Shown in pieces: positions 1 through 64,000 of a stretch of DNA of 64,000 bases (positions within the stretch are counted from its first letter, which is position 1; every line of letters begins with the position of its first letter). The translations under genes were made by a program, and so were the position numbers. The stretch is taken from the IMG/VR virus record IMGVR_UViG_3300031999_000001, positions 1 through 64,000 of that record; one strand, given 5' to 3'. The notes below the pieces were generated by a model, which worked only from the letters and a program-made list of their open reading frames with translations, made no database searches and was not told where the DNA came from. The DNA comes from a virus (Duplodnaviria > Heunggongvirae > Uroviricota > Caudoviricetes).

Positions 1-457
1 AAAAAACACCATCAGCATTAGTTATTTTACTAACACTAAAAGGTTCACCAATTGTTTTATTTTTACAATCAACAACATATGAAATCAAATCATCACCTTC
101 TGGTGTACTAAATAACATAAAAATTATGTCCTGTTTTTCTTTAAGTTCTGAAATTTTAATATCACCATTCCTAACCAGTTTTGACATTTCACTATCAGTA
201 TCCATTTTTACACCATTAGCTTCAATAATAATACCTGCAGCAAGAACTGGATTTTCCTGACAAAAATTTTGTATCATTTTTGCAAAAAATTGTTTATTTT
301 CAGAACAAGAAAAAAGTTCAGACGGTACTGGAATTATCATTGGTTTATTTTCCATATAAAAGAAAAGTATTGGTGTTAAAAAACCATCCTTTTTAAAGTT
401 TGCAATCATTCCTTCTTTAAGGACTTTTTTAAATTCATTTAAATTTTTGCTTTTCAT
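1..457 (-). CDS. hypothetical protein, partial (3' end lies beyond window start)
   Basis: Open minus-strand frame running from the ATG at 457..455 to the window edge; promoter copy A sits just upstream. Confidence 0.35.
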   Translation of the reverse strand, partial: MKSKNLNEFKKVLKEGMIANFKKDGFLTPILFFYMENKPMIIPVPSELFSCSENKQFFAKMIQNFCQENPVLAAGIIIEANGVKMDTDSEMSKLVRNGDIKISELKEKQDIIFMLFSTPEGDDLISYVVDCKNKTIGEPFSVSKITNADGVF

Positions 458-590
458 TTTAATTCGAATTTGTTATATATACCATCTAACATAATATCCA
501 TCAATACCCAAAACAATTTCACCACAACGGATAAATTTTCCTGTGATGCAGTATTGATAAATATGATTTCCAACAATAAACATAATAATT

Positions 591-621
591 GTTATACGAT
601 AAAAATGAAAAAATGTTACAA
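591..621 (-). promoter_or_regulatory. conserved phage promoter-like motif, copy A (TTGTAA-N19-TATAAC)
   Basis: Matches the 9-copy motif with invariant TTTCGTAT; about 130 nt upstream of the ATG at 457. Confidence 0.4.
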
Positions 622-625
622 AAAT

Positions 626-823
626 TTATAGTTTTGTTATTTTATTTACCATCACAACCTTTAATCCATCAAACTTTATTAGATATTCATACATGACTGG
701 ATATTTTACTTTTGCCATTGGTAATTCATCTTCATGATATGCTTTTTTCCAGATAGGTGAACCATTGAGATTATTACGAATGTCTTTATCTTCAATTGGC
801 GAATAAACTTTTACGACTTCCAT
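626..823 (-). CDS. hypothetical protein (65 aa)
   Basis: ORF only; no recognisable motif. Confidence 0.3.
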   Translation of the reverse strand: MEVVKVYSPIEDKDIRNNLNGSPIWKKAYHEDELPMAKVKYPVMYEYLIKFDGLKVVMVNKITKL

Positions 824-905
824 AATTACTGATTTAAATATAATGTAAATGTAATATTATTTTATTTAAATACAAAATATTTTTTTATTGTTTTATTAAT
901 AAAAA

Positions 906-929
906 AAATGGGGCATATTATCCCCATTT
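906..929 (-). terminator. rho-independent terminator-like hairpin (TGGGG-N8-CCCCA)
   Basis: GC stem flanked by an A-tract upstream and a T-rich run downstream, in an intergenic position. Confidence 0.4.
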
Positions 930-962
930 CCTTAATTTCTGTGGAATCATACCACATTTTCT

Positions 963-1142
963 TTATTTTATTGGCTGTCCACTGAGAAATGCAACAATTT
1001 TAACAATCATATTAATGAAATCAACAACAACTATTGTTGACATTCCAATTGTGAAAAGAGCAAGTATTCCAATTCCTAATACAGCAACATTAGATTCAAC
1101 TTGTCTTAATTTTTCCATTAAGATTGACCAAAGTTCTTTCAT
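963..1142 (-). CDS. small membrane protein (59 aa), coupled to the SPFH gene
   Basis: Its ATG lies 3 nt after the SPFH stop. One strongly hydrophobic segment (VAVLGIGILALFTIGMSTIVVV). Absent from the ORF track only because it falls below 60 aa. Confidence 0.35.
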   Translation of the reverse strand: MKELWSILMEKLRQVESNVAVLGIGILALFTIGMSTIVVVDFINMIVKIVAFLSGQPIK

Positions 1143-1144
1143 AA

Positions 1145-2317
1145 TTACTTTTTATTATCAAGTTTATTCATAATATCCAATAGCATATTAACACCAATTG
1201 CATCCATTGGACTTACACCACCTGATTTATCACCACCAGTAACTACAATTGATGGAACATTTACTTTTGCAAGTTGTTCAGCTACGCCAACTTTAATTTT
1301 ATATTCCCATTCCATTTTTTCCTGTGGGGTAAGACCAGCCTGAACTTTCAAACGATTGAATTCATAAATTCCCTGACCTTCATAAATTTTGGCAAGTTTT
1401 TTCTGTTCTTCTTGCTTGGCATTAAGAGTAGCTACTTCATAAAGTTTTTGAGCAATAGTTACTTCTTTAACTTTTTCAACTTCCTGTTCGTATTTAGCCT
1501 TTGCTACGTTAGCCAAACCTTGCTGTTCTGCAGTAAGAGCATCCTGTTTAGCACGAATTGCTTCCTGTTTTGCAAGTTCAGTTTTCATTGCTTCGTCCTT
1601 ACGTTTGGCAATCATTTCCTCTACTTTGGCATCAAATTGAGGTACGTCAATAACACATTCAAGTACTTCACAACCTAATTGCTGTAACCTGTTTGGTGTT
1701 CTTAAAGGCTGTCCATTTTCATCATATACAAGTACGGTTACACGCTGTTCTTCAACATCACCAGTAGATGTAACTTTATTGACTTTATCAGATTTTGTTT
1801 TGTATATACCGTTTCTTAATTGGTCTTCGACTGCCTGTTGAAAAAGAGCAAGTGTGGTATATGCATCTTGTGCCGAACGTAAATTTGCCGATAATTTAAT
1901 AGCATTATTTACAATAGGTACAATACCTGATTGAATAAAATGATCAAAGCCGTTTGCATATTCTCTTTTAAGATTAATAGCACCTTCTGATGTTGCAGGT
2001 AATTTAACCCTGATAAGACCAGAAATTTTGGCTTTTGAACCATCATTAAAAATAACATCAACAGCATCAATATCAGCACTACCGTCACCTTTATGAGTGC
2101 CAATACCGCATGTTGTAACGTTTTTGTATTCGGTAATTGTACCGAACCACTGAAAGTAAGTACCTGCAGCAAATCTGACTGACATGTTACCTGTTATGGC
2201 AGCTTGTTTGACCTGAAAGTAACCAGCTTCATTTGTTTGGAAAATTCCTCTTGCCAATACCAAAAAGATAATAGCAAGCACCACAAAAGCAATCGCAATA
2301 ATTCTTTTCTTTTTCAT
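1145..2317 (-). CDS. SPFH/band-7 (stomatin/prohibitin/flotillin-like) membrane protein
   Basis: N-terminal TM helix followed by an SPFH-like core. The C-terminal half is a long Ala/Glu/Lys/Gln coiled coil (EAIRAKQDALTAEQQGLANVAKAKYEQE), typical of flotillin/YqiK proteins. Confidence 0.7.
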   Translation of the reverse strand: MKKKRIIAIAFVVLAIIFLVLARGIFQTNEAGYFQVKQAAITGNMSVRFAAGTYFQWFGTITEYKNVTTCGIGTHKGDGSADIDAVDVIFNDGSKAKISGLIRVKLPATSEGAINLKREYANGFDHFIQSGIVPIVNNAIKLSANLRSAQDAYTTLALFQQAVEDQLRNGIYKTKSDKVNKVTSTGDVEEQRVTVLVYDENGQPLRTPNRLQQLGCEVLECVIDVPQFDAKVEEMIAKRKDEAMKTELAKQEAIRAKQDALTAEQQGLANVAKAKYEQEVEKVKEVTIAQKLYEVATLNAKQEEQKKLAKIYEGQGIYEFNRLKVQAGLTPQEKMEWEYKIKVGVAEQLAKVNVPSIVVTGGDKSGGVSPMDAIGVNMLLDIMNKLDNKK

Positions 2318-2553
2318 TTGTTTGAATTTAAAAAATTAATAATTAATAGAATTTTAAAATTTGTGAATAATAATTATACTGTTATATCCCTTTTAAACCA
2401 ATAATAAAAAGGTATGAGAGCAAGAAATACATTTATTTCGATTTTTTTGAATATTTGAACACCGAAAAAATGTAAAGCAATAGTTACATAATAAAACAGA
2501 AGTAAAAAAATAATCGCTTCGATACAAAATTGAATTAACATAGCTTTTAAGAT

Positions 2554-3075
2554 TTAGTTATTAATCGTTTCAAAATAAATTGCATTCATATTACTATCAA
2601 GATATCCCACCACATTCAAATCCATATCACAATCATATCCACCATCAAGGTCATAAGTTACATTATACGTTAACTCCACAATAAGGTAATTACAATGTGG
2701 AAATCTAAAATATGATATGTTTTCTTCATTTTCGGGGGTGAAGTTAGATAATATTTTTTTAAAATCCAAATTTTTTAACAAATTTTCCATACCAGCATTA
2801 CTAATTTCTTCTCTCAAAGTAGCGTCAAGTGTCTCAATATTAAAGTATAGGTATTTTTCATTTTTATTATCATTTTGAAAACAACCGACAAACTGATGAA
2901 ACCATTCAGCATCTGCAATTTGATTATGTGCTTCCTTATTTGTATTAATAGTAAATTTTGGAAGATAATCAAATACTTTTTCTGATCTTGGATGACCTTG
3001 CCTGAGATTATAGATAAAACGTTCTGAAATCTCGTATAGCTCAACACCAAGTAATGTTTTTAATTTAGTTATCAT
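2554..3075 (-). CDS. hypothetical protein
   Basis: ORF only. Confidence 0.4.
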   Translation of the reverse strand: MITKLKTLLGVELYEISERFIYNLRQGHPRSEKVFDYLPKFTINTNKEAHNQIADAEWFHQFVGCFQNDNKNEKYLYFNIETLDATLREEISNAGMENLLKNLDFKKILSNFTPENEENISYFRFPHCNYLIVELTYNVTYDLDGGYDCDMDLNVVGYLDSNMNAIYFETINN

Positions 3076-3880
3076 TTTTTGGTTCTTTTAATATTTTAAT
3101 AATATCTTCAATAGGTGTTGTTTTATTGATTTCATTACATTGACTCCATTTGTTGAATTCTCCAAAATAATCAAAAAGAATATTATCACAACCATTATAA
3201 TATCCCATAAAAGTATTGTTTTTTGAAGAATAACCAATTTTCTTACCATATCCATAAGCGATTGCAATTTCACCTTCTTCTTCATTAACACTAACATCTT
3301 GTCCTGTATAGGCAGCAGCAGTTGAAAGTAAGGATGATATGAAATTAATATTTTTGCTTTTTACATTAACAATAAATCCATTAGAACGTAATGCATCTGT
3401 TAAATTTTTACTAAATTCACATGTATTGAAATTCTTAGAGAAATTAGGGTCACTAATTTCAAATTTAATATTGAATTTGTTTTCCTTTTTAATTTTAAAT
3501 TGATATGAAAGATCAATTTTTTTGCCGGGATGATACCAACTTTTGTTAAAATCAACAATAGTACCTGCTGGAATATTCATACAATTCAATGTTCTTCTAA
3601 TACAAGACTTTAAACTAATGTCTTTCCAACGTGTCCAATACAACATACAATTCTTATAATAATTATGTATAGTATCAATAAATCTGATATCGGTATAATA
3701 ACAAGGCAATCCCTTATATAATTTTTCTTCTTCAATTTCCGAATTATAGACAAAGTTATGTGATTTGCAGTATGCAAAATCTCCCTCAATTTCAATGGAA
3801 TTAAATCTATTTACTCTATATCCTTTTGGTGCTTGATGTCCTAATTTATTTTGTTTCATTATTATTTGTTTTAGTATCAA
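3065..3880 (-). CDS. hypothetical protein
   Basis: ORF only. Confidence 0.4.
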   Translation of the reverse strand: MILKQIIMKQNKLGHQAPKGYRVNRFNSIEIEGDFAYCKSHNFVYNSEIEEEKLYKGLPCYYTDIRFIDTIHNYYKNCMLYWTRWKDISLKSCIRRTLNCMNIPAGTIVDFNKSWYHPGKKIDLSYQFKIKKENKFNIKFEISDPNFSKNFNTCEFSKNLTDALRSNGFIVNVKSKNINFISSLLSTAAAYTGQDVSVNEEEGEIAIAYGYGKKIGYSSKNNTFMGYYNGCDNILFDYFGEFNKWSQCNEINKTTPIEDIIKILKEPKNDN

Positions 3881-3966
3881 AAATGGAAATGTTTGTTCCT
3901 AATATAATATGTGGAACATATTTAGGATACCATCTTTCTTTGCCCTTTCTACCAATTAATATTTTT

Positions 3967-4263
3967 TTATCTTTCCTTTTCATAATCTTCAATTTCCATA
4001 TTCATTGCGCCTCCATCAACGGTAAACCAAGCCTTGCATATTAATAAATTAATTCCAAACATATGCACATTAACCATATTATCTTTCCAATCTAATATGT
4101 CATGAAAATCTTTTTCACCAATTGCTTTATTATGTTTATACCAAAATCCCAATTCCCATTCACGCCACGTGGAATCATCATAAAAATCTTCTTTCTTTTC
4201 AAATCTGTGACGAAATACAAATGTGAAATTTAATTTTCCTATTTTTAAATGTCCAATCGCCAT
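3967..4263 (-). CDS. hypothetical protein
   Basis: ORF only. Confidence 0.3.
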   Translation of the reverse strand: MAIGHLKIGKLNFTFVFRHRFEKKEDFYDDSTWREWELGFWYKHNKAIGEKDFHDILDWKDNMVNVHMFGINLLICKAWFTVDGGAMNMEIEDYEKER

Positions 4264-4264
4264 A

Positions 4265-4642
4265 TTATCTGTATTTTGTTATAAAGTAAAAATTGAATTT
4301 GCCTTCCAAATTAAAATGTTTTTTCACCGAACCTTCGATATATTCTTTTTCAATATCTGTTAATTCAGGTATTGTAATTGGTTTGCCTGAACCTAAATAT
4401 TCACCATCACTTGATTTATCTAATATTCTGCCAATAATTATAAATTTGCCATCACGACCAGCAGATAAACAAAAAATTCCTTCTTTATGTTTAATTTTTG
4501 TATCAAAAGCACTATCATCCATAAATTCTTCGAAAGTTTCATTAAAACTTTTTTCAGTTTTTTCTTGCCATTCATTGCGCCACGTATATGGAACTAATAT
4601 TCCATACATAAAATATTGATTAATTTGTGTACTCATTTGCAC
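4265..4642 (-). CDS. hypothetical protein
   Basis: ORF only. Confidence 0.35.
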   Translation of the reverse strand: MQMSTQINQYFMYGILVPYTWRNEWQEKTEKSFNETFEEFMDDSAFDTKIKHKEGIFCLSAGRDGKFIIIGRILDKSSDGEYLGSGKPITIPELTDIEKEYIEGSVKKHFNLEGKFNFYFITKYR

Positions 4643-5055
4643 ATTTCTTTAAGTTCTTCAAATGTCGGTTTTGTATCTTCGGGCACAAAAAATTCCACAC
4701 CTTCATATATTTCTTCTTGTGTGATTATATAATTTGGGTCAGTTCTATCAACATATTTTAATACGGGTTTATCATTTTCCATATGTAGATATGCGCTATT
4801 ATATGGTGCACCATCCATGATAAAATGGTCAACATCGGAAGAATGACAGAAATGTGGTTCTTTATCAAGCAATTTTTGAATTATAAATTTACGCATATCA
4901 TACCAGTCTTTTATAAAATTGCCTGTTTTGAAAAGTTTCTTTTTATTGTTGCCATAGGAAATTCTAACGGATTCATATCCTAAATCCTTTTTATTTCCAT
5001 CAGTGTAGTTAATTCCAATTACAGCCATAGTTATTTTATTAAATTTACAAACCAT
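4633..5055 (-). CDS. hypothetical protein
   Basis: ORF only. Confidence 0.35.
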   Translation of the reverse strand: MVCKFNKITMAVIGINYTDGNKKDLGYESVRISYGNNKKKLFKTGNFIKDWYDMRKFIIQKLLDKEPHFCHSSDVDHFIMDGAPYNSAYLHMENDKPVLKYVDRTDPNYIITQEEIYEGVEFFVPEDTKPTFEELKEMCK

Positions 5056-5579
5056 TCGAAATTTTCAATGGATTTATCACCAGTTTCATTATCACAACGA
5101 TAAAATTTAACATATAAGTCCAAACAATTTTCAATCATCAGTGCTTGAATGAGATTAGTTGCACGCTTTTTGGCTTTATACCAATCACCATGTCTTCCAC
5201 CTGCAGACCATGCGTTATATGCATCATCATGATATTGAATAACTTGTAAAACATCTTGATGAATTGGAAATTTTTCAGCAAATCTTCTGGCAATCATACC
5301 ATGATGATTTTCACCAGTTTTTGGTAAATTCTGATTTACCTTATGTTTGAAAGTGTCATGAAGTATTGCAATTAAACGCAATTCTGCTCTTTCATTATCA
5401 TCTTTATAGTACTTGTCGATGTTATCGAGCACTTGCTCGATGTGATAAATCACCTGACCTTCTGGATGTCCGGGTCTTTTTTTTCCATAATTTGCACCAG
5501 TAATAAATGTATTATCATTACAAATTGCTATTTCAATTCCATTTTCTGGTTTAATAATATTTTTAATTAATTCATTCAT
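5031..5579 (-). CDS. HD-domain phosphohydrolase-like protein
   Basis: His/Asp pattern H..H ... HD ... HH ... HDD (YHIEQV, ILHDTFK, ENHHG, QYHDDAY) consistent with the HD metal-dependent phosphohydrolase fold. Size (~180 aa) is like the small phage dNTP hydrolases. Confidence 0.45.
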   Translation of the reverse strand: MNELIKNIIKPENGIEIAICNDNTFITGANYGKKRPGHPEGQVIYHIEQVLDNIDKYYKDDNERAELRLIAILHDTFKHKVNQNLPKTGENHHGMIARRFAEKFPIHQDVLQVIQYHDDAYNAWSAGGRHGDWYKAKKRATNLIQALMIENCLDLYVKFYRCDNETGDKSIENFEWFVNLIK

Positions 5580-5581
5580 TT

Positions 5582-5866
5582 TTACAATTTTTCATCAATA
5601 TGCATTATTGTGAATTTCTCCAATTGTGGCGAACCACAACCAACAGCTATACCATCAAATGGTTTTAACCACTTAATTATTTCCTCTTTATCTCCTTCAA
5701 TAACAACACTATCACCATACATCACCATACCCACTTCGTTGGATGAAAAAACAAATCCCTTTTTGCTGGGAAATATTACACCGATTCTACCAAAATTAAA
5801 ATTAATTTTAATTGTATCTGGCATTGTTGCCTTTATTTCTGATGTGAGTAGTAGATCAATTATCAT
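5582..5866 (-). CDS. hypothetical protein
   Basis: ORF only; promoter copy B lies immediately upstream. Confidence 0.3.
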   Translation of the reverse strand: MIIDLLLTSEIKATMPDTIKINFNFGRIGVIFPSKKGFVFSSNEVGMVMYGDSVVIEGDKEEIIKWLKPFDGIAVGCGSPQLEKFTIMHIDEKL

Positions 5867-5888
5867 AATATTGTTTTTCCGTTCTACA

Positions 5889-5919
5889 AGTATACGAAAA
5901 ATAAATTGAAAGGTTACAA
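5889..5919 (-). promoter_or_regulatory. conserved phage promoter-like motif, copy B (TTGTAA-N19-TATACT)
   Basis: Invariant TTTCGTAT core; 23 nt upstream of the ATG at 5866. Confidence 0.45.
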
Positions 5920-6154
5920 ATTTTGTTGATTTTTTTTATTTTATATTATTTTTCTTTTTAAAATATGGTTTCAAATCTTCTTTTGTAATTTTACCTGCTT
6001 CAAGCATTGCTTTAATAAAATGTTTTGCCTGTGTATTATAAAGTTTTCTCACACGAATTGTCTCTTGCAAAGCAGTACATCTTTTTTCATACGATTAATG
6101 TCTTTTTGAAGACTTGAACGTGTTTTATCATCACCAGTTTTCATATGTTTAAAT

Positions 6155-6907
6155 TTAATTTTTTTTCATTAAATATTTTAAATAACCAATATATCCTTTT
6201 AATTTTTCTTTTCCTCTTAATTCTTTTTTATTTAATCTATAATAAAAAAATAATTGAAAATAATAAGGAAGTCTTTGCATTAACATATTTCCATATCTGT
6301 CAGCATCATTTTCCGTATGTTCCATACCCATTGTCTTTATTGCAAAATGATGACCAAGTTCATGAAAGAATGTATAATAATAACTTTCCATTCCGAGTTT
6401 TTTTAATTCATTATCACACAATAAGATTCTTGGAAGTATGAAATTTTCTTTATTTCCAACTGTTTTATAACCAACAAATTCACATAATTCTTTATATGAC
6501 ATTTTATATTTAATTTCCAGTTCTTCAATATCAATAAGTAATTTGTTTAATGTTTGCTGATATTCTTGATTTATACTATAAATATATTTACCCAAAGATT
6601 TCTTATTTTCATCAGTAACATTAACATTTATTTCTTCATATGTTTTATGAAAAACTTTTATGTTTTCTTCATTACATATATTTTGTAAGGTGTTTTCAAT
6701 AATTGCCAGAAGTTTTGGATGATTATTAAAATTAAAACTTAAAAAATATAAATCAATATCAATAAAAACAATCATAAGACTACAAATTCCTAAACTTATG
6801 ATAATAATTCCTAACATTATACAAATAATTATTGTTTCCATTACATTAATCAGTATTATAATTTTCAAAATTCTGAACCCTGTAATAATAATCAATAGCA
6901 TTATCAA
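6155..6907 (-). CDS. membrane-anchored zinc metalloprotease (HExxH)
   Basis: Two N-terminal hydrophobic helices plus a HELGHH zincin motif (FFHELGHHFAIK) in the C-terminal domain. Confidence 0.45.
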   Translation of the reverse strand: MIMLLIIITGFRILKIIILINVMETIIICIMLGIIIISLGICSLMIVFIDIDLYFLSFNFNNHPKLLAIIENTLQNICNEENIKVFHKTYEEINVNVTDENKKSLGKYIYSINQEYQQTLNKLLIDIEELEIKYKMSYKELCEFVGYKTVGNKENFILPRILLCDNELKKLGMESYYYTFFHELGHHFAIKTMGMEHTENDADRYGNMLMQRLPYYFQLFFYYRLNKKELRGKEKLKGYIGYLKYLMKKN

Positions 6908-7343
6908 GATTGGCTAACCACATAACTTCCTTTAAATCAATATTATTTGCTAACATAACAATACCTTTCTTTGTATTTTTTGTTAATTTTTTTAATAGTT
7001 CAAAATTATTATCTGTTCTGTTTTCACCAAGAAAAATTGTCATAATATTTTGTGGTTTACCAATATCAATTACAGGTTTTCTTTTTATTTTAATTGGTAT
7101 CATTCGTTGATATTTTGGATTAATAACATTATTATCCACATCATACATAAATGATTGTTCACACACAAATTTGATTTTATTTAATTGAATTTGATTTTCT
7201 AAAAGAATGTTTTTACATGATTTAATTAATGTTATTTGATTATCAGTTAATTTATTATTATTCAAAGTAATTATTTTATATTTCTCAGACTTAAATTTCT
7301 TTTGAAATTTAATAAATGGAAATTTATTTGTAATAATAATCAT
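6846..7343 (-). CDS. hypothetical protein
   Basis: ORF only. Confidence 0.3.
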   Translation of the reverse strand: MIIITNKFPFIKFQKKFKSEKYKIITLNNNKLTDNQITLIKSCKNILLENQIQLNKIKFVCEQSFMYDVDNNVINPKYQRMIPIKIKRKPVIDIGKPQNIMTIFLGENRTDNNFELLKKLTKNTKKGIVMLANNIDLKEVMWLANLDNAIDYYYRVQNFENYNTD

Positions 7344-7345
7344 AA

Positions 7346-7630
7346 TTATTCTGTCCTATATATTTTTCTAAAATTAGTTACATATAATAATTTACCGTTA
7401 CTATACATACCATCAATAAGAACTTTGAATTCATATCTATCTGTTTTTGAAATAATTGTACTTTTTAAAATTTCAAATAATTCTGTGTTTTCAATAGTCA
7501 TTAATCTATGTTTATGATTTTCATTTTCGGCAATATATGAACAATAGGTTTTGGGTGTTCTTCCATATCCTGCTCTCCTGATAAATTTCCATGTTATTTG
7601 AAGTGTTTCTTTGTCCATTTTAATTATCAA
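7346..7630 (-). CDS. hypothetical protein
   Basis: ORF only. Confidence 0.3.
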   Translation of the reverse strand: MIIKMDKETLQITWKFIRRAGYGRTPKTYCSYIAENENHKHRLMTIENTELFEILKSTIISKTDRYEFKVLIDGMYSNGKLLYVTNFRKIYRTE

Positions 7631-9035
7631 TATTAGTTGTTAATACCGTTGCAGTCATACTTGGTCTGGTGAGTGCTACATATTTTAATTGATTGCGTTC
7701 CTTTAAAATCCAATTTTCATTTATGTCATTTTCCATTACCATAACATGTTGATATGTAGAACCTTGTACTTTATGGCAAGTTATAGCCAGTCCATAATCA
7801 AGGTCTTTATTTATAACATCACCACTGCCTCTAAGCATTCCATTCCTATATCTGTCTATGGTTTTCATTAAAAGATTACAGCGTCTGAAATCATAATATT
7901 TTATCCATAATTTTTTATTAGTTTTTCCCATGTCTCTGAAAAAATCATGCATTTCTGCATAATGATGAAGAATTTCATGATCATTAGCATTAATTATAAA
8001 AACATTCTGATATTTAAATTTACCACGTGCAAGATTTTCTTTTAATTTAACATTATAACCTTTGATATCATATTTATTTTCTTCCAACCCAGATTTTTCA
8101 ATAACACGGTAATCAGCAGAATTTTCAATAATATTATACTTTTGACTTTCATTACTAATGCTTCTGTAACCCATAAGAACATCACCAACCTCAATAATAT
8201 CTGTTTTTTCACCAAATAATGCGGTTCTAATGACTTTATTAGCTGCCATAACAGTATCATTCTTCCATGCGATTACCTTTACATAATCGGTGTCTTTTTT
8301 GAATTCATCAGAATTGAATTTATCAAGTATTGCTTTACGAAATTCTCTTTTATCAACAGTAAATATTACACCTTCACCTAAATCATTCATAACGCTTTTT
8401 CTTTTAAAACCGCCATCAAGTCTGTTGAGATTATTCCTTAAGGCATCATAAACAAATGCCAGAGGATTAGTATCGTTTTGTCTTTCAATTTTTGTAAGTT
8501 GATGAAATTCATTTGTTTCCTGACTAAACACAACACTTTCTTTTTCACCCACCGGGGGAATTTGTGCCGGGTCGCCCATGAATAATATTTTAGTACGACT
8601 ATTTTTAGTTTGGTCAAGAATCAAATCATATAATTCCTGATTAATCATAGATGCTTCATCAATAATAACAAAATTATAATCTGTAATTTTCGGTACAGCA
8701 ATAGGATTAAATTTAGGGTCATTAGGATTAAAATTATCCAGATCAACATCAGGTCTTAATCCAAGCAAAGCATGTAATGTTTGACCCTCTTTACCAGTAA
8801 AATTCATTACAACCTTTTTGGCTTTATGCGTTGGTGCTGAAACTACAACACCATAATGATAAGTATCAAGTATTTTTTTAATGATGGTTGATTTGCCGGT
8901 CCCCGCATAACCCGCTAATATAAAGAAAGTCTGACCATTTTTTAACCAACGCTTAATTTTCACCAAACCGTCAAATTGTTCGTCATTAAAAGTAATTATC
9001 TTACCTGTTGGTAATTGTAATTGATTTTCATCCAT
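7620..9035 (-). CDS. dda: SF1 DNA helicase, Dda/RecD-like
   Basis: Walker A GYAGTGKST, Walker B VIIDEASM, motif III GDPAQIPPV, and motif VI ITCHKVQGSTY. These are characteristic of RecD/Dda (AAA_30/UvrD_C_2) helicases. Confidence 0.8.
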   Translation of the reverse strand: MDENQLQLPTGKIITFNDEQFDGLVKIKRWLKNGQTFFILAGYAGTGKSTIIKKILDTYHYGVVVSAPTHKAKKVVMNFTGKEGQTLHALLGLRPDVDLDNFNPNDPKFNPIAVPKITDYNFVIIDEASMINQELYDLILDQTKNSRTKILFMGDPAQIPPVGEKESVVFSQETNEFHQLTKIERQNDTNPLAFVYDALRNNLNRLDGGFKRKSVMNDLGEGVIFTVDKREFRKAILDKFNSDEFKKDTDYVKVIAWKNDTVMAANKVIRTALFGEKTDIIEVGDVLMGYRSISNESQKYNIIENSADYRVIEKSGLEENKYDIKGYNVKLKENLARGKFKYQNVFIINANDHEILHHYAEMHDFFRDMGKTNKKLWIKYYDFRRCNLLMKTIDRYRNGMLRGSGDVINKDLDYGLAITCHKVQGSTYQHVMVMENDINENWILKERNQLKYVALTRPSMTATVLTTNIDN

Positions 9036-9301
9036 TATTCTTTTTTTGCAGATTTAATTATTTTTATAAGTTTTCTAATTTGTTTTGCCTTATAAAATTT
9101 TCCAATTTCTGGTTGTTCATAAAATTCAACAAAATATGAACCATCAATACGTTCATCATTTGTGTTTGAAAGAAATATATCCGTTTTATTTAATCTATAA
9201 ATAAAATAATGATATGTATTTTTTTGTCCGCTTTCTATAGGCTTTATTGTAATTTTTTTAAAACCCAAAGACATTAATTTTTTTTCTGTTAATTTTTTCA
9301 T
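9035..9301 (-). CDS. hypothetical protein
   Basis: ORF only. Confidence 0.3.
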   Translation of the reverse strand: MKKLTEKKLMSLGFKKITIKPIESGQKNTYHYFIYRLNKTDIFLSNTNDERIDGSYFVEFYEQPEIGKFYKAKQIRKLIKIIKSAKKE

Positions 9302-9810
9302 TAATTATTTTTTATTAATTTTTGTTTGAGCGACCAAATTCTCATGCAACCTAATTTTGCTATTTTCAATTGTTCTTTTTCCGTTAGTTTCCTTGCCATT
9401 CTAATTCTTTTTGATTCCCTTTTTATGTGTGCGCCTAATTGTTCCCTATCATTATAATCAGTCCATCTGTAACAAGTTATTATACCTGCGCCTTCTGGAA
9501 CTATGTCTTTACAACTTTCATACAGATTTTCAGGAAATGCAAAGTATAATTCTGTTATTCTATTTTGTCTGTCATGATGATTATGTCCTTTTTTAAAATC
9601 TGCAAGTAAGTCTGACTTACTTCTTTTAATTTCTACTTCTACCGCAACACCACTTTTTTTAATAATAAAAATATCACACTCATGCATTCCAAAACCCCAA
9701 CTGATATTTGGTACTATTATATTTTGTCTAATTCCAAAATATTTTGCAATTGCCACTTCCATTTCCATTGTTGTAAGTGGTTTTGTTTTAATCTTTTTTT
9801 GAACAGTCAC
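9301..9810 (-). CDS. possible PD-(D/E)xK-fold nuclease-like protein
   Basis: ECDIF ... VEVEIK arrangement resembles a D-x(n)-E-x-K active site; weak. Confidence 0.25.
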   Translation of the reverse strand: MTVQKKIKTKPLTTMEMEVAIAKYFGIRQNIIVPNISWGFGMHECDIFIIKKSGVAVEVEIKRSKSDLLADFKKGHNHHDRQNRITELYFAFPENLYESCKDIVPEGAGIITCYRWTDYNDREQLGAHIKRESKRIRMARKLTEKEQLKIAKLGCMRIWSLKQKLIKNN

Positions 9811-10075
9811 GATTCATTTGCATTGTCTTTAAAATTATTTTTCTTTCGGTTTTAATCTTTTTAACTTTTTCTTGCCAGTAAAGACCGCAAATAGCACGAA
9901 ATTGAAATTCAGTGCCATAATCAATGAGTTCATTTTCCAAATCCACTTCAATATTAAAACCTTTTTCTTTTAGAAATTCTTCAAGTAACAACATGATTGT
10001 TGTTTTACCTGCTCCTGCTTCTCCCGATATTATTATTTGTAATTCTTTCATATTTTTTTTGATTTTTATAATCAT
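9788..10075 (-). CDS. small P-loop NTPase (95 aa)
   Basis: Walker A GEAGAGKTT near the N-terminus; too short for a confident family call. Confidence 0.3.
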   Translation of the reverse strand: MIIKIKKNMKELQIIISGEAGAGKTTIMLLLEEFLKEKGFNIEVDLENELIDYGTEFQFRAICGLYWQEKVKKIKTERKIILKTMQMNRDCSKKD

Positions 10076-10092
10076 TTAAGATAAATTTATAA

Positions 10093-10650
10093 TCACGCCA
10101 AAATCTTATCCTTCAATAATTCACGAAGAAATACGTTTTTTATCCCACCAATTAATTGAATCCATTCTTTATAATATTCGGGATACTTTTTTATAATTGC
10201 ATCATTTTTCATTGTTTTTAAAAGAACTAATTCAACTGATGCTCGACTACTTTCCATTGGAATCCTTTCAATTAGGTACTCAATAAAATCAGGATAATCT
10301 TTTTTGTTAAATACTCTTTCATCAGCAATGAAACAAAGAGCAGTTAATGCATTGTTTAAATCAGGTTCTTTGAAATATGAAAAGAGTATTTCATTTTCAA
10401 GTAACTGATCACCAATTTGATTTAATGTTCCTTCAGCAATGCCATCAAAATCTCTTTGTTCATTGGTTGTGCCACCATTAAGAATTATCCACGTTTTCCA
10501 ATTAGTTGCAAAATCAATAAATTCTTTAGTTTGTCCATATTTGAGAGCATATTCCAATGCTGTGTGCCCGCACATAATGCCTTGTGATATACCCTTAAGT
10601 GATGAAACAACAAAAAAATACATACGAAATTCAAGTTTATTTTCTTCCAT
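10093..10650 (-). CDS. hypothetical protein, possible PTH2-like (peptidyl-tRNA hydrolase 2) fold
   Basis: N-terminal FFVVSSLKGISQGIMCGHTALEYA resembles the PTH2 signature (hhR.DL.MgkGKiaAQ.gHAa). The rest is divergent and the protein is longer than PTH2. Confidence 0.25.
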   Translation of the reverse strand: MEENKLEFRMYFFVVSSLKGISQGIMCGHTALEYALKYGQTKEFIDFATNWKTWIILNGGTTNEQRDFDGIAEGTLNQIGDQLLENEILFSYFKEPDLNNALTALCFIADERVFNKKDYPDFIEYLIERIPMESSRASVELVLLKTMKNDAIIKKYPEYYKEWIQLIGGIKNVFLRELLKDKILA

Positions 10651-10850
10651 AATTACTTATATTATCATACACAACCATAAAATCAACCATACCATCACTA
10701 TTATGAACAATAAGTTTTGCATCATAACGTGTGGCATAATGGAAAGCAAGGTCTCTATGTTTAAAATTTCGTAATGATCTATTACCATTTTTTTTATAAA
10801 CACCCCATTTTCTTCTGGATTTCATTATATGAATTTCTTCCATAATTTTA

Positions 10851-11216
10851 TTAATTTACACCAACAATTGATGCTGCTTTCATTGCACCACGTACTGTAG
10901 GCAACCATGATAATAATGGTGAATATTTTCCTTGATTCATCAACATTGCACTTACAACATTACAAACCCATTCAACTTCAAGTTGAAAGCAACGAAACCA
11001 CCAATAATTATCCCTTTGCTCACCAAATGCATCATTCATTTTTTTTGATGCTTCATTCCAGACTTCAATGAGTTCTTCTGGACTTTTATTACGACAGGCT
11101 TCAAATCCTGCAATTGAACCTTCTAATTCTAATTTTTTTGATTCTTCGGTATAATCTGATTTGGCTGCTTCTATACCTTCATCAATTACTTTTGTTAAAA
11201 ATTCTGTGTAACCCAT
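10851..11216 (-). CDS. hypothetical protein
   Basis: ORF only. Confidence 0.35.
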   Translation of the reverse strand: MGYTEFLTKVIDEGIEAAKSDYTEESKKLELEGSIAGFEACRNKSPEELIEVWNEASKKMNDAFGEQRDNYWWFRCFQLEVEWVCNVVSAMLMNQGKYSPLLSWLPTVRGAMKAASIVGVN

Positions 11217-11425
11217 ATGTATTTTCTCCTATTAATTATTAATTAATTTTCTCTCAATCAATATAGATTCTGATATCCAGTGCTTTTCGCAATAATTTGG
11301 GTAAACAGTATCAATACGATAAAGCACCAAATGTTGAATACCTAAAAATGGTAATTTTTTTATTTTCAAACTAACGCCTTCAAATCGAATCCCCGGACAG
11401 AATTCATAATAAATTAATTTTTTCA

Positions 11426-12331
11426 TTAGTTATCTTTTCTTATTTCTGTTAATTTTTTATCACCAGTAAGCCATTCACGAATTTCTTCGACTGTATACCA
11501 ACCATGATTATCATCATCATCACTGTAATTAACCCAATACCAAATATCATATTTGGTTTTAAGTTCTTTCTTACGTATTTCACGTGCTTCCGTATTCTCA
11601 TAATCAATCCATTTTGCAGAACATGCCATATAATATTTTGCTTTACCATAACCATTTTGATTGGCATATTTTTCTTTGATTTTTGTCATGCCAATTTTTT
11701 CCTCATAATCCTCACGATCATAATATTCTTTATCTGCTTCGTACATTTGGTCAAGTTCTTTTTGTGGTAAACGGTCAGCAATTAGTAATGAAAGACTGGA
11801 ATTGCTAAAAGGATTTTTTCGCATTAAATTAATATGAGCAATTGCAATATTACATTTCTGAAATGCTTCATATAATTCATTCAAATAACCAACCTCTTTT
11901 TCACCCATTACACCAACGCCAAAACTTCCTTCATCCCATGCACATGTAATTGGGTCTTTGAGTTCTCTGGTAGTACTTGGATGTTTTTCTTGCCACTCCA
12001 TGTTCCATAAAATATCCTCTTTATAATTCTTTAAATCATTTGGAATATTTTCTTCGGATTCAGTCATTCTTCTGCAACTATAACCAGTGTAAAGTAATGC
12101 ATATTTTTTCTTTTTAAAAGTTTCTTTTTTAAAAACAAGGTTATCAATATTTTTAGTTATTGTGCGATTTTTAATACCCATGTTTTTGTTTGTGCCTTCA
12201 GGTATGGCAAATCTTCTTCGTAAATCCTTAATGCCCCTTTCATGTTCGGCAGTATAATCATAACCAAGTGATATTCCGATAAATTTATCATCAATAATTA
12301 TAATTCCATAATCTTGACTTGCTTTTCTCAT
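11426..12331 (-). CDS. hypothetical protein
   Basis: ORF only. Confidence 0.4.
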   Translation of the reverse strand: MRKASQDYGIIIIDDKFIGISLGYDYTAEHERGIKDLRRRFAIPEGTNKNMGIKNRTITKNIDNLVFKKETFKKKKYALLYTGYSCRRMTESEENIPNDLKNYKEDILWNMEWQEKHPSTTRELKDPITCAWDEGSFGVGVMGEKEVGYLNELYEAFQKCNIAIAHINLMRKNPFSNSSLSLLIADRLPQKELDQMYEADKEYYDREDYEEKIGMTKIKEKYANQNGYGKAKYYMACSAKWIDYENTEAREIRKKELKTKYDIWYWVNYSDDDDNHGWYTVEEIREWLTGDKKLTEIRKDN

Positions 12332-12387
12332 TGTTTTATTTTTTTATTTATATGCAAATATAGAAAAATTTTTAATATATAGTATAT

Positions 12388-14349
12388 CTATTGTTTTAAA
12401 AAATGTTTAACCTTATCGTCATAAGAATATATTAATTTATCATTAATTTCTTTTTGCACAAGACCTAATCCATTATTATTGCATATGAAACGAAACTGTT
12501 CAACATTTATTGTGTTATTATCCATAGCAAATTTAACAAGCAATTTATATATCCTCAAATGTTTTGTTAAAATATCTTTTGCCCTTTTCTTTTCTTCTGC
12601 TAAAATATTTTCAATTATGTTATTTGTTGAATCAATATCATAATTTAATTCATGTGGTAATGGTGATTCTTTTTTTCCAATTCTTGATATATTTCCATCC
12701 ATACCATACATTCTAACATATTTTCCCGCAACATCTGTTGCATATAATATATCAATTGATGCACCATTTGACTTATATTCTTCACCAAATACAATTTCTT
12801 CCGCAACAAGACCTGCTAAATATATAACCATTTGATTTCTTATAAATGTTTTATTATCAATCAAAGTATGATTAATAACAAAACCATTTGAAAGACCAGC
12901 ACTATTAATATTTATTTGTTTTGGCGGTGTATTAAAAAGTAATGCGTATGTAAGTGCATGACCTAATTCATGAACAGCAAAAAGCATTTTTTCATCTACT
13001 GACTTACTCTCACGAATATTATCAATATCCAAAACAATTTCTTTTGTAATTTTTTTCTTGTTGATTTCACTAAAAAGTATCTTATTTTCGAAATCAAGAT
13101 AGAACTCGTTTACATTGTTTAAGAGAGCATGATACATGAAATGAGGTAGATTACTGCCAAGTACATTGAAAACCGTGGAAATTGCAGGTCTAACCCCTTG
13201 TGTGGGAAATACACCATTCCTATATATCACATCGAAAATATTATTTGATAATGTAATTTTTATGGCGTGTTCTTTTTCAATTCTATTTAAAATTTGATAA
13301 CAATTCTTTTTAATAATTGTATAATAACTTTGCTTATCTAAACAAGGATATATAACATGATTATTACCAAATCTGGCAATTTGTTCCGGTTTAAATTGAG
13401 TGGATAACGCATTTTTTATGTGAACGATATTAATTCGTTTTGATAATTCATGATATACGTCAGCGTCTGTTTCACTATCTTCGATATCATCAGCCATTTT
13501 AAACGCAGTATCAAGATTTCCAGATATAAAAATTAAAAGTTTCTCATATGATTTACCATCATTAACATTTCCAGCTTTTAATGTTTTTTCCATAATTTCC
13601 ATGCGTTCTTCAAGACTCATTCTCATAATTTCTTCTGCAGAGATTTGCAAATTAAGCATTTTTTTAAATCTATTTGCAGTCCAATGAGAAGTTTTGAACC
13701 GATAACTTTTTATTTTTTTTGGAACAGATTTTATCAAATTTTTACCACTTTGTCTTTTTGGTTTGTCTTTGGCTTCTGCTGATACTTCATCAGTATTTTC
13801 TCTTTGGTCAAGCCAATACATTTCTTCAAGCATCATTTCCATAATTTCAACTCTACGTTGTGAATTATTTTGAAATTTACCATCAGAAAGTAACGTCCAG
13901 ACATCATTAAAATATTTATTTTCAAGCATTTCACCTTGTTCATTCAAGGTACGATAACGTTGAATTTCATCAAGTAAAAGTATTGCGGGTTCATTTGAAT
14001 CAATGCCACTATTTTCTAAATAATTTTCAACATTTCTGGCATAATCATTTTTAATATCCATTTGAATTTCAATAAATTTATCATTAAAATTCAAAAGACT
14101 AACAAGGGTACGAACCAAATCTGTTTTACCAACACCAGTAATACCCCATAATGAAATAATAAGTGGTCTGAATTGAATTTTAGGTGTTAAATACCACAAT
14201 GAAATATTATCCATAATTTTGTCAATAACATCATTAATACCAATGAATTTTTCTTTTAAACCTATTTTAACATCTTCAAGTTTTTTTCTTTTGTTTTCAA
14301 TTTCTTTAAGAAATTCATTATTCATAATTTCGGGTTTTATATATATCAT
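12388..14349 (-). CDS. FtsH-like AAA+ ATPase / M41 zinc metalloprotease lacking transmembrane segments
   Basis: Walker A GITGVGKT and Walker B ILLLDEIQ. A second AAA region (LIFISGN ... FKPEQIARFGNNHVIYPCLD) tracks the FtsH box ATNRPD...RPGRFD. The C-terminal peptidase region tracks FtsH closely (AVHELGHALTYALL ~ HEAGHAL; LAGLVAEEIVFGEEYKSNGASIDILYATDVAGKYVRMYGM ~ FtsH LGGRAAEE..FG..TTGASNDIE.AT.IAR.MV..G). No hydrophobic segment is present. Confidence 0.65.
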   Translation of the reverse strand: MIYIKPEIMNNEFLKEIENKRKKLEDVKIGLKEKFIGINDVIDKIMDNISLWYLTPKIQFRPLIISLWGITGVGKTDLVRTLVSLLNFNDKFIEIQMDIKNDYARNVENYLENSGIDSNEPAILLLDEIQRYRTLNEQGEMLENKYFNDVWTLLSDGKFQNNSQRRVEIMEMMLEEMYWLDQRENTDEVSAEAKDKPKRQSGKNLIKSVPKKIKSYRFKTSHWTANRFKKMLNLQISAEEIMRMSLEERMEIMEKTLKAGNVNDGKSYEKLLIFISGNLDTAFKMADDIEDSETDADVYHELSKRINIVHIKNALSTQFKPEQIARFGNNHVIYPCLDKQSYYTIIKKNCYQILNRIEKEHAIKITLSNNIFDVIYRNGVFPTQGVRPAISTVFNVLGSNLPHFMYHALLNNVNEFYLDFENKILFSEINKKKITKEIVLDIDNIRESKSVDEKMLFAVHELGHALTYALLFNTPPKQININSAGLSNGFVINHTLIDNKTFIRNQMVIYLAGLVAEEIVFGEEYKSNGASIDILYATDVAGKYVRMYGMDGNISRIGKKESPLPHELNYDIDSTNNIIENILAEEKKRAKDILTKHLRIYKLLVKFAMDNNTINVEQFRFICNNNGLGLVQKEINDKLIYSYDDKVKHFLKQ

Positions 14350-15727
14350 TATTTATAATCCAAAAATTTATAGCAATTGAAATTGCTAATGCAAACACAT
14401 AAATAAATATTATTGCACCTGTCGATGGCTCTACGGTTAAATAACTAAATTCTTCGAAAGACCTTCTTTGAAATTTATTAAGATTTTGATTCAGATAATT
14501 ATAATAATCATCCCATGTTTGTTCTGTTAACATCGGATATTTTGATTTTATTTTAATTATGGTGTCAGTACTGATTTGCTTTGGAAATGGAAGAACATCA
14601 GGCAATTTTTCTCCAGCTTTACCCAATATGGCTTTTTTTGTTTTTTTATCAATAGGAATTACAGGTGGAAAATTTTCTTTTTTTACTGTACTATCTTTAT
14701 ATGTATAAAGGTTCAGTATTTCGTTTTTTACTTCAGCAGTTAACACATCGGAAGTTGCCCATGAAAATGCATGTGACCATAGTATTTGATTGCCTTTTTT
14801 ACCAATACATACCACTAACTCATTCTTATTGCTTTTAACCCAATAATTTTCCTGATATTGAGCAATTGACCTTGGTTTATTTTCAAATACCAATATCCAA
14901 AGTCTTAATTGGTTACTTACACCAAATTTACCATTGAGTCTTTTAAATTTTTCTTGGGTTTCTTTACTGATATTATCACCTAATATTGTTGGATATTCAA
15001 GACCTTGTGTCATATGAAATAAACTACTGCCTTCATATGATGGATATTTAAATAATCCCATACTGTCAGCTTCTTCTTCTTTAACAAGTTTAATATTAAA
15101 AATGGTTAAATCAGATGCTTTAATACGATTTTCATATGAATGTTGACTTACATATGCTTTACGAGTTTCATCAGTACCATCCCAAGTTGTCTGATATACA
15201 TATGATATTTCTCCCACACGTTTACCTTCGAATTTAGTTCCTTTACTACCAACACATCTATCACGTGATGCAAAATTATTATGAGAATCAATTGATGTTT
15301 TTTTGGTGCGAAATTGTTTTACTAATTCATCATGTTGTTTTTCAGCAATATTAAATTTTTCATTAATATCTGTAACTGCCCACCAAGACGGTCCAACATC
15401 ATCCTGATGTGAACAATCATATGTTTCCGTGCAGTAATTAGTATTTCCTTTGCTATCAGTACCACATGGATAAGTTCTTGTACAAATTTCAGTATGCCAA
15501 TAATTATATGGTTCTTCTTCATATACAGCAGTAACGGTTGAACCCCAATATTCACTAAATTGAACACTGGTATAATTAATAATTAATTTAGAAATTATTA
15601 TTGCAATAAGTACAGACCCAATAGGTATGAAAAATTCCCACCAAGTAAATTCATGTTTTTTTATAAAATAAAAAACTGCTGTTACCAATATGGGAACTAA
15701 TATTGCAAAATAATAAAATTCTGACAT
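14318..15727 (-). CDS. membrane protein (two N-terminal and one C-terminal TM helices, large Cys/Trp/Tyr-rich central domain)
   Basis: Hydrophobic helices at both ends; overlaps the FtsH-like gene by 32 nt, indicating translational coupling. Confidence 0.5.
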   Translation of the reverse strand: MSEFYYFAILVPILVTAVFYFIKKHEFTWWEFFIPIGSVLIAIIISKLIINYTSVQFSEYWGSTVTAVYEEEPYNYWHTEICTRTYPCGTDSKGNTNYCTETYDCSHQDDVGPSWWAVTDINEKFNIAEKQHDELVKQFRTKKTSIDSHNNFASRDRCVGSKGTKFEGKRVGEISYVYQTTWDGTDETRKAYVSQHSYENRIKASDLTIFNIKLVKEEEADSMGLFKYPSYEGSSLFHMTQGLEYPTILGDNISKETQEKFKRLNGKFGVSNQLRLWILVFENKPRSIAQYQENYWVKSNKNELVVCIGKKGNQILWSHAFSWATSDVLTAEVKNEILNLYTYKDSTVKKENFPPVIPIDKKTKKAILGKAGEKLPDVLPFPKQISTDTIIKIKSKYPMLTEQTWDDYYNYLNQNLNKFQRRSFEEFSYLTVEPSTGAIIFIYVFALAISIAINFWIINNDIYKTRNYE

Positions 15728-15729
15728 GC

Positions 15730-16578
15730 TTATTCGTTTTTAGGTATATAATTCAATAAAAATTCTCTATCTTGTGTAAATGTTGGGCATTCATCGGCAA
15801 CCCATTTACTACGAATGGTTGTTTGTAAACAATCGACAGGTGGCATTCCTTCTGGTAATTTAGGTGTGACAACTACTTCAACCTGTTGTTTAAAAATAAA
15901 TCTACCACGCTTATACTTAGGTGCATAGTCGTTCCAGTTAATACCCTTTTGGAATATCATTTCCTGCTGTTCACTCACATTTTTACCTGCAAGTTCTTTG
16001 TGACTGTAAAGACTCTGTGCAACACTTGAAATGCTATTGCGAACAGTATCTTGCTGTCTCCAAATGAAGTAGTTTTCAACCTCATAGTCACACGGAATGG
16101 TAAATACTCTGGCATCAAATTCAGCAAGTTTAGAACCAAGCACTTCACCAAGAAGAACCTGTTCAAATGCAGTAATTCCATGTGCCTCAATATCAACATT
16201 CATGCTTCCATATGCACGAAATATTCTTAACTGATTGAACTTAGCGGTAGCCATACTTGCAGCAACACTTGCCATTTTCTGGATATTACCGTCAAACCAC
16301 GCATCAGTACCTATCTTATCAAAGTCAGTAAGAAGAATGCTGATTTCATCACTCTGAACGAAACCAAACTTAGCACCCTGCATGTTCTTGCAGAGATAAC
16401 AAGCTGTTTCATCCATGTCAGCAATAAGACCATCATCAAACGGCTTATTCAGTCCACGTGTATATGTGTGGAATGCTTTGCCATCAATGCGAATGATTGT
16501 GTATGTTCTGCGGGGAAGTGTAATACGAGTTCTATCCTCATAATACTTCTTCATCCTATCACCAAATTCGTCTCTCAT
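15730..16578 (-). CDS. Thg1-like protein (tRNA-His guanylyltransferase family, 3'-5' nucleotidyltransferase, TLP)
   Basis: IIRIDGKAFHTY ~ Thg1 VVVRLDGRNFHRF. FGFVQSDEISILL ~ YGQSDEYSFVF. FDARVFTIP..E..NYFIWRQQD ~ FDGRVVVYPS...DYLSWRQAD. Confidence 0.75.
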   Translation of the reverse strand: MRDEFGDRMKKYYEDRTRITLPRRTYTIIRIDGKAFHTYTRGLNKPFDDGLIADMDETACYLCKNMQGAKFGFVQSDEISILLTDFDKIGTDAWFDGNIQKMASVAASMATAKFNQLRIFRAYGSMNVDIEAHGITAFEQVLLGEVLGSKLAEFDARVFTIPCDYEVENYFIWRQQDTVRNSISSVAQSLYSHKELAGKNVSEQQEMIFQKGINWNDYAPKYKRGRFIFKQQVEVVVTPKLPEGMPPVDCLQTTIRSKWVADECPTFTQDREFLLNYIPKNE

Positions 16579-16705
16579 TTTTTTTCTATTATTTTCTCGT
16601 ATTTTTTTTCCATGTCTCTTGCCATTGCAGCAAGTTCGAAATTTTGAATATTGAGGAATGCCACCTTTAATTCACGAATTTTTTTTAAAATTTTCGTAGA
16701 TTCTT

Positions 16706-17569
16706 TCATTGTAATTTGTTATTAAGTTTCTGTTTAAAAAGTTGAACTGTTTTATTACCAATTGCTTTTGATGCTTCTTTGGATTCAATGATTTCTTCAC
16801 GACCTTCCCGGTAAACATCTTCAACCATTGCTTTAATAACCTCACCCATTGATTCCATATTTACATCTGTGGGAAATTTCTGCAATACGTGTTCAAGTCT
16901 GAGATTAGTTACCCATTCTTCTGCAATTGCTTTTGCATCTTCCAAAACTTTTAGTGCTTCGGGACTAATTTCACGTTTAGTTTTAGTTTCCATTTGTTCA
17001 TCTGGCTTGTACTTGCAAATAACCCTTGCACCATTATTAAGACGCATTTCAACAAGTGGACGACAAACAATGCCTTCACGCTTATGGTCGTATCCCATGC
17101 CATTACGAACGGCTTGTATTGAATACATATCTCTTAATGCTGTAAGATTTTCCAATGTAACATCAATTTTGTTATAGTGTACAAATTCAACACCGAATTG
17201 ATAACATACATCTTGTGCATTTGGCACATCAAGCCAATTATCACCGACTTTTACATCAAAGCCAATGAATCTCAGTTCCTTGCCATAAGTATGTGACATA
17301 CCCTGTTGTTTTCCACCATAGGCTTCACCAAAAATAACAACATCAATATCGGGAAATATTTCCTGAAATTTTGATTTTAGAAAATTTTCATTGAATAATG
17401 CCACAAAGTTGTCGTGTTTTTCACCACCACTGGAAAAATGAATTATTTTCTCACTGAACTTCCAGCTTATATGTGCGGATGTGCCATGAATTTTTTCCAT
17501 AGCATAACATTCCTTAAATAAAAGGATTGTCTGGTCTTTGTAAAGGTTGTCAATGTGTAAATATCCCAT
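16706..17569 (-). CDS. RNA ligase, Rnl2 family
   Basis: Nucleotidyltransferase motifs collinear with T4 Rnl2: I EKIHGTS, III VIFGEAYG, IIIa FIGFDV, IV EGIVCRP, V RVICKYK. Confidence 0.8.
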   Translation of the reverse strand: MGYLHIDNLYKDQTILLFKECYAMEKIHGTSAHISWKFSEKIIHFSSGGEKHDNFVALFNENFLKSKFQEIFPDIDVVIFGEAYGGKQQGMSHTYGKELRFIGFDVKVGDNWLDVPNAQDVCYQFGVEFVHYNKIDVTLENLTALRDMYSIQAVRNGMGYDHKREGIVCRPLVEMRLNNGARVICKYKPDEQMETKTKREISPEALKVLEDAKAIAEEWVTNLRLEHVLQKFPTDVNMESMGEVIKAMVEDVYREGREEIIESKEASKAIGNKTVQLFKQKLNNKLQ

Positions 17570-17763
17570 ATTATTCTTTATTTGTTGTTTTTTCCAATCC
17601 CTTGCCCAATAAATCCAATCCTATAAAAACAGTGGAAGGTGTACTGTCCGCAAACATTACTTCTTCTTTCTTATATCGCATCATTTTTAAAAATTCTTCT
17701 TTTTCTTTTTCTGTTTTTACAACAGGTTTTCCGTCTGAATCTTCAAAGCCAATTATTATCATT

Positions 17764-18138
17764 TTATTCGGGTGTTTCGGTTAATGTTAATAAATCATTA
17801 AGTGAAGACATACTTCTCATTTTGAATGCTGTTTCCAACGTAGGTTTTAAATCACTTGGGCAATCATCTAAATTAGATTTGCTGTCAATTAAAAATTGAA
17901 CCTTACTGTTATCATCAAGCCGAAGGGTTGTAATAACAATTTGTTCTTTTTTCTCAAAATCATATTGCATCACAATACGAATTCTTTTTGAAAATTCATT
18001 TGTAATGCCTATTCTTTTAATATTCCTTTCAACCTGAAATTGAGAAGTAGTGAGATAAATATTACCCTCAATCAAGCCTTCATATAAGAATATTTTTTCG
18101 CCTTCTTCTGTTTCAATTTTATATTTCATGTCATACAA
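17764..18138 (-). CDS. hypothetical protein
   Basis: ORF only; it sits between the RNA ligase and the structured-RNA locus. Confidence 0.35.
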   Translation of the reverse strand: MYDMKYKIETEEGEKIFLYEGLIEGNIYLTTSQFQVERNIKRIGITNEFSKRIRIVMQYDFEKKEQIVITTLRLDDNSKVQFLIDSKSNLDDCPSDLKPTLETAFKMRSMSSLNDLLTLTETPE

Positions 18139-18293
18139 ATTTTAATTAAAAAAACCAGTTTTTATCTTCATCAAAACGGGCAAAACTTAGGTTTACGAAA
18201 TTTTTCCTACCGCCATTCCTTCTTTCTGGGCATTCAGTCCCTTTCAGGCACGTTATCTGGCATTGAACACGTAGCCACCGTGTTAGGATTCGT

Positions 18294-18408
18294 GGTCGGA
18301 GCAAGGTTCGAACTTGCATGATGATATTAACTCTACAACGGGCGTATCTCTTCGTAGTCACGTAATCATCTTATGTAGGTAAGCGACTGCCAATTTCGCC
18401 ATCCAACC
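18294..18408 (-). ncRNA. tRNA-like element with non-canonical length (~115 nt) inside a 510 bp ORF-poor, GC-enriched locus (18139..18648)
   Basis: Minus strand reads GGTTGGA-T-G-GCGA-AATTGGCAG-TCGC ... GCAAG-TTCGAAC-CTTGC-TCCGACC-A. This gives a 7-bp acceptor stem (one G-U), U8, a D-stem with A14/G18G19/A21, and a canonical T-arm (G53, T54-T55-C56-G57-A58, C61). An extra ~40 nt hairpin (GATGATTA ... TAATATCATC) replaces a normal anticodon arm. No CCA is encoded. Confidence 0.3.
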
Positions 18409-18648
18409 ATCAAAAAATCTTTCTGCCCGTTTCCACACGGAATACCAGAGTTGCCCTCTATTATGTACTTCGGTCTGCCCTTACCAGACTGCTTCACTTG
18501 GCGAAGGGTATTTTACGGCAAACAACGCCCCTTGGAATAGAACTGTAATCGAGCCACGCCTCACCTTTCCCTGTGACTCTGGTTTTTTAGGGTGTAATTA
18601 CTGTTTGCTTTCAGCAGAAAGACTTTATTTTCAAAGAACTAATACTCC

Positions 18649-19197
18649 TTAATTTTTCTTAAACAAATCAACCTCATTTTCCTGTCCGGTTTTATAGGCA
18701 TCTTCGGTTTTAAGCGATTTGATAATCACGATTGCCAAATCTTCACGTTTGCCTATAACAAGTTTCTTCGGGAAAGTCATACGCATATTTTTATGTTGAC
18801 GATCAATATCAATAAGTTTTTGCTGTTCAATAAAAAAACCTTCACGTTGTCCTTCAATTGATGCCATAAGTTTTTCATACAATTCAATTTTAAATTCTGG
18901 ATTATGTTCAGTAACCCATTTCATAAATGTTTGTTGACCCTGACCATCATCAGAATAACGACCTTCCATAAGTAATGGATATACTTCTTTAAAAGCATCT
19001 TTGTATTGATCAGCAACCTGTGCTTGCTGTTGAAGTATTTTCCATACTTTGTCAAAATATGCTGCACATGATTCTTGCTGGGCACTACCTCTGTTGCGGA
19101 GTTTAATTTCAGAATTGCTTAGACCTATTGCCCAAAAAGCAAAACTTATGCCCAATATTAATACAAGTCCTAATGTAATTAATGTTCCTGTTTTCAT
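18649..19197 (-). CDS. membrane-anchored hypothetical protein (N-terminal TM)
   Basis: Hydrophobic N-terminus MKTGTLITLGLVLILGISFAFWAIGL. Confidence 0.4.
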   Translation of the reverse strand: MKTGTLITLGLVLILGISFAFWAIGLSNSEIKLRNRGSAQQESCAAYFDKVWKILQQQAQVADQYKDAFKEVYPLLMEGRYSDDGQGQQTFMKWVTEHNPEFKIELYEKLMASIEGQREGFFIEQQKLIDIDRQHKNMRMTFPKKLVIGKREDLAIVIIKSLKTEDAYKTGQENEVDLFKKN

Positions 19198-19247
19198 TTT
19201 TTAATTTTTAATTAATTTTAAAATTTCATTTGACAAATATAATCAAA

Positions 19248-19646
19248 TTATAATAAGTTAGCAATATATTTAATAGAAATTTCACATTTATCAATTTCCT
19301 TATTAATAAATTTTTCTAAAATTTTCTTTTTTTCACTGTCTTGTTCCTTTTTTAAAAGTTTAAGCAATGCTAAAAGATTTTCTAATGGTGTGAGTTCATT
19401 TCTAATGTCTGCACCAACAACACCAGCTTCAATCAGATCAAACTCTACGAGTTCCATTCGCTCCCAATCCAATTCGAAACCTTCGTAAAAATCTTCCTCA
19501 TTAAATATTTTTTTCATGAGTTCAAGAGTTGCACTCTCTGGTTGTACTTTTGGTAATTCCGATGTGCAAATCTGTGGTTCATCATCAAATTGTTCGATAT
19601 GAACAAATTCTTTTGTATCTTTATAACGTAGTGCTTTTATTTTCAT
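19248..19646 (-). CDS. hypothetical acidic protein
   Basis: ORF only. Confidence 0.35.
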   Translation of the reverse strand: MKIKALRYKDTKEFVHIEQFDDEPQICTSELPKVQPESATLELMKKIFNEEDFYEGFELDWERMELVEFDLIEAGVVGADIRNELTPLENLLALLKLLKKEQDSEKKKILEKFINKEIDKCEISIKYIANLL

Positions 19647-20149
19647 GATGCATATATATAATCATTACTTGATTTTATTTTTGCTCCGCATTGTTTACAT
19701 TTAAAAACAGGATATTGATTTTGTATTGTTTTCCCATCTTTAACATCTCCTGAAAGAATCTGTATTAAACTACCATCATTCATTTCAATTTTTGGCGTTT
19801 CTTTATCAGTAGCAACATCATACCATATATGTGTTACATCACCACCACAATGCTTACAGGTATAAATATAATGTTCAAAACAATAAGGAATGCCAAGCAA
19901 GACTTTACCTTTAGGGTCTGTAAACCAGACGTTATCATAACCTTTGGTTTCTCTGGTAAATTCTTTATTACATTTCAGGCATCTGCAACGAGTATGTGTA
20001 TGATTTAAATCTTTACCAAAATAACCAACTAAAGTAGTCATAGTGCCAAAATTCTGCACTTCTTTTGATTTGCAATAAGGACAAAAGATTCCTTTTTTCC
20101 AGAGTTTTGGGTCTGGACGCTGTGTTACTAATTTTAAAAATTCGTTCAT
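19643..20149 (-). CDS. zinc-ribbon protein (four CxxC pairs)
   Basis: CPYC ... CLKC ... CKHC ... CKQC. Confidence 0.4.
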   Translation of the reverse strand: MNEFLKLVTQRPDPKLWKKGIFCPYCKSKEVQNFGTMTTLVGYFGKDLNHTHTRCRCLKCNKEFTRETKGYDNVWFTDPKGKVLLGIPYCFEHYIYTCKHCGGDVTHIWYDVATDKETPKIEMNDGSLIQILSGDVKDGKTIQNQYPVFKCKQCGAKIKSSNDYIYAS

Positions 20150-20337
20150 TCTAATAATGTATTTTTATATTTATAAACATCAAAAATTGTATTTTTTAAG
20201 TTTTGCAAGGCTTCTTCTTTTGTTTCCCCTACCGTTATTACATCTGGAAACTCTTTAAAATAGATAGTATAACCACCAATTTTTTTATCTTCAACATAAA
20301 TGGGTGTAACGGGTAATTCAATTAAAATTGTATTCAT
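20146..20337 (-). CDS. hypothetical protein
   Basis: ORF only; start overlaps the preceding stop. Confidence 0.3.
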   Translation of the reverse strand: MNTILIELPVTPIYVEDKKIGGYTIYFKEFPDVITVGETKEEALQNLKNTIFDVYKYKNTLLE

Positions 20338-20624
20338 TTTATTTCTTCTTTTTTTACTCTAAAACTTTTACCTTCTTTTTGGGCATCAGTTTTTATTTTT
20401 ATTTTTAATAATTTTCCAATTCTTTCTGCAGCAAGTTTGGCATTCACACAATGAGAAACGTCTTCTTTAATATATAATTGACCATCAAGTGTTGCCATAC
20501 CTTCCCATATATTTTGATATTTCTTAGGTATTCCCTCTATTTGTTTAAGTTGAATAATTAAAACCAAATCTTTTATTTTTTTATCAACAGTATATGTTAA
20601 TTTGTATGTTCCCTTAAGTTCCAT
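20334..20624 (-). CDS. hypothetical protein
   Basis: ORF only. Confidence 0.3.
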   Translation of the reverse strand: MELKGTYKLTYTVDKKIKDLVLIIQLKQIEGIPKKYQNIWEGMATLDGQLYIKEDVSHCVNAKLAAERIGKLLKIKIKTDAQKEGKSFRVKKEEIK

Positions 20625-20854
20625 TCTTCATTATTATTTTCGTTTAATCTTAATGCTCTAAAAAATCCGTTTGCCCAATGAATTCTTGCACGTAAATCAG
20701 TATGATTAAATTTACTAAGTATTTTACCATTTTCATCAGTAATTATCGATAAATAACCTTTAATGTTTTCTTTTTCATCTTCAAAATCCGATGTTTCAAT
20801 ATGAATTGTCATTGGAAAACCGTTTTCTTTAAAAAATGATACCATATTAATCAT
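20597..20854 (-). CDS. hypothetical protein (start trimmed to the internal ATG overlapping the SprT stop)
   Basis: The six-frame ORF extends to 20956, but the ATG at 20854 (or 20845) abuts the upstream stop. Confidence 0.3.
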   Translation of the reverse strand: MINMVSFFKENGFPMTIHIETSDFEDEKENIKGYLSIITDENGKILSKFNHTDLRARIHWANGFFRALRLNENNNEEWNLREHTN

Positions 20855-21299
20855 TATTAATTGTCCAAATAAATAAATATTTTGGATTATAAATACCACC
20901 ACAACATTTACCACATGAAATGTTTTTTCTTCTGTGCCTTTTAATAATTTTCCCACAAATAGGACATGTGCCTTTATATTTTGCTTTTATATTTGCTTCA
21001 CCACGATATAATCTCTGTCCATTACAACCAATTTCAATTGCTTGTTGTTTCCATATATGATTATGACCCTGTTTTCTACCAACAAGAGCATGCGCAATTT
21101 CATGAAGTATTGTGTCAATAACTTCTTTTTCATCAACCAAAGGTAAATAATTTTTTGATAATGAAATGATTTTCTTTGTGTGACTACAATTACCCAATCG
21201 TGTTTTGGCATTATCAAAAACAAATTTCCAACCTTTAATTAATAGATTGTGTTTGTCCATTAACTTGACAGCGATTGTCCTTACTGCTTCTTTTTCCAT
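20847..21299 (-). CDS. SprT-like zinc metalloprotease with C-terminal zinc ribbon
   Basis: HEIAH zincin motif followed by CPICGK ... CGKCCG. Confidence 0.6.
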   Translation of the reverse strand: MEKEAVRTIAVKLMDKHNLLIKGWKFVFDNAKTRLGNCSHTKKIISLSKNYLPLVDEKEVIDTILHEIAHALVGRKQGHNHIWKQQAIEIGCNGQRLYRGEANIKAKYKGTCPICGKIIKRHRRKNISCGKCCGGIYNPKYLFIWTINND

Positions 21300-21300
21300 A

Positions 21301-22935
21301 TTATAAATCTACTTTAAAACGTAATGCAACTGGAAAACGTGGTTTTTTGTTTTTTCTTGTATAACCTTGATACTGAACTGTTACTATTCTACCAATAACT
21401 AATGATTTGTCATCAGCATATAATTTAAGGTCATCCATTTTACCTTTGAGTTTACAATCAAATGTAATACCTGCTGGTAACTGTTGGTCTTCTTTGGTTC
21501 TTTCACAAATGAACACAGCTTTACCTGCCATGATACCTTTTGTACCTATCTTTATGTCAACAACACGAAATTCGTCATCATCAAATACTTTAACTTTTTG
21601 CAAATCGTATGAACGTTTGTTCACATACATTCCATCAAAGTTTCTGACAATTGCACCTTCATATCCCATTTCCATGAAGTCTTCATAGGCTTGCATCAGT
21701 TCCTCTTTACTGTTAACAATTCTTGATTCAACAATATGAATTGGAGAATTTTCAAATATTGAACGCCATCCTTCAAGTATTAAATACCTATCATAATTTG
21801 TAAGATTTGGAAGTGCTAAATCATAAACATGATATTGAATAACTTCATAACCATCTTGTGGTTCATCGGATGTTATTAAAGAAGTTAGTTTTTCGAATGT
21901 TATTTTTTCTTTTGGAAAATTAAGTACTGCATGATCACCAAATAATTCGAATGCTTTTTTATCATATGCTTTTGCAGCATCTTCAGCAGTATTAAAATAA
22001 CCAATATGAATTTTTTTATAATCATGAGTAATCTGAGCATGCCAATTTTCATCTCTTTTAAAAAACATAACACCTTTATATCCACTTGTATTGTTTATTC
22101 TTTTTTCAGAATTTGCACCATTATTTGATTCAGTAACTAATCTTAGATTACTTTTTCTTGCATCTAATTTATTTCTATTAATATGATCAACATCACTTTC
22201 TGGTAAATCTAAAACTAATTTATGTATATAATAAATTTTATGTTTATATGTTGTAATGGGATATCCATTTCCAGAGATTGTAATTTTATTACCTTGTAAT
22301 TTAGGTAAATCTTCTTCATCAAGAAAAACAATATTTCCATTAATATTAAATTCAAGAAATGGTATTTCTATTGATTTATTTTCTTGAATATTAATATCTG
22401 GATGCCATAATTCACCATCAAATCTATCAGCAAGTCCACAATTTTCTAAAGTATTGACAATATGAGGAATTGTTAAAATTTGTTTACGGGTTCTACTCCA
22501 CATAGTTACCTTTCCAATGTCATACTGACTGGTGCAACGGTGTCCATCCAATTTAGGTTGTGCTATTGCAGGAAATTTAATTTTATGCCCTTGTTCCCAA
22601 AATTTATGGGCAAGAATTGGAAATACACCACCTTCAATAATTGCATCGGTTGTACCTGCTTGTGCATCTTCAATACTCTGAACATAACCTTTTTTGAGTT
22701 GTTTATCCCATCTGGCTTTGGCTTGAAATATACCTTGTTCAATTGGAGTTGTTTCATTTGATCTACCAGTATTTTTACCTGATAAAACCTGTTCATGGCT
22801 GTATTGAATTTTACCCCCAACCTGACCAAATCTGTTGATTATGGTAGAGATGCCATTGATTTCATCAACACTGACTGTCCATTCTTGAATAGCACCAGTA
22901 CTGGTTTTCTTGTAAAGTTTTGGAAATTCTTTCAT
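21301..22935 (-). CDS. ATP-dependent DNA ligase carrying an in-frame HNH-AP2 endonuclease domain insertion
   Basis: Ligase motifs I KLDGHR, III FDGELW, IIIa YHVYDL, IV EGAIVR and V LQKVK, plus an OB-fold tail. About 180 aa (nt ~21858..22398) between motifs III and IIIa form an HNH (VDHINRNKLDARKSNLR) plus AP2 (SGYKGV...WHAQI...IGYFNTAEDAAKAYD) unit. Confidence 0.75.
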   Translation of the reverse strand: MKEFPKLYKKTSTGAIQEWTVSVDEINGISTIINRFGQVGGKIQYSHEQVLSGKNTGRSNETTPIEQGIFQAKARWDKQLKKGYVQSIEDAQAGTTDAIIEGGVFPILAHKFWEQGHKIKFPAIAQPKLDGHRCTSQYDIGKVTMWSRTRKQILTIPHIVNTLENCGLADRFDGELWHPDINIQENKSIEIPFLEFNINGNIVFLDEEDLPKLQGNKITISGNGYPITTYKHKIYYIHKLVLDLPESDVDHINRNKLDARKSNLRLVTESNNGANSEKRINNTSGYKGVMFFKRDENWHAQITHDYKKIHIGYFNTAEDAAKAYDKKAFELFGDHAVLNFPKEKITFEKLTSLITSDEPQDGYEVIQYHVYDLALPNLTNYDRYLILEGWRSIFENSPIHIVESRIVNSKEELMQAYEDFMEMGYEGAIVRNFDGMYVNKRSYDLQKVKVFDDDEFRVVDIKIGTKGIMAGKAVFICERTKEDQQLPAGITFDCKLKGKMDDLKLYADDKSLVIGRIVTVQYQGYTRKNKKPRFPVALRFKVDL

Positions 22936-22940
22936 GATTG

Positions 22941-22971
22941 TTTATACGAATTTTATTTAAAAATATTACAA
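22941..22971 (-). promoter_or_regulatory. conserved phage promoter-like motif, copy C (TTGTAA-N19-TATAAA)
   Basis: Invariant TTCGTATA; 6 nt upstream of the ligase ATG. Confidence 0.45.
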
Positions 22972-23769
22972 TTTTTCATGTCTTTGTTTCACCATTTCTT
23001 TTTGAATGTATTGCCAGAACCACTTATAAAACATATTTGGTAATATTCCATGATTTGCAAAACCATAGAGTCCACAACTGAAGAAATCATGTGCCTCAAT
23101 AATAATTGTAGCATAATCACATACAGCAACATCAAGTGTATATGCAACAGGTGCTGACTTGTATGTTTTAATCATGCTTTTAATTGTATCAACACTTGGG
23201 AATCTGGTGAAATCACCAGCATAATTCTGCAAACCAACAAATTTGTCTTGATATACAAATGCACGCCATTCACTTTCAATACAACTAATATAATCAGAAA
23301 TCTGATAGTTTCCAATTGGAATTTTAGTTGAATATTGTGTTCCATGATTACCAGTATCCTTACATTCAACAATTTCTGAAAAATATTTTATTCGGTCATT
23401 ACTTTTAACAAAATACTTACCACCACAATTTTCGAGAGATAAATGATTGCCATTAAATATGTGTCTTTGGGTAAAACAAGGGTCAAATAATTCTTCTGGA
23501 ACATTAATTGGCATCACATGAATACCATAAAAATGGTGTATAAACTCTGAAACGAATTCAACACTTCCCACTGGAATATATTTCTCATGTAATGATTTAA
23601 AAGGCATTGGATAAATATCAATTGGTTCGACAGTATCGTGGTATTCGACAAACTTTACTTTAATATTATTATCACGATGTAACCAATTTTGAAATTTAAT
23701 TGATTCAAGTAATGTAAATGAAAAATCATGTACAATTTTTCCCTTAATTTTTTGAATTAAAAATTTCAT
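22966..23769 (-). CDS. hypothetical protein (possible ATP-grasp-like C-terminal region)
   Basis: YTLDVAVCDYATIIIEAHDFFSCG loosely resembles the ATP-grasp E-x-N strand; weak. Confidence 0.3.
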   Translation of the reverse strand: MKFLIQKIKGKIVHDFSFTLLESIKFQNWLHRDNNIKVKFVEYHDTVEPIDIYPMPFKSLHEKYIPVGSVEFVSEFIHHFYGIHVMPINVPEELFDPCFTQRHIFNGNHLSLENCGGKYFVKSNDRIKYFSEIVECKDTGNHGTQYSTKIPIGNYQISDYISCIESEWRAFVYQDKFVGLQNYAGDFTRFPSVDTIKSMIKTYKSAPVAYTLDVAVCDYATIIIEAHDFFSCGLYGFANHGILPNMFYKWFWQYIQKEMVKQRHEKL

Positions 23770-23800
23770 AGTTCAAATATATATATTAATTTTTAATTAA

Positions 23801-24958
23801 TCAACAATTCTCCAATGTATATTGAAAACCCTTATCTGAATAACATGGAAATTTAAAATTTATACCACAATATGAACCAATTTCATTAAAATTCACTGTA
23901 ATTAATTTACCTTTTTTTGTTACTGGAATTGCTTCGGGGTTAACTTGGTCAAGACAAGTAATTACCATACTTCTTCGTGAAATAGGATTATGATATTTAT
24001 CACATTCAACAGCATATTTCAATAAATCCAAATCAAGTACAGTTTTTCTGAAAGTTCCCTGATAACATTCATTTATATTGGTTTCATTGGGATTTTCTTT
24101 AATGTATGATGTATCAAGTCTTTCATTGGTCATATATCCATTACCATGACGTGTTTGATATGCACGTGTTACATAATAAGTTTTTAAATTTTTCTTATCA
24201 ATAAAAATTCCATATTTATTTATAATTTCTATTGCATTTTTTGATGTGGTATTACTTCTTGTAACATGTGGAAAAAAACCATAATTAGCATCTAACATAA
24301 TGCCCTGACCGCCTTCAAAAATCCAATCATTATCCATGAAACCATATAAATCATTAACAATATTATATCTGGTAACAAGGTCATCACATGCAATAATAAA
24401 ATCATCATAGAGTTTTTTGATATAGGCATGTTGATGTTCATTTTCTGGATTAAAATTTAACCTATAATATATATTCATTATAAGTCTGAGTTTTTCATTA
24501 CGGATTGCGGGATAAAATAAATCCCTGACATAAAGATGATAATGATCTTCATTTCTTTGAATTGTTGTTCCAAATCCTACACCAACACTACCATGATTAT
24601 TTTTTTCTTCAAGTTTATGATTTTGCAATATATCAAATGGTGTTGTAATCATTGCATTGGCATTAAGATATAATATTGGATTTACATCCATTTCTCTTAA
24701 CACCTTACCTTCTTTTAATATTCCAACAGGACTTACCGTACAATATTCTGACCAATAAGTTGGTACATTTAAAAGTGTACCTGAACCAAAATTAGAAAAT
24801 ACATGTCTTTTATCATTGGTAATAACAGTATGTCCAGATTGATGACCTGAATTATGTCTTATAACTAATGGATTTTTTGCTTTTGAACACAAATAATTAA
24901 CAAAAGAACCCTTGCCTTCATCACCATATAAACATCCGAGAATTACATATATATTCAT
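23801..24958 (-). CDS. adenylosuccinate synthetase family protein (PurA/PurZ homologue)
   Basis: N-terminal VILGCLYGDEGKGS (PurA P-loop GDEGKGK). RHNSGHQSGHTV ~ GGHNAGHT. GFGTTIQRNEDHY ~ GTTGRGIGPAYEDK. EGGQGIMLDANYGFFPHVTRSNTT ~ [24 protein letters not shown]. At 385 aa it is shorter than bacterial PurA (~430 aa). Confidence 0.8.
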   Translation of the reverse strand: MNIYVILGCLYGDEGKGSFVNYLCSKAKNPLVIRHNSGHQSGHTVITNDKRHVFSNFGSGTLLNVPTYWSEYCTVSPVGILKEGKVLREMDVNPILYLNANAMITTPFDILQNHKLEEKNNHGSVGVGFGTTIQRNEDHYHLYVRDLFYPAIRNEKLRLIMNIYYRLNFNPENEHQHAYIKKLYDDFIIACDDLVTRYNIVNDLYGFMDNDWIFEGGQGIMLDANYGFFPHVTRSNTTSKNAIEIINKYGIFIDKKNLKTYYVTRAYQTRHGNGYMTNERLDTSYIKENPNETNINECYQGTFRKTVLDLDLLKYAVECDKYHNPISRRSMVITCLDQVNPEAIPVTKKGKLITVNFNEIGSYCGINFKFPCYSDKGFQYTLENC

Positions 24959-24972
24959 ATAATATTTTTTAA

Positions 24973-25146
24973 TTAAATTTCACCACGTTCTTCTTGATTA
25001 ATTGCTTCTAATTTTCTTTTTATGCCAACATTTTTGTTTTGTTGAGTATAACTACCACCAAGTTTTTTACAAACAATTCCCCTACCTCTTTTTTTTGAAG
25101 ATACGGTTGGCTTTGTTCTTTTTCTATTTTTTCTTGATTTTGTCAT
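24973..25146 (-). CDS. small basic protein (57 aa, Lys/Arg-rich)
   Basis: MTKSRKNRKRTKPTVSSKKRGRG... Lies directly behind promoter copy D and ahead of the PurA-like gene. Confidence 0.3.
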   Translation of the reverse strand: MTKSRKNRKRTKPTVSSKKRGRGIVCKKLGGSYTQQNKNVGIKRKLEAINQEERGEI

Positions 25147-25168
25147 TATAATTTTTTAACAATATATT

Positions 25169-25199
25169 TTTATACGAAAAATAAATAAAAATGTTACAA
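25169..25199 (-). promoter_or_regulatory. conserved phage promoter-like motif, copy D (TTGTAA-N19-TATAAA)
   Basis: Invariant TTTCGTATA; immediately follows the 25204..25227 terminator hairpin on the minus strand. Confidence 0.45.
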
Positions 25200-25203
25200 A
25201 AAA

Positions 25204-25234
25204 AGGGACATATATTTTCACATGTCCCCTTTTT
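25204..25234 (-). terminator. rho-independent terminator (GGGACAT-N10-ATGTCCC plus T-tract)
   Basis: 7-bp GC-containing stem with a T-run on one side and an A-run on the other, downstream of the vWA gene. Confidence 0.5.
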
Positions 25235-25260
25235 TCAATTATAACACAATTATATTTTAA

Positions 25261-26175
25261 TTAAAGATTAATAACACCCTCATCATTTTTTGATACTATG
25301 CTTCCGGTTATTACGGTTGCAAGTGCTGTTGTAACAATACCAGCAGTTTTTGCATCAAATTTACTTACAACAGATGCCATATCAACACCATATTGAACAG
25401 CAATAAGCGTAGCAATTGTTGCACAAATCGCATGATAATCATTTAGAACAATAAGTCTTTCGCCAAGAACAGTTTTCCAATAATTCAAAATATTCGGGTC
25501 ATCCCTGTAACTGGCTTCATTAATGTGTATATGATACACATTATAAAGTCTTTCAGCTTCTTCAAGAAGTTGTGAATCACTAACTTCTTCTGTCTGTGTA
25601 TAACCGAGTAAATGTTTCAGACTGTCTGCATCAACACAGTTCCAGCTTTTTTCGTCACCAATAGTGAAAAGGAAACCTTTGGTATTACGTTTTTCAAAAC
25701 AATCAATTGAGGTATGTCTTCCTGCAATAAGCCACGCAAGAAGATATGACTCCATATTCTGACCACCACCACCACCTTCAAGGTACATATTTTTCAGCCA
25801 TTTGTCAAGGTCTTCTGTACCTGATTCAAACTGACCTATTTGAAGTGGTGTACTATCGCAATGATGGTCACCAATTGCACCAAAAAGAATTTGAGGGTCT
25901 GAAACGCCATTATCAATAATGGTGTTCATGAGAGTACCGAGTTCATTTTTGATAATGGATTCGGGAATTTTACCCATACTTCCAGTCACATCAAGAAAAA
26001 CCATTACTGCTAATGATACAGGATGTGCATCACTGTCACGTGATTCTCTTACGGTAATATTTATTGGAAGCATTTCACTTACTGCTGATTTTGAAAAAAT
26101 CTCATCAGCATTTTTATCTACATAACTCGCACTTAGGTGAGCATATGCATCATTTGACCAAGTACTATAACCCAT
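25261..26175 (-). CDS. von Willebrand factor A (vWA) domain protein
   Basis: MIDAS-like DVTGSMG (DxSxS) after a beta strand VMVFLDVTG; Rossmann-like alternation downstream. Confidence 0.6.
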   Translation of the reverse strand: MGYSTWSNDAYAHLSASYVDKNADEIFSKSAVSEMLPINITVRESRDSDAHPVSLAVMVFLDVTGSMGKIPESIIKNELGTLMNTIIDNGVSDPQILFGAIGDHHCDSTPLQIGQFESGTEDLDKWLKNMYLEGGGGGQNMESYLLAWLIAGRHTSIDCFEKRNTKGFLFTIGDEKSWNCVDADSLKHLLGYTQTEEVSDSQLLEEAERLYNVYHIHINEASYRDDPNILNYWKTVLGERLIVLNDYHAICATIATLIAVQYGVDMASVVSKFDAKTAGIVTTALATVITGSIVSKNDEGVINL

Positions 26176-26353
26176 TGTTTTTGGTATTAGAAGTTTCAGT
26201 GTTATCAGCTACAACCTCTGCAGGTTTAGCATCTGTGTCATCACCTTCTTCTGTTGGTACAGTTTCGGGTATTGATTCAGGAATAGTCTCCTGTTCCTGT
26301 GTGCGAGCCATTTCTTCAAACGACTCAGAATTTTCATACTTACCAGTTCCCAT
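26165..26353 (-). CDS. small acidic protein
   Basis: Highly acidic, Glu/Thr/Pro-rich. Confidence 0.3.
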   Translation of the reverse strand: MGTGKYENSESFEEMARTQEQETIPESIPETVPTEEGDDTDAKPAEVVADNTETSNTKNNGL

Positions 26354-26392
26354 AATTAAAGTTTTTAATTGTTAGTATTAATTTAAAAAACA

Positions 26393-26423
26393 AACATACG
26401 AATAATTTTTCAATTTATTACAA
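26393..26423 (-). promoter_or_regulatory. conserved phage promoter-like motif, copy E (TTGTAA-N19-TATGTT, weaker)
   Basis: Same architecture and TTCGTAT core; upstream of 26353. Confidence 0.3.
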
Positions 26424-27302
26424 GTTTAATGAAAAAAATTTCTTTTTAAAATTTTTCTCCAGTATTTTTCTATATTTATCATATTCATTTTTATCATTTT
26501 CATGTTTTGTAAGAAGAAAATTTAAAACTTCTTGGTTTACATCTTTATCAGTTTTTAATTTTGTTCCTGCTGCTGATCTATCACCTAACAAATATAGTGC
26601 AATTTTTTTACAAAGCTCTAAATCAATATCAGGTGTTGCTATTTTTTTACTAAAAAGATTAGTAGGATACCACATTTTATACTTAGCTGATATTGTTTTT
26701 GCTTTCTTGTTTAAAATGTTCATATGATAAAAAGAAACCACTATAATTCCATGAGTCTCAGGTACAACAAATACTGTTGTGGGATTTAATCCCAAATGTG
26801 AATAATTAATTTGTCTCAACCATAATACAAATTCAAACATCCTACTGAACAACCAGTTAACATGATATTGAGGTAATTTTTGTCCTGTGAGTGGAACTGA
26901 GCGATCTTTTAAATTAATTGTGAGTTTGTCTTTTTCCAACATCATACTTTCTGGCAGGTATCTGTGAAAACTTTCTGACGCTTTGTCATGTTTTGTCATC
27001 AGAAGATTGTAATTATTTACTGATTTGGTAATTAATTTACGATTAACATCAGTGATTTCATATACAATTTTCTTTTCAAAAACCCGAAAAATGCCAGTTT
27101 CATCTGTATATTTAAGACCATTTTCAAGTATATCCTTATAATAATTCATTTTAGCCATTGCTTCAGCAGCCGAAGAATTTGAATTATAATCAGGATGAAT
27201 TAACTTACTATATGTATGATATAGTTTTTTCCAATCATCAGGAAAAATATCAGAAGGTTTTGTTGATTTCATAAGCATATCAATCAATTCTCTATCTGTC
27301 AT
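26418..27302 (-). CDS. J-domain (DnaJ-like) protein
   Basis: WKKLYHTYSKLIHPDYN with HPD at residues 36-38, followed by AEAMAKMNYYKDIL (helix III pattern). Confidence 0.45.
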   Translation of the reverse strand: MTDRELIDMLMKSTKPSDIFPDDWKKLYHTYSKLIHPDYNSNSSAAEAMAKMNYYKDILENGLKYTDETGIFRVFEKKIVYEITDVNRKLITKSVNNYNLLMTKHDKASESFHRYLPESMMLEKDKLTINLKDRSVPLTGQKLPQYHVNWLFSRMFEFVLWLRQINYSHLGLNPTTVFVVPETHGIIVVSFYHMNILNKKAKTISAKYKMWYPTNLFSKKIATPDIDLELCKKIALYLLGDRSAAGTKLKTDKDVNQEVLNFLLTKHENDKNEYDKYRKILEKNFKKKFFSLNL

Positions 27303-27307
27303 ATTAT

Positions 27308-28282
27308 TTATTTTTTTACACCCTTATCATTAAAAATCAAAAATTCAAATTCAAATCCTCTATCAATCACAGATTGTCTTTTTATATTAATTAAATCCAT
27401 ATTTAAATTTATTGTATATGTTGACTTTATTTCAAATATTTTATGTTTACTTTTAACATATATATCTGGGAAATATCTACGATTTTTATTTTTCTTTATA
27501 TCATAAAACCAAAAAGTACCAATTTCTTTTTCAATTTCTTTATTGCCAATAATAATATCATTTTCATTTATACTTTCACTTAATAAATATTCAATTCCAT
27601 AATTTTCATATCCTTGAATTTTAACAATTCTTCCTGATGGTAACACATATTTTTTTGCACAAATACCAGTAAGCAATTTTTTATCCATTACTTCTGAAAC
27701 TTGACTAACATTGGTGAATGTAATTCCATATTTTTTTTGAATTGTTTTTATGCATTCATCATGAACTTCTTTTGATTGAAATGGATAATCTACTCCATAA
27801 TGTTTTCTACTTGTGGCAATTTTTTTATTTTTAATTATAAGAGATTTGGACACATTATCAACTCCAAAATGTTTGATTGATGTATTCATTTTTTTATTTT
27901 TTATAATATCGGATTGAGAAATATTATCAACACCATATTTTTTTCTACATTTTTCAATTTTTTTTATTTTAGATATGTTTAATTGTGAAATATTATTAAC
28001 ATTATATTTTTCCTTTAAAAATTTTTTGGTACGTTTTATTCGACATTTTGAAGAACACACAAATCCCCTTTTACATCTCATATATTGTTTAAATGGTACT
28101 TTAACTTCTTTTTGACATTCTTCACAAATACATGAAACAATTTCATTACTATCAGGATTTAATTCAGATGATTTAATTTCAATAATATCACCATATTTAC
28201 AATTAATGCCACATTTTCTATAAAATTTCTTATTATTACCATAAATTTTTACTTTATGAATTTGTTCAATTAAATTTTTCAT
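27308..28282 (-). CDS. zinc-ribbon / repeat / PD-(D/E)xK-like putative DNA-binding nuclease
   Basis: N-terminal Cys cluster (CxxC..CxxC). Five ~25-aa repeats K(K/H)YGVDN(I/V)SQS..IIKNKK. C-terminal FPDIYVKSKHKIFEIKS (D-x10-E-x-K). Confidence 0.4.
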   Translation of the reverse strand: MKNLIEQIHKVKIYGNNKKFYRKCGINCKYGDIIEIKSSELNPDSNEIVSCICEECQKEVKVPFKQYMRCKRGFVCSSKCRIKRTKKFLKEKYNVNNISQLNISKIKKIEKCRKKYGVDNISQSDIIKNKKMNTSIKHFGVDNVSKSLIIKNKKIATSRKHYGVDYPFQSKEVHDECIKTIQKKYGITFTNVSQVSEVMDKKLLTGICAKKYVLPSGRIVKIQGYENYGIEYLLSESINENDIIIGNKEIEKEIGTFWFYDIKKNKNRRYFPDIYVKSKHKIFEIKSTYTINLNMDLINIKRQSVIDRGFEFEFLIFNDKGVKK

Positions 28283-28313
28283 GATTTTCTTTTTCTATAA
28301 ATACTTAAGAAAA

Positions 28314-28934
28314 TCATTTTCTATCGTCATCCAGTATAATATATCTATTTTTCAATCCGATGTTGAGTTCTTTGGCAATTATTCTCAGATTTGTTTTGGC
28401 GATGTTCAGACGATATTCCGTATTACGAATTTCGTTTTCAAGTTGATTGGCTTCTTTAAGCAATATTTGTTTGAACTCCGGGTCAGTAGATTTAATTACT
28501 TCTTTATGAATATCATTTTCTCCTGACATCCACATCCATTCAGGAAGTTCATTGTGTATTGCCGTACCAATATTATTTGAATATGTTGCACAAGAATTTG
28601 CTTGTTTGAAAGTATTGATACTATAATCTTTATCACGGATAAGATATCTTACAGGAAATTGTTTAAAATATTCAATGTCTTCAGCATCAATTTGTTTTTG
28701 ATATTCTTCATATGTTTTAACACTTATTCCTTCACCATAAAAATAATTAAAAAACTTTTTTAATTCATTTCTGAATTCTTCAAGTTCTTCCTGATTATCA
28801 AAATAAAAATCTTCTTCAAGTTTCCATTGGGATTCATTGATGCCAACTGATGGGTCACCTTTAGCTGTAATGTAAAAACCAGTTATTTTCATAATTTTTG
28901 ATATATTTTTTAAGAATTTTTTTGTAATTTTCAT
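28314..28934 (-). CDS. hypothetical protein
   Basis: ORF only. Confidence 0.4.
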   Translation of the reverse strand: MKITKKFLKNISKIMKITGFYITAKGDPSVGINESQWKLEEDFYFDNQEELEEFRNELKKFFNYFYGEGISVKTYEEYQKQIDAEDIEYFKQFPVRYLIRDKDYSINTFKQANSCATYSNNIGTAIHNELPEWMWMSGENDIHKEVIKSTDPEFKQILLKEANQLENEIRNTEYRLNIAKTNLRIIAKELNIGLKNRYIILDDDRK

Positions 28935-28945
28935 AATATTAATTG

Positions 28946-29122
28946 TTAATTAAGACTTGGATGTTCAATAACTTCATATCCAAAATCACGCAGAATTTCA
29001 CGCACAACATACCACTCGCCATTAAATTCCAATGCATCAACAGTTGATTGTGGTGCATTACTGTGAAATTTAATAATCTTTTCATTTATATCATCATGAT
29101 ATGTGCGTAATTCAATTTTCAT
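28946..29122 (-). CDS. small hypothetical protein (58 aa)
   Basis: Below the ORF-track threshold; promoter copy F sits 9 nt upstream. Confidence 0.25.
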   Translation of the reverse strand: MKIELRTYHDDINEKIIKFHSNAPQSTVDALEFNGEWYVVREILRDFGYEVIEHPSLN

Positions 29123-29130
29123 AATAATGT

Positions 29131-29161
29131 TTTATACGAATTATATTATAAAAGGTTACAT
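29131..29161 (-). promoter_or_regulatory. conserved phage promoter-like motif, copy F (ATGTAA-N19-TATAAA)
   Basis: TGTAAC and TTCGTATA cores conserved. Confidence 0.4.
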
Positions 29162-29692
29162 TTTTTCTTGTTTTATTATCTTAAGTTCGTACAAATATAG
29201 AAAAAGAAATTAATAAAACAATAAAAAGTATTTATCTTTTTAGGAATATTTGTAATAAGATCAAAAATAATTCGTATTATTGTAAAAATTATAAATATTC
29301 AGATTTATAAAAATTATCTTATATTTAATTAATTTTAAAATGAATGAATCATGGTGGTTTTTAATTGGAATTGCATCATTTATAATAATTGCGTTTACTT
29401 TATTAAAATATGGACTTTTTACTCAATCTAAAAGAAAAAAGAAATTGTAATTAGTATGCAGAGTATGTTGCTAAACAATTAAATAAGAAAACTGTATGGG
29501 TAGAATAAATGATGATTATGGTCCTGATTTAAAAAAGGAAGATATTAATATATATTTTAATATACATATTAATATTGAGATGAGTAAAGAAAATGTGTTA
29601 AATAAAAATGAACCTGACAATATATGTATAATATAATACATATTTCTTGCATTTTCAGATAATATGGTTTATATTAGCACAAATTTTAAATT

Positions 29693-30262
29693 ATGAAAAA
29701 CTTAGGACATTTAATGCTTGATCTTGAAACGATGGGCAAGCGAGCAGGATGTGCAATTGTATCAATTGGTGCAATCGAATTCGATTTGGAAACTGGTGAA
29801 ATGGGCAGAAAATTTTATGAACCTGTCGATCTTCAGTCTTGTTTAAATGTTGGTCTTTTTGTAGAAGCCAGTACAATTTATTGGTGGATGATGCAAAACG
29901 AAGAAGCAAGAAAAGAACTTTGTAAACCTGCCGTTAGTATTCAAAATGTTTTAGTGGCATTTACTTCATTTTTACATTGTCTTGGTGATTTTCAGCTTTG
30001 GGGAAATGGTGCAAGTTTTGATATGTCAATTCTTGAAGCAGCGTATTTTGCTATTGGTCTGGGAGAAATATTACCTTGGAAATTCAGAAATGAAAGAGAT
30101 GTTCGTACTTTAGTTTCTTTTGCTCCCGAAATCAAAGACAATTATCGTAAAATGGGAATAACGCATTGCGCTATTGATGATTGTAAACACCAAATTGAAT
30201 ATTGTGTTGCTATTTGGCAAAAATTAAAAAGTAATCATCTTACATCGCTTTCATTAAAATAA
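29693..30262 (+). CDS. DEDDh 3'-5' exonuclease (oligoribonuclease/ExoX-like)
   Basis: Exo I LMLDLETMG, Exo II WGNGASFDMSIL, Exo III HCAIDDCKHQ. The N-terminus resembles Orn (LIWIDLEMTGL). Confidence 0.6.
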   Translation: MKNLGHLMLDLETMGKRAGCAIVSIGAIEFDLETGEMGRKFYEPVDLQSCLNVGLFVEASTIYWWMMQNEEARKELCKPAVSIQNVLVAFTSFLHCLGDFQLWGNGASFDMSILEAAYFAIGLGEILPWKFRNERDVRTLVSFAPEIKDNYRKMGITHCAIDDCKHQIEYCVAIWQKLKSNHLTSLSLK

Positions 30263-30281
30263 ATTTTATAATAAGCATTAT

Positions 30282-30656
30282 ATGATAAAATGGAAAGAAG
30301 AATTTAAAAAATATCTTGCAAAAAAATTTAATGAAAAAATGGGGTATGAGATTAACCCCCAAAATATACATTCTATTGAAATAAATACTGAAATTAAAAT
30401 TGATTTATTGTCCGTTGAAGATTTGGCATTTACTTATGCTTTTGCAATAATGGACGAAAATTTTGAGCAGGCAAAGTTTATCAATGATGAATTTACCAAA
30501 AGAAATTGTGAGATTAAAATTAATATTGACGAAAAAAATCATTGTGGTACAATTGATGTTTATCAACTACCTGAAATTAGTTGTGCGTTATTGTCAATAT
30601 CTTTGAAAGTTTTACCAGATGGTATGATGATTGATTTTGAAAAACAAAATTTATAA
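30282..30656 (+). CDS. hypothetical protein
   Basis: ORF only. Confidence 0.4.
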   Translation: MIKWKEEFKKYLAKKFNEKMGYEINPQNIHSIEINTEIKIDLLSVEDLAFTYAFAIMDENFEQAKFINDEFTKRNCEIKINIDEKNHCGTIDVYQLPEISCALLSISLKVLPDGMMIDFEKQNL

Positions 30657-30662
30657 AATAAT

Positions 30663-31013
30663 ATGGAAAATTTAAAAACTGAAAAATTTAAAGAAAAAAT
30701 ATTTAATTTCATTGATAATACTGAATGGAATTTTATTGGAAATAAGCCTGTAATAATTGATTTTTATACCGATTGGTGTAGTCCATGTAAAAGAGTTGCT
30801 CCAATTCTTGAAGAACTCAGCACTGAATATTTAAGCATTGATTTTTATAAAGTAAATGCTGAAAATGAAAATGAATTGGCTACATTTTTTCATATTAAAA
30901 GTGTTCCTTCAATACTTTTTATACCATTAACAGGAACACCACAAATGGTAGTGGGTGGTGTTCCAAAAGGAATTTTAAAAGAAAAAATTAAAAATATTTT
31001 CAATATTGATTAA
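30663..31013 (+). CDS. trx: thioredoxin
   Basis: FYTDWCSPCKRVAP (WCxPC active site) in a ~115 aa protein. Confidence 0.8.
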   Translation: MENLKTEKFKEKIFNFIDNTEWNFIGNKPVIIDFYTDWCSPCKRVAPILEELSTEYLSIDFYKVNAENENELATFFHIKSVPSILFIPLTGTPQMVVGGVPKGILKEKIKNIFNID

Positions 31014-31028
31014 TATTTTCTCATTTTT

Positions 31029-31059
31029 TTGTAACATTTTAATTTATTTTTCGTATAAT
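31029..31059 (+). promoter_or_regulatory. conserved phage promoter-like motif, copy G (TTGTAA-N19-TATAAT)
   Basis: TTTCGTATAAT; 19 nt upstream of the ATG at 31079. Confidence 0.5.
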
Positions 31060-31078
31060 ACTTTAAATAATTACAAAA

Positions 31079-31879
31079 ATGACAAAGAAAAAAATAGTGA
31101 TTGACCCGCAGAAACATGCTGAAATGCTTTTGGAAAGAGAATTCACTGAAATCAAAGAAAACATTGCTTTTGGTATATTACCATTAAATCCCACAAGATT
31201 TTTTAAGGTTGGTGAACAGGTACAATTTGGTGCACATCATGAAACCTATATTCGTGAAATCTTTGAAAATGGATTATATTATAAAATTGAATCAATCGGT
31301 GTTCAACGTGAAAGAGATAAGCCACCTGTAAATGAATTTTATGTACTTGGATGGCATGATATATTTCCTATTGGTTGTTCTGGTCAAACTAAATTTGCAA
31401 AAAAAGAAGAACATTTTCTCAGCCTTTCAAATACTTCACTGGAGTCTTTATTATTTAAGGTGTATGGTGCTGGTGTCGATTTTGATGTTGATTATCAGCG
31501 TGATCATGTATGGACACTTGCAGATAAAATTGCCCTTATTGATAGTATTTTCAATAATATTGATATTGGTAAATTTGTTTTTGTTCAACGTAATATGGGT
31601 TATAATGGTAAACTTTATGAAGTTATTGATGGCAAACAAAGACTTACTGCCATTTATGAATTTTATGAAGATAGATTTCAATATAATGGTTTTTATTATT
31701 CACAATTGTCATTTGAAGATAAAAATAAATTTAAAAATCATGGAATTACTTACGGATATTTGGAAAATCCAAATAAAAGAAGTATATTTGAAACCTTTAT
31801 TAAACTTAATACTTGTGGAAAGCCAATGGCATTGAAACATATTGATAAAGTAAAAAAATTATTAGATGAACTTGGATAA
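31079..31879 (+). CDS. DUF262 (ParB-like / GmrSD N-terminal) domain protein
   Basis: YQRDHVW ... IDGKQRLTAI matches the DUF262 DGQQR motif; standalone, with no DUF1524/HNH partner. Confidence 0.55.
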   Translation: MTKKKIVIDPQKHAEMLLEREFTEIKENIAFGILPLNPTRFFKVGEQVQFGAHHETYIREIFENGLYYKIESIGVQRERDKPPVNEFYVLGWHDIFPIGCSGQTKFAKKEEHFLSLSNTSLESLLFKVYGAGVDFDVDYQRDHVWTLADKIALIDSIFNNIDIGKFVFVQRNMGYNGKLYEVIDGKQRLTAIYEFYEDRFQYNGFYYSQLSFEDKNKFKNHGITYGYLENPNKRSIFETFIKLNTCGKPMALKHIDKVKKLLDELG

Positions 31880-32261
31880 ACCCATAATTATACTTGATTT
31901 AGATGGAGTTATGTGCACCACACGTCAATATTATACCAATAAGAAAAAATGGCATCCAATATATGATTGTTATCGTTTTGATGAAAAATGTGTTAAGGTA
32001 CTCAATATTATAATTGAAAAAACAAATCCTATTATTGTACTTTCAAGTGATTGGAAAGACCATTATACCATTAATATGTTGAATGGAATATTTGAATGGA
32101 ATAAGGTTAATGCTAAAGTTTCTGATGTCACATCATCTTCTTGGGGTGTTCAGTTCACAAGTTTGCAACAATTGGAAGAATGTCGTTCATATGAAATCAA
32201 TAAATATCTTATATGTTCCACCAAAGGAATATGCAACAATACCAGATTCGTTAATTCGTAA
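31866..32261 (+). CDS. HAD-superfamily phosphatase-like protein
   Basis: Motif I IIILDLDGVM near the N-terminus; small size. Confidence 0.4.
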   Translation: MNLDKPIIILDLDGVMCTTRQYYTNKKKWHPIYDCYRFDEKCVKVLNIIIEKTNPIIVLSSDWKDHYTINMLNGIFEWNKVNAKVSDVTSSSWGVQFTSLQQLEECRSYEINKYLICSTKGICNNTRFVNS

Positions 32262-32276
32262 ATTACCATTTTAATT

Positions 32277-32522
32277 ATGAAAACAACATTATTAAAAATT
32301 CTTTGGAAAAAAGAAATTATTCATTGGAAACGAATTGGACAGATGTTCAAAAAATTCAATAGTTGGATAAGTAAATTAACTTTTGGTTTGATTGTTGCTG
32401 TTTTTATTACAATATTTCATTATGCATTTGCAATAATGCATACACTATATGAAATATTTTTGTTTATCTTTGCAAAACAATCATTTCAAGCTAATTTACA
32501 AAAATTAATATTAAAAGTATGA
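32277..32522 (+). CDS. small membrane protein
   Basis: One to two hydrophobic helices. Confidence 0.3.
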   Translation: MKTTLLKILWKKEIIHWKRIGQMFKKFNSWISKLTFGLIVAVFITIFHYAFAIMHTLYEIFLFIFAKQSFQANLQKLILKV

Positions 32523-33037
32523 GTTTGTTTGTAACAGATGTAGAATCAGATGGACAGATAATTGGAAAGCATAGTATTGTGTGCTTTGGTGTGGTTAAAC
32601 TAACTCCTGAATTAGATACAACTTTTTATGGTCAAATAAAGCCAATTTCTGATGAATGGATACCAAGCGCACTTGAAGTAAGTGGTTTTAGTCGTGAAGA
32701 ACATTTGAAATTTGATGAACCATTTATTGTTATGGATAATTTTGCTAATTGGTTAAAAGAACATTCTGTTGGCAGACCAATATTAATATCCGATAATAAT
32801 GGATATGATGCTTCATGGATTAATTATTATTTTCATGTTTATCATCATGGCAATCCCTTCGGATGGAGTTCACGTAGAATCGGTGACTTGTATTGTGGTA
32901 TGATGAAAGATACATATGCAAGCTGGAAAAAATTAAGAATAACTAAGCATTCTCATCATCCGGTTGATGATGCAATGGGTAATGCCGAAGCATTATTAAA
33001 AATGAAAGAAATGGGTTTGAAAATTGATACAAAATAA
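32519..33037 (+). CDS. DEDD-family 3'-5' exonuclease-like protein
   Basis: FVTDVESDG (Exo I D-x-E) and HHPVDDAMGN (Exo III H-x4-D). Confidence 0.45.
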   Translation: MSLFVTDVESDGQIIGKHSIVCFGVVKLTPELDTTFYGQIKPISDEWIPSALEVSGFSREEHLKFDEPFIVMDNFANWLKEHSVGRPILISDNNGYDASWINYYFHVYHHGNPFGWSSRRIGDLYCGMMKDTYASWKKLRITKHSHHPVDDAMGNAEALLKMKEMGLKIDTK

Positions 33038-33043
33038 ATTAAA

Positions 33044-33343
33044 ATGTTTGATTTTTTAAAAAATATATTATTTTTGATTCCAATAATGATATATTATCTT
33101 ATAGAATCAATAATTCTTGCACTTTTTATTAATTTAGTTTGGAAACTTATTTTACAATCAAAATTTAATATTTATCTATCATATCTTGATTGGGTTGCAA
33201 TAATCTGGATTATTAAAGTAGTATTTTTTGATATTTTTAAGTTGCTTGGTAATTTTTTCAATGTGATTTATGAGAAAATAGAAGGAATTGAAAAAGACCG
33301 AATTAATAAACAAAATAATAGCACTGGATATAAGACAAATTAA
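33044..33343 (+). CDS. membrane protein
   Basis: Multiple hydrophobic helices. Confidence 0.35.
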   Translation: MFDFLKNILFLIPIMIYYLIESIILALFINLVWKLILQSKFNIYLSYLDWVAIIWIIKVVFFDIFKLLGNFFNVIYEKIEGIEKDRINKQNNSTGYKTN

Positions 33344-33345
33344 TT

Positions 33346-33567
33346 ATGAAATACATAAAAAAAACACCAAGAATAATCGTTAAATTTATTAATGCTGATA
33401 CTGAGGAAATTCTTTTTGAAATAAAAGATAAAACTTGGATGGATGTTGGACAAAATTTCAGTGATTTTAATGTAAGTTCAATACTCACACAAGAACTAAA
33501 AAACAAATCAGTACCAAAAAATATTCTTATAATAGCAGTGGGGGAATTTAAATTAGTTAATTCTTGA
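33346..33567 (+). CDS. hypothetical protein
   Basis: ORF only. Confidence 0.25.
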   Translation: MKYIKKTPRIIVKFINADTEEILFEIKDKTWMDVGQNFSDFNVSSILTQELKNKSVPKNILIIAVGEFKLVNS

Positions 33568-33711
33568 CTTTTTAAATGCTGATTTATTGCAACAATACCA
33601 GACCCAACTAATACAAGCAATTAATTTATTATTTATAAAGGATATGTACACATTATACCCACCCGTACACAAATTGTGTACAACATAAATATTTAAAATA
33701 TATGCTTTTTT

Positions 33712-33742
33712 TTGTAACATTTTTAAATTATTTTCGTATAAT
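33712..33742 (+). promoter_or_regulatory. conserved phage promoter-like motif, copy H (TTGTAA-N19-TATAAT)
   Basis: TTTTCGTATAAT; 26 nt upstream of the ATG at 33769. Confidence 0.5.
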
Positions 33743-33768
33743 TGATTGTAACATTAAATTTAAAGAAA

Positions 33769-34602
33769 ATGAAAAACTTAATTAATTTACTCGTATTTGC
33801 ACTACTAATAAGTGCTAATGTGTTTTGTCAGGGAGATACTTTTGATGACGAAACACCGTTTGCCAATGAAAAATATGCTAATTATCTCTCATTAGATAAA
33901 AGCACGATTCAATATGTTCTTCCATATTTGGATAAACATATTTATTGTTTTATTGCAAATGATCTTTTATATGTTCTTGCATATCGTATTGATGAAGATG
34001 AAAAAGATTGGAAAAGGGAATATAATTATAAAATAGTAAATGATGTTTCTTATAGAAAAAGAGAATGGATGCTTTATTATGTTGATAAAACAAACAATTT
34101 GATTGAAGCGTCAAATGTTGTTCAAACCGATTGTCGATTTGTTTCGGTTGTCAAAGATTATGGCACACATAAAAGTTATAGTGAGGGTAATTATGACTTA
34201 CTGATTCAAAAAGGATTAGGCGATGGTCAAATACGTATACTTAATAATGGTTGTGTGGTTATGTTGCTTTGTAATAGATATAGAAGTGTAGGTATTGATT
34301 ATAATGAAGAGTATAATTACAATGCTATTGCTATATTTGTGCCAAATGGTGATGGAACTTATATCTCAACACGTTTTGAACCACTAAACAAAAAACCAAG
34401 AGAATTATGTGCAAATGACACATTAATAATATCTGAATCTGAAAATAGAATTAAACTTGAATTCTGGAATAAAATGATTTGTGATGAAAATGAAAAACCT
34501 GATGGTTATTCTACATATAACTCAGATACTAATGGTAAAATAATTAAAATTCCTTTTAAAAGAGAATTTATTGCCACATTGAATTTTGATTTAATTCAAT
34601 AA
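33769..34602 (+). CDS. secreted protein / lipoprotein candidate
   Basis: Signal peptide MKNLINLLVFALLISANVFCQG. Start moved from the track's TTG at 33742 to the ATG at 33769. Confidence 0.45.
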   Translation: MKNLINLLVFALLISANVFCQGDTFDDETPFANEKYANYLSLDKSTIQYVLPYLDKHIYCFIANDLLYVLAYRIDEDEKDWKREYNYKIVNDVSYRKREWMLYYVDKTNNLIEASNVVQTDCRFVSVVKDYGTHKSYSEGNYDLLIQKGLGDGQIRILNNGCVVMLLCNRYRSVGIDYNEEYNYNAIAIFVPNGDGTYISTRFEPLNKKPRELCANDTLIISESENRIKLEFWNKMICDENEKPDGYSTYNSDTNGKIIKIPFKREFIATLNFDLIQ

Positions 34603-34604
34603 TA

Positions 34605-35054
34605 ATGATTAAGGTTGTTCCATTTATTCAAACAATAAATAGCGAGAGATTTAAAGAATTTCTCGCCAAACCTTTTACCATTGATATGTTATATCCCGTA
34701 TTTAACAATAAGTCAGTTGAAACCCTTTTTGAAGGATGGCGTGGAAAGGATATGAATAACTGGTACAGATTCACCAATGAAGAAAATTTTATTCTTGAAT
34801 TTTATTTAAATTATTATATTATAAAAAAAGAAGCAAAGACATTTAAAGCAAATGATGTTGTAAAATATCAAATGCCAATACCAAGAAATATTAATGATTT
34901 TATCAATGATATGTATAGATTTGGAATTCAACTTTATTGGACAAAATGGATTGATGAAAACTTTGAACCAAAAGATTATCTTGATAAAGATATGATTTTC
35001 AAATACTATAAAGACTTGTTATTTAAAATGGGCAAATTTAACGATTTGCAATAA
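34605..35054 (+). CDS. hypothetical protein
   Basis: ORF only. Confidence 0.4.
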   Translation: MIKVVPFIQTINSERFKEFLAKPFTIDMLYPVFNNKSVETLFEGWRGKDMNNWYRFTNEENFILEFYLNYYIIKKEAKTFKANDVVKYQMPIPRNINDFINDMYRFGIQLYWTKWIDENFEPKDYLDKDMIFKYYKDLLFKMGKFNDLQ

Positions 35055-35058
35055 TTAT

Positions 35059-35853
35059 TTGTATTTTATGAAAAATTTTATTAATTTTGACACTAATTTT
35101 AACCATATGAATAAGGAAAATGGAATTATTTGGGATAACCTCACATTTAAAACAATTAATTATTGTAAAAATTTTGATTTGGTTAATGATAATGAAAATA
35201 TCATCACTGAACATTCGGGTACAATATCTGAAATAAGAATTGTAGAACATAAACCACCAATCACTGCTGGTGAATTTGGTCTTTCGGTCTGGAATATTGA
35301 ATTAGGTAAAAAATTTAACGTTGATTTTAATAAATTGATTGAAGAACATAAATTTGAGCTTACGTATAGTGAATTGATGAAAATTATTCAGAATAAAAAT
35401 ATTAATATTGAAAATTTTGATAAGCTAATATTGATCAATAATCTTATATTACATCCAAATTATCGAAAACATGGTGTAACTGAAGAATTTGTTGAATATC
35501 TGCACAGGGTTTTCCATACTAAAAATAATGCAATTATTGCTCTTGTTATGCCATTTCAAGACAATCCTGTTGATGCAGATTTTTATTTTAATCAACAGAC
35601 AGTTGAAGTTCGACATTCAATTCAAAAAACACATGAATTTGAAACAATTCCTGCACATATTTATTATTCATTAAGTGAATTTCAAAAAAGAACTGATAAA
35701 GAATTAAATGAATATAAATTATTTTCAGTTGCCACTAAATGTGGGTTTACCAGACTTGATAATTCATATTTGTTTATATATTCACCAGAAAAAATATTCC
35801 AAAGAATGTTGAAAAAAAGAGAAGAAATAAAAAAAGTTAATGTAACAGTATAA
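35059..35853 (+). CDS. hypothetical protein
   Basis: ORF only. Confidence 0.4.
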   Translation: MYFMKNFINFDTNFNHMNKENGIIWDNLTFKTINYCKNFDLVNDNENIITEHSGTISEIRIVEHKPPITAGEFGLSVWNIELGKKFNVDFNKLIEEHKFELTYSELMKIIQNKNINIENFDKLILINNLILHPNYRKHGVTEEFVEYLHRVFHTKNNAIIALVMPFQDNPVDADFYFNQQTVEVRHSIQKTHEFETIPAHIYYSLSEFQKRTDKELNEYKLFSVATKCGFTRLDNSYLFIYSPEKIFQRMLKKREEIKKVNVTV

Positions 35854-35856
35854 TAT

Positions 35857-36096
35857 ATGGGAAAAAAGAAAATTAAACTCGATGAATTTCATTATCATGA
35901 AGCATTGGATAGATCATATATCATTGCAGACATGATTGAAAATGTACTTATTACACATCCAGTTATTGAAAATAACAAAGATTTGAAAATAAAAGTAGAA
36001 AAAGCACAAGACATTATTTGTGAGGTTTATCAGATGATTGGCGGTTTGGTTGTAAAAGAATTTCCCAAACAATCAGAAATAATAAAAAATGAATAA
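35857..36096 (+). CDS. hypothetical protein
   Basis: ORF only. Confidence 0.3.
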   Translation: MGKKKIKLDEFHYHEALDRSYIIADMIENVLITHPVIENNKDLKIKVEKAQDIICEVYQMIGGLVVKEFPKQSEIIKNE

Positions 36097-36360
36097 CATA
36101 TTTGACTTTTTAGTATTTATATTGAATAAATAATGAATAATATTTTTAAAATATTAATAAATTTTCGACAAAAAATACCTTCATGGAAGGTTAATATAAT
36201 TAAAAATTTGGACATACCAAATTTTCTAATACCCAGAAAAACAAATATTTCTGGGCATTTTTGTTTAAATACCGTATTAATTTTCGGTAAAATTTTGAAA
36301 ATTAATTATTGTAATTCATTGATTTTCAATTAAAAATAACATTTATTAACTTTAATAATT

Positions 36361-37047
36361 ATGAAAAAATTAATTTTATTATTTTTAATCTTTTTAGTTA
36401 TTTCATTTGTTTTAAACAATACTTTCATTAGTAATGCAAGAAATAATATTGATAATGACATGAGTAATATCTTGGTAAAAGAAAGATTAATTAAGTTGGA
36501 AAAAGAAGTATATTTAAAAGATTTAATACAATATATTGAATTTGAATCTGAAATAATTATTCCAGAATATTTTGATGTTAAGTATGTTGAATATACCCAT
36601 AGTCTTGCAGATACTCTTAAAATACCAATCAGAACTGCTTTCAGATTAATATATAAAGAATCTTGTTTCAGAGATACGGTTGTATCAGGAAAGGGTGCAA
36701 AGGGTCTTATGCAATTAATGCCTAATACACGTAAAATGTATTACGAACTTTTATGTGTTGATACATTAAATCTTGATAAAAATCAAGAAGATATTTATAT
36801 TGGTATGAATTATTTAAAAAATTTATATGATTTTTGGATTTCGAGAGGTAATTCCCAAAAATATTCGTGGAAATTATCGCTTGCATCATATAATGCAGGT
36901 GAAGGTACTGTACTTGATAATAATGGTATTCCGCCAATTAAAGAAACTACTGATTTCATTGCTTTTATATTAAAAACACATTCAAATCCTGAATTTTTTG
37001 CAAATTATGTTAAAAAATATGAAAACGAAATTAAAGACGGCACATGA
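36361..37047 (+). CDS. lytic transglycosylase (SLT domain) with signal peptide
   Basis: GAKGLMQLMPNT (catalytic Glu-Ser context, GLMQ-MP) and ASYNAGEG. Confidence 0.7.
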   Translation: MKKLILLFLIFLVISFVLNNTFISNARNNIDNDMSNILVKERLIKLEKEVYLKDLIQYIEFESEIIIPEYFDVKYVEYTHSLADTLKIPIRTAFRLIYKESCFRDTVVSGKGAKGLMQLMPNTRKMYYELLCVDTLNLDKNQEDIYIGMNYLKNLYDFWISRGNSQKYSWKLSLASYNAGEGTVLDNNGIPPIKETTDFIAFILKTHSNPEFFANYVKKYENEIKDGT

Positions 37048-37312
37048 AGAAGAATATTCTGATAAAAGCAGAATCATTGGTATTTTATTGAATTATTCAA
37101 TTGATGATGATTGGAAAGATAGTTTAATTTATCTTTACAGAAAAAATACCTATATTTTTTTCAACACAATTATTGACATGATTGATTATCTTCTTTATGG
37201 TGACAATAAAGTTAAAAGAGCATATATGGAAGAAAAAGATTTTGATAATTATTGGGATGCTGAATATATTGAAGGTACTTTTACTGAAAAATTAAAATGG
37301 CAATTTACCTAA
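36998..37312 (+). CDS. hypothetical protein
   Basis: ORF only; overlaps the SLT 3' end. Confidence 0.3.
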   Translation: MQIMLKNMKTKLKTAHEEEYSDKSRIIGILLNYSIDDDWKDSLIYLYRKNTYIFFNTIIDMIDYLLYGDNKVKRAYMEEKDFDNYWDAEYIEGTFTEKLKWQFT

Positions 37313-37326
37313 ATTTCGATTTTAAG

Positions 37327-37380
37327 TGGGGTATAAGAATCATCATGGTCATGGTATTATATTTTTTACCATGAATATAT
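37327..37380. terminator. convergent-transcription terminator hairpin (GGTATA..CATGGTA-N10-TACCATG..TATACC)
   Basis: Nested inverted repeats sit where the plus-strand island meets the minus-strand genes. Confidence 0.35.
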
Positions 37381-37468
37381 ACCAGAACACCTTAAAGAGA
37401 TATTAATGCGTACAATCGAAGATAATAAGCCAATTTTGTCATAATTTATCACCTGCTGATGTTATTCA

Positions 37469-38263
37469 TTAAAATTGTCTTAGTTCATTTATAAGCTGAA
37501 TAACAAGATTTGTTTGTGTTGCTGATTGTAATGCTACGAATTCTAATGTCTCTTCTGGTTTAGTACCAACATTATCCCAATAATATTTTGATAATTCATT
37601 AAGTAGTAGTAAATCAGTTGTTTTTTTTAGTCCAAGATAATCACTAATAAGCATTAAAGGAGCATATTCAAAACCATTAAATTTCCAGACATTGACAATA
37701 TCAACAAGTCCAGAATCCCAAGGTTTAAGACTTAATGATTTTTTTAATATATATGGTAATGTTTTATTCATTTTAAATTTATCTCTGTAGTAAAAAAATT
37801 TTTTAATTAAAAATGGAATATCATAAGCAATAATATTATGACCACAAAGAATTGAAGAAAATGACGGTTGAGATTTTGCATCATCTTTTGATAATTGATG
37901 CAATACATCCATGAATGTTTCAACAATTATATATTCATCTTCATTTACAATCTTTTTGAAATATCTTTTAATTACACCCTTTTCAGTATATAATGACGCA
38001 TATGTTATTGCAATAATTTTACAAAACTCTGGATGTTGTACTGCATTATCTTGATATGCGGTTTCGAAATAAGATTTGTCTTTCATTCCATCATCCAAAT
38101 CAATTTTATATTTAGTTTTTGATAAATATTTCCAACATTCAAATAGTGATTTATTTTTTATTTTAAATTCTTCAAGTGTTGGATATATTAAAACTGCTTT
38201 AATATTGAAAAAAAGCATATCATACATGCTTAATTTATTAAAAACATCATCAAATAATGTCAT
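37469..38263 (-). CDS. putative 3'-5' exonuclease (PolB-exo-like / RNase H fold)
   Basis: LCGHNIIAYDIPFL resembles the Exo II motif (G.N...FD.P[YF]L); LISDYLGL resembles Exo III Y...D. No clear Exo I motif. Confidence 0.35.
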   Translation of the reverse strand: MTLFDDVFNKLSMYDMLFFNIKAVLIYPTLEEFKIKNKSLFECWKYLSKTKYKIDLDDGMKDKSYFETAYQDNAVQHPEFCKIIAITYASLYTEKGVIKRYFKKIVNEDEYIIVETFMDVLHQLSKDDAKSQPSFSSILCGHNIIAYDIPFLIKKFFYYRDKFKMNKTLPYILKKSLSLKPWDSGLVDIVNVWKFNGFEYAPLMLISDYLGLKKTTDLLLLNELSKYYWDNVGTKPEETLEFVALQSATQTNLVIQLINELRQF

Positions 38264-38297
38264 TGTTTTTTTTTTATTATATGTAAAAATAAAATTA

Positions 38298-38648
38298 TTA
38301 TAAGTTAAATAAAAAGCGAAAAAATTTAATAATTACTGGTTTTCTCTGTATTTTAATTTCAGTATAAATATCTTTAATGTCTTTAAAACTATAACTTTTC
38401 AATTCTTTTTCATCATATTTACCATCACAATTTTTTAAAATATAAAGAATTAATTTATTACTTTTAATCGTATTATTTTTATTTTTCCTGTCAATTTCTT
38501 TTAGAAACACTTCACCCATTTCTCCAATTTCATTAACAGTTTTATTTTTTTTTCTTTTTGTATCATTTTCAAGATATTCCGAAAATGCCTCATAATTTTC
38601 ATTATCATCATCAGAATCAATTGATAATATATTCTTATCTAAAGACAT
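38298..38648 (-). CDS. hypothetical protein
   Basis: ORF only. Confidence 0.3.
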   Translation of the reverse strand: MSLDKNILSIDSDDDNENYEAFSEYLENDTKRKKNKTVNEIGEMGEVFLKEIDRKNKNNTIKSNKLILYILKNCDGKYDEKELKSYSFKDIKDIYTEIKIQRKPVIIKFFRFLFNL

Positions 38649-38657
38649 TTGAATTTA

Positions 38658-39134
38658 TTATGTTACAATATTTTCTGATGGATTAGATACTAAAGGTTTT
38701 TCTTTTGATTTCCTGCCTCTCGTTTCCTTTTTTTCATTTATAAAATTCTCACTAAGATTTTTAAATGAATTTTCTTTAAGTTCATCAAGTTCCTTATAAA
38801 ATTTATTTGCTTCTTTTTCAAGAACACCTTTCATTTCTTCCATTCTGTCAGTAAATTGTTTTTCCTTCTCAGCAATTTTTCTATTTGTTTCAATAATGAT
38901 TTCAACAAATACAATTAAATCATCAATAATAACATCGTCTTTTTTTGGAAAAATTTTGAGAAGTTTACCATCATCATTTTTAGATAAAACTTCAACACTA
39001 ATTTCATCGTTCTGATTAAAAACCCATGAACTCGGTATGCCAATTTCAAGTTCATATCTACCCTGAACAGTATCTCTTGTGATTGAGATTAAATAACCAG
39101 TTATTGGTTTTAATGCTAAATCTATTGTATTCAT
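38658..39134 (-). CDS. hypothetical coiled-coil protein
   Basis: ORF only. Confidence 0.35.
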   Translation of the reverse strand: MNTIDLALKPITGYLISITRDTVQGRYELEIGIPSSWVFNQNDEISVEVLSKNDDGKLLKIFPKKDDVIIDDLIVFVEIIIETNRKIAEKEKQFTDRMEEMKGVLEKEANKFYKELDELKENSFKNLSENFINEKKETRGRKSKEKPLVSNPSENIVT

Positions 39135-39142
39135 TTATGTTA

Positions 39143-39337
39143 TTAAAATATATATGAAAAAAATATTGTTAATGAAATCCAAAGCATAACTTTTTCAAAT
39201 TTTGTTAAAACAAATTGTGTGTTTTCATTTAATATAAATCTTCCATACATTCTTAAAATTAAATTACAAAAAACGTAAATCATAAAAATGATGGAAGATA
39301 TAAATAAAATTTGATATATCTCGGTTAATATTGTCAT
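39143..39337 (-). CDS. small membrane protein
   Basis: Two hydrophobic helices. Confidence 0.3.
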   Translation of the reverse strand: MTILTEIYQILFISSIIFMIYVFCNLILRMYGRFILNENTQFVLTKFEKVMLWISLTIFFSYIF

Positions 39338-39340
39338 GTA

Positions 39341-39628
39341 TTATTCTCCATGACTTTGACCCGGATGTACCTGTCCGACAGGTTTTTGTCCCATAGTTGC
39401 TGCATCTGGTTGTACTACTGGTGGAACTGGTACTGGTTCTTGAAAATATTGTTCAACCAAATTCATTTGGGCATTTAGAATCGCAAGAGTTGAAAGCCTA
39501 TATGACATTGAATTAATTTTTTCAAGATAATTAGTATTTGGGTCTTGTGCAAGACGTACTAATTCAAGTTCTTCGTAATATTTATCATTTTTCAGTTTGT
39601 TTAAAAGGTCAAGTTTTAAATTTGCCAT
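39341..39628 (-). CDS. hypothetical protein
   Basis: ORF only. Confidence 0.3.
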   Translation of the reverse strand: MANLKLDLLNKLKNDKYYEELELVRLAQDPNTNYLEKINSMSYRLSTLAILNAQMNLVEQYFQEPVPVPPVVQPDAATMGQKPVGQVHPGQSHGE

Positions 39629-39704
39629 AATTGTTTTAATTTAAAATAAAATTATTTTTTATGTTTCCAAAAATAATGATAATAAATACGAGATGCAAGA
39701 CTTT

Positions 39705-40139
39705 TTATACAATTTCAAGAATATTTTTTTCTATATTAATTGATTTGTCATATATATTATATATTTCAATAAGAATATTTAAAATATTTTTATTTTTTTG
39801 TTTATCAGCCTCAAATATGTTCTTCCAAAAATTTTCATAATATACTAATGATGTATCTTGATTAAGATTATTTTTATTGAGTTTATAAAATTGGTTATAA
39901 TAATATGCATAAAAATATTCTTTCAGTTCAGTATTTTTTGTAAAATCAATGCCTTCTATTAAAAATTCTTCACACACTTTTTTAAAACACCACGAATAAT
40001 GATTATAAATATCCTCATCCATACTAAGACTTTCTCTGTCAATATAATAATATTGAATATAATATAATAAATTTAATGCGAAATCTTTATATATTTCAAT
40101 TCTGTCTTTAACAATTATATATTTTTGAGTAGTGCCCAT
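39705..40139 (-). CDS. hypothetical protein
   Basis: ORF only. Confidence 0.35.
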   Translation of the reverse strand: MGTTQKYIIVKDRIEIYKDFALNLLYYIQYYYIDRESLSMDEDIYNHYSWCFKKVCEEFLIEGIDFTKNTELKEYFYAYYYNQFYKLNKNNLNQDTSLVYYENFWKNIFEADKQKNKNILNILIEIYNIYDKSINIEKNILEIV

Positions 40140-40140
40140 A

Positions 40141-40959
40141 TTATTTTAAAGATTTAAGCATATTAATTAATCTTTCATCTGGATAACAATCCGATTTTTC
40201 GTTTCCTCTAAAACTTACATGTGTCCAGATACCTGCCTGACCATTTAATGCTTTATTTGAAAGTGCCCACATATCAAAATTATATTCTAATGGAATTTTA
40301 TATTTTACATTCCAGAATATTAAAAGTTTTTTAATTGCTTCAATTTGTGCATCAGTATATTTTTCAAAACCATAAAATCCATTAAAACCTTGTGGACATT
40401 CTTGTACGTTTGTTATTGGTTTAATAGCAATATTTGCTACATTTTTCTTTTGTATATCATCCCATTTTGCTGGATACCATTTATCATTGATTTTCACTAA
40501 TGCACCCCAAGAATCAATTTCAATTCCAATAGATGCTTTATTTAAGGCTGTATTATTTAAAGCATGTGTACCAAGATGATGTGCCCAATATTTTGTTGAA
40601 AAACATTGATATATTTTACCATCCCAGCCAATAATAACTGCAGTGCCAATTCTTTCAACAGTACTTCTCCACCATGCAATATCACCTTCAGTGCCTTGTC
40701 CCGATACTGTATGATGTAATACAATTTGTTTTTTATTAGTTTCTTCTCTAAAATATTGGTTATCGGGAAAATCAACTTGAATAATATCATTTAAATTTAA
40801 TTTAAGATATTCAACACTTTCATTACATTTTTGTTTTTCTGCTTGTCCTTTTGTGTCTTTAAACAAACCAAATGAAAATTTATATAAACTATCCATAACT
40901 TTTTTACATAAATACTTTCTATCTAATATAAAATAAAAAAGGTGTTGATTATTCAACAC
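40141..40959 (-). CDS. N-acetylmuramoyl-L-alanine amidase (Amidase_2/PGRP family)
   Basis: VLHHTVSG ... WHAHHLG ... KASIGIEIDSWG match the zinc-ligand and substrate motifs of T7-lysozyme/PGRP amidases. Confidence 0.65.
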   Translation of the reverse strand: MLNNQHLFYFILDRKYLCKKVMDSLYKFSFGLFKDTKGQAEKQKCNESVEYLKLNLNDIIQVDFPDNQYFREETNKKQIVLHHTVSGQGTEGDIAWWRSTVERIGTAVIIGWDGKIYQCFSTKYWAHHLGTHALNNTALNKASIGIEIDSWGALVKINDKWYPAKWDDIQKKNVANIAIKPITNVQECPQGFNGFYGFEKYTDAQIEAIKKLLIFWNVKYKIPLEYNFDMWALSNKALNGQAGIWTHVSFRGNEKSDCYPDERLINMLKSLK

Positions 40960-41008
40960 CTTATAAAATTAATTGAAAATTTTATTTATTCCTAATATTT
41001 TTTAATAT

Positions 41009-43579
41009 CTAAAATCCACGATTTTTTTTAACATTTTTGGTGTCAATAAAATCATTAGGTTTATAACCAAGTAAATGTTTCATTTTATTAAATTGTTCAT
41101 TAATTACTGGTTTTTCTTCCTTATGTTCATTTTCATTCAATTTCTGAACAGGATTTTTCAAAACAAATATCTTTTTACCATCAGTATAATATTTATTTTC
41201 CGATAATATAGATTCAACACCTTCATTAATACTAACTTTTTTGTTTTGTGCTTTGCTCTTATATTTGTTACCAAATCCAGTGAAATCAAGTTTGAACATT
41301 TCTTCAACTTCCTTTACATCATCAACAATTTTGGCTTCATTCAATCTAAAATCCATAATAAATTTTTTGCCAAGAGCATCCACAAATCTACCAGTAATCA
41401 TAGATTCTTTAATACCTTCTCTTTCACTCCAACCAGTTTGTTCTTTATTGAATTGTACTTTATCGGATGTCGTATCTTCAACAGGTTGGGGGTCTTTATT
41501 ATACATAGGTGCTTTTCCACGGAATTTAAGTTGTTTTTGTCTTTGATCATAAAGTTTATCGCCCATATCTTTCTTCATACGATCTTCGAAACGTTTACCC
41601 GGTTCATTATCATACACTAAACTCTGTTGACCAAGACGATACATATTAACTTCATCCTGTTCGTCTTTAGTTAAATTACGTTTTGGAATTTCATCACCTT
41701 TATCATTAGCCGAATCGCCAACATTTTTTAATGCTTCATCGCTTTCAGCATCAGTTATTTTAATTTCTTTCTTTTCAATGTCCTGACCTAATTTTTGTGG
41801 GTCTTTGCCAACATCGGTTTGTTGGTCTTTCCATTGCAATTCTTTTTCAACATCAATAACATCTTTAGTTACACTATGTTGTAAGTCTTTTTTGAAATTT
41901 ACCTCATTTTCAGACCCAAGACGATCTCTTAATACCAATGCTGATGGTTTTCTTTCTTCACTCATATTTTTTAATTTATTATGATGAACTGAATACGCAT
42001 TCAATTCATCATTTATTTCTTCTAATAATTTAATATCACTTTCGTTCATTGTTTTAGTGCCTACATCCATAGTTGAACTTAGTTCGCCAGTTGGATTTGC
42101 TTTATTAGACATCGATGTGTTATTTGATTGTATCATAGTTTGTGTTTCTTCTTTAACTTTTTCAGGTAATTTTTTATGTTTGGTTGAAGCAAAATCTTCC
42201 GCATCATTTTTACTCATACTTGCTGCTGCTTTTTCAACATCACTCCCAACTTTTTCAGGACTTAATTCACCTTTTTGTACAGCATGAACCATTCCCATGA
42301 AACGTTGTTGTGACTTAGAAACTGCTTTTTCATTTACTGGTTGTTTTTCCATTTTTTCGTTTTTATTTATTGTATTATCAATACCATCTTGTTCCATAAC
42401 ATTAAGATTCGGTTTATCTAATTGACCAGTTTTAATATCGGTATCAATTGTATTAATATCTTTATTGGGCATATTATTTGTTTCAGTACCATAAGCATCT
42501 GATGTTTTACCAATAAAATCTATTTCTTTTCCCCTATCAAATTGTTCATTTAAAACATTAACATACTTTTCAAATCCACTTGGGTCTATTAAATAATTAC
42601 CTTCCTGAATAATAGTACCGCCTTTCCAAATAGGTTTTCTCATTATATTTGATTTACCCTTTGTTTTCATCAAATCACCATCACCCCATGCTGAAGGACC
42701 AGCATAACCCACATATCCTGCAGCACCACCAGCACTACCAGCAGTTGTTGTTTCTTCTACTTTTTTCTCATATCCTAATGCAGGAGCAAATGCACCAGCA
42801 CTTGCAGCACCAGTTGTTTCATTTGTTGAATTTAACACATTTAAGTTATATCCAATACTTTCAAGTTCTGTCTTAAGGTCTTGATATTCTTCAGGTGTTG
42901 CTGGTCTGCTTTCTTCAGCATAATTAGGATGAACGGCAGAATGTTGTCCTATGTGTGAATACGCAGTTTTATATTCTCCTTTTGAATCAAAATTTTCCTC
43001 TGGAAAATATGCAAATACATCAGGATTTTCAGGGTCTTTTTCATTAACTAAAAATAATATTTTAGTTTTTTCATTATCACTTTCAGTAACTTCTGGTTTT
43101 AAACCAGTTTGAGCAAGTGGTTTTGGTTCTGATTTTTTCATAATTTCTTTTCCTGCCTTTCTTAATTGGTTAATACCACTTTGATCTCTTCTTTTTTTCT
43201 CTTTTGGTATTGCCATTTTATATTTCTGTAAATATTTTGGACTATTAAGAACATAGTCATTAAATAACATATTCATAATGGTTTCATTATAATGATATCC
43301 ATATTTTTCTTCACCATTTACAGACATTTCGTTATAAACCGCTAATAATTTTGGGTCTGAGAAAACCAATGCTTCCATTTTAGCTAAATTAAAAATTTTC
43401 TTTTTTAACGATTGTTCCTTCTCTGTTAACAATTCATCCGTTTCATTTAATTTAACATTATATTGATTCATGGTTTTTTTAAAATTTTTTTCAAACCCCT
43501 GAGATTGTTTATTTATTGGTTTACCTAATGTTGGTTTAAATGTTTCTTCATTTCTCATCATAATCCAATATCTTTTCAA
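41009..43579 (-). CDS. large hypothetical protein (856 aa) with Gly/Ala/Ser low-complexity segment; possible virion-associated protein
   Basis: ORF size and its position next to the amidase; no catalytic motif recognised. Confidence 0.45.
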   Translation of the reverse strand: MKRYWIMMRNEETFKPTLGKPINKQSQGFEKNFKKTMNQYNVKLNETDELLTEKEQSLKKKIFNLAKMEALVFSDPKLLAVYNEMSVNGEEKYGYHYNETIMNMLFNDYVLNSPKYLQKYKMAIPKEKKRRDQSGINQLRKAGKEIMKKSEPKPLAQTGLKPEVTESDNEKTKILFLVNEKDPENPDVFAYFPEENFDSKGEYKTAYSHIGQHSAVHPNYAEESRPATPEEYQDLKTELESIGYNLNVLNSTNETTGAASAGAFAPALGYEKKVEETTTAGSAGGAAGYVGYAGPSAWGDGDLMKTKGKSNIMRKPIWKGGTIIQEGNYLIDPSGFEKYVNVLNEQFDRGKEIDFIGKTSDAYGTETNNMPNKDINTIDTDIKTGQLDKPNLNVMEQDGIDNTINKNEKMEKQPVNEKAVSKSQQRFMGMVHAVQKGELSPEKVGSDVEKAAASMSKNDAEDFASTKHKKLPEKVKEETQTMIQSNNTSMSNKANPTGELSSTMDVGTKTMNESDIKLLEEINDELNAYSVHHNKLKNMSEERKPSALVLRDRLGSENEVNFKKDLQHSVTKDVIDVEKELQWKDQQTDVGKDPQKLGQDIEKKEIKITDAESDEALKNVGDSANDKGDEIPKRNLTKDEQDEVNMYRLGQQSLVYDNEPGKRFEDRMKKDMGDKLYDQRQKQLKFRGKAPMYNKDPQPVEDTTSDKVQFNKEQTGWSEREGIKESMITGRFVDALGKKFIMDFRLNEAKIVDDVKEVEEMFKLDFTGFGNKYKSKAQNKKVSINEGVESILSENKYYTDGKKIFVLKNPVQKLNENEHKEEKPVINEQFNKMKHLLGYKPNDFIDTKNVKKNRGF

Positions 43580-43598
43580 TATAAATACATAAATATTA

Positions 43599-44423
43599 TC
43601 AATTATTTATAATTATAATATTTCCAGACTTAATGTGTCTATTTGTATATGAACAAAGTGGTTGTAAATTTGTATAATGATTTAATTTTAAAACCTCTTC
43701 TTCGGTTTTTGCTGTAGACAGAGGAATTATATGATCAATATCCCACCCAACATTTATTTTTCTTGGCTCGCCATTCCAATTACCATAATTATCCCAATTC
43801 ATCCATGATTCAAATTTTGATTCTAAATGTTTTTTAAAATCCTTTAATGTACAACCAAGAATATTTTGCGTTTTTGACGCTTTCTTATAACCACTTAATT
43901 TTATTGAACTTATTATTAAACTTCTAACATTACATTTTAACTTATACAACATATCATATGATTTTCTATCATTTCTATGTTCCACACTTTGTTTATTTAT
44001 TTTATTTTTATTCTTTCGATAGTATTCTTTTTTATTTTCTAAAATTTCGTTTCTATTATTTGAATAGTATTCTTTTTTATTTTCTAAAATTTCGTTTCTA
44101 TTATTTAAATGATATTCTTTGTTGTATTTATCATAATATTCTTTATGGTTTAAACGATATTCTTCAATTTTTTTAATATTGTTCGAATAATATTCTTTTT
44201 TATGTTTTAAAATTTTTTCTCTATTATTTGAATAATATTTAACATCTCTTTCTTTAATTTTTTCTTTGTTATTCAAATAATAATCATTAACTCTGTTTTT
44301 AATTTTTTCACCATTATTTAAATAACGGTTTTTTTCACGTTTTAATTTCTTTTCTTTATTTTTTAAATAATAATCTCTATCGTATTTTCTTCTATCTAAT
44401 GATATTTCTTCAATTATTTTCAT
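43599..44423 (-). CDS. HNH endonuclease with N-terminal 15-aa tandem repeats
   Basis: C-terminal WDIDHIIPLS ... NLQPLC ... N HNH motif. The N-terminus carries ~8 repeats YYSNN(R/K)EKI..(N/H)KKE. Confidence 0.65.
   Translation of the reverse strand: MKIIEEISLDRRKYDRDYYLKNKEKKLKREKNRYLNNGEKIKNRVNDYYLNNKEKIKERDVKYYSNNREKILKHKKEYYSNNIKKIEEYRLNHKEYYDKYNKEYHLNNRNEILENKKEYYSNNRNEILENKKEYYRKNKNKINKQSVEHRNDRKSYDMLYKLKCNVRSLIISSIKLSGYKKASKTQNILGCTLKDFKKHLESKFESWMNWDNYGNWNGEPRKINVGWDIDHIIPLSTAKTEEEVLKLNHYTNLQPLCSYTNRHIKSGNIIIINN
43958..44176 (-). repeat. 45-bp tandem direct repeats (2 perfect plus degenerate flanking copies) inside the HNH gene
   Basis: agtattcttttttattttctaaaatttcgtttctattatttgaat occurs twice in tandem with divergent neighbouring copies. 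In frame, it encodes NRNEILENKKEYYSN. Confidence 0.6.
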
Positions 44424-44443
44424 AACTATTTCTAAATGAATGA

Positions 44444-44650
44444 TTAGTGGATATCCGTCTTCCAGAAATCACGTTTAGACCAAAGAACTTTATAAACAGA
44501 TTCCATTGCGTTTTTAATTGTTGTAATCAATTCATCTCTTGATTGACTACTTGAATTATGAAGTACTTTTTTTATTTCTTTATCAAAAGAATCATTAATG
44601 AATTTTTTTATTTCATCATTAACAATATCCTTAATATCATTTTTATCCAT
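44444..44650 (-). CDS. hypothetical protein
   Basis: ORF only. Confidence 0.3.
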   Translation of the reverse strand: MDKNDIKDIVNDEIKKFINDSFDKEIKKVLHNSSSQSRDELITTIKNAMESVYKVLWSKRDFWKTDIH

Positions 44651-44715
44651 ATTATCTTTATTCGTTGTTTATAAATACTTAGTCGACACAAAAAATTGAT
44701 AATAAATAAAAGGCA

Positions 44716-45537
44716 TTATTTCATTAATAAATATACAGTACCCGCACCAATAGCACCGCCCATTCCAATATATAATACAGTTTTACCGTTTTTAATAAAA
44801 AAGTTACCAAATTTTTGCCAACCATTTGGATTAATATTTAACTTATCAAGTGATGGTATTGCATAACTTTCAACGTTTATTGTTTTGATATATTTATTTG
44901 AATTGCTTACACTAAATGATATTGGATAACCTTTTTTCTTTTCATTTTTCCAGTGAAATTCAATAAATTGCTTGTTTGGAAGTTCAATGGATTTGAACAA
45001 TAAATCGGGGTTGATATCAAGATGTGCGGGAAGAACATGAAGCACATCAATATCATATCTGAAAGTACTGTCTTGTGTTTTTAAATTATTAAAATTAATT
45101 TTTTTCTTTGTAGTATCAATAATAGTTTCTGCACCATCCAGAAGTTCGTGTTTTAATGAATCAATATGTGCATTAGTTTCAATAAGTGCTGCTGCAATAA
45201 TTGTATTTTTTTTGTTTAATTCTTTCACTCTATCAATCAATTCTTTTTGTGAATCAGATAATTTTTCATATATTTCTTTAAGATTTTTTATATTTTCTTG
45301 CATTGTGAGTTTTTCACTAACCCATTCATCACGTTGATTCTGATAAATTTTAACAGTATCAATTAATGCATCTTTTAATTTAACTTCAGTTTGATATTTA
45401 TCTTTTAGATTTGCAATTCTATTATGTTGAAAATAAACAATTGCTGATAATATTAATATTATTGCAATTATGATTGCAATTAACATATGATTTTTTTGTT
45501 TTAAAAAATTCCAAAAAATTCCTAATATATTTTTCAT
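44716..45537 (-). CDS. membrane protein with coiled-coil (N- and C-terminal TM helices)
   Basis: Hydropathy pattern. Confidence 0.4.
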   Translation of the reverse strand: MKNILGIFWNFLKQKNHMLIAIIIAIILILSAIVYFQHNRIANLKDKYQTEVKLKDALIDTVKIYQNQRDEWVSEKLTMQENIKNLKEIYEKLSDSQKELIDRVKELNKKNTIIAAALIETNAHIDSLKHELLDGAETIIDTTKKKINFNNLKTQDSTFRYDIDVLHVLPAHLDINPDLLFKSIELPNKQFIEFHWKNEKKKGYPISFSVSNSNKYIKTINVESYAIPSLDKLNINPNGWQKFGNFFIKNGKTVLYIGMGGAIGAGTVYLLMK

Positions 45538-45577
45538 GGTTATAATTTTTTATAATAAATACTTATGGGTAAAAAAA

Positions 45578-45597
45578 CCTGACATTTATTTGTCAGG
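45578..45597 (-). terminator. rho-independent terminator (CCTGACA-N6-TGTCAGG plus T-tract on minus strand)
   Basis: Hairpin followed on the minus strand by TTTTTTT. Confidence 0.5.
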
Positions 45598-45623
45598 TAA
45601 TCATCAAGTTTTTAATTTTTTTA

Positions 45624-46130
45624 TTATTGAAGTATGTTATTTCTCCAATATTTATAAAATGAATCATAATAAGATTCAATTTTTTTAATAATTATGTCAT
45701 TATCGGGATTATCGGGAGAAAAATCTTCCAAATAATTGAATTCAACACCGCTTGTTTTTTCATCTGGTGTTACTTTATAAACAAATTGTATAATTCCATC
45801 AACAGTACCGCCCCAAAAAATCAAATCATCATATACTTCCAAATCAATAAATTTAATATTAACATTCATATCATTAAAAAAATTTTTTAATTTTTCTTCT
45901 TCTTTACTCTGGTCATAAACGGTTTTTTTATTTTCTGCTTTTTTTTCATCATTTTCTTCTGCCTGTTCATTTAAACTGCGTGTAATTTTTAACATGTCAC
46001 GCATTGTTAAATCTTTTTTTGATGTTTTAACATCTTCGTTTACAACATATTTTTCACCACGCATTCTACGTAATAAAATTCTTATTTGATTTGGTGCAGG
46101 TTTGTTATTCATATTTAATTTTATAATCAT
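45624..46130 (-). CDS. hypothetical protein
   Basis: ORF only. Confidence 0.4.
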   Translation of the reverse strand: MIIKLNMNNKPAPNQIRILLRRMRGEKYVVNEDVKTSKKDLTMRDMLKITRSLNEQAEENDEKKAENKKTVYDQSKEEEKLKNFFNDMNVNIKFIDLEVYDDLIFWGGTVDGIIQFVYKVTPDEKTSGVEFNYLEDFSPDNPDNDIIIKKIESYYDSFYKYWRNNILQ

Positions 46131-46154
46131 ATTTTATTATTTAATATAAATACT

Positions 46155-46766
46155 TTAAGGGATATCATTATTTAACATTTCATTAAATTTTAGAATATCA
46201 AATAATGGATTAATATCGCTACTGTCCTCAATATAATTACTTCTAAACACAATACCTCTAAATTTGACAGTTTCTTTATGAAAATGATGAAAATCCATAC
46301 AATTTTTTGGTATGTTATGTTCTTCACATAACTGTTTACATAACAAAACAATACTTTTTATTTGTTCCTCTGTAAATTTTTCCCAATAACTATATCCAAG
46401 CCAATTTTTAATAATAACATTATTTTCATCACAAATTTCATTTAACCAATTAATATATTTACCTGCAGGTGTTTTAAATAAACAACCCATATTTTCAATT
46501 ACAATTGATATTGATTGTTTGTCAGCTTCTTTAATGCCAAGAAAATCACTATGAAATTTATTTTCATAATGTTGATATATAATTCCGTCTCTGGAAATAG
46601 TATATGTATTCCATTTTTTTGTTTTACCATATTCTTTATGTAATAATCTGGTAATATGATAATTGTTTTTTCTCAAACTTGTTGCCAAAACAATCTGTGT
46701 TTTTACATTTTGAGTTTTATAACGATTAATTTCTTTAATACCATATGTTGTATTATCTATTTGCAT
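46155..46766 (-). CDS. Amidase_2/PGRP-like peptidoglycan amidase paralogue
   Basis: HITRLLH ... YHYT/ISRDG ... H ... QSISIVIEN pattern like the 40141 amidase but divergent. Confidence 0.45.
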   Translation of the reverse strand: MQIDNTTYGIKEINRYKTQNVKTQIVLATSLRKNNYHITRLLHKEYGKTKKWNTYTISRDGIIYQHYENKFHSDFLGIKEADKQSISIVIENMGCLFKTPAGKYINWLNEICDENNVIIKNWLGYSYWEKFTEEQIKSIVLLCKQLCEEHNIPKNCMDFHHFHKETVKFRGIVFRSNYIEDSSDINPLFDILKFNEMLNNDIP

Positions 46767-46767
46767 T

Positions 46768-47208
46768 TTATTCGTTAATATATTCTATTTTAACTCCACT
46801 TTCATTTAATATTGTTTCGGCAATTTTCCAATTTTCACCCCATCGTTCATCATTAAAATTTGGTTTGTTTTTACAAATAACTTTAATAATACCAGCATTA
46901 ACTATTAATCCAGCACAATTTGCACATGGAAAAAGTGTTACATACATAATACAACCTTCAGTTTTTTGTCCATGTTTTGCTGCTTGAATTAATGAGTTGG
47001 CTTCACTATGAATTGTCCACATATACTTCTGCGGAGGTTCTAATCTTTCTTTAATTCCATCATTGCACTTAATTGGTAAACCATTAAATCCAATTGAAAT
47101 CACACTTTTATCTCTTACGATTGCAGACCCAACTTTTGTTCTCAAATCTTTACTCCATGAAGCTGCTTCAATAGCAAGTTTCATAAATCTTAAATCCCAT
47201 TTATTCAT
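46768..47208 (-). CDS. dCMP deaminase (CMP/dCMP deaminase zinc-binding family)
   Basis: HSEANSL (H-x-E) and LFPCANCAGLI (PCxxC) zinc ligands with ComEB-like spacing. Confidence 0.8.
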   Translation of the reverse strand: MNKWDLRFMKLAIEAASWSKDLRTKVGSAIVRDKSVISIGFNGLPIKCNDGIKERLEPPQKYMWTIHSEANSLIQAAKHGQKTEGCIMYVTLFPCANCAGLIVNAGIIKVICKNKPNFNDERWGENWKIAETILNESGVKIEYINE

Positions 47209-47234
47209 AATTATTGATTATAAAAAAAATCATT

Positions 47235-47429
47235 TCATGTTAAGTTCCACCAACGACTCTTCTTTAACGTTTTCGCTTTTATTACTAATTTTTGTAATTC
47301 TTCACTGTCAAAATCATCAGTAGTAAATTTGCCGTCAATGTCTGCAATATTATTTTTTGCAAGCTGATCAACAATTCTTAATGCTTCTTTAAGTAATTTG
47401 CCCTTTTCCAATGCTTCTAAATCTTTCAT
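47235..47429 (-). CDS. hypothetical protein
   Basis: ORF only; promoter copy I lies just upstream, inside the 3' end of the preceding gene. Confidence 0.3.
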   Translation of the reverse strand: MKDLEALEKGKLLKEALRIVDQLAKNNIADIDGKFTTDDFDSEELQKLVIKAKTLKKSRWWNLT

Positions 47430-47430
47430 A

Positions 47431-48582
47431 TTATTTCATATTTTCAAGTATACGAAATGCATCATCAAAATTTTCAATAATATTGATTGCTTCATTATAT
47501 GGTATTGCAATATGTCTTCTTTTTCCATTGGTTGTAAATATACCTATTCTATCCATATTTTCCAAGAAATTTTCAACCACTTTATTTGAATTTATAATAT
47601 TTGTGTTGTCGGCGACATGTTTTTTTAATTCTAAACCACTCATTACCTTATCGCCAATTATTGCTTTACCATTACCATACACAAATGTAAGTAATGCACG
47701 ATATCTATCTTTTTTTTGATAAATTTTTTCAAATTTTTGCTGATTTATTTCAAATAATGTATATTCAAAATATTCTCTGAAATATATACCACCAATAATA
47801 ATTAATTCATTGAATATAACAATAATAATAAATAAAAATATATTTTTAGTATCTTCCGTTTTATTACTTAATCTTGCCGAATTTAAACGATTATTAAGTT
47901 CAGAAACTCTGGCATTTAATTCAGTATCAATTTTAGTTATTTCAACTTGATTATCCCCAATAATTTTTGTATTTTTATCAATGCTTGTTTGATATTCTCT
48001 TCTTGCTGTTATATAATTTAATGGTGTTTCTGCTAATTTCTGACGTAAATCATTTGTCACCATTCTTAATGTTTCATTATCATTAAGATATATCGTTTTT
48101 TTATTTTCATATGCTAATGATATACTATCTGTTTGCACTAAAATTTGCATTTCGGTAACTGTGTTCTTAAATATACTTGTTGATGCCAGATTTTTTGAAC
48201 CAGATATTGATAAATAAAAACTTAATATAATAATTGTCATTGCAGTAGTAAACCATCCCATTATTTTAGGATTTGGTTTTCTGTTATTTCTCATATAATC
48301 ACTGGAAAAATTTCTAATTAAATATCTTTTTGTTACTTCAAATATTGTTAAAAATATCAATGTTAATGAAACTGCAATTGCAGCACCCCAAAATCCAGAA
48401 ATAAAATGTAATGTAATTGTTTTTAATAATGCTGGATATACTAAAAAATATGCAAAAAATATCGCACTTGCATTACCAATAAATGAAAATCTAAACAACC
48501 ATTTATCTAACCCATTATTATTACCTTCAAAATCTTTGGTGTTGATTTTCTTTTTTAATTCATCATATTTTTTTAAATCCAT
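47431..48582 (-). CDS. membrane protein with coiled-coil
   Basis: Several TM helices. Confidence 0.4.
   Translation of the reverse strand: MDLKKYDELKKKINTKDFEGNNNGLDKWLFRFSFIGNASAIFFAYFLVYPALLKTITLHFISGFWGAAIAVSLTLIFLTIFEVTKRYLIRNFSSDYMRNNRKPNPKIMGWFTTAMTIIILSFYLSISGSKNLASTSIFKNTVTEMQILVQTDSISLAYENKKTIYLNDNETLRMVTNDLRQKLAETPLNYITARREYQTSIDKNTKIIGDNQVEITKIDTELNARVSELNNRLNSARLSNKTEDTKNIFLFIIIVIFNELIIIGGIYFREYFEYTLFEINQQKFEKIYQKKDRYRALLTFVYGNGKAIIGDKVMSGLELKKHVADNTNIINSNKVVENFLENMDRIGIFTTNGKRRHIAIPYNEAINIIENFDDAFRILENMK
47447..47477 (-). promoter_or_regulatory. conserved phage promoter-like motif, copy I (TTGAAA-N19-TATACT)
   Basis: Invariant TTTCGTATA; embedded in the C-terminal codons of 47431..48582. 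Confidence 0.4.
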
Positions 48583-48617
48583 TTTTTAGTTTTTTTATAA
48601 ATACTAAAAAATATGAT

Positions 48618-51600
48618 TTATTCTATTGTTAACGAAGATATTCCACTTTCATTTAATTGTACATTAATTAGATAATCAGGATTAATTTCCCAATTATGTT
48701 CAACAATTAGAATCTTTTTTATATTTGTTTTAATTAATTGTAAAATTTCAATAAATTCTTCACCGCTTTCTTCAGTTAATTTACCCATGACTTCATCAAG
48801 CAAGAATATTGTTGGCTTGGCTTTTACATTAATTTGATTTAATGCAAATTTTAATACAACACTTGCAAATGTTCTTTCTTTACCACTGGCACTAATACAA
48901 TCAATAATTGCTGCAGGTCTGTTGTTATAAATCAATTTTGGTTTTAAATCATCAACATCAAGCCAAACTTTAAATGGAGCAACAGATAATATATTTTCAA
49001 GCGTTAAATTAATTTTGGGTAAAATATAATTAACTAACATTTGTCTTGGTATTCCATCTCTATGAACACATTTTTTATAAAGATTCATTATCATATCACG
49101 ATATTCCTGATTTTTAAATTCAGTAATTAATGTTTCGTTATTTTTTATTCTAATCTGCCTTTCGCCAATACTTGTTTTTCTAATGAAAATATTTTCCTTT
49201 TTATCACCTTCTTCAATTTCAAGTTCACCAATTTTAAGTTTAGCCGTGGTAATTCCTTTTTCAATTTTTTGATTTTCTTCGATTTGTTTTAAACTATTTT
49301 CATGATTATCAATTTTTTGTTGAAGAATATTAATTTTTAACTGTTCATTTTGAACTAATATAGGAATTTGATTTAATTCTGTTTGAAGTTCCTTGCGTTT
49401 ATCAACATCATTCTTATCATTTGTAAGTGTACCAATTTCTTTTAGTATTGATTCCATTTCAAGTGCTGCACTTTGAATTTCTTTTTGAACTTTTTCAATT
49501 TCCAAATTTTTAGCATTAATAACATCCTGATGCTTTTTCTTATCAATAGTTTCTTTTGTTGTTATTTGATTAGCAATTTTAAACATTTCTGTTTCTTTTT
49601 GTTTAACCAAATCATCAATATGTACTTGATGTTCTGGTTGCAACGGTTGTTTACATGTGGGACATATCTTACTTTGTTTTAAATCATTAATTTCTTTTTT
49701 ATATTTAGCACCATCTTGTTTTAATCTAAAAATATCACCACCAATTATTTCAATTTGATGTTCTTCATCACGAATAATTTGTTCGAAACCTTTGATTTTT
49801 AACCTTTCATTATACTCATTTGTTTTATGTGTTTCCTTTTTAGTTGTAAGTTCCGTTAATTTTTTTTCATCATAAGTTTCTTTAAGTGGTTTAATACTTA
49901 CTTCTAAAACTAATTGTCGTGCGTTATAATCAATTATGTTCTTATTATGAGTACTTATATCACCTTGGACTTCTTCTGCGTTTAAATTGTAAATTTCGGG
50001 GTCTATTTTGAATAATTTCTTAGTAAGGTCTTCTACATATTTTCGTCCAGTTTGAATTCTATTTTGAACATCAGGTAATTTTATTGTTTCAATTTCAGTA
50101 ATTTCACCTTCAAGTTGACGAATTTCTTGAGTTAATTGAGAATTTTGTTCGGTTGTAATATCAATATTACAATTAATTCTACTTTTTTCATTAACTCTTT
50201 TTTGATATTCTTTAAGTCCTTCTAATTTTTTATCAAAAATATCCAAACCACTATCAAATAATAATGAATCAATAAATATTGCCATATCATTTGATAATAT
50301 TCTATTAAGCGTATCTGATGTGGTCATAACAATTCGCATAAAATTATCATATGTTCCAATAATTGTTTCGATCTTCTTTTGTGTTTTTATGCGTCTATCT
50401 TCATCCAATTTCTCCAATGAATTTTCATTGGTCATTTCTTCATCGGGATTTGATAATATATAATAATTTAATGTGGTTGGTGCACCTATAATTTCATCGC
50501 CTTTGTTTTTTGTAATTTCTGTTTTCTTTTTGATGCCAAAAAATTCACCATTGGCTTCCAATACAAGATATCCCTCACAATGATTTGAATTGTTTCTGTT
50601 ATTAACAAAACGCTTATCGCCATATTTCATTCTGGTTTCGGTTTCCAATGTTTTACCAAAAAGAATATATGAAATTAATTTCATTATTGTGGTTTTTCCT
50701 GCCGTATTTATTCCTGTTATTTGAAACAAACCATCCATATCTCTCCAATCAATATCTAATTCCCCATATGACATAAAATTTTTACAACCAAATTTAATTA
50801 TATTCCATTCACCATTTAATTCATCAATTATGTTAATCTCATTAAGAATTTCTTCATCGAGAACAATAACATCATTAATCATATTTTCATCAGTACCAAT
50901 TTTTGTAAGAAATTCTTTAAAAATTTCATGTTGAACCGCTTTATTTGTAACATTTTGTAATGTTATGTTTTCGTTTGTTTGAATTTTTTCACTTTCAAGA
51001 AATTCGTTTTTATGTGAAATTATTATATTTTGATATTTTAATTTTATATATTCAGTTAGTTTTCTTTCATTTTCTTTTGTTCTTGTTTGTGGTAATGTAC
51101 CCCAAACAAATCTGATTTTCATGTATTTGGTTGGATTATTTATTTCAAAATCCAAATCATCAAAATCGGTATAAGGTGTTATTTTTATATTTTTGAATGA
51201 ATATTCATTATTGATTGGGATTTCTTCTGCAGTTTTTGTGTCAAAATGCCATAAAAGGTAACCATGAAAAGCATCATCACCTTCTGTAACATCCTGTGCA
51301 ATTAATGACCCACAATATGCTTTAGTTTTATTTTTATCCAAATATTGTAATTTATGAATATGGGCAAAAAATGAAAAATCACTCTTAAAATCACTTATTT
51401 TATAAAACGATTTACTTTTCATTTCAAAACCAGTTGTAGTCTTACAACCATTTACAGATTCATGAAATAAATCGATAAATATATAATTTTTATGTTCTTC
51501 TGCCGTAAATTGTTTTACTGCTTTTGTTTTCCAAGGATTGTTTTTGGGTTCACCATAATGCCACACTGCCCATATAATATTATCATCATAATAAAAACCA

Positions 51601-51947
51601 GTTTTATCATAATAAATTACATTTGGATTATTAAGTGTTTTAACAATTGCTTCAATACTATCAACACGTTTTAAATTTTTTTTACGACAATCATGATTTC
51701 CTCTTGTTATTCTAACTGGTGCAATTTTACTCAACGTATTAAGTAATTCATGTGCCATAATTAATTGTTCACCTTGTAAATCAAGATAATCATGAACCAA
51801 ATCACCACCAATTACAATTCTATCTGGTTTTTTTTCCTCTAAAGATATTTTTAGATTATTAAATACTTGTTGGTACTCTTCGTTGCGGGTTGGTGTTTTA
51901 CGTATATGAATATCTGCAATTTGAGCAATATGAGAAATTTTATTCAT
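48618..51947 (-). CDS. fused Mre11-Rad50 (SbcD-SbcC) recombination nuclease/ATPase
   Basis: N-terminal calcineurin-like phosphoesterase motifs (DIH ... GGDLVHD ... GNHD). A P-loop GINTAGKTT follows, then a long heptad coiled-coil and a zinc hook CPTCKQP. The C-terminus has Walker B/D-loop ILLVDEVMG. Confidence 0.75.
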   Translation of the reverse strand: MNKISHIAQIADIHIRKTPTRNEEYQQVFNNLKISLEEKKPDRIVIGGDLVHDYLDLQGEQLIMAHELLNTLSKIAPVRITRGNHDCRKKNLKRVDSIEAIVKTLNNPNVIYYDKTGFYYDDNIIWAVWHYGEPKNNPWKTKAVKQFTAEEHKNYIFIDLFHESVNGCKTTTGFEMKSKSFYKISDFKSDFSFFAHIHKLQYLDKNKTKAYCGSLIAQDVTEGDDAFHGYLLWHFDTKTAEEIPINNEYSFKNIKITPYTDFDDLDFEINNPTKYMKIRFVWGTLPQTRTKENERKLTEYIKLKYQNIIISHKNEFLESEKIQTNENITLQNVTNKAVQHEIFKEFLTKIGTDENMINDVIVLDEEILNEINIIDELNGEWNIIKFGCKNFMSYGELDIDWRDMDGLFQITGINTAGKTTIMKLISYILFGKTLETETRMKYGDKRFVNNRNNSNHCEGYLVLEANGEFFGIKKKTEITKNKGDEIIGAPTTLNYYILSNPDEEMTNENSLEKLDEDRRIKTQKKIETIIGTYDNFMRIVMTTSDTLNRILSNDMAIFIDSLLFDSGLDIFDKKLEGLKEYQKRVNEKSRINCNIDITTEQNSQLTQEIRQLEGEITEIETIKLPDVQNRIQTGRKYVEDLTKKLFKIDPEIYNLNAEEVQGDISTHNKNIIDYNARQLVLEVSIKPLKETYDEKKLTELTTKKETHKTNEYNERLKIKGFEQIIRDEEHQIEIIGGDIFRLKQDGAKYKKEINDLKQSKICPTCKQPLQPEHQVHIDDLVKQKETEMFKIANQITTKETIDKKKHQDVINAKNLEIEKVQKEIQSAALEMESILKEIGTLTNDKNDVDKRKELQTELNQIPILVQNEQLKINILQQKIDNHENSLKQIEENQKIEKGITTAKLKIGELEIEEGDKKENIFIRKTSIGERQIRIKNNETLITEFKNQEYRDMIMNLYKKCVHRDGIPRQMLVNYILPKINLTLENILSVAPFKVWLDVDDLKPKLIYNNRPAAIIDCISASGKERTFASVVLKFALNQINVKAKPTIFLLDEVMGKLTEESGEEFIEILQLIKTNIKKILIVEHNWEINPDYLINVQLNESGISSLTIE

Positions 51948-52049
51948 TATATTGAAATTTTCACAAATATATTTATATCAACCCAATAATGCAAGGTTTT
52001 TTTAAATTCCCAATAAGTAACATATTGTAAAAGTCCCAAAAATAATAAA

Positions 52050-52067
52050 GGTGTCGAATTCGACACC
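52050..52067. terminator. bidirectional terminator hairpin (GGTGTCGAATTCGACACC)
   Basis: Perfect 18-nt palindrome flanked by T-rich runs on both strands. Confidence 0.5.
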
Positions 52068-52074
52068 CTTATTT

Positions 52075-53343
52075 TTATTTCATTATTACTTCTGCAGTTT
52101 TATTAATTTCTTTTATCATATAATTTGCCACTTTTCTAATAATTTCAATATTATTTTTAATATCACTACCTTTTATTTTCCAAAGTGCTAAATATGTTGG
52201 CTGATGACCAGTAGGAATGCCAAAATGTTTTGAAATAACTGCAGATACTGCTTCGGCTTGTAATTCTCTAAGTTGTTTTAATTCACCATATGTTATTGTT
52301 CCCTTTTCAAGTGCTATTTGTACTTTAGGGTCTTTAATGGGACTGTCTTTTTGATGCATTAATTCGTGCGCCCATTCATGTACTAATGTTTGTAATGCAT
52401 TCAAACCTGCAGAACCAGCACTGATATTAATATGTCCACCAGCACTATAACCACCCTCACCACGCATTGCCTGTAGTTTGGTTAATTCAATTCCCATGTC
52501 TTGAAGTTTTTTGGTTATAATCTGATGTAAAACATTTGCTGTTGGATTATCAATATTTTCTGCATGCCATTTAGGTTCTTCAGGAATTTCACCTTTTTCA
52601 TCAATTGGTTCAGTATCACTAACATCAAAAACAAGGCATGGTTTAAACCTTACTCTTTCTACTTCCCTACCATTTTTTACTGTATCATCAAGACTGGTAT
52701 TATCACCGGGGTTAGCATCATCCTTTTCTTCACCACTTACAGTATATTTATATACCTCTGCACACCAAATAAATATTGGTATAGCACCTTGTTTTAATTT
52801 TCTATGAAATTCCTTAAACCATTTACCCTTACCAGCAATTCTTGTTGCATTTTGTTTTTGTAAATAAATTAACATTGAATTTGCAAAACTATAATTATGA
52901 AATCTTCCCATGAAATCAAAAAATCTTTTTAATTCTGCCATTGCTGCCCTATCATCAGTAGCATTTGCAATGTCTTCAATATATTGATTAAGTTTTGTAT
53001 CTAATTCTTTTGCTTTTGTTTCAGGAATATCTTGATTTACAAGCCAATCTTGAAGATGTTCTAATCCGGCAATAATTGTTTTTTTCTTGTCCTGCAATCC
53101 TTTATCTTTGAATTTAGCAGCAATTGTATTATTAATATTATTTAATGCATCAACGGCTTTTTGCATATCATTAAGTGAAATAGACCAACTATTGATATTT
53201 CTATCAAAGATAAAACCCGCTTTTTTTAATGCATCTTTATTCCAATAAGTTTCTTTTTGTGTATTCCAATCAGAAAAAACAACAAGTCTGTTATTTTTTG
53301 TGTCCTTTTTTAAATCAAGATATTCAAATAATTTATGTACCAT
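52075..53343 (-). CDS. zincin-like metallopeptidase domain protein (ArdC / MPTase-PolyVal-like)
   Basis: HEWAHELMH (HExxH-x2-H) in the C-terminal third with a long non-catalytic N-terminus, an architecture like ArdC-type polyvalent proteins. Confidence 0.4.
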   Translation of the reverse strand: MVHKLFEYLDLKKDTKNNRLVVFSDWNTQKETYWNKDALKKAGFIFDRNINSWSISLNDMQKAVDALNNINNTIAAKFKDKGLQDKKKTIIAGLEHLQDWLVNQDIPETKAKELDTKLNQYIEDIANATDDRAAMAELKRFFDFMGRFHNYSFANSMLIYLQKQNATRIAGKGKWFKEFHRKLKQGAIPIFIWCAEVYKYTVSGEEKDDANPGDNTSLDDTVKNGREVERVRFKPCLVFDVSDTEPIDEKGEIPEEPKWHAENIDNPTANVLHQIITKKLQDMGIELTKLQAMRGEGGYSAGGHINISAGSAGLNALQTLVHEWAHELMHQKDSPIKDPKVQIALEKGTITYGELKQLRELQAEAVSAVISKHFGIPTGHQPTYLALWKIKGSDIKNNIEIIRKVANYMIKEINKTAEVIMK

Positions 53344-53373
53344 GCAATTAAATATTTTTTATAAATACTTAAT

Positions 53374-53997
53374 TTACTCACAAATGATTTTCGAATTATT
53401 CTTTTTTAATTTAGTTTTTATATAATTTACCCTATTGCTAATTGTATCACTTGAAAGATTAAATTCTTTTCCAATTTCACAATACTTATAACCTTGAACA
53501 TATTTCATATCCAATAATGTATAATCAACTGGTGATAATTGATTAGAAATATAATTAATTGAATTACAATTTTCAAAATCAACAACATTTGATAATGTAT
53601 AACTACAATTAGCAACAAGCGCAATGTTATTTGTTCTAATTATTTCATTATAATTATCGGACAAATCAATACAATCATTAGATGATATTAGCGAATTATC
53701 AAGAGATGTTAATGATATTGTATTACATCTCCATTTATCAATCATATAATTATTTGTAATACTGAAAACCCATGACTTAAATTTTGATTTTGTTTGATTA
53801 AATTCTTTCAAATTTAAAAAAATTTTAATCATTATTTCTGACACATCATCATCAAGGTCATAAATAATTGAATATTTGATTTTTATGAAATTTTTAACTA
53901 TTCTTTTATACTTTTCATATAGCGTTTTTTGTGCTATTTGATTTCCATCCAAAATATTTTGGATAAGAATTGTATCTTCCTGTTCTTTTATAATCAT
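53374..53997 (-). CDS. sigma-70 family (ECF-like) RNA polymerase sigma factor
   Basis: Region 2-like KSKFKSWVFSITNNYMIDKWR and a C-terminal HTH LLDMKYVQGYKYCEIGKEFNLSSDTISNRV. Start trimmed to the internal ATG; still overlaps the primase 3' end. Confidence 0.55.
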   Translation of the reverse strand: MIIKEQEDTILIQNILDGNQIAQKTLYEKYKRIVKNFIKIKYSIIYDLDDDVSEIMIKIFLNLKEFNQTKSKFKSWVFSITNNYMIDKWRCNTISLTSLDNSLISSNDCIDLSDNYNEIIRTNNIALVANCSYTLSNVVDFENCNSINYISNQLSPVDYTLLDMKYVQGYKYCEIGKEFNLSSDTISNRVNYIKTKLKKNNSKIICE

Positions 53998-54991
53998 AGG
54001 GTTTTTGCAATTTATTAATAAAATAATCATCGACAGTTAAACCCCTTGCAGTACGTAGACTTTTAATAACTGCATCAATACCTTGATTTCTTTTAAGTTC
54101 ATCCAAGTCTTCCATTGTAGGTAATTTAACCATTTTTACCCTTTCTTCACAATTAACATAAATAGAATGCAATTTATAATATAATTCAATTGCATTTTTG
54201 TAAGCATCAGGGTCTAACAAAACAACAACATCGGGTTTTATTTCTTTTAGTTTAAAAAATAATGTGGTTGATATTGTTTTTCCCAATAATGGTATCGCAT
54301 TTAATAAAGATAACATATCGAATACCCCCTCAACAAGGTATACACAAGAATCCCAATTTACAAGACCCTCATTAAAAATAATTCTATCCTTATCTGAACG
54401 TGGATTATCATATTTTTTCTTTTTTTCAGTAGGGTCATAAGTTCTTCCAACAAAATAATTAATTTCACCGTTGTTATTGTATGAAGGTATTATTATTCTC
54501 TTGGCATATTTTCCGGTAGTACAAAAACCAAGCCGATATTTTAAAATAATATCTCTTGATATTTTTCTTTCGTTTATTAAGTAATTATATGCTTCAAAAT
54601 GTTCCAGATTTCCAACTTCCATTTGAGAAAAATAAATCATTTCATCAGGAAGTTTTACTTGAACATATTCTTTTTCATCATCTTCATATCTATAATCATA
54701 ATCATCGAATGTACCTGCATATGATTTATACATTTCATAATCGGCACTCGTGCCATACATTCTAATCAATTTTTTTAATGAACCACTAAAACGGGGTTCT
54801 TCACAACACCAACATCGAAATAAACGCTTTGCAGTATTGATTTCAAGATTAAATTTTCCATCAGAATGTCCAAGTAATTCAGCACATCTTGGACAATCAA
54901 CTTGAAGTTGTTCGCTAACGTTCAATCCTTTAACCTCTCCAAAGATATTTTCAATGATGGTATGAAATTCTAATCCTCTAATATTATTCAT
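53915..54991 (-). CDS. DNA primase (zinc-binding domain plus TOPRIM)
   Basis: CPRCAE ... FRCWCCE zinc ribbon; TOPRIM VYLVEGVFDMLSL and VVLLDPD. Confidence 0.65.
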   Translation of the reverse strand: MNNIRGLEFHTIIENIFGEVKGLNVSEQLQVDCPRCAELLGHSDGKFNLEINTAKRLFRCWCCEEPRFSGSLKKLIRMYGTSADYEMYKSYAGTFDDYDYRYEDDEKEYVQVKLPDEMIYFSQMEVGNLEHFEAYNYLINERKISRDIILKYRLGFCTTGKYAKRIIIPSYNNNGEINYFVGRTYDPTEKKKKYDNPRSDKDRIIFNEGLVNWDSCVYLVEGVFDMLSLLNAIPLLGKTISTTLFFKLKEIKPDVVVLLDPDAYKNAIELYYKLHSIYVNCEERVKMVKLPTMEDLDELKRNQGIDAVIKSLRTARGLTVDDYFINKLQKPYDYKRTGRYNSYPKYFGWKSNSTKNAI

Positions 54992-55040
54992 TTTATTTTT
55001 TCTTTAGTCCATTTCATATTAACAAAAATATAAAAAAAAA

Positions 55041-55071
55041 TTTGTTCCAAAACAAATGATTTTGGAACAAA
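55041..55071 (-). terminator. rho-independent terminator (12-bp stem TTTGTTCCAAAA/TTTTGGAACAAA plus T-tract on minus strand)
   Basis: Long hairpin preceded by A8 on the plus strand. Confidence 0.5.
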
Positions 55072-55089
55072 TTTTCATTTAAGGTTATA

Positions 55090-55629
55090 TTAAAATCTCT
55101 TTTCGCTTGCCAAAAACGGAAAAAACATAATAAGTCTATTCAAAAATGCGGGTGGAACAATAACGAAATTTTTTCCAAGTGCAATATAATTTGCTTGAAT
55201 TTCAGAAAATAATTTAATGATACTTACTTTTAGTGCCGTATCACTCGCAGTATCAGATAAAATAACATCACCCCCTTGTTTTAATTTCTGATAATCTGTT
55301 AAAATTTTTAAATAATCTTCTTTAGTAAGAACCAATTCACTTTTTAGTTTTTCATTATTCTCTGATAATTTAGAAACTTGTTCTCCAAGCCATTCAACAC
55401 TTTTTTCATTTCCTTCGGATTCTATTTCAAAAATTTCATCATTTTTTAGAGATGTGTGTGGTACACCTTCTAATAATTCTTGTACTTTTTGTTTGGCTTT
55501 TATGTCTCTTTCTTCTGCTGATGTGAGAGGTTTTTCAACTACTTTTTTTTCTGTTGATTTTTTTGTGGTAGATGTTTTGGTTTTATTACCACTACCTTTT
55601 GCCAATTTAACTAAATTTTTATTTGCCAT
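55090..55629 (-). CDS. hypothetical protein with Lys/Thr-rich N-terminus
   Basis: ORF only. Confidence 0.4.
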   Translation of the reverse strand: MANKNLVKLAKGSGNKTKTSTTKKSTEKKVVEKPLTSAEERDIKAKQKVQELLEGVPHTSLKNDEIFEIESEGNEKSVEWLGEQVSKLSENNEKLKSELVLTKEDYLKILTDYQKLKQGGDVILSDTASDTALKVSIIKLFSEIQANYIALGKNFVIVPPAFLNRLIMFFPFLASEKRF

Positions 55630-55633
55630 ATGA

Positions 55634-57139
55634 TTATAAAATTAAATTTGAATTTATGTGTGCAACAAGACCAGTTTCATCATTCCAAATAAAACCATCT
55701 GCTGCTTTTATCGCACCAATAAAACCTTTTTTATGATGCCATTCTTCTGTTCCCGTAAGACTTGAAAGATATCTTACTGTAACACCCAAATCTTCATTTA
55801 ACACTCTCACCTTATCAAGTGTTGCAGAATATTTCATGTCCCTTTTTCTATGAATATGACCAACATGAAATTCATGATATAAAGTTTCACTCCACATTGG
55901 TTTAGATTCAATATCATTTGCCATAATCATTGGAAGTGAACCTTCCTTTTCTTCACTACCATGTGTAAAACCAAGTAATACCTTACCAAAACGATAATAT
56001 TTTCTTGGTGATGCACCAGTATTAATTGAAACATTTGGGTCTTCATTAAACCATGCTTCTAAGAATTTACCAATATAAAAACTGCGTTCAAAATCATGAT
56101 TACCCGGTATTACCAATACATCAATAGGTCTTCCAGTTTGCATTAACATATTAATACCATCAACAAGTAGTCTTACACCAACATTAAATGTTTTTTGCCA
56201 ACGCAAATCTTCATCCTGCTGAGTTCCCTGTGTGGTTGTATTAAATATTGTATCGCTGTTAAAAAAATCATTTCCAACTGGAAATAATATACGTGAATAT
56301 GGAAATCTGTTTGCGGTATGTAATAAATCTTGAATTGCATATAAAAATCTTTCACGAGCAATTTTAGTATCATAATTCTCACCAGTTTCGCCACCCCATG
56401 CAAGTTTACCTAAATGAAGGTCAAATATTGCCACTTCAAGAAGATTGTTTTCATCGTTAGGATTTTGTTTAATCAAACCCCAATCAATTAATGGTGCTGA
56501 ATAGTCTTTAATCATTTGAAGAAAAACATCACCAGCCATTCTGTCTTTAACAAGTTCAACATTTCTAATAAGTCTTGCTTTAACTTGAAAATTTTGAATT
56601 GTTCTGGCATAACCATCTTTCCAACCAGTAACATCCCATTTATTAACTCGATGTTCTGCTACTTTCCATACTTCAGGGTCTACTTTACAATATTCAAGTA
56701 GTCCTGCAAGTGTTGTTATGTGGTTTTTAGGATAACTTTCATCACCATTGCATGGATTGCATATGGTTTCCATTTTCTTTTCATCGGTAATAAGATTGAG
56801 AATTGCAGTATTTCCTTTTTGATCAAAAGTTACTTGTTCTTTACCATCTATTGCTGGCGGAATATCTATTGGTTTTTGTCTTTTTATAACTTCCGTAATA
56901 TCGTCAGTTTTTAAACCAAATCCTTTATAATATGCATATTGCTTATATGCATCATTAAATAAAGTAAAATATTCATCTTCAAGTGTGCCATTTTCATATT
57001 TTTCATAAACAAGAGCTTTAATGTTTTTTACATAAGTATCTGCAAATCCACATTTAACGGATGCTTCTTTAACAGATATTTTATTTTTAATTGCATAATT
57101 GATGATTTCTATTGCTTTTTCGATTCGTTCTTTTGTCAT
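55634..57139 (-). CDS. calcineurin-like metallophosphoesterase domain protein
   Basis: VLVIPGNHDFE and FHVGHIHR motifs in the C-terminal half. Confidence 0.55.
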   Translation of the reverse strand: MTKERIEKAIEIINYAIKNKISVKEASVKCGFADTYVKNIKALVYEKYENGTLEDEYFTLFNDAYKQYAYYKGFGLKTDDITEVIKRQKPIDIPPAIDGKEQVTFDQKGNTAILNLITDEKKMETICNPCNGDESYPKNHITTLAGLLEYCKVDPEVWKVAEHRVNKWDVTGWKDGYARTIQNFQVKARLIRNVELVKDRMAGDVFLQMIKDYSAPLIDWGLIKQNPNDENNLLEVAIFDLHLGKLAWGGETGENYDTKIARERFLYAIQDLLHTANRFPYSRILFPVGNDFFNSDTIFNTTTQGTQQDEDLRWQKTFNVGVRLLVDGINMLMQTGRPIDVLVIPGNHDFERSFYIGKFLEAWFNEDPNVSINTGASPRKYYRFGKVLLGFTHGSEEKEGSLPMIMANDIESKPMWSETLYHEFHVGHIHRKRDMKYSATLDKVRVLNEDLGVTVRYLSSLTGTEEWHHKKGFIGAIKAADGFIWNDETGLVAHINSNLIL

Positions 57140-57322
57140 TTTTAATAATTTATATAAAAATAATTTTTAATTTTTGTCAAACTTATAACAAAAATATTAT
57201 AAACACAAGGTTTTTTATAAATACGTTGCATTTTTTTCAGAAAAATCAATGTTTCTTCAATTTTCTGACATTCTTTACGAAAAGAAACTTCATTACTAAT
57301 AGATATATTAAATCACAATATA

Positions 57323-58123
57323 TTATGTTTTATTTAAAACAGTTAGTGACTTAGATGCTTTTGGTATTGAATGGATTAATTCTCTTTTTTTCATAATAAT
57401 CATAGCCGATTTTATATATTTAATTGGCTTATTACTAAAAATTTTATATATTTCATTAATTTCTAAAAAACCGTTGTTATTTTTTAATTCGGTAATTAGT
57501 TGAGAAATGAACCATTCATATTTTTTATCCGTTTTAATTCTAAGTGCCAAACGTGCTTTTTCTAAGCTATGTGAATTTTTTCTTGCCTCTCTTATTTTTT
57601 CTTTAACCTCTTTGCTTCTATTTAATGCCACTTCTCGCATTTTAAGTTTAGTTTCTTCCGAATATAATTGAGGAACTGGTTTATAACCTATTTTAGCTTT
57701 TTTTAGTTTTTCTTTAACATCAGTGCGTTTTGCTATATTACTTTCGCCAGTCATTCGTATTGAAGCATCCAATCTTTTTTTACCAAACATTGGATTATTT
57801 TTGCCAGTAACATCTCTACCAAACATTCCATTTGTCTTTGCGAATGATTTGTTTATATATTGGTCAGATTTTACAACATCATTTTTTATTTGCAAATTCA
57901 ATTCTTCTTTCAAAGCATCTGTTCTAAATTCATGTTTAGATAAAATTTCTATTGAAAATAAATGTGAATTATTCAATAATTCACATTTAAATATTTTTTT
58001 CCATTTTTTTGAACTGATGCTGCCAAAATATTTGCCCGAATTAATTTTTTCAATTGATGTACTTCCAATATAAAATTTAGGTAATAATTTACCCTCATAT
58101 TTTGTTAGATAAACACAATACAT
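57323..58123 (-). CDS. GIY-YIG homing endonuclease with NUMOD3 motifs
   Basis: VYLTKYEGKLLPKFYIGST (GIY...YIG), GKNNPMFGKK and YSEETKLKM (NUMOD3). Confidence 0.7.
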   Translation of the reverse strand: MYCVYLTKYEGKLLPKFYIGSTSIEKINSGKYFGSISSKKWKKIFKCELLNNSHLFSIEILSKHEFRTDALKEELNLQIKNDVVKSDQYINKSFAKTNGMFGRDVTGKNNPMFGKKRLDASIRMTGESNIAKRTDVKEKLKKAKIGYKPVPQLYSEETKLKMREVALNRSKEVKEKIREARKNSHSLEKARLALRIKTDKKYEWFISQLITELKNNNGFLEINEIYKIFSNKPIKYIKSAMIIMKKRELIHSIPKASKSLTVLNKT

Positions 58124-58175
58124 TTTTTTATTAGCAAATTCAATTAATTTTTCAATAAAAATTTTTCAACTCATA

Positions 58176-58784
58176 CTATTTTATAATTCCTGTTTGTTTA
58201 AGAAAAGCATAACCTACAGCATATGAGTCAGTTAAATCAAAATTCATATTTTTTAATGTACCATCTTTTTTATAATACCACTCAATTAGGGGTTCTAATT
58301 TACAAACTTTTTTCCAAATATATAACTTTTTTTCTTTAATATATTCGGGTGGAAATGATAATACTTCAACTATTTCACCTTTTCTTTTTTCAGTATGAAC
58401 TAACTCGTTGCAGAATATCTTTCTGGAATCGTATACAGTAATATCTTTTGGATAAATATCAAAAATTTTATATAAAATATATAGTACAATTCCATTAAAT
58501 CCATAAAGCATTGATACGGTATTAGAATTATTACTTCCACCTAAAGGTTTTTCAACCACAATATGAATTATTTCACCATTTAATTCGCTTAATATGCGTT
58601 CACGATATTCAATAGCATATTTTCTGAATATTTCGGCTTTATGTATTATCCGATTTTCTACTGGAATGTTTTTATCAATTTTTAATTCAAGATGTTTGAG
58701 TTCAATTAATTTTCCTGTTGAATCCCATAGAGCAGAACCAATATTAGTGGTACTTATATCTAATGACCAAATATATTTTTCCAT
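58176..58784 (-). CDS. putative RuvC/YqgF-like Holliday-junction resolvase
   Basis: N-terminal WSLDISTTNIGSALWD (D-x-G/S-x-x-N-x-G-x-A) and second acidic HIVVEKP. Confidence 0.35.
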   Translation of the reverse strand: MEKYIWSLDISTTNIGSALWDSTGKLIELKHLELKIDKNIPVENRIIHKAEIFRKYAIEYRERILSELNGEIIHIVVEKPLGGSNNSNTVSMLYGFNGIVLYILYKIFDIYPKDITVYDSRKIFCNELVHTEKRKGEIVEVLSFPPEYIKEKKLYIWKKVCKLEPLIEWYYKKDGTLKNMNFDLTDSYAVGYAFLKQTGIIK

Positions 58785-58789
58785 AAAAA

Positions 58790-59005
58790 TTATTTGTGAA
58801 GTTCTTCGTAATTAAATTCCTTTGATTCTTCAATCATTATTTGAATTCCTTTAGGGTTACGAAGATAAAGTCTAATTAAATCTTCAATAACACCACCAAT
58901 TTTTAAACTTTTCCCTTTACATAATGTTTTAAATTTATTATGTAAATCACCACCAATAATAATTGATTTTGGCTTAGTTTCATTAACTGTAAGTAAATCT
59001 TTCAT
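58790..59005 (-). CDS. hypothetical protein
   Basis: ORF only. Confidence 0.3.
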   Translation of the reverse strand: MKDLLTVNETKPKSIIIGGDLHNKFKTLCKGKSLKIGGVIEDLIRLYLRNPKGIQIMIEESKEFNYEELHK

Positions 59006-59092
59006 ATTTATTATAAATTTTTTATTTCATAATTTATAATAAATACTAAGAATTTATAAAAAAATATAAAATTTTGGAATTATTTTGAATAA

Positions 59093-59821
59093 TTAAAAAT
59101 CTATTGCAAATGCTATTGTTCTGGAAATTGTCGAATCTTTAGTTATTGGATTATTTAATTTACCAATAGCAACTAAATTATAGTTATCATCATATATTCC
59201 AATTTCTGTTATTGCTACTGATGATACCCCATCCCAAGTCGGATTGGTTGTTGAATTAAATTCATTCAATGGTAAATTTATTGAAAGGTCTGTTACGTAA
59301 ACATCAGCATGTATTTCTGTGGTTACATTTCCAAAAAAATAAATTTCATCACCAAAACATAATTTATTATTATCTGTCGTACCTGTTGTTGGATAATTTA
59401 AATAATTTAAATTATATGATTGCATTGAATCATAATTAAATAATGATACTTTATATATTGTAGATGTAATTCCTAATTTTGTTAGGGTTTGTCCTGATAT
59501 ATACCCATTTGTTTGTGTGGTCACATCATATATTTTCCAATGACTTGAATCTGGCTTTATGTCAGAAATACTTGTGTATCCACTATTATTAACTAATTGT
59601 AATAATATTTGTATTTTTTGTGTGGTAAATCCTGTATTACCAGTAATATTATCATTTAAGAATTTAAAATCACCAATAGATGAAAAATTTATATTGATTT
59701 GTTGAAGATATGGACTACCCACATCCAATTGTATTGATTTAATATAATTACAATGAATTGCTTGTGTGTATCCACTTAATGATATTAAAGAATATGATAT
59801 GAAAACTGTATAACCTTCCAT
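59093..59821 (-). CDS. putative structural protein (tail-fibre-associated)
   Basis: Ser/Thr/Asn/Gly/Tyr-rich composition and its position next to large fibre-like ORFs. Confidence 0.3.
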   Translation of the reverse strand: MEGYTVFISYSLISLSGYTQAIHCNYIKSIQLDVGSPYLQQININFSSIGDFKFLNDNITGNTGFTTQKIQILLQLVNNSGYTSISDIKPDSSHWKIYDVTTQTNGYISGQTLTKLGITSTIYKVSLFNYDSMQSYNLNYLNYPTTGTTDNNKLCFGDEIYFFGNVTTEIHADVYVTDLSINLPLNEFNSTTNPTWDGVSSVAITEIGIYDDNYNLVAIGKLNNPITKDSTISRTIAFAIDF

Positions 59822-59836
59822 TTTTTATTAAATAAT

Positions 59837-61462
59837 TTAATGCCAATTACCACCATAATAATGGTCGCTTGGATAATTAATACCTGTAATACATTTACCA
59901 ATATAACTTAACGGACCACCTATAGATGGGGATAACACACATATATTAGAATCATCAATACTATCACGTACATAAATAGTACCACCACCTGCTGTCATAC
60001 CAAAACACACACAAACTTTATAACCAGTACATGTTACATTATTTAAAGCTATTGTAGTACCACTTGGAAATGATGTCCATCCACATGTTGAATGACAATA
60101 ATATTGAGATACAAGTGTCATTAATGGATTGGATATTATTGGTGTTGTCCATCTAACAGTAGGTAAGCATGGTACTGTAATAATATCTGTTGTACCTGCA
60201 AGATAATCCGGTAAAGTCCAAGACCTATTTGCTTTATAAGACATTGCAAATAATAATTCTTGATCTTCAATTACAAATAGTTTTAAATCGGTAAATACTT
60301 TACCCACAATATTACCACCAGCATCACCCAAATTATAATATGTTGTATTAAGTGATGTTGTTACACCAGTTAATAATTTAGAAGTACCTTGTGCCGTTAA
60401 TATAACCCCTAATGTAGCTCCCATTGATTTATGCCACATTATTGTAGGAATTTCAAGTTTTGGGGTGTTTAAATAAAATCCCTCACCATAAACATTTGCA
60501 GGTGATGAATTTGTATAATGTATTACACCCAATTTTTTATAAATTGGTGCTTGGTTTTGAATATATGAAACAAAACCATTATATGCTGCACTGTTAAATT
60601 GACCAAATGTTCTATTATTACCACTAACACCAGCAATTTCATCAGTATATATAATTGACATATTCCAAAACGGAAATACAATTGTTGGACATTGACTGTT
60701 TTGTAAAAACGTTAAAACTGCTTCATCAAGATAATCTGTTGAATAGTCTGTAAATATTGTACTACCACTATAATTAATGAAATTATAATATATTAAAACA
60801 CCTGCTTTACCTGTGAGTACAAATCCACCGAAATCGGGTAATTCTCTATCAACACCAATAACCAAATTATTGGCAGCTAATGTACCTGTTTTGCCAGTAA
60901 TTTGATAAATTAAAAACGGTGTTGGATTAAATTTATTTATTGTATGTCCCGTAGTATCAACATTTAATGTCCATTTTATTAAAACCAAATCACCAATTGC
61001 GGGTTCTTCACCACTTATACCATATGTTGGTGCTTTTTTCAAATATAAAGTTTTACCACCAGTAATTCCACTCATATAAACCATTGCATCGGGTTGTTTA
61101 ACATGATTACTATCTGTAATAAATGCAGTACAACCACTTGTAAAAAATCCTATTGATTGTTGCGGATTTGTAACTAAATATGATGATAATGGAATGCTTG
61201 GTATTTCGTTATATGTATAACCAGTATCTCCAGATAAATTTCGAGTAATAAATGATAAAATATTTGGGTTTACATCTGCAGGTCTTAATATGTTAGAATT
61301 AAAAGGAATGTGACCTGTTTCATTATTAAATGCATAATTAATTTCACTATCACCAATGGCAAAATATTTAAAACTTAACATTCCTTGAGATAATTGTTCC
61401 CTGCCTTTTGATGTTAATCTGATATTTAAAACAATTGGGTCTTTTTTTTCAATAAATGCCAT
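59837..61462 (-). CDS. putative tail fibre / receptor-binding protein
   Basis: 541 aa, Gly/Thr/Ser/Asn/Tyr-rich beta-type composition. Confidence 0.35.
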   Translation of the reverse strand: MAFIEKKDPIVLNIRLTSKGREQLSQGMLSFKYFAIGDSEINYAFNNETGHIPFNSNILRPADVNPNILSFITRNLSGDTGYTYNEIPSIPLSSYLVTNPQQSIGFFTSGCTAFITDSNHVKQPDAMVYMSGITGGKTLYLKKAPTYGISGEEPAIGDLVLIKWTLNVDTTGHTINKFNPTPFLIYQITGKTGTLAANNLVIGVDRELPDFGGFVLTGKAGVLIYYNFINYSGSTIFTDYSTDYLDEAVLTFLQNSQCPTIVFPFWNMSIIYTDEIAGVSGNNRTFGQFNSAAYNGFVSYIQNQAPIYKKLGVIHYTNSSPANVYGEGFYLNTPKLEIPTIMWHKSMGATLGVILTAQGTSKLLTGVTTSLNTTYYNLGDAGGNIVGKVFTDLKLFVIEDQELLFAMSYKANRSWTLPDYLAGTTDIITVPCLPTVRWTTPIISNPLMTLVSQYYCHSTCGWTSFPSGTTIALNNVTCTGYKVCVCFGMTAGGGTIYVRDSIDDSNICVLSPSIGGPLSYIGKCITGINYPSDHYYGGNWH

Positions 61463-61510
61463 TTTTTTATTCTTTAAATATAAATACTAATTATTAAATA
61501 TTTTAATAAA

Positions 61511-64000
61511 TTATATTATTGCAACATCTGTATAATATGTATTACAAATATCAACACAAATACCACTACTATAAGATACACTTTGTAATTTAAGTCTACT
61601 ACATGAACCATTATTGGCAGAAGTACAAACATTATAACAAAGCTCATCTCCACTATATATTGTTATTGAACATGAATCTGTAAAACAAACAAACCCTGAT
61701 GGTGCTTTAAATGTTTGTGCATCAAGTACTGGTGTTGGATTATAAAGTGAAGAACCATTTGGTTTACAACATACCTTTACCATACTTATTCCGGGAGTTC
61801 CGGGAGGAATTGGTGAACCATATACTGATTGTTCAATTTCAAAATTCAATGTAATCCATTCTGGTTCTGATAAATGTGCTGGTGACAAACAAATACAACC
61901 ATGTGCATCCGAACTATCTCCCATATAACCTGTTCTACAAAGACTAACATCATATTGTTTCGGCTCAGTTTTTTGTGTACAAACTATACCATATCCAAAA
62001 CCTTTATCATTTTCCGCAAATGCTCTGAAATATGTTGTGGTATTTATTCCAAGATGATTAGTACAACTACTATATGTAAACGGAATTGTACCCCCACTAC
62101 CAATAACTGATGTTTTAGAAATATGTGTTGGATAATTTTGATTTTTTAATGTTAAGTTTGTCCCATAAGTACTATTTTGTGTGTAAAATAATCCATATTC
62201 AGTAATTGGTGTATTACCATTATTTGTTATTCTATTACCACTTATATTAAAATTAGTAGTTCCAATATTAAATGCTTTACCTGTTAATACTGTGGGTACA
62301 TATGTTGGTATTGCTAATGTCGCAATTTGTTTTATTTGACCATAATATCTTGTTCCATTTATTGACATAAATGCACGATATTCATAATTTGTTACTGGTG
62401 ATAATCCCGTTATTGCGCGTAAGAAATTATTTACATGAAGATGTCCATTTGATGGTGGTGCTGGTGAATATGACCAAGGAATTAAACCATAAACTCTATA
62501 TTGCATTCCATAATAATCAATATTTGCATATCCAGTAATATCAATACCACCAGTATCATCAATAGAATATATTCCTGCAGTACCCGTCCTTGTTGTAATT
62601 GATGAAATAATTGGTGCTGGTAATGTGGTTATTTGTAATGTATTTCCACTATATTCATAAATACCTGATTTAACATATGCTCTATATTGATATATTGTAT
62701 TATTTTCCAAATCTGATAATGTCATTGAGAAATTATCAACATTAAGTGAAGCACTTACTGATTTTTTCATCCACACACCCCAACCATCAATATTATCCAT
62801 TTCAGTTATTCCTTCTAATAAATTTTGTAATCCAATTGGAATATTACCATAAGGATAAACATCATGCCATTTTCTATATTTAATACCATATTCAGTAAGA
62901 ATATTAGACCCAATTATGTTTTTACCACCCGTAATTAAACTACCAAGAATACCATCAACTGTTTCTACGTATAGTGTTGGTGGAGGTGGAGGTGGAAATG
63001 TTCCTTCTTGTTTACTTAAAAATACACTACCATCATCACCCAAATAATTTACATCAACATTAAAATTTACACCTCTTTTATATGTAAATTTTTGTTTTGT
63101 AAACACACTATTTCTAATTAATAAACCACTCTTTTTCAATATAATTGTTGCGGATAATAACTGATCAACAAATCTTTGAAAAAAGGTATTGTATTTACTC
63201 AAAAATGAATATAAATTTTCAAAAGTATACCCATTTGATATTAAAGTATCGCCATTTGCTCTTTTTAGATATTCAATATATATTCTTAATAAAGTTGGAT
63301 ACCAACCATTCCTAAAATCAGTTATTGTTTTTCTATTTCTTACATTTATTAATCTTCTTTGAATTAATTCAATAAATTCAAGAAATGATAATTGGCTTAT
63401 ATCGCCAACACCAAATAAGTTTGAAACAATTGGTGTAAAATATGCATTACCACCAACAAGATAATATACACTGATAACAGTACCGTATCTAATACCATTT
63501 GGTAAAAAAATTTCAAACGGATTCATTACATTGATATCATAATCTTTTATTGGTTCTAATGCAATGCCATTTATCAAAACTTTTAAGTCGGATACGTTAT
63601 TTACCTTATAATTAAGTTTATATACATATTTATTTGCGGTATGGTTAAAATATATTTTACTGCTATTAAAACTATCTACTCTTAAAACTTCACTTCTTGC
63701 AGCAATATCATTACTACCAATAACAGTAATATACGCAACTTGTACATCTGGGTTAATTGCCAAATATGAAATTACTTCAGGATTTTGTATTATAATTTGA
63801 CTCGAACCAGTTGTGTTATTTGGGTCAACAATATAATCAGCAGTAAATTGACTCGTACCTTTTGTAAGTGCAATACCATTCATTGTAACCTGAATATCAC
63901 CACGTGGATAACTTGGTAATGGAATTGCAGTTCCAATAATACTTGGTTTAACTCTTGTTACAATATATTCAACAGTAATTCCAGTAACGGGATGTGTACC
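61511..64000 (-). CDS. putative tail fibre protein, partial (5' end beyond window)
   Basis: The track ORF starts at 63883, but the frame stays open to the window edge (no stop in 63884..64000). It contains a PPPPPPT linker and Cys-rich C-terminal region. Confidence 0.4.
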   Translation of the reverse strand, partial: GTHPVTGITVEYIVTRVKPSIIGTAIPLPSYPRGDIQVTMNGIALTKGTSQFTADYIVDPNNTTGSSQIIIQNPEVISYLAINPDVQVAYITVIGSNDIAARSEVLRVDSFNSSKIYFNHTANKYVYKLNYKVNNVSDLKVLINGIALEPIKDYDINVMNPFEIFLPNGIRYGTVISVYYLVGGNAYFTPIVSNLFGVGDISQLSFLEFIELIQRRLINVRNRKTITDFRNGWYPTLLRIYIEYLKRANGDTLISNGYTFENLYSFLSKYNTFFQRFVDQLLSATIILKKSGLLIRNSVFTKQKFTYKRGVNFNVDVNYLGDDGSVFLSKQEGTFPPPPPPTLYVETVDGILGSLITGGKNIIGSNILTEYGIKYRKWHDVYPYGNIPIGLQNLLEGITEMDNIDGWGVWMKKSVSASLNVDNFSMTLSDLENNTIYQYRAYVKSGIYEYSGNTLQITTLPAPIISSITTRTGTAGIYSIDDTGGIDITGYANIDYYGMQYRVYGLIPWSYSPAPPSNGHLHVNNFLRAITGLSPVTNYEYRAFMSINGTRYYGQIKQIATLAIPTYVPTVLTGKAFNIGTTNFNISGNRITNNGNTPITEYGLFYTQNSTYGTNLTLKNQNYPTHISKTSVIGSGGTIPFTYSSCTNHLGINTTTYFRAFAENDKGFGYGIVCTQKTEPKQYDVSLCRTGYMGDSSDAHGCICLSPAHLSEPEWITLNFEIEQSVYGSPIPPGTPGISMVKVCCKPNGSSLYNPTPVLDAQTFKAPSGFVCFTDSCSITIYSGDELCYNVCTSANNGSCSRLKLQSVSYSSGICVDICNTYYTDVAII

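What the first reader, a model, noticed from the sequence alone, without database searches (positions are those of the whole stretch)
21858..22398. HNH-AP2 homing-endonuclease domain inserted in-frame inside the catalytic core of the DNA ligase
The 544-aa ligase ORF has motifs I, III, IIIa, IV and V in the normal order. Motif III (FDGELW, aa 173) and motif IIIa (YHVYDL, aa ~370) are ~195 aa apart instead of the usual ~30. The extra ~180 aa is a complete HNH endonuclease of the phage HNH-AP2 type: an N-terminal GY..I...HKLV module, VDHINRNKLDARKSNLR, then an AP2 DNA-binding domain (YKGV...WHAQI...IGYFNTAEDAAKAYDKKAFELFG). The insert has no intein-like Cys/Ser at its N-terminus and no His-Asn terminus. 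There are no stop codons, and the only frameshift is within the track's framing. This therefore looks like a homing endonuclease that has invaded a ligase gene as a translated domain, or an unusual intein-less insertion. That raises the question of whether the ligase is active with the insert, or whether protein- or RNA-level excision occurs.
Basis: seen in the sequence. Interest (0 to 1): 0.65.

Follow-up and report, generated by a model that had tools for sequence, protein, structure and literature searches.

The report
Splice-less homing endonuclease inside phage ligase
A complete DNA-cutting "selfish gene" (an HNH-AP2 homing endonuclease) sits in-frame in the middle of a large phage's DNA ligase gene with no intron or intein to remove it, and the same element has spread into the same spot of several unrelated phage ligases, which is a rare way for such parasites to live.

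Summary
ORF 21301-22935 (-) encodes a 544-aa ATP-dependent DNA ligase. A 170-aa block (aa 177-346, nt 21898-22407) replaces the 8-aa loop that 193 of 238 relatives carry between motif III and the conserved Phe-helix before motif IIIa.

The block is a whole HNH-AP2 endonuclease without its own start or stop codon, joined by short linkers. The closest ligases (87% identical, same gene order) lack it, with clean DNA boundaries.

At least nine other ligases, including five 50%-identity cluster representatives, carry it at the same site. They come from phages of 28-62% GC. Their nearest ligase relatives are mostly insert-less.

Some inserts resemble each other more than their host ligases do. The insert has lower GC than its flanks in four of five loci, evolves under purifying selection (dN/dS about 0.2) and keeps its HNH residues. 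One ligase holds an in-frame deletion remnant.

No intein blocks or intron RNA model match, although true inteins are detected elsewhere in this ligase family. AlphaFold2 models a confidently folded extra domain on flexible linkers.

Best reading: a mobile, splice-less homing endonuclease translated as part of the ligase. Nuclease activity, ligase activity and absence of splicing are inferred. The closest precedents are the ShiLan and lone-LAGLIDADG insertions in actinophage methylases.

The parts
21301..22935 (-). Whole ORF: 544-aa ATP-dependent DNA ligase carrying the in-frame insert (the end coordinate 21301 includes the stop codon)
   Evidence: the AF2 model has pLDDT 91.9 and its best fold matches are the ASFV and T4 ligases
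22408..22935 (-). Ligase part 1 (aa 1-176): N-terminal DNA-binding domain, motif I (QPKLDGHR, aa 126-133, nt 22537-22560) and motif III (FDGEL, aa 172-176, nt 22408-22422)
   Evidence: alignment A1, invariant K128 D130 G131 R133 D173 G174 E175 L176
21898..22407 (-). The insert (aa 177-346, 510 nt): an HNH-AP2 homing-endonuclease cassette without its own start or stop codon. It replaces the 8-aa loop YNH(A/E)YKEN of insert-less relatives
   Evidence: GC is 24.1% against 36.0% and 31.5% in the flanks; GC3 is 4.7% against 21% and 18%
22360..22407 (-). N-terminal linker of the insert (aa 177-192, WHPDINIQENKSIEIP). The [WF]-H-P-x-[IA]-N signature is shared, with some deviations, by insert-bearing ligases and is absent from free-standing homologues
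   Evidence: alignment A3; lowest pLDDT at aa 185-187 and at residues 1-16 of the insert-only model
22099..22359 (-). Endonuclease N-terminal beta domain plus HNH core (aa 193-279). The Pfam HNH_3 match is aa 245-273 (nt 22117-22203). D250-H251, N263, N272 and N275 are conserved
21931..22086 (-). AP2 DNA-binding domain (aa 284-335)
   Evidence: Pfam AP2 scores 27.5 bits, below the cut-off of 33.3. PDB sequence hits include WRI1 at 1.9e-10 and AtERF1 at 6e-6. The fold match to 1gcc has TM 0.79 and rmsd 1.5 A
21898..21930 (-). C-terminal linker of the insert (aa 336-346, AVLNFPKEKIT)
21301..21897 (-). Ligase part 2 (aa 347-544): invariant F347-E348 helix, motif IIIa (YHVYD, nt 21820-21834), motif IV (GYEGAIVR, nt 21643-21666), motif V (LQKVK, nt 21589-21603) and the OB domain

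Best explanation
The 510-nt block is a mobile homing-endonuclease cassette. It is a complete HNH-AP2 endonuclease that has lost its own start and stop codons and lies in-frame in a loop of the ligase nucleotidyltransferase domain, directly after motif III. It has no splicing apparatus, so it is transcribed and translated as part of the ligase. The product is a 63-kDa chimera in which the endonuclease is a separately folded domain on two flexible linkers.

The inferred life cycle runs as follows. In a cell co-infected by a related phage with an empty ligase allele, the HNH-AP2 domain nicks or cuts that allele at or near the conserved motif-III coding sequence. Recombinational repair from the occupied allele then copies the cassette in. 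The occupied allele is immune because the insertion disrupts the target.

The element persists because the loop tolerates a domain insertion, so the ligase stays functional. It later decays by in-frame deletions.

Shown here: the anatomy, the boundaries, the sporadic same-site distribution, the mosaic ancestry, purifying selection, and the absence of intein and intron signatures. Inferred: nuclease activity and target, the absence of any excision, and retained ligase activity.
For: (1) The closest ligases (P0003, P0004, P0006; 86-87% identical over the ligase flanks; same purA-R2K-ligase gene order) lack the block. The DNA alignment shows one clean 486-nt net insertion.

(2) Of 238 family members aligned, 10 carry the block at the same site and 193 have an 8-aa loop. 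For most carriers the nearest flank neighbour is insert-less: window to P0004 at 87%, P0002 to P0118 at 74%, P0243 to P0255 at 75%, P0244 to P0262 at 67%. P0072 and P0241 are each other's nearest neighbour. The five cluster representatives with the insert (P0241-P0244, P0276) are confirmed by Pfam.

(3) The carriers sit in different genomic contexts and in phages of 28-62% GC. Each is seen on several independent contigs.

(4) Mosaic ancestry. The window flanks are mostly 81-90% nt-identical to the insert-less L001, with dips to 67-75%, against 46-85% to L085 and L004. The insert is 75-87% identical to the L085 and L004 inserts. Adjacent to the insert, identity to L085 and L004 rises from 52-60% to 75-87% at the junction. 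At the protein level, insert versus flank identity is 74% against 59% (window-P0002), 60% against 40% (window-P0076) and about 80% for the insert in L004.

(5) The insert has lower GC than the flanks in the window, L085, L088 and L090.

(6) dN/dS of the insert in the ligase frame is 0.16-0.27. The HNH residues D-H...N...N are invariant in 6 inserts and nearly so in 60 homologues.

(7) The insert corresponds to a whole free-standing HNH-AP2 protein of 150-200 aa, roughly its residues 15-165. No Met is conserved at its start.

(8) P0273 keeps both ends of the insert but has lost about 115 aa of the HNH/AP2 core in-frame. This is the decay stage expected of a homing element that must stay translatable.

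(9) No Hint/intein domain is found, although the same tool finds true LAGLIDADG inteins at motif I in the family members P0285 and P0345. No Rfam intron model matches even at E<=10.

(10) In the AF2 model both ligase halves and the insert are confident (mean pLDDT 91.9), with low confidence only in linkers.

(11) The ligase flanks are under strong purifying selection (dN/dS 0.09 against L001; 0.11-0.12 between the two insert-bearing L004 and L085) and all catalytic motifs are intact.
Against: There is no transcript, protein or activity data. Absence of splicing is argued from missing signatures, not observed.

For some pairs (window-P0072, P0002-P0072, P0072-P0075) the insert is less conserved than the flanks, so part of the distribution could reflect vertical descent plus loss.

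The lower dS of the insert may be partly an artefact of its extreme A/T-ending codon usage.

The insertion lies one residue before an invariant Phe-Glu helix. From memory of ligase structures, this helix may contact DNA near the nick, so interference with ligation cannot be excluded.

Foldseek found no solved HNH structure matching the nuclease part. Only AP2 matched.

L004, the closest insert copy, lies in a frameshifted ligase. That could mean decay, or it could be sequencing error.
Confidence: 0.7

Rival explanations
1. The insert is removed after all, by an unrecognised mechanism. Candidates are a highly degenerate or novel self-splicing RNA, a non-canonical protein splicing or proteolytic step, or translational bypassing. 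The mature ligase would then lack it.
For: The insertion is at a conserved catalytic motif, as inteins and introns typically are. Three of five carriers have Thr or Ser just before the invariant Phe. The RNA fold z-score is -2.0, marginally more stable than shuffles.
Against: No Hint/intein Pfam match, although inteins are detected in sister ligases. The first insert residue is W, F or Y. The residue before F347 is T, T, S, N or N, and F347 itself is no nucleophile. Only about 15 and about 10 aa lie outside the HNH-AP2 core, too little for splicing blocks. No Rfam hit at E<=10. All 510 nt encode a conserved protein in the host frame, with dN/dS about 0.2. The decayed remnant P0273 preserves the frame. 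A 510-nt bypass is ten times the T4 gene 60 gap (from memory).
Confidence: 0.1
2. The block is a domesticated accessory domain rather than a selfish element. The ligase would use the AP2/HNH module for sequence-targeted binding, for nick-and-seal repair, or for attacking competing DNA. Its patchy distribution would reflect repeated loss.
For: Purifying selection and intact catalytic residues in all carriers. The conserved linkers suggest one optimised fusion. HNH fusions to Rnl2 RNA ligases in jumbo phages have been interpreted this way (PMC7824862).
Against: Only 10 of 238 family members carry it, and most have insert-less nearest neighbours. Mosaic nucleotide ancestry and deviant GC point to recent lateral acquisition. 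A decayed remnant exists. Precise loss restoring the same 8-aa loop many times is less parsimonious than gain by homing.
Confidence: 0.12
3. The insertion has inactivated a dispensable ligase. The ORF would be an endonuclease expression vehicle, or a pseudogene in waiting, with ligation supplied by the host or by another phage ligase.
For: Phage ligases can be conditionally dispensable (general knowledge of T4 gene 30). L004 shows frameshifts in an insert-bearing ligase. The insertion is next to an invariant helix.
Against: All ligase motifs are intact. Flank dN/dS is 0.09-0.12, including between the two carriers L004 and L085. Intact ORFs are found in at least six divergent lineages and many samples. 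The remnant P0273 remains a full-length in-frame ligase. AF2 folds both halves into a normal ligase.
Confidence: 0.07
4. Assembly or annotation artefact: a chimeric contig or a mis-joined read set.
For: The data are metagenomic. The insert has deviant composition.
Against: Identical proteins are recovered from independent assemblies and samples: P0001 on 6 contigs, P0002 on 18 contigs, and others on 2-3 each. Homologous insertions occur at the same codon position in distant ligases.
Confidence: 0.01

Closest known systems
ShiLan-domain and Pacc40 insertions, and the 'lone LAGLIDADG' insertion, in actinobacteriophage DNA methylases (Arsenault, Gosselin & Gogarten 2025, PMC11855218)
   Same: All are insertions into a phage DNA-enzyme gene that can be read through in the host frame without stops. 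They have a disjunct, homing-like distribution and no detectable intein or intron. They are predicted to loop out of the host protein. The Pacc40 element also encodes a ~160-aa protein that retrieves HNH and AP2-domain proteins in searches.
   Different: In ShiLan and Pacc40 the HNH is hidden in another reading frame, with its own GTG start and stop codon, and the host-frame translation is an unstructured filler. Here the endonuclease itself is in the host frame, has no start or stop, and is predicted to fold as a domain of the ligase. The host gene (an ATP-dependent ligase of large aquatic or sediment phages) and the insertion site (motif III) also differ. The lone LAGLIDADG is in-frame but appeared to be vertically inherited.
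[quoted passage not shown]
   Same: Both are in-frame insertions at a conserved catalytic motif that carry an HNH nuclease, are sporadically distributed, and are translated with the host protein.
   Different: No Hint splicing domain, no N-terminal Cys/Ser/Ala, no His-Asn plus Cys/Ser/Thr at the C-junction, and no room for splicing blocks. True inteins in this same ligase family sit at motif I and are readily detected.
Free-standing phage HNH-AP2 homing endonucleases (PHROG 99; Pfam HNH_3 plus AP2; e.g. those noted in RB49, Felix O1 and Xp10-like phages)
   Same: The domain architecture and length are the same, at 35-56% identity. The N-terminal beta domain, HNH core and AP2 domain are all present.
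   Different: Those are separate genes between host genes, with their own start and stop codons. All 80 IMG/VR relatives inspected were free-standing; a few carry extra domains or tandem duplications, but none is embedded in a host enzyme. This one is embedded in an enzyme's reading frame.
Group I intron-encoded HNH endonucleases (I-HmuI, I-TevIII type) and HEG-split 'genes in pieces' (mobE in Aeh1 nrdA)
   Same: Both are selfish nucleases that target conserved sites of phage DNA-metabolism genes and spread by break repair.
   Different: There is no ribozyme, and the host gene is neither split into two ORFs nor restored by RNA splicing. It is one continuous polypeptide.

Membership tests
ATP-dependent DNA ligase (covalent nucleotidyltransferase superfamily) | Motif I KxDG with the adenylated lysine, and motifs III, IIIa, IV and V in order | tested here: met
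   KLDG (K128), FDGEL, YHVYD, GYEGAIVR and LQKVK are all present and invariant in alignment A1. Pfam PF01068 at 2.6e-12 and PHROG 114 at 4.8e-70.
ATP-dependent DNA ligase (covalent nucleotidyltransferase superfamily) | C-terminal OB domain and overall ligase fold | tested here: met
   PF14743 scores 26.5 bits, just under the cut-off of 28. The AF2 model matches ASFV ligase (E 8.5e-24, TM target 0.63-0.67) and T4 ligase.
ATP-dependent DNA ligase (covalent nucleotidyltransferase superfamily) | Self-adenylation and nick sealing | not testable with these tools
   This needs purified protein.
HNH (His-Me finger) endonuclease, HNH_3 type | Sequence match to the family model and a conserved D-H...N...N catalytic signature | tested here: met
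   PF13392 scores 29.9 bits against a cut-off of 24.8. PHROG 99 at 1.9e-42. D74, H75, N87, N96 and N99 (insert numbering) are invariant or nearly so.
HNH (His-Me finger) endonuclease, HNH_3 type | Beta-beta-alpha-metal fold resembling a solved HNH nuclease | tested here: inconclusive
   The insert-only AF2 model is confident (pLDDT 91.4), but Foldseek against the PDB returned only AP2 matches for the C-terminal half.
AP2/ERF DNA-binding domain | Three-stranded sheet packed on a helix; sequence match | tested here: met
   Pfam AP2 scores 27.5 bits, below the cut-off of 33.3. PDB phmmer hits include WRI1 at 1.9e-10 and AtERF1 at 6e-6. The fold match to 1gcc has TM 0.79 and rmsd 1.5 A.
Intein | Hint splicing domain (blocks A, B, F, G) | tested here: not met
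   No Intein_splicing or Hint hit. The same scan finds these domains in P0285 and P0345. Only about 15 and about 10 aa lie outside the HNH-AP2 core.
Intein | Nucleophile at intein residue 1 and at the +1 extein residue; a penultimate-terminal His-Asn | tested here: not met
   The first residues are W, W, F, F, Y. The C-terminal junctions read KIT|F, KIT|F, AVS|F, ITN|F and AIN|F.
Group I or group II self-splicing intron | Match to the intron covariance models (structured ribozyme core) | tested here: not met
   Rfam 15 scan of 20800-23400, both strands, at E<=10: only two chance snoRNA-like hits. The fold z-score is -2.0.
Group I or group II self-splicing intron | Intron sequence free of the host reading-frame constraint | tested here: not met
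   No stops in the host frame, against 8 and 33 stops in the other two frames. dN/dS is about 0.2 in the host frame. The remnant P0273 keeps the frame.
Homing endonuclease gene (mobile element) | Sporadic presence at one site of a conserved host gene, incongruent with host phylogeny | tested here: met
   10 of 238 carriers, most with insert-less nearest neighbours. Insert identity exceeds flank identity for several pairs. Mosaic nucleotide identity.
Homing endonuclease gene (mobile element) | Site-specific cleavage of the empty allele and gene conversion | not testable with these tools
   This needs cleavage and co-infection assays.
ShiLan-type hidden-HNH insertion | Endonuclease encoded in an alternative frame with its own start and stop | tested here: not met
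   The HNH-AP2 is in the ligase frame. The other frames are closed.

The most novel reading that the evidence does not exclude
This would be a distinct class of selfish element: a start-less, stop-less HNH-AP2 homing endonuclease that spreads among phage DNA ligase genes purely as a permanently translated domain insertion, with no RNA or protein splicing at any stage. The replication enzyme and the parasite's nuclease would then be one polypeptide, and the element would survive only by choosing a loop that tolerates a 19-kDa guest domain. It would be the minimal possible homing element. It could also be a natural intermediate on the route by which nucleases become fixed domains of host proteins.
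Probability: 0.55. Interest if true: 0.72.

Novelty: new variant of a known kind. Interest (0 to 1): 0.62.

Why it matters
Homing endonucleases are thought to persist inside essential genes only when a self-splicing intron or intein hides them, or when they sit between genes. Here a nuclease appears to have dispensed with both. It has spread to the same catalytic-core site in at least six divergent phage ligase lineages and left a decayed in-frame remnant.

If confirmed, this shows that splicing is not obligatory for invading an enzyme's catalytic domain. It would give a natural test case for domain-insertion tolerance in ligases. It would also document a route from selfish nuclease to resident protein domain. 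The chimera itself, a ligase fused to a sequence-specific nuclease or nickase, and its target site could be useful enzymologically. All of these claims are testable with one cloned ORF.

Tried and rejected
(1) Cultured-phage precedent. A tblastn search of the chimera against 50,697 phage records gave 50 hits covering at least 80% of the query, but these are Felixounavirus loci where an HNH gene merely neighbours the ligase. The 'DNA ligase (x2)' annotation in phage tootiki is a ligase annotated as two adjacent ORFs, with the HEG more than 1 kb upstream. A megablast search of the region found nothing.

(2) Other embedded copies. An IMG/VR scan with the insert profile gave 80 loci at 47% identity or less. 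All are free-standing; four long ORFs inspected were tandem or zinc-finger-extended HNH-AP2 proteins, not host enzymes.

(3) A source copy in the window. tblastn found no other HNH-AP2 copy in the 64 kb.

(4) Intron. Rfam at permissive thresholds found nothing and the RNA fold z-score is only -2.0.

(5) Internal expression signals. Promoter-like and terminator-like sites are no more frequent than in shuffled sequence. No Met is conserved at the position where free-standing homologues start.

(6) A fold match for the HNH half. None was returned.

(7) NCBIfam has no model for the insert or for the chimera.

(8) dS as a clock. The insert's dS is about half the flank dS, but I treat this as weak evidence because the insert's GC3 of 5-11% compresses synonymous differences.

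(9) I could not measure the insert-to-ligase geometry or the distance to the DNA-binding surface, because model coordinates are not exposed.
Full report
**Observation**

The minus-strand ORF 21301-22935 encodes 544 aa with no internal stop. Pfam finds the ATP-dependent ligase adenylation domain split into two stretches, an HNH_3 nuclease motif (aa 245-273, above the curated cut-off), an AP2 domain (aa 284-333) and the ligase OB domain. PHROGs gives ATP-dependent DNA ligase at 4.8e-70 and HNH endonuclease phrog_99 at 1.9e-42 over aa 219-348. PDB sequence searches hit the ASFV and T4 ligases on both sides, and plant AP2/ERF domains in the middle. The ligase motifs are in normal order: I KLDG (aa 128-131), III FDGEL (aa 172-176), IIIa YHVYD (aa 368-372), IV GYEGAIVR and V LQKVK. 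Only the coordinates need refining.

**Boundaries**

A protein search returned the identical protein (P0001). It also returned many ligases of 382-391 aa that lack the middle block; those examined are 78-87% identical over the ligase flanks. The contig of one of them (L001, encoding P0004) has the same purA-R2K-ligase gene order as the window.

The DNA alignment shows one clean discontinuity. Window aa 177-346 (nt 21898-22407, 510 nt) replace the 8 codons YNH(A/E)YKEN. This lies between the invariant DGEL of motif III and an invariant Phe-Glu that starts the next helix. Among 238 family members aligned, 193 have exactly 8 residues at this point and 10 have 159-180 residues.

**What the block is**

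The nearest relatives of the 170-aa block are free-standing HNH-AP2 proteins of about 150-200 aa, at 35-56% identity. Their N-terminal Met aligns near insert residue 15 and their C-terminus near residue 165. The block is therefore a complete endonuclease gene minus its start and stop codons, plus a linker of about 15 aa and another of about 10 aa.

The N-linker carries a [WF]-H-P-x-[IA]-N signature that most ligase-embedded copies share, with some deviations. This points to one element family rather than independent captures. The HNH residues (D250-H251, N263, N272, N275) are invariant among six embedded copies and invariant or nearly so across 60 homologues.

AlphaFold2 models the insert alone at pLDDT 91.4. 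Residues 1-16 and the last ten are the only weak parts. Its C-terminal half superposes on AtERF1 AP2 (TM 0.79, rmsd 1.5 A). No solved HNH structure was retrieved for the N-terminal half.

**Not an intein, not an intron, not an artefact**

- *Intein.* No Hint or intein-splicing domain is detected. The same Pfam scan detects Intein_splicing plus LAGLIDADG in two ligases of this very family (P0285, P0345), inserted at motif I. The first residue of the insert is W, F or Y. The residue before the invariant Phe is T, T, S, N or N. There is no His-Asn. There is no room for splicing blocks.
- *Intron.* Rfam 15 searched permissively over 20800-23400 gives only two chance snoRNA-like hits, and the RNA fold z-score is -2.0. 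The host frame is open while the other two frames hold 8 and 33 stops.
- *Artefact.* The exact 544-aa product is encoded on six contigs from at least three samples, and P0002 on 18 contigs.

**Evidence for mobility**

A search of 1.84 billion cluster representatives found five further 50%-identity clusters whose members match the whole chimera in one stretch (P0241-P0244, P0276). All were confirmed by Pfam as ligases with an internal AP2 match, and four of them also with HNH_3. Together with P0002, P0072, P0075 and P0076, the carriers come from phages with different neighbouring genes and with 28-62% GC.

For most carriers the nearest ligase by flank identity is insert-less: window to P0004 at 87%, P0002 to P0118 at 74%, P0243 to P0255 at 75%, P0244 to P0262 at 67%. 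P0072 and P0241 are each other's nearest neighbour.

Insert identity exceeds flank identity for several pairs: 74% against 59% (window-P0002), 60% against 40% (window-P0076), and about 80% for the insert in L004.

At the nucleotide level the window is a mosaic. Its flanks are mostly 81-90% identical to the insert-less L001, with dips to 67-75%, and 46-85% identical to L085 and L004. The insert is 75-87% identical to the L085 and L004 inserts. Adjacent to the insert, identity to L085 and L004 rises from 52-60% to 75-87% at the junction.

The insert is also compositionally foreign. Its GC is 24% against 32-36% in the flanks, and its GC3 is 4.7% against about 20%. The same lower GC is seen in L085, L088 and L090.

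**Evidence that it is translated and tolerated**

- dN/dS of the insert in the ligase frame is 0.16-0.27.
- The ligase flanks have dN/dS of 0.09 against L001, and 0.11-0.12 between the two carriers L004 and L085.
- No conserved internal Met or other start exists, and promoter-like and terminator-like sites are not enriched.
- P0273 is a 434-aa ligase that retains the insert's N-linker and first strands and its last AP2 helix and C-linker. It has lost about 115 aa of HNH/AP2 core in-frame. This is the degenerate stage expected of a homing element whose sequence must remain translatable because it is never spliced out.
- The full-length AF2 model (127-sequence alignment) has pLDDT 91.9. Low confidence is confined to aa 99-101 and to the insert's N-linker at aa 185-187. 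Its ligase parts match ASFV ligase.

**Mechanism proposed**

The cassette is expressed only as a domain of the ligase. The chimera's HNH-AP2 domain recognises and nicks or cleaves empty ligase alleles of co-infecting relatives at or near the motif-III coding sequence. Recombinational repair then copies the cassette. The occupied allele is immune because the site is disrupted. Cost to the phage is limited because the insertion lies in a loop and the guest domain hangs on flexible linkers.

Shown here: anatomy, boundaries, distribution, mosaicism, selection, and the absence of splicing signatures. Inferred: nuclease activity and target, retained ligase activity, and true absence of excision.

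One caution comes from memory of ligase-DNA structures and was not tested here. The helix immediately after the insert begins with an invariant Phe that may contact DNA near the nick, so some interference is conceivable.

**Comparison with what is known**

In-frame HNH nucleases are known inside inteins. HNH genes are known inside group I introns. Free-standing HNH-AP2 genes are common in phages.

The closest precedent is in actinophage DNA methylases. There the ShiLan and Pacc40 insertions are readable in the host frame, lack any splicing element and show homing-like distributions. However, they encode the HNH in a different frame with its own start and stop. A 'lone LAGLIDADG' is in-frame there but appeared vertically inherited (PMC11855218).

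I found no report of an HNH-AP2 domain inside a DNA ligase in the searchable literature. None of 50,697 deposited phage genomes shows the arrangement.

I therefore rate it a new variant of a known kind: an in-frame, splice-less, actively spreading homing endonuclease in an enzyme's catalytic core.

**Verdict**

Confidence is about 0.7 that this is a mobile, translated, unspliced endonuclease domain. Interest is 0.62.

Noticed in passing
P0285 and P0345 (ligase-family representatives): Two ligases of the same family (732-734 aa) carry a genuine intein (Intein_splicing plus LAGLIDADG_2) inserted at about aa 140, next to motif I. This phage ligase is therefore a hotspot for at least two kinds of mobile element at two catalytic motifs.
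   Followed up: partly
P0273 (434 aa), compared with P0244: This ligase holds a ~61-aa in-frame remnant of the HNH-AP2 insert. Both ends are kept and about 115 aa of the core are deleted. It looks like the decay stage of the element.
   Followed up: yes
L004 1-1620 (JGI 3300001533 contig MLSed_10022506): This is the closest copy of the insert (80% aa identity). It lies in a ligase broken into three frames and lacks the last ~19 codons of the insert and junction. It is either a decaying allele or carries sequencing errors from an old assembly.
   Followed up: partly
L001 6800-7149, compared with window 16706-17569: In the insert-less relative, the nearby RNA ligase gene (715 aa) carries an intein with a LAGLIDADG endonuclease. 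The window's RNA ligase (287 aa) does not. The two related phages thus carry different mobile elements in different ligase genes.
   Followed up: no
P0248 and P0355 (550 aa): These are N-terminal RNase H domains fused to ligases of this family.
   Followed up: no
P0002, P0027 and P0059; L085 4001-5794: Some family members have a ~55-70-aa N-terminal extension (MGNS.W..ERF…GIVKEGT…). The called start overlaps the end of the upstream R2K gene. This may be a real extra domain or a mis-called start.
   Followed up: no
window 55634-57139 (-): The SbcD/gp47-like repair exonuclease ORF is 501 aa but matches a 390-position PHROG profile end to end (aa 17-494 against positions 16-381). It gets no Pfam hit. 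About 110 extra residues may be another insertion.
   Followed up: no
window 1-64000: The context is a large AT-rich (27.8% GC) phage with no tRNA genes in the window. It encodes adenylosuccinate synthetase (23801-24958), an R2K ATP-grasp protein (22966-23769), a SprT-like protease (20847-21299), Thg1 (15730-16578), an RNA ligase, a Dda-like helicase (7620-9035) and an SbcC-like protein (48618-51947). Related contigs reach 200-370 kb, and one is labelled Candidatus Paceibacterota in NCBI, which is probably a mis-binned phage.
   Followed up: partly

What the first reader, a model, noticed from the sequence alone, without database searches (positions are those of the whole stretch)
23801..24958. 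Short adenylosuccinate-synthetase homologue (PurA/PurZ-like) behind its own terminator-promoter unit: possible 2-aminoadenine (Z) DNA pathway or purine auxiliary metabolic gene
The protein is clearly in the PurA family. It shares the GDEGKG P-loop, the GHxxGHT loop, GTTxR and the EG.QG.LLD..G.YP.VTSSNTT segment. At 385 aa it is ~45 aa shorter than bacterial PurA and diverges around the Asp/IMP-binding TTGRRRR segment (here QGTFRKT). PurA homologues in phages include the PurZ/PurZ0 enzymes that make dSMP from dGMP as the first step to 2-aminoadenine DNA. In known Z-phages they travel with an HD-family dATPase (DatZ), a MazG-like enzyme (MazZ) and a dedicated polymerase. This window has an HD-domain protein of DatZ-like size (5031..5579) but it is 18 kb away, and no MazG-like protein or polymerase is seen. 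The gene is preceded on the minus strand by a terminator (25204..25227), then promoter copy D (25169..25199), then a 57-aa Lys/Arg-rich ORF. That layout suggests separately regulated expression. It is followed by an ORF with a possible ATP-grasp-like region (22966..23769). The alternative reading is a plain auxiliary PurA that boosts AMP synthesis.
Basis: partly seen in the sequence, partly recalled or inferred. Interest (0 to 1): 0.8.

Follow-up and report, generated by a model that had tools for sequence, protein, structure and literature searches.

The report
PurA-like ligase paired with vWA protein
The gene is a real adenylosuccinate-synthetase relative, but it is neither the Z-DNA enzyme PurZ nor an ordinary PurA: it belongs to a widespread, apparently undescribed gene cassette of phages and bacteria in which a PurA-like enzyme with a rebuilt substrate pocket always follows a metal-binding vWA protein.

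Summary
ORF 23801..24958(-) is a 385-aa PF00709 protein, preceded by a strong terminator hairpin, a repeated promoter-like motif and a 57-aa ORF, and followed by an R2K ATP-grasp gene.

The Z-DNA reading fails. The protein keeps Asp13, whereas all phage PurZ/PurZ0 have Ser. It scores 35.6 bits against the PurZ model (cutoff 300). Its model matches canonical PurA structures better than PurZ. No DatZ or MazZ homologue occurs in the window or in 83 related phage loci.

It is not an orthodox PurA either: 115 bits against a cutoff of 402. Residues that bind aspartate and part of the IMP ribose-5'-phosphate in PurA are replaced by other invariant residues (His271, Gln300, aromatic 299, Cys335, mostly Arg234).

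The key finding is linkage. A MIDAS vWA protein (25261..26175) lies immediately upstream in 79 of 83 phage loci; the other four are cut there. The PurA-like gene follows it in 75 of 80 bacterial loci. A J-domain/kinase-like protein (26418..27302), or instead a ~120-aa helical protein, usually comes first.

I infer a GTP-dependent purine-C6 ligase that uses a non-aspartate amine and works with its vWA partner. The physiological role is unknown.

The parts
23801..24958 (-). PurA-superfamily enzyme of a distinct clade (phrog_1211). It keeps the GTP P-loop and the catalytic core, but its aspartate and ribose-5'-phosphate pocket is rebuilt.
   Evidence: PF00709 at E=3e-40. Sub-threshold for the PurA and PurZ NCBIfam models. 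Residue census. AF2 model with pLDDT 85 and pTM 0.88. Foldseek against PDB.
25261..26175 (-). Obligate upstream partner: a ~300-aa vWA-fold protein (phrog_2971). It has an intact MIDAS (D62-x-T64-x-S66, D103, E142, D174-E175) and an invariant N-terminal Met-Gly...(Y/W)-S tail that the model leaves disordered.
26418..27302 (-). Frequent first gene of the cassette: a J-domain (invariant HPD) fused to a protein-kinase-like domain whose catalytic loop is degenerate.
   Evidence: Weak DnaJ match and phrog_3043 'kinase'. HPD is invariant in 12 diverse homologues. The Mycobacterium phage I3 homologue passes the Pfam Pkinase cutoff. Present in 27 phage loci and 62/80 bacterial loci.
22966..23769 (-). 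R2K.2-family ATP-grasp (predicted peptide/protein ligase). A clade-specific accessory gene directly downstream.
   Evidence: PF18299 at E=5e-17 and PF14243 at E=1e-11. Found downstream of the PurA-like gene in 19 of the 83 phage loci, mostly the closest relatives, and not in the bacterial loci.
25198..25229 (-). Intrinsic-terminator-like hairpin (stem 25204..25229) with a T-run, after the vWA gene.
   Evidence: Sequence. Folds at -19.9 kcal/mol, z=-5.9, with 0 of 200 shuffles as stable.
25169..25199 (-). Phage-specific promoter-like motif TTGTAACATTTT...TTTTCGTATAA, one of five copies in the window.
   Evidence: Other copies at 592..621(-), 5890..5919(-), 31029..31058(+) and 33712..33741(+). 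Expected 0 in shuffles.
24973..25146 (-). 57-aa Lys/Arg-rich ORF between the promoter and the PurA-like gene. It is a lineage-specific filler and not part of the conserved cassette.
   Evidence: No homologue in 83 loci. Other lineages carry unrelated small ORFs or GIY-YIG-like endonuclease genes at this position.

Best explanation
SHOWN. The gene belongs to a large, coherent clade of the adenylosuccinate-synthetase superfamily, separate from housekeeping PurA and from PurZ/PurZ0. It is the last gene of a self-contained cassette: [J-domain/kinase-like protein, or instead a ~120-aa helical protein] - MIDAS vWA protein - PurA-like enzyme. The cassette is embedded in otherwise unrelated genomic contexts in many phage lineages and in bacterial chromosomes.

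INFERRED.
1. The enzyme is active. It still binds GTP (P-loop, guanine-reading Asp337). It probably still activates the 6-oxo group of an IMP-like purine nucleotide through a 6-phosphoryl intermediate, because Asp13, Lys16, His43 and Gln218 are invariant.
2. The amine that attacks C6 is probably not L-aspartate. The PurA residues that hold aspartate and close that pocket are replaced by a different, equally invariant and more hydrophobic set: His271, aromatic 299, Gln300 and Phe303, with Val/Leu in place of R131.
3. The 5'-phosphate site is rewired. R143, supplied in PurA by the partner subunit, is lost, and Arg234 is gained in cis. This suggests that the PurA homodimer is not required.
4. Strict adjacency, frequent start/stop overlap and the joint conservation of the two proteins point to a complex with the vWA protein. 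The vWA protein would act as regulator or adaptor, or as the substrate itself through its invariant free N-terminal glycine.
5. The J-domain protein would recruit host DnaK.
6. The physiological role is not established. The distribution is sporadic and mobile, with occasional adjacency to NAD+-salvage, ADP-ribosylglycohydrolase and R2K-ligase genes. The most likely setting is therefore nucleotide or protein modification in phage-host conflict or host takeover, not bulk AMP or Z-DNA synthesis.
For: Family and fold.

Residue census (70 unique phage sequences; 66 bacterial plus 66 phage sequences):
- Invariant: D13, K16, H43, Q218, H271, Q300. C335 and D337 are nearly so (130/132 each).
- Changed from E. 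coli PurA: N38 to Q, T129 to V/C, S240 to R (111/132), R131 to V/L/M. R143 and R303 are unconserved.

Linkage:
- vWA gene directly upstream and on the same strand in 79/83 phage loci. The other four loci are cut at that edge.
- PurA-like gene directly downstream of the vWA gene in 75/80 bacterial loci.
- The vWA-to-PurA-like gap is <=30 bp or an overlap in 30/78 phage loci and 51/71 bacterial loci.
- Flanking genes are otherwise unrelated.
- In INPHARED the same phage groups carry both genes: Mycobacterium 202 vs 201, Rhizobium 10 vs 10, Vibrio 6 vs 6. The Salmonella, Acinetobacter, Listeria and Staphylococcus phages that match the PurA-like query do not appear among the vWA matches.

vWA fold and MIDAS. 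The N-terminal MG..(Y/W)S motif is present in all 132 sequences, and the tail is disordered in the model.

J-domain HPD motif and kinase fold.

Alternative first gene, mutually exclusive with the J-domain protein.

Context hints: NrtR-Prs-NadV(-ARH) or Prs-NadV lies directly upstream of the cassette in several bacterial loci and one phage locus. The R2K.2 family is predicted to modify proteins (PMC4431377).

Family size: 5173 vWA homologues at E<=1e-3, 1331 cluster representatives at E<=1e-10, 522 viral and 588 bacterial stretches confirmed by tblastn.
Against: - No biochemical data exist. The substrate inference rests on alignment to E. coli PurA.
- The register around the RRRR segment is ambiguous by one residue.
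- One basic residue is kept (R304, R/K in all), so aspartate binding in a different geometry cannot be excluded.
- In this window a terminator and a separate promoter lie between the vWA and PurA-like genes. The two are therefore not obligatorily co-transcribed here.
- Inter-protein covariation gave no signal for a contact.
- The loci analysed are the best 80 of each scan, so they are biased towards relatives of the query.
- The conserved 'start at Met-Gly' is inferred from ORFs, not from protein data.
- NAD-gene adjacency is seen in only about 8 of 163 loci.
Confidence: 0.5

Rival explanations
1. PurZ-type enzyme. It makes N6-succino-2-amino-dAMP from dGMP as the first step towards 2-aminoadenine (Z) DNA, with the HD protein at 5031..5579 acting as DatZ.
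For: The protein is in PF00709. PHROG and RefSeq label the family '2-aminooxy adenylosuccinate synthetase'. It is shorter than PurA. An HD-domain protein lies 18 kb away.
Against: - Asp13 and Glu14 are kept, where PurZ has Ser-Thr. Ser is found in 100% of phage PurZ/PurZ0 (PMC12884076), and S14D abolishes selectivity (bioRxiv 2025.10.22.683976).
- The PurZ model scores 35.6 bits against a cutoff of 300.
- Structural neighbours are canonical PurA, not PurZ.
- The guanine-reading Asp (D333 equivalent) is kept, which fits a GTP donor. In the MAFFT alignment the two PurZ sequences have a gap at this position.
- The HD protein is unrelated to DatZ.
- No DatZ or MazZ homologue is found in the window or in 83 loci.
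- The DatZ search lists no Mycobacterium or Rhizobium group among its ten largest groups, although these phages have complete genomes that carry the cassette.
Confidence: 0.03
2. Ordinary auxiliary PurA: IMP + Asp + GTP gives adenylosuccinate. It boosts AMP/ATP supply during infection, perhaps feeding NAD+ reconstitution, with the vWA protein as a regulatory subunit.
For: The catalytic core and GTP site are intact. The closest structures are canonical PurA. NadV/Prs genes are adjacent in some loci. One basic residue of the RRRR segment is kept. Host PurB could complete the pathway (established purine pathway knowledge).
Against: - It scores 115 bits against the 402-bit equivalog cutoff.
- T300, T301, R303, R304, R131, V273, T129 and R143 are all replaced, most by new invariant residues. 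That pattern indicates changed rather than relaxed specificity.
- The cassette also sits in bacteria that are expected to have a housekeeping purA (inference; not checked here).
- Obligate coupling to a vWA protein and a J-domain protein has no precedent for a metabolic PurA.
Confidence: 0.22
3. The PurA-like protein has become a SIMIBI-type GTPase switch or chaperone partner of the vWA protein. This would be analogous to MoxR-vWA pairs that remodel or metallate client proteins, with no ligase chemistry and with the J-domain protein bringing in DnaK.
For: vWA proteins typically work with an NTPase partner (MoxR-vWA in jumbo phages, PMC7824862). A J-domain co-chaperone is in the cassette. The aspartate site is lost.
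Against: Residues that in PurA contact the IMP base and phosphate, and have no role in GTP hydrolysis alone, stay invariant: Q218 (Q224 in E. coli), T233 (T239), and the TRxG loop with new invariants H271 and Q300. This argues for a bound second substrate.
Confidence: 0.1
4. The cassette is an immune or counter-immune module. The vWA and J-kinase proteins sense a trigger, and the PurA-like enzyme makes or destroys a purine-nucleotide signal, or depletes GTP/IMP.
For: It has a sporadic, context-independent distribution in bacterial chromosomes and phages. It resembles the vWA + kinase TerY-P defence triad in composition. It neighbours NAD+-salvage, ARH and R2K genes.
Against: No PADLOC model matches any cassette protein. 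There is no PP2C phosphatase. The kinase catalytic loop is degenerate. More than 200 lytic Mycobacterium cluster C phages conserve the cassette, which suggests a core phage function. This reading overlaps with the best explanation: it concerns role, not chemistry.
Confidence: 0.15

Closest known systems
Adenylosuccinate synthetase PurA (E. coli, PDB 1ADE/1CG0 family)
   Same: Same fold, with Foldseek E about 1e-19 to 1e-21 and TM 0.72-0.75. It has the same GDEGKG P-loop with Asp13, and keeps His41, Gln224, Thr239, the guanine-reading Asp333 and Arg305/306.
   Different: It is 47 aa shorter, with a truncated C-terminus and no S414-x-G-P element. N38 to Q, T129 to V/C, R131 to V, R143 lost, S240 to R, V273 to H, T300 to aromatic, T301 to Q, R303 variable, R304 to F, K331 to C. 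It scores 115 bits against a 402-bit equivalog cutoff. It is always encoded next to a vWA protein.
PurZ / PurZ0 (phiVC8, S-2L, Gordonia phage Archimedes; PDB 6FM1, 7ODX, 7VF6)
   Same: A phage-encoded, shortened member of PF00709.
   Different: PurZ has Ser-Thr in place of Asp13-Glu14 and keeps the TT motif. It belongs to the archaeal-like short branch and travels with DatZ/MazZ or DutZ/DmtZ (PMC8342488, PMC12884076). Here Asp13 is kept, the TT motif is lost, and the structure is closer to long PurA. There is no Z-cluster, and the partner is a vWA protein instead.
TerY-P triad (vWA TerY + Ser/Thr kinase + PP2C phosphatase), a validated defence system (own knowledge: Anantharaman et al. 2012; Gao et al. 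2020)
   Same: A three-gene unit that combines a MIDAS vWA protein with a kinase-fold protein. It is found sporadically in bacteria.
   Different: There is no PP2C phosphatase. The kinase-like domain is fused to a J-domain and lacks the catalytic Asp. The third gene is a PurA-like enzyme. No PADLOC match.
MoxR AAA+ - vWA chaperone pairs (CbbQ/O, NorQ/D, CoxD/E; jumbo-phage MoxR-vWA, PMC7824862)
   Same: A vWA/MIDAS protein is encoded next to, and presumably works with, a P-loop NTPase.
   Different: The NTPase here is a PurA-family (SIMIBI-type) GTP enzyme with a conserved second-substrate pocket, not an AAA+ ring.

Membership tests
Adenylosuccinate synthetase superfamily (Pfam PF00709) | Profile match above the Pfam gathering score | tested here: met
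   138.5 bits against a cutoff of 27, E=3.3e-40.
Adenylosuccinate synthetase superfamily (Pfam PF00709) | P-loop GDEGKG, catalytic His41, Gln224, PurA fold | tested here: met
   Alignment. These residues are invariant in 132 family members. AF2 model plus Foldseek gives TM 0.75 to PurA structures.
Canonical PurA (IMP:L-aspartate ligase, NCBIfam equivalogs TIGR00184 / NF002223) | Score above the equivalog cutoff | tested here: not met
   115.4 bits against 402 for NF002223, and 104.5 against 395.55 for TIGR00184.
Canonical PurA (IMP:L-aspartate ligase, NCBIfam equivalogs TIGR00184 / NF002223) | Aspartate-binding residues T300/T301/R303(/R304/R131) | tested here: not met
   Replaced by Y/F/W, Q (invariant), a variable residue, F and V/L/M. 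The role of R303 is taken from PMC8342488; the roles of the others rest on my own knowledge of E. coli mutagenesis work.
Canonical PurA (IMP:L-aspartate ligase, NCBIfam equivalogs TIGR00184 / NF002223) | IMP 5'-phosphate site N38/T129/T239 plus R143 from the partner subunit | tested here: not met
   Only T239 is kept. N38 to Q, T129 to V/C, R143 unconserved, and a new Arg at the S240 position.
Canonical PurA (IMP:L-aspartate ligase, NCBIfam equivalogs TIGR00184 / NF002223) | Catalytic activity IMP + Asp + GTP to adenylosuccinate | not testable with these tools
   Needs an enzyme assay or purA complementation.
PurZ / PurZ0 (succino-amino-deoxyadenylate synthase) | Ser replaces the catalytic Asp13 (100% of phage PurZ/PurZ0) | tested here: not met
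   Asp at this position in the window protein and in 131/132 relatives; the remaining one has a gap. The criterion comes from PMC12884076 and bioRxiv 2025.10.22.683976.
PurZ / PurZ0 (succino-amino-deoxyadenylate synthase) | NCBIfam NF038379 score above cutoff | tested here: not met
   35.6 bits against 300, over residues 4-51 only.
PurZ / PurZ0 (succino-amino-deoxyadenylate synthase) | Synteny with DatZ and MazZ/DUF550 (or DutZ/DmtZ) | tested here: not met
   No DatZ or MazZ homologue in the 64-kb window or in 83 related loci. The HD protein is unrelated to DatZ. Limit: about 136 kb of the 200-kb source contig was not available, and DutZ, DmtZ and DUF550 were not searched.
PurZ / PurZ0 (succino-amino-deoxyadenylate synthase) | 2-aminoadenine in virion DNA | not testable with these tools
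   Needs LC-MS or restriction analysis of virion DNA.
vWA / MIDAS domain (partner protein 25261..26175) | vWA Rossmann-like fold | tested here: met
vWA / MIDAS domain (partner protein 25261..26175) | MIDAS motif DxSxS plus downstream Thr/Asp ligands | tested here: met
   D62-x-T64-x-S66, D103 and D174 are invariant or nearly so in 132 sequences. Metal binding itself was not tested.
TerY-P defence triad | vWA + active Ser/Thr kinase + PP2C phosphatase; PADLOC/Gao_TerY models | tested here: not met
   No PP2C gene in the cassette. The catalytic-loop Asp is absent. No PADLOC hit.
J-domain co-chaperone (26418..27302) | HPD tripeptide in a J-domain helix-loop | tested here: inconclusive
   HPD is invariant in 12 homologues. 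The Pfam DnaJ score is below the cutoff: 17.6 against 27.8 and 16 for the phage I3 homologue.
R2K.2 ATP-grasp (22966..23769) | Pfam PF18299 above the gathering score | tested here: met
   62.6 bits against 26.2.

The most novel reading that the evidence does not exclude
The PurA-like enzyme uses a protein amine instead of aspartate. The leading candidate is the invariant, disordered N-terminal glycine of its own vWA partner; a client held by the vWA MIDAS site is the alternative. The enzyme would join that amine to C6 of IMP and so create an N6-(protein)-AMP adduct. This would be a previously unknown kind of protein 'purinylation', built on adenylosuccinate-synthetase chemistry and used by phages and bacteria.
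Probability: 0.12. Interest if true: 0.9.

Novelty: new variant of a known kind. Interest (0 to 1): 0.65.

Why it matters
1. Annotation. PHROG/RefSeq-style annotation calls this clade '2-aminooxy adenylosuccinate synthetase', that is PurZ, in more than 200 Mycobacterium, Rhizobium and Vibrio phage genomes. The defining PurZ residue is absent, so these phages should not be counted as candidate Z-genome phages.

2. A third branch of the superfamily. Phage PurA homologues outside PurZ have been treated as an outgroup (PMC12884076). At least this clade is a coherent family of its own, with a rebuilt second-substrate pocket and an obligate vWA partner. That implies new chemistry or new regulation on a textbook enzyme scaffold.

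3. Reach. The cassette is abundant, with thousands of homologues and about 1,300 cluster representatives at 50% identity. It is shared by jumbo phages, actinophages and Bacteroidota chromosomes. It also occurs in culturable systems (Mycobacterium smegmatis cluster C phages, Vibrio phages, Hymenobacter and Dyadobacter isolates), so its function is directly testable.

Tried and rejected
- Nucleotide search of the region against 50,697 phage records gave no match.
- PADLOC models do not match any cassette protein.
- I considered that the 57-aa Lys/Arg-rich ORF belongs to the unit. Rejected: it has no homologues, and other lineages carry unrelated small ORFs or GIY-YIG-like endonuclease genes in the same gap.
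- I considered that the ~120-aa helical first gene is a reduced version of the J-domain/kinase-like protein. hhalign gives a probability of 0.6%, so this is not supported. It has no PDB, Pfam or PHROG match.
- I considered its 'YLFGG' ending as a ubiquitin- or Pup-like C-terminus. Rejected, because variable tails follow the motif.
- APC-corrected mutual information between the vWA and PurA-like proteins (132 pairs, Neff about 89), run to test an N-terminal-tail/active-site contact, was dominated by gappy, high-entropy columns. It is uninformative.
- The 200,057-bp source contig could not be retrieved. Only 15-kb and 7-kb copies came back, so the rest of the genome was not scanned.
- The afdb50 fold library was unavailable.
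- Literature searches for the vWA + PurA-like pair found no description.
Full report
**1. The observation**

ORF 23801..24958 on the minus strand is real: it starts with ATG and encodes 385 aa. It matches Pfam Adenylsucc_synt at E=3.3e-40, covering profile positions 1-320 of 416. In PDB its best sequence match is E. coli PurA, at E about 3e-25.

The GDEGKG, GHxxGHT and EG.QG..LD...TxSNTT motifs align with those of E. coli PurA. 'GTTIQR' (130-135) is not the G127-T-T-G-R131 motif, which aligns with G123-S-V-G-V127. T129 and R131 are therefore lost, not kept.

Upstream on the minus strand I found three features:
- A hairpin with a stem at 25204..25229 followed by seven T. It folds at -19.9 kcal/mol, z=-5.9.
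- The motif TTGTAACATTTT...TTTTCGTATAA at 25169..25199. It recurs at 592, 5890, 31029 and 33712, whereas shuffles give no match.
- A 57-aa basic ORF.

Downstream lies an R2K-clade ATP-grasp gene (PF18299, E=5e-17). The window is AT-rich (about 28% GC). The exact protein is recorded on a 200,057-bp metagenomic contig. The gene content is typical of a large phage, with no close nucleotide relative among deposited phages.

**2. It is not PurZ**

The literature gives a sharp criterion. In all 147 phage PurZ/PurZ0 sequences the catalytic Asp13 of PurA is replaced by Ser (PMC12884076). [quoted passage not shown]

- The window protein has Asp13-Glu14, as do 69 of the 70 unique phage relatives (the remaining one has a gap there); phiVC8 and S-2L PurZ have Ser-Thr.
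- The NCBIfam PurZ model scores 35.6 bits against a cutoff of 300, and only over the N-terminal P-loop.
- An AF2 model (pLDDT 85, pTM 0.88) matches canonical long PurA structures at E about 1e-20 and TM 0.72-0.75. PurZ (7ODX, 6TNH, 6FM0), PurZ0 (7VF6) and the short archaeal PurA (5K7X) come last, at E 1e-10 to 1e-13 and TM 0.51-0.64.
- The HD protein at 5031..5579 has no detectable similarity to DatZ of phiVC8 or S-2L.
- tblastn with DatZ, MazZ, PrimPol and DpoZ against the window plus 83 related phage loci (1.37 Mb) finds no DatZ, MazZ or PrimPol. It finds one weak PolA hit.
- Among deposited phages, DatZ homologues occur in Vibrio, Aeromonas, Acinetobacter, Shewanella and similar phages. No Mycobacterium or Rhizobium group is among the ten largest groups listed, although those phages have complete genomes that carry this PurA-like gene.
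- A metagenomic restriction-resistance study found that PF00709 proteins clustering with E. coli PurA come mostly from unmodified contigs. This is indirect, because it is not known whether those proteins belong to this clade.

Limit: about 136 kb of the source contig could not be examined.

**3. It is not an orthodox PurA either**

It scores 115 and 104 bits against PurA equivalog cutoffs of 402 and 396.

I ran a residue census on 70 unique phage homologues, then repeated it on 66 bacterial and 66 phage sequences. It shows two classes of position.

Kept (E. coli numbering unless stated):
- G12-D13-E14-G15-K16-G17
- H41 and Q224
- T239
- the guanine-reading D333
- one Arg of the RRRR segment

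Replaced by new residues that are themselves nearly invariant:
- V273 to His, 132/132
- T301 to Gln, 132/132
- K331 to Cys, 130/132
- N38 to Gln
- T129 to Val/Cys
- S240 to Arg, 111/132
- T300 to Tyr/Phe/Trp
- R304 to Phe, in most phage sequences
- R131 to Val/Leu/Met

R143 and R303 are simply unconserved. R303 contacts the IMP 2'-OH and the aspartate substrate (PMC8342488). The aspartate roles of T300, T301 and R304/R305, and the role of R143 from the partner subunit at the 5'-phosphate, rest on my own knowledge of the E. coli mutagenesis literature.

This is the pattern of changed specificity, not decay. The GTP-dependent activation machinery is intact. The pocket for the second substrate is rebuilt and more hydrophobic. 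The phosphate ligand that PurA borrows from its dimer partner seems to be replaced in cis. The alignment register at the RRRR segment is uncertain by one residue, so residual aspartate binding cannot be excluded.

**4.

The gene just upstream of the terminator, 25261..26175 (phrog_2971, no Pfam family), has homologues directly upstream of the PurA-like gene in three unrelated phages:
- Mycobacterium phage I3, 35% identity
- Rhizobium phage RHph_TM30, 35%
- Vibrio phage SRILMA, 42%

*Phage loci.* A scan of IMG/VR gave 522 confirmed relatives of the PurA-like protein, and I analysed the best 80. Together with the three deposited phages, 79 of 83 loci have the partner immediately upstream on the same strand. 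The four exceptions have the PurA-like gene at the very 5' edge of the available DNA.

*Deposited phages.* The same groups carry both genes: Mycobacterium 202 vs 201, Rhizobium 10 vs 10, Vibrio 6 vs 6. The Salmonella, Acinetobacter, Listeria and Staphylococcus phages that match the PurA-like query are absent from the vWA matches.

*Spacing.* The two genes overlap or lie within 30 bp in 30/78 phage loci and 51/71 bacterial loci. Larger gaps hold lineage-specific small ORFs or GIY-YIG-like endonuclease genes. Clustering all ORFs in the flanks shows nothing else conserved: the neighbours are different in nearly every lineage.

*N-terminus.* Every member begins Met-Gly-x-x-x-(Tyr/Trp)-Ser, or contains that motif just after a mis-called start. 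Residues 1-21 are disordered in the model.

*Family size.* The family is large: 5173 homologues at E<=1e-3 and 1331 cluster representatives (50% identity) at E<=1e-10.

**5. A three-gene cassette, also in bacteria**

A first gene precedes the vWA gene in most loci, in one of two mutually exclusive forms.

- In 27 phage loci, including the window (26418..27302), it is a ~295-aa protein with an invariant HPD motif in an N-terminal J-domain-like segment and a C-terminal protein-kinase-like domain. The phage I3 homologue passes the Pfam Pkinase cutoff. The catalytic-loop Asp is missing.
- In 39 other loci it is an unrelated ~120-aa helical protein (consensus GAFxxSLKRNNKQIRDDRA...ENMLDLSP...RYxYLFGG) with no known family.

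Scanning one genome per species with the vWA profile gave at least 588 bacterial loci. The best 80 include isolates of Hymenobacter, Dyadobacter, Pedobacter, Niastella and Mucilaginibacter, many Saprospiraceae MAGs, Candidatus Electronema and CPR MAGs.

- The PurA-like gene follows the vWA gene in 75/80 of these loci, and the J-domain/kinase-like gene precedes it in 62/80.
- Nothing else is conserved around them, and the flanks do not look like prophages.
- The bacterial proteins carry the same residue signature as the phage ones.

The unit is therefore self-contained and mobile.

The R2K ATP-grasp gene downstream in the window is confined mostly to the closest phage relatives (19 loci). That family has been predicted to modify proteins in phage-host conflict (PMC4431377).

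In a minority of loci the cassette directly follows NAD+-salvage genes:
- NrtR-Prs-NadV, with an ADP-ribosylglycohydrolase in one case: Pedobacter and Mucilaginibacter (L114, L119).
- NrtR-like Nudix and NadV in one further bacterial locus (L127).
- Prs-NadV in phage locus L054, and NadV nearby in L049.

Rhizobium phage TM30 has PRTase-like and cytidylyltransferase genes 4-5 kb upstream. This is a hint, not a rule.

**6. How it most likely works**

Shown: fold, family, residue pattern, gene linkage and distribution.

Inferred:
- The enzyme binds GTP and a 6-oxopurine nucleotide and forms the 6-phosphoryl intermediate, as PurA does.
- The attacking amine is probably not aspartate.
- The enzyme acts together with the vWA protein, probably as a complex.
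- The vWA protein is either an adaptor or regulator that holds an acidic ligand at its MIDAS site, or the substrate itself through its free N-terminal glycine.
- The J-domain protein engages host DnaK.

The biological purpose is open. My leading guess is nucleotide or protein modification in host takeover or phage-host conflict. I put about 0.5 on the composite explanation. Within it I put about 0.9 on 'distinct clade in a conserved vWA cassette, not PurZ' and about 0.6 on 'non-aspartate nucleophile'.

Rivals:
- Regulated but ordinary PurA: 0.22.
- Immune or counter-immune signalling module: 0.15. This overlaps with the main reading, because it concerns role rather than chemistry.
- GTPase-only switch, analogous to MoxR-vWA pairs: 0.10.
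- PurZ: 0.03.

In this window the hairpin and the separate promoter motif between the vWA and PurA-like genes mean the two genes can be transcribed separately, unlike in most relatives. That fits an insertion at this spot, not a functional split.

**7. Comparison with known systems, and novelty**

The enzyme works like PurA in its first half-reaction and belongs to the PF00709 superfamily. It fails the tests for membership of the PurA equivalog and of PurZ. The cassette resembles TerY-P (vWA + kinase) and MoxR-vWA pairs in logic, but fails their defining features: there is no PP2C, no AAA+ and no PADLOC hit.

I found no description of a vWA + PurA-like pair in the searchable literature. The jumbo-phage survey that catalogues R2K, DnaJ and MoxR-vWA genes does not mention PurA. 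I classify it as a new variant of a known kind.

It matters for three reasons:
- It corrects a widespread 'PurZ-like' annotation.
- It defines a third functional branch of a textbook enzyme family.
- It is abundant and present in culturable systems, so it can be tested.

Interest: 0.65.

Noticed in passing
window 21301..22935 (-): The ATP-dependent DNA ligase carries an in-frame insertion of about 165 aa (residues ~181-346) with HNH_3 and AP2 domains. Orthologues in related contigs are 375-388 aa and align on both sides of the insertion at 64-73% identity. No HINT/intein blocks are obvious, so this looks like an in-frame homing-endonuclease insertion.
   Followed up: partly
window 592..621(-), 5890..5919(-), 25170..25199(-), 31029..31058(+), 33712..33741(+): A 30-nt promoter-like motif, TTGTAACATTTT-N-TTTTCGTATAA, is repeated five times, each time upstream of a gene start, whereas shuffles give no match. 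It is probably a phage-specific promoter class.
   Followed up: partly
L018, L022, L023, L025, L027, L028, L035, L039, L060 (between the vWA and PurA-like genes); Mycobacterium phages Alice, Nappy, Quasimodo and others: GIY-YIG-like endonuclease ORFs ('IYKITN..FYIGS') are inserted between the vWA and PurA-like genes in about 9 phage loci. In a subset of cluster C mycobacteriophages only part of the vWA gene matches the query, and in two of those records the feature under the match is annotated as an HNH endonuclease. In BFVD the Mycobacterium phage Sauce homologue is 595 aa. The cassette appears to be a hotspot for homing endonucleases.
   Followed up: partly
L114 1948..5114, L119 990..5049, L127 3365..5860, L054 799..2996, L049 4644..6158; L094 8388..9377: NAD+-salvage genes (NrtR-type Nudix regulator, Prs-like PRPP synthetase, NadV/NAMPT) and ADP-ribosylglycohydrolase lie directly next to the cassette in several independent bacterial and phage lineages. 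This suggests a link to NAD+/ADP-ribose metabolism.
   Followed up: partly
Deposited phage records, e.g. NC_067270 gene 273, NC_070966 gp019, PP083314 CDS0093: PurA-like genes of Mycobacterium cluster C, Rhizobium and Vibrio phages are annotated '2-aminooxy adenylosuccinate synthetase' (the PHROG label for PurZ), although this clade keeps Asp13 and lacks a Z-cluster. This is a probable systematic mis-annotation.
   Followed up: yes
window 15730..16578 (-), 16706..17569 (-), 29693..30262 (+): A Thg1-like 3'-5' nucleotidyltransferase, an RNA ligase and an Rv2179c-like 3'-5' exoribonuclease are present. This looks like a possible tRNA/RNA repair set.
   Followed up: no
window 12388..14349 (-) and 1145..2317 (-): An FtsH-like protein (AAA+ domain plus M41 peptidase, 653 aa, far below the FtsH equivalog cutoff) and an SPFH/Band-7 protein are encoded by the phage.
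   Followed up: no
window 48618..51947 (-): A single 1109-aa ORF combines a calcineurin-like phosphoesterase (Mre11/SbcD-like) with Rad50/SbcC-like AAA_23, zinc-hook and SMC_N regions. It is an apparent nuclease-ATPase fusion.
   Followed up: no
window 31079..31879 (+): This ORF has a GmrSD_N (DUF262) domain, the N-terminal domain of type IV restriction enzymes that target modified DNA. It is preceded by one of the promoter-motif copies.
   Followed up: no
window 28000..38000: GC skew and coding strand flip here. A plus-strand block (about 29.7-37.3 kb) sits inside an otherwise minus-strand window and includes an SLT lytic transglycosylase (36361..37047).
   Followed up: no
window 26165..26353 (-): A 62-aa highly acidic ORF ends by overlapping the start of the vWA gene. 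It has no family match, and its conservation was not established.
   Followed up: no
window 27308..28282 (-): A DUF7487 protein (E=2.5e-41) with a weak TnsA-like endonuclease match lies just upstream of the J-domain gene. It is found in only one related locus, so it is probably another mobile nuclease.
   Followed up: no

What the first reader, a model, noticed from the sequence alone, without database searches (positions are those of the whole stretch)
31029..31059. Nine copies of a 31-bp promoter-like motif TTG(T/A)AA-N19-TATnnT with invariant TTTCGTAT core, positioned 6-30 nt upstream of operon starts
All nine copies share identical architecture, a 19-nt spacer, and the block TTTCGTAT spanning the spacer/-10 junction. 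Seven sit 6-30 nt 5' of a start codon, in the orientation of the gene they precede, on both strands. Copies:
- A 591..621 (-)
- B 5889..5919 (-)
- C 22941..22971 (-)
- D 25169..25199 (-)
- E 26393..26423 (-)
- F 29131..29161 (-)
- G 31029..31059 (+)
- H 33712..33742 (+)
- I 47447..47477 (-)
The 19-nt spacer is outside the sigma-70 optimum (17 +/- 1), and the extended conserved core suggests a dedicated recognition factor. The window encodes an ECF-like sigma factor (53374..53997), which is a natural candidate. Alternatively this is the phage early/middle promoter class read by host RNAP. The motif does not resemble the Bacteroidetes TTTG/TAnnTTTG consensus. Copy D follows a terminator directly, and copy I lies inside the 3' codons of the upstream gene.
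Basis: seen in the sequence. Interest (0 to 1): 0.6.

Follow-up and report, generated by a model that had tools for sequence, protein, structure and literature searches.

The report
Phage ECF-sigma-type promoter class
The repeated motif is a real promoter class of a large uncultivated phage that probably infects Bacteroidota; it has the two-block shape read by ECF-type sigma factors and is most likely read by the sigma factor the phage itself encodes.

Summary
The invariant core is TTGTAAY-N15-TCGTAT, not TTTCGTAT. There are 9 sites with at most 1 mismatch against 0.39 expected by chance. Copy I is a weak outlier. All strong copies are intergenic, point the same way as the next gene, and lie only in 0.6-34 kb.

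Re-parsed, the motif is a textbook ECF promoter: TGTAAC, a T-tract, then CGTAT 16 nt after AAC, like B. subtilis sigW/sigX/sigV promoters. The window's sigma gene (53374-53997) is an ECF-superfamily sigma, and its best solved relative is SigW.

The same motif occurs in many IMG/VR phage contigs (66 stretches for a 21-base version) but in only 12 stretches of 596 Gb of bacterial genomes. Eight of 11 motif-bearing contigs of 100 kb or more also encode this sigma family. No copy lies within 10 kb of any sigma gene. Those genes sit behind a canonical Bacteroidota host promoter (TTG-N19-TATATTTG).

This suggests a cascade: host sigA makes the phage sigma, which then reads this class, driving non-structural genes. 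That the sigma reads the motif is inferred, not shown. A second clade-wide motif, AGTATTTAT, is a competing target.

This is a new member of a known kind, of moderate interest.

The parts
594..621 (-). Class-1 promoter A: TTGTAACATTTTTTCATTTTTATCGTAT. The next ATG (583) opens a 35-aa ORF.
   Evidence: Exact match to TTGTAAY-N15-TCGTAT. Intergenic.
5892..5919 (-). Class-1 promoter B, 25 nt upstream of the ATG of gene 5582-5866, the first gene of a leftward gene string.
22944..22971 (-). Class-1 promoter C (TTGTAAT variant). The TAA stop codon of the upstream ATP-grasp gene lies inside the -35 block. The ATG of the DNA ligase gene (21301-22935) follows 8 nt after TCGTAT.
   Evidence: Orthologous ligase upstream regions in L014 and L028 keep the motif while the flanks differ.
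25172..25199 (-). Class-1 promoter D, directly after a terminator. It drives gene 24973-25146, then the PurZ-like adenylosuccinate synthetase gene.
25198..25235 (-). Intrinsic terminator hairpin (GGGGACAT...ATGTCCC plus a T-run) abutting promoter D.
   Evidence: Fold energy -19.9 kcal/mol, z = -6.2.
26396..26423 (-). Class-1 promoter E (TTGTAAT variant, with the upstream gene's stop codon inside the -35 block). The downstream sequence TATGTTTG also fits the host -7 box.
29134..29161 (-). Class-1 promoter F (ATGTAAC, one mismatch). It heads the leftward gene string starting at 29122.
29250..29277 (+). It diverges from F (88 nt apart) and heads the rightward string (small ORFs, 3'-5' exoribonuclease-like gene, thioredoxin).
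31029..31056 (+). Class-1 promoter G (the flagged copy), 22 nt upstream of the ATG of a gene encoding a GmrSD_N-domain protein (31079-31879).
   Evidence: The motif is invariant in the alignment of upstream regions of related GmrSD_N genes from 3 other contigs, while the flanks diverge.
33712..33739 (+). Class-1 promoter H, upstream of gene 33769-34602.
47450..47477 (-). Copy I: doubtful member. It has TTGAAAA instead of TTGTAAC and lies inside the 3' end of gene 47431-48582.
   Evidence: It is a 2-mismatch hit, a level at which about 8 are expected by chance. The C of AAC is 96-100% conserved in 97 related sites.
53374..53997 (-). Phage ECF-like sigma factor gene (207 aa): sigma2 and sigma4 domains joined by an N/S/T-rich linker. 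Proposed reader of the class-1 promoters.
   Evidence: Pfam Sigma70_r2 6.9e-10 and Sigma70_ECF 2.7e-5. NCBIfam TIGR02937 scores 70 bits against a cut-off of 42.9. The best PDB hit is SigW, 5wuq. The family has more than 480 metagenomic homologues.
55015..55055 (-). Host-type (Bacteroidota sigA-like) promoter TTG-N22-TATTTTTG upstream of the primase-sigma operon.
   Evidence: In 25 of 47 non-redundant relatives the same position has TTG-N19/20-TATATTTG 3-8 nt before the ATG.

Best explanation
The motif is a phage-specific promoter class with ECF-sigma architecture. It has a -35 block tTGTAAC (the 'AAC' motif), a short T-tract immediately downstream, and a -10 block CGTAT(aa) starting exactly 16 nt after AAC.

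The most likely mechanism has three steps:
1. Host RNA polymerase with the Bacteroidota primary sigma transcribes the primase-sigma operon from a canonical TTG-N19-TAnnTTTG promoter soon after infection.
2. The 207-aa phage ECF-like sigma (53374-53997) replaces the host sigma on the core enzyme.
3. That holoenzyme starts transcription at the nine or ten TGTAAC-N16-CGTAT sites.

These sites head short operons of non-structural genes: DNA ligase, a PurZ-like enzyme, an ATP-grasp protein, a GmrSD_N-domain protein, an exoribonuclease-like protein, thioredoxin and many small ORFs. In relatives the downstream genes include rIIB and RNA ligase. This makes it a delayed-early or middle class. Several sites lie so close to the ATG (8-10 nt after TCGTAT) that the mRNAs would have almost no leader.

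- **Shown:** the motif, its statistics, its placement, its clade-wide conservation, its co-occurrence with the sigma family, the ECF nature of the sigma, and the host-type promoter in front of the sigma operon.
- **Inferred:** that this sigma, rather than another factor, reads the motif; the start sites; and the timing.
For: **Statistics and placement in the window**
- 9 sites with at most 1 mismatch against 0.39 expected.
- All are intergenic and co-oriented with the next gene, although only 7% of the window is intergenic.

**Placement in related sequences**
- Of 97 non-redundant sites in the window and related loci, 91 have a co-oriented ATG ORF of at least 30 aa within 400 nt. For 82 of the 97 it starts within 70 nt.
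- Only 30% of random positions meet the 70-nt criterion.

**Architecture**
- AAC and CGT are essentially invariant and 16 nt apart, with T enriched after the -35.
- This equals the B. subtilis ECF pattern tGAAACnTTTt...CGTA (PMC5758882).

**The sigma**
- It belongs to the ECF superfamily.
- Its best solved relative is SigW, whose -10 is CGTA.
- It has Asn at the RpoE-N84 position, as SigW does. That residue goes with G at -12 (bioRxiv 10.1101/2020.06.23.168245).
- It is the only sigma-like ORF in the window.
- Sigma2 and sigma4 are highly conserved across the family, matching the invariant motif.

**Distribution**
- The 21-base version gives 66 stretches in IMG/VR but only 12 in 596 Gb of bacterial genomes. 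At least one of those 12 is the same phage contig filed under a bacterial bin.

**Co-occurrence with the sigma**
- 8 of 11 motif contigs of 100 kb or more carry the sigma family, which was found on only 65 contigs of the 2.9 million-contig collection.
- Motif contigs without the sigma come from samples that hold a sigma-bearing contig.

**Cascade logic**
- There are 0 motif copies in 1.2 Mb around sigma genes.
- The sigma operon instead has a conserved canonical Bacteroidota promoter (consensus from PMC7366714).

**Footprints**
- The motif is invariant upstream of orthologous ligase genes and related GmrSD_N genes while the flanks diverge.
Against: - **No transcript data.** No start site has been mapped.
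- **Co-occurrence is indirect.** It shows that motif and sigma belong to the same phage lineage. It does not show that one reads the other.
- **A competing target.** A second clade-wide motif, (t)aAGTATTTAT, gives 12 sites against 2.6 expected in the window and 300 in the sigma loci. It shares a GTAT core with the class-1 -10. It could be the sigma's true or additional target. From my own knowledge, the ECF-like sigma gp36 of phage phiEco32 reads a single -10-like element.
- **No autoregulation.** Most bacterial ECF sigmas have their own promoter upstream of their gene. Here none does.
- **Divergent -35 residues.** The residues at the RpoE R171/S172 positions, which read the -35, are Ser and Asn here, against Lys and Thr in SigW. 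The -35 preference therefore cannot be read off by homology.
- **Early-looking genes.** The downstream genes resemble what T4 expresses early, which would also fit a host-read early class.
- **Incomplete coverage.** Only 64 kb of a genome probably around 200 kb was seen, so a second sigma elsewhere cannot be excluded.
Confidence: 0.65

Rival explanations
1. The motif is an early promoter class read by a host sigma, with no phage factor needed. The host sigma could be the primary sigA or one of the many host ECF sigmas.
For: - The downstream genes (ligases, rIIB, nuclease-like proteins, small ORFs) resemble early genes of other large phages.
- The motif contains TTG and TATAAT-like sequences. 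G and H can be read as GTAACA-N17-TATAAT.
- About a third of sites have TATAATTG, which is one mismatch from the host -7 box TAnnTTTG.
- A few copies lie in genuine bacterial contigs, for example a 954-kb Bacteroidales contig and a Rikenellaceae island.
- Bacteroidetes genomes carry about 22 ECF sigmas on average (PMC7826278).
Against: - The invariant bases are AAC and CG, not the TTTG/TAnnTTTG of the Bacteroidota primary sigma (PMC7366714).
- These phages use that canonical host consensus elsewhere, including for the sigma operon, so host-type promoters look different in the same genomes.
- The 21-base pattern occurs only 12 times in 596 Gb of bacterial genomes, always once or twice per locus, against 66 stretches in the much smaller viral set.
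- The motif is kept in phages of 23-39% GC from many habitats. That would require one host ECF of fixed specificity to be active in all hosts.
- Sigma-70-type sites are not enriched.
Confidence: 0.15
2. The motif is a phage promoter, but it is read by a different phage factor encoded outside the window (a second sigma or a sigma-remodelling protein). The sigma in the window reads the single-block motif AGTATTTAT instead.
For: - AGTATTTAT is enriched: 12 sites against 2.6 expected.
- It lies 13-20 nt upstream of start codons.
- It is abundant in the module that holds the sigma gene and throughout the clade.
- It precedes portal and terminase genes in relatives.
- From my own knowledge, phiEco32 gp36 is an ECF-like phage sigma that uses a -10-only promoter (TAATGTATA) also containing GTAT.
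- Only part of the genome was seen.
Against: - The sigma has a well conserved sigma4 domain, which implies a -35 contact. Only class 1 has a conserved -35 block.
- Class 1 matches ECF geometry base for base.
- No second sigma-like ORF was found in the window or in the roughly 1.9 Mb of related loci then held.
- The tight 13-20 nt coupling of AGTATTTAT to start codons could also mean an RNA-level or translation signal.
Confidence: 0.15
3. The motif is not a promoter but a binding site for a repressor or another DNA-binding protein that happens to sit between genes.
For: Intergenic repeats of about 30 nt can be operators. No transcript data exist.
Against: - The motif has no dyad symmetry.
- It has a strict orientation with the downstream gene on both strands.
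- It has a fixed two-block geometry with a variable spacer sequence.
- It lies directly after terminators and 8-60 nt before start codons.
- Its -35/-10 blocks match a known sigma class.
Confidence: 0.05

Closest known systems
Bacillus subtilis ECF sigma promoters (sigW TGAAAC-N16-CGTA; sigX, -10 CGAC; sigV/sigW tGAAACnTTTt)
   Same: - A two-block promoter with an AAC-containing -35.
- CGT(A) as the -10, 16 nt downstream of AAC.
- A homopolymeric T-tract just after the -35 (PMC5758882).
- The phage sigma's best solved relative is SigW, and its best NCBIfam neighbours are SigY, SigX, SigZ and SigW.
   Different: - It is encoded by a phage of a probable Bacteroidota host, not by a Firmicute.
- No autoregulatory copy lies upstream of the sigma gene, and no anti-sigma was recognised.
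- The -10 extends to CGTATAA(T).
- The sigma has a long N/S/T-rich linker.
- The sigma scores far below every equivalog cut-off, so it is not an orthologue.
- The -35 TGTAAC for sigX is from my own knowledge.
Phage phiEco32 gp36 (from my own knowledge: Savalia et al. 2008; Pavlova et al. 2012)
   Same: A lytic phage encodes an ECF-family sigma that redirects host core RNAP to a phage-specific promoter class for middle and late genes. Its promoter also contains GTAT.
   Different: - The phiEco32 promoters are a single -10-like element (TAATGTATA) with no -35 block. Here the motif is bipartite with canonical ECF spacing.
- The host phylum, phage size and sigma family are all different. phiEco32 did not appear among the protein hits in the phage collection.
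Sigma cascades of large phages (T4 early/middle/late; SPO1 gp28 then gp33/34), from my own knowledge; SPO1 summary in PMC13401047 abstract
   Same: A host sigma transcribes early genes, including a phage sigma gene. The phage sigma then switches RNAP to a new promoter class. Several promoter classes coexist in one genome; three candidates are seen here.
   Different: - The sigma here is a standard sigma2+sigma4 ECF type, not a gp55-like or gp28-like divergent sigma.
- The class it most likely reads heads non-structural genes.
- The timing is untested.
Bacteroidota primary-sigma promoters (TTTG at -33, TAnnTTTG at -7)
   Same: They are present in the same genomes, and the TTG of the motif often follows a T (TTTG).
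   Different: The -10 region of the motif is CGTATAA, not TAnnTTTG, and AAC is invariant. The canonical host form occurs separately, in front of the primase-sigma operon.

Membership tests
ECF-sigma-dependent promoter | -35 element containing the conserved AAC motif | tested here: met
   A, A and C are 100%, 100% and 96% conserved in 96 non-redundant sites. In the window 6 sites have AAC and 3 have AAT. The definition is from PMC5758882.
ECF-sigma-dependent promoter | Group-specific -10 element, commonly CGT-type | tested here: met
   TCGTAT is invariant in all 9 strong window sites. Its invariance in related loci is by ascertainment. A follows in 93% of sites. CGTA is the sigW-type -10.
ECF-sigma-dependent promoter | Short, fixed spacer (ranges of 14-17 and 16-18 bp are reported) | tested here: met
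   The spacing is exactly 16 nt between AAC and CGT in every window site.
ECF-sigma-dependent promoter | -35-proximal T-tract (frequent, not universal) | tested here: met
   T is 81-89% at the four positions after TTGTAACa in all sites. It is 47-69% in 145 sites not selected for it, against about 36% background.
ECF-sigma-dependent promoter | A cognate sigma with sigma2 and sigma4 but no sigma3 is encoded by the same genome | tested here: met
   Pfam r2 plus r4/ECF with no r3. TIGR02937 scores above its cut-off. The sigma co-occurs with the motif on 8 of 11 large contigs.
ECF-sigma-dependent promoter | Transcription from the site depends on that sigma | not testable with these tools
   This needs in vitro transcription or infection transcriptomics.
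ECF-sigma-dependent promoter | Autoregulatory copy upstream of the sigma gene (typical of bacterial ECFs, not defining) | tested here: not met
   There are 0 copies within 10 kb of 65 sigma genes, 1.2 Mb in all. A host-type promoter is there instead.
Sigma-70 type housekeeping promoter (TTGACA-N17-TATAAT) | Hexamers matching the consensus at 17 +/- 1 nt | tested here: not met
   - TTGTAA to TATAAT is 19 nt.
- The alternative reading GTAACA-N17-TATAAT lacks the TTG.
- The conserved C and CG are unexplained by this model.
- Sigma-70-like sites are not enriched (138 found against 145 expected).
Bacteroidota sigA promoter | TAnnTTTG at -7 with TTTG near -33 | tested here: not met
   Only copy E carries TAnnTTTG after the motif. 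The canonical form is found elsewhere in the same phages. The consensus is from PMC7366714.
Phage-encoded sigma with a dedicated promoter class (phiEco32 gp36-like systems) | A phage gene for an ECF-like sigma plus a phage-restricted promoter motif | tested here: met
   Functional dependence was not tested.

The most novel reading that the evidence does not exclude
A large, uncultivated clade of Bacteroidota jumbo phages may run a three-tier transcription programme built around one ECF-type sigma.
1. A canonical host promoter makes the sigma.
2. The sigma reads bipartite TGTAAC-N16-CGTAT promoters.
3. Through the shared GTAT core, the same sigma also reads the AGTATTTAT class, which lacks a -35 block and precedes replication, portal and terminase genes.

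In addition, the isolated motif copies in bacterial chromosomes could be host or satellite promoters that sense the incoming phage sigma. One example is two tandem copies next to an integrase fragment and an Eco57I-type enzyme in a Rikenellaceae contig.
Probability: 0.15. Interest if true: 0.7.

Novelty: new member of a known kind. Interest (0 to 1): 0.5.

Why it matters
- **A gap in ECF classification.** Phage ECF sigmas were explicitly left out of the large ECF classification (PMC7826278), so few cognate promoters are known for them.
- **A testable pair.** Here a precise promoter consensus can be paired with a sigma family of more than 480 metagenomic members, found on phage contigs up to about 365 kb.
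- **Use in annotation.** It helps annotate operons and temporal classes in uncultivated Bacteroidota jumbo phages.
- **Host assignment.** The conserved TTG-N19-TATATTTG promoter gives a host-phylum clue.
- **Synthetic biology.** It offers a compact, probably orthogonal sigma/promoter pair for Bacteroidota.
- **Limits.** It is not a new principle. Phage sigma cascades and ECF promoter geometry are both well known.

Tried and rejected
It gives only 4 hits, and TTTCGTAT alone is not significant. I replaced it with TTGTAAY-N15-TCGTAT.
- **Nucleotide search of the window.** A search against the GenBank phage collection found only a 67.7%-identity patch to a 735-kb uncultured phage. Protein hits were to that phage and to Tenacibaculum phages. 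No annotated close relative exists.
- **Sigma in cultured phages.** Only weak hits (23-28% identity) to crAss-like and huge uncultured phages. No experimentally studied homologue was found.
- **Rfam and tRNA scans of the window.** Nothing found.
- **Sigma-70-type scan.** No enrichment.
- **Search for a second sigma-like ORF.** A search of the window and all loci held at the time found none.
- **Outgroup test.** I tried to use distant sigma relatives (L130-L132, about 30% identity) to see whether the motif changes with the sigma. Only 20 kb around each sigma is available, and that zone never carries the motif.
- **Literature searches.** Searches for the motif string found nothing relevant.
- **The GC-rich 330-nt gap at 18320-18648.** There is no fold signal (z = 0.31) and no Rfam hit.

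Full report
**1. What is in the sequence**

The window has 28% GC and three strand blocks: genes on the minus strand in 1-29122, on the plus strand in 29496-37047, and on the minus strand in 37469-63883.

The nine listed sequences are present at the stated coordinates, but the stated consensus is too strict in one place and too loose in another.
- TTGWAA-N14-TTTCGTATNNT matches only B, G, H and I.
- TTTCGTAT is not invariant and is not enriched on its own: 6 found against 2.9 expected.
- The invariant blocks are TTGTAAY and TCGTAT, exactly 15 nt apart. There are eight exact sites and one with a single mismatch (F), against 0.39 expected.
It lies 88 nt from F on the opposite strand, at the point where leftward and rightward genes diverge.
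- Copy I has TTGAAAA. It is a 2-mismatch hit, a level at which about eight are expected by chance, and it lies inside a gene. I treat it as doubtful.

Placement of the nine strong sites:
- All nine are intergenic or overlap only the upstream stop codon, and all are co-oriented with the next gene. Only 7.0% of the window is intergenic.
- In C and E the TAA stop of the upstream gene is the TAA inside TTGTAAT.
- D directly follows a strong terminator hairpin.
- All strong sites lie in 0.6-34 kb, and none in 34-64 kb.

**2. Re-reading the motif**

The bases that carry the information are the C of AAC and the CG of CGTAT, in a genome with 14% C and 14% G. Counting from these gives TGTAAC-N16-CGTAT, with a run of T immediately after the -35 block.

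This is the architecture described for B. subtilis ECF sigma promoters (PMC5758882):
- an AAC motif at -35;
- CGTA (sigW) or CGAC/CGTC at -10;
- spacers of 14-17 bp;
- a -35-proximal T-tract (tGAAACnTTTt).

A sigma-70-type scan shows no enrichment in this region.

**3. The sigma factor**

- ORF 53374-53997 (207 aa, a length confirmed by a 100%-identical metagenomic protein) has Sigma70_r2 and r4/ECF domains and no region 3.
- It passes the NCBIfam sigma70-ECF superfamily cut-off. Its next-best models are SigY, SigX, SigZ and SigW, all far below their equivalog cut-offs.
- A profile of the family finds B. subtilis SigW as the best solved structure.
- The family has more than 480 members at 55-66% identity. 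All are metagenomic, on contigs up to about 365 kb.
- Sigma2 and sigma4 are strongly conserved and are separated by a variable N/S/T-rich linker.
- The residue aligned with RpoE Asn84 is Asn, as in SigW. That position is reported to go with G at -12, which fits CGTA.
- The residues aligned with RpoE R171/S172, which read the -35, differ from SigW (Ser and Asn against Lys and Thr). The -35 preference cannot be inferred by homology.
- No other sigma-like ORF is in the window or in the related loci held at the time.

**4. Related sequences**

- **Abundance in phages.** A 21-base version of the motif (TTGTAACATTTT-N9-TTCGTATAA) gives 66 stretches in IMG/VR, many on contigs of 100-363 kb, with up to seven core sites per locus.
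- **Rarity in bacteria.** The same 21-base pattern gives only 12 stretches in 596 Gb of bacterial and archaeal genomes. Most are in Bacteroidota-labelled MAGs. At least one is the same 362,763-nt phage contig filed under a bacterial bin.
- **Co-occurrence.** A search with the sigma alignment found the family on 65 viral contigs. Eight of the 11 motif-bearing contigs of 100 kb or more are among them. Several motif contigs without the sigma come from samples that hold a sigma-bearing contig.
- **Placement.** Of 97 non-redundant sites, 91 have a co-oriented ATG ORF of at least 30 aa within 400 nt. For 82 of the 97 it starts within 70 nt, with peaks at 8-10 and 14-30 nt. Only 30% of random positions meet the 70-nt criterion.
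- **Footprints.** Upstream regions of orthologous DNA ligase genes and of related GmrSD_N-domain genes keep the motif exactly while the flanks diverge.
- **Downstream genes.** These are DNA ligase, RNA ligases, rIIB-like, ParB-like, ATPase, HNH endonucleases and GmrSD_N proteins. No structural protein was seen.

**5. Where the sigma gene sits**

Not one motif copy occurs in the 1.2 Mb within 10 kb of the 65 sigma genes. This mirrors the window.

About 1 kb upstream of the sigma, at the start of the adjacent primase gene, 25 of 47 non-redundant relatives carry TTG-N19/20-TATATTTG, 3-8 nt before the ATG. It is often preceded by a hairpin and a T-run. The window has TTG-N22-TATTTTTG at 55015-55055.

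This is the Bacteroidota primary-sigma consensus, TTTG at -33 and TAnnTTTG at -7 (PMC7366714). Together with the lack of Shine-Dalgarno sequences and the Bacteroidota MAG labels, it points to a Bacteroidota host. It also indicates that the sigma gene is transcribed by unmodified host RNAP.

**6. Model and rivals**

The best reading is a cascade: the host sigma makes the phage ECF sigma, which then reads the TGTAAC-N16-CGTAT class.

- **Main uncertainty: a second motif.** (t)aAGTATTTAT gives 12 sites against 2.6 expected in the window. It lies 13-20 nt upstream of start codons, mostly in the 37-64 kb module. There are 300 copies in the sigma loci. In relatives it precedes homing endonuclease, transposase, portal and terminase genes. 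It shares GTAT with the class-1 -10. It could be a later promoter class read by another factor, a second target of the same sigma, or an RNA-level signal.
- **Rival: a host sigma reads class 1.** This is disfavoured by the separate canonical host class in the same genomes and by the motif's rarity in bacterial genomes.
- **Rival: an operator.** The strict orientation and two-block geometry argue against it.

**7. Novelty**

Phage sigma cascades and ECF promoter geometry are both established. Phage ECF sigmas are known (phiEco32 gp36, from my own knowledge) but were excluded from the ECF classification. I found no paper describing this motif or this sigma family.

I rate it as a new member of a known kind, of moderate interest. 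The finding is clade-wide, precise and directly testable.

Noticed in passing
window 28297-28305(-), 29227-29235(+), 36112-36120(+), 40908-40916(-), 44671-44679(-), 45555-45563(-), 46146-46154(-), 48597-48605(-), 53361-53369(-), 59039-59047(-), 61480-61488(-): A second enriched motif, (t)aAGTATTTAT, gives 12 sites against 2.6 expected. Eleven of the 12 lie in gene orientation, 11-33 nt upstream of start codons. It is conserved across the clade (300 copies in the 1.2 Mb around sigma genes) and shares a GTAT core with the class-1 -10. It could be another promoter class or a translation or RNA-level signal.
   Followed up: partly
window 55015-55055(-); L069-L132 about 1 kb upstream of the sigma gene: A canonical Bacteroidota-type promoter, TTG-N19/20-TATATTTG, lies 3-8 nt before the ATG of the primase gene that precedes the sigma gene. 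It is usually preceded by a hairpin and a T-run, and is conserved in 25 of 47 non-redundant relatives. This implies near-leaderless primase mRNA and a Bacteroidota host.
   Followed up: partly
window 23801-24958(-): A short (385 aa) adenylosuccinate-synthetase homologue matches the phage family phrog_1211 (6.6e-50), which is PurZ-like. The phage may replace adenine by 2-aminoadenine in its DNA. If so, every A in the promoter motifs would be modified.
   Followed up: no
window 21301-22935(-): The ATP-dependent DNA ligase ORF carries an HNH/AP2 endonuclease segment at residues about 219-348, between ligase-matching parts. This is an inserted or fused homing-endonuclease domain.
   Followed up: no
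window 18320-18648: A 330-nt stretch with no ORF is visibly more GC-rich than its surroundings. It has no Rfam match even at E = 1, and its folding energy is no better than shuffles (z = 0.31). It remains unexplained.
   Followed up: partly
L143 7032-7963 (contig CAYYMF010000009.1, labelled Chitinophagales, 30% GC): A class-1 motif sits 37 nt (from the end of TCGTAT) upstream of a 288-aa sigma with regions 1.2, 2, 3 and 4, the size and domain set of a Bacteroidota primary sigma. Either a phage-borne primary-like sigma or a host rpoD-like gene is under the ECF-type promoter.
   Followed up: partly
L135 1015 and 1173 (-) (Rikenellaceae MAG contig, 283 kb): Two tandem class-1 motifs lie upstream of a 176-aa ORF with no family match. 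It sits between a tyrosine-recombinase-like fragment (judged by eye from the translation) and an Eco57I/MmeI-type restriction-modification enzyme. This could be an island whose gene is switched on by the phage sigma.
   Followed up: partly
window 22965-22971 and 26417-26423: In both TTGTAAT variants (C and E), the TAA inside the -35 block is the stop codon of the upstream gene. This is very compact gene packing.
   Followed up: yes
window 51964-51990(-) and 57178-57215(-): Two further host-type promoter candidates share the upstream string AAAAAACCTTG, followed 18-20 nt later by TAnnTTTG. They lie upstream of the SbcC-like gene and of gene 55634-57139.
   Followed up: no
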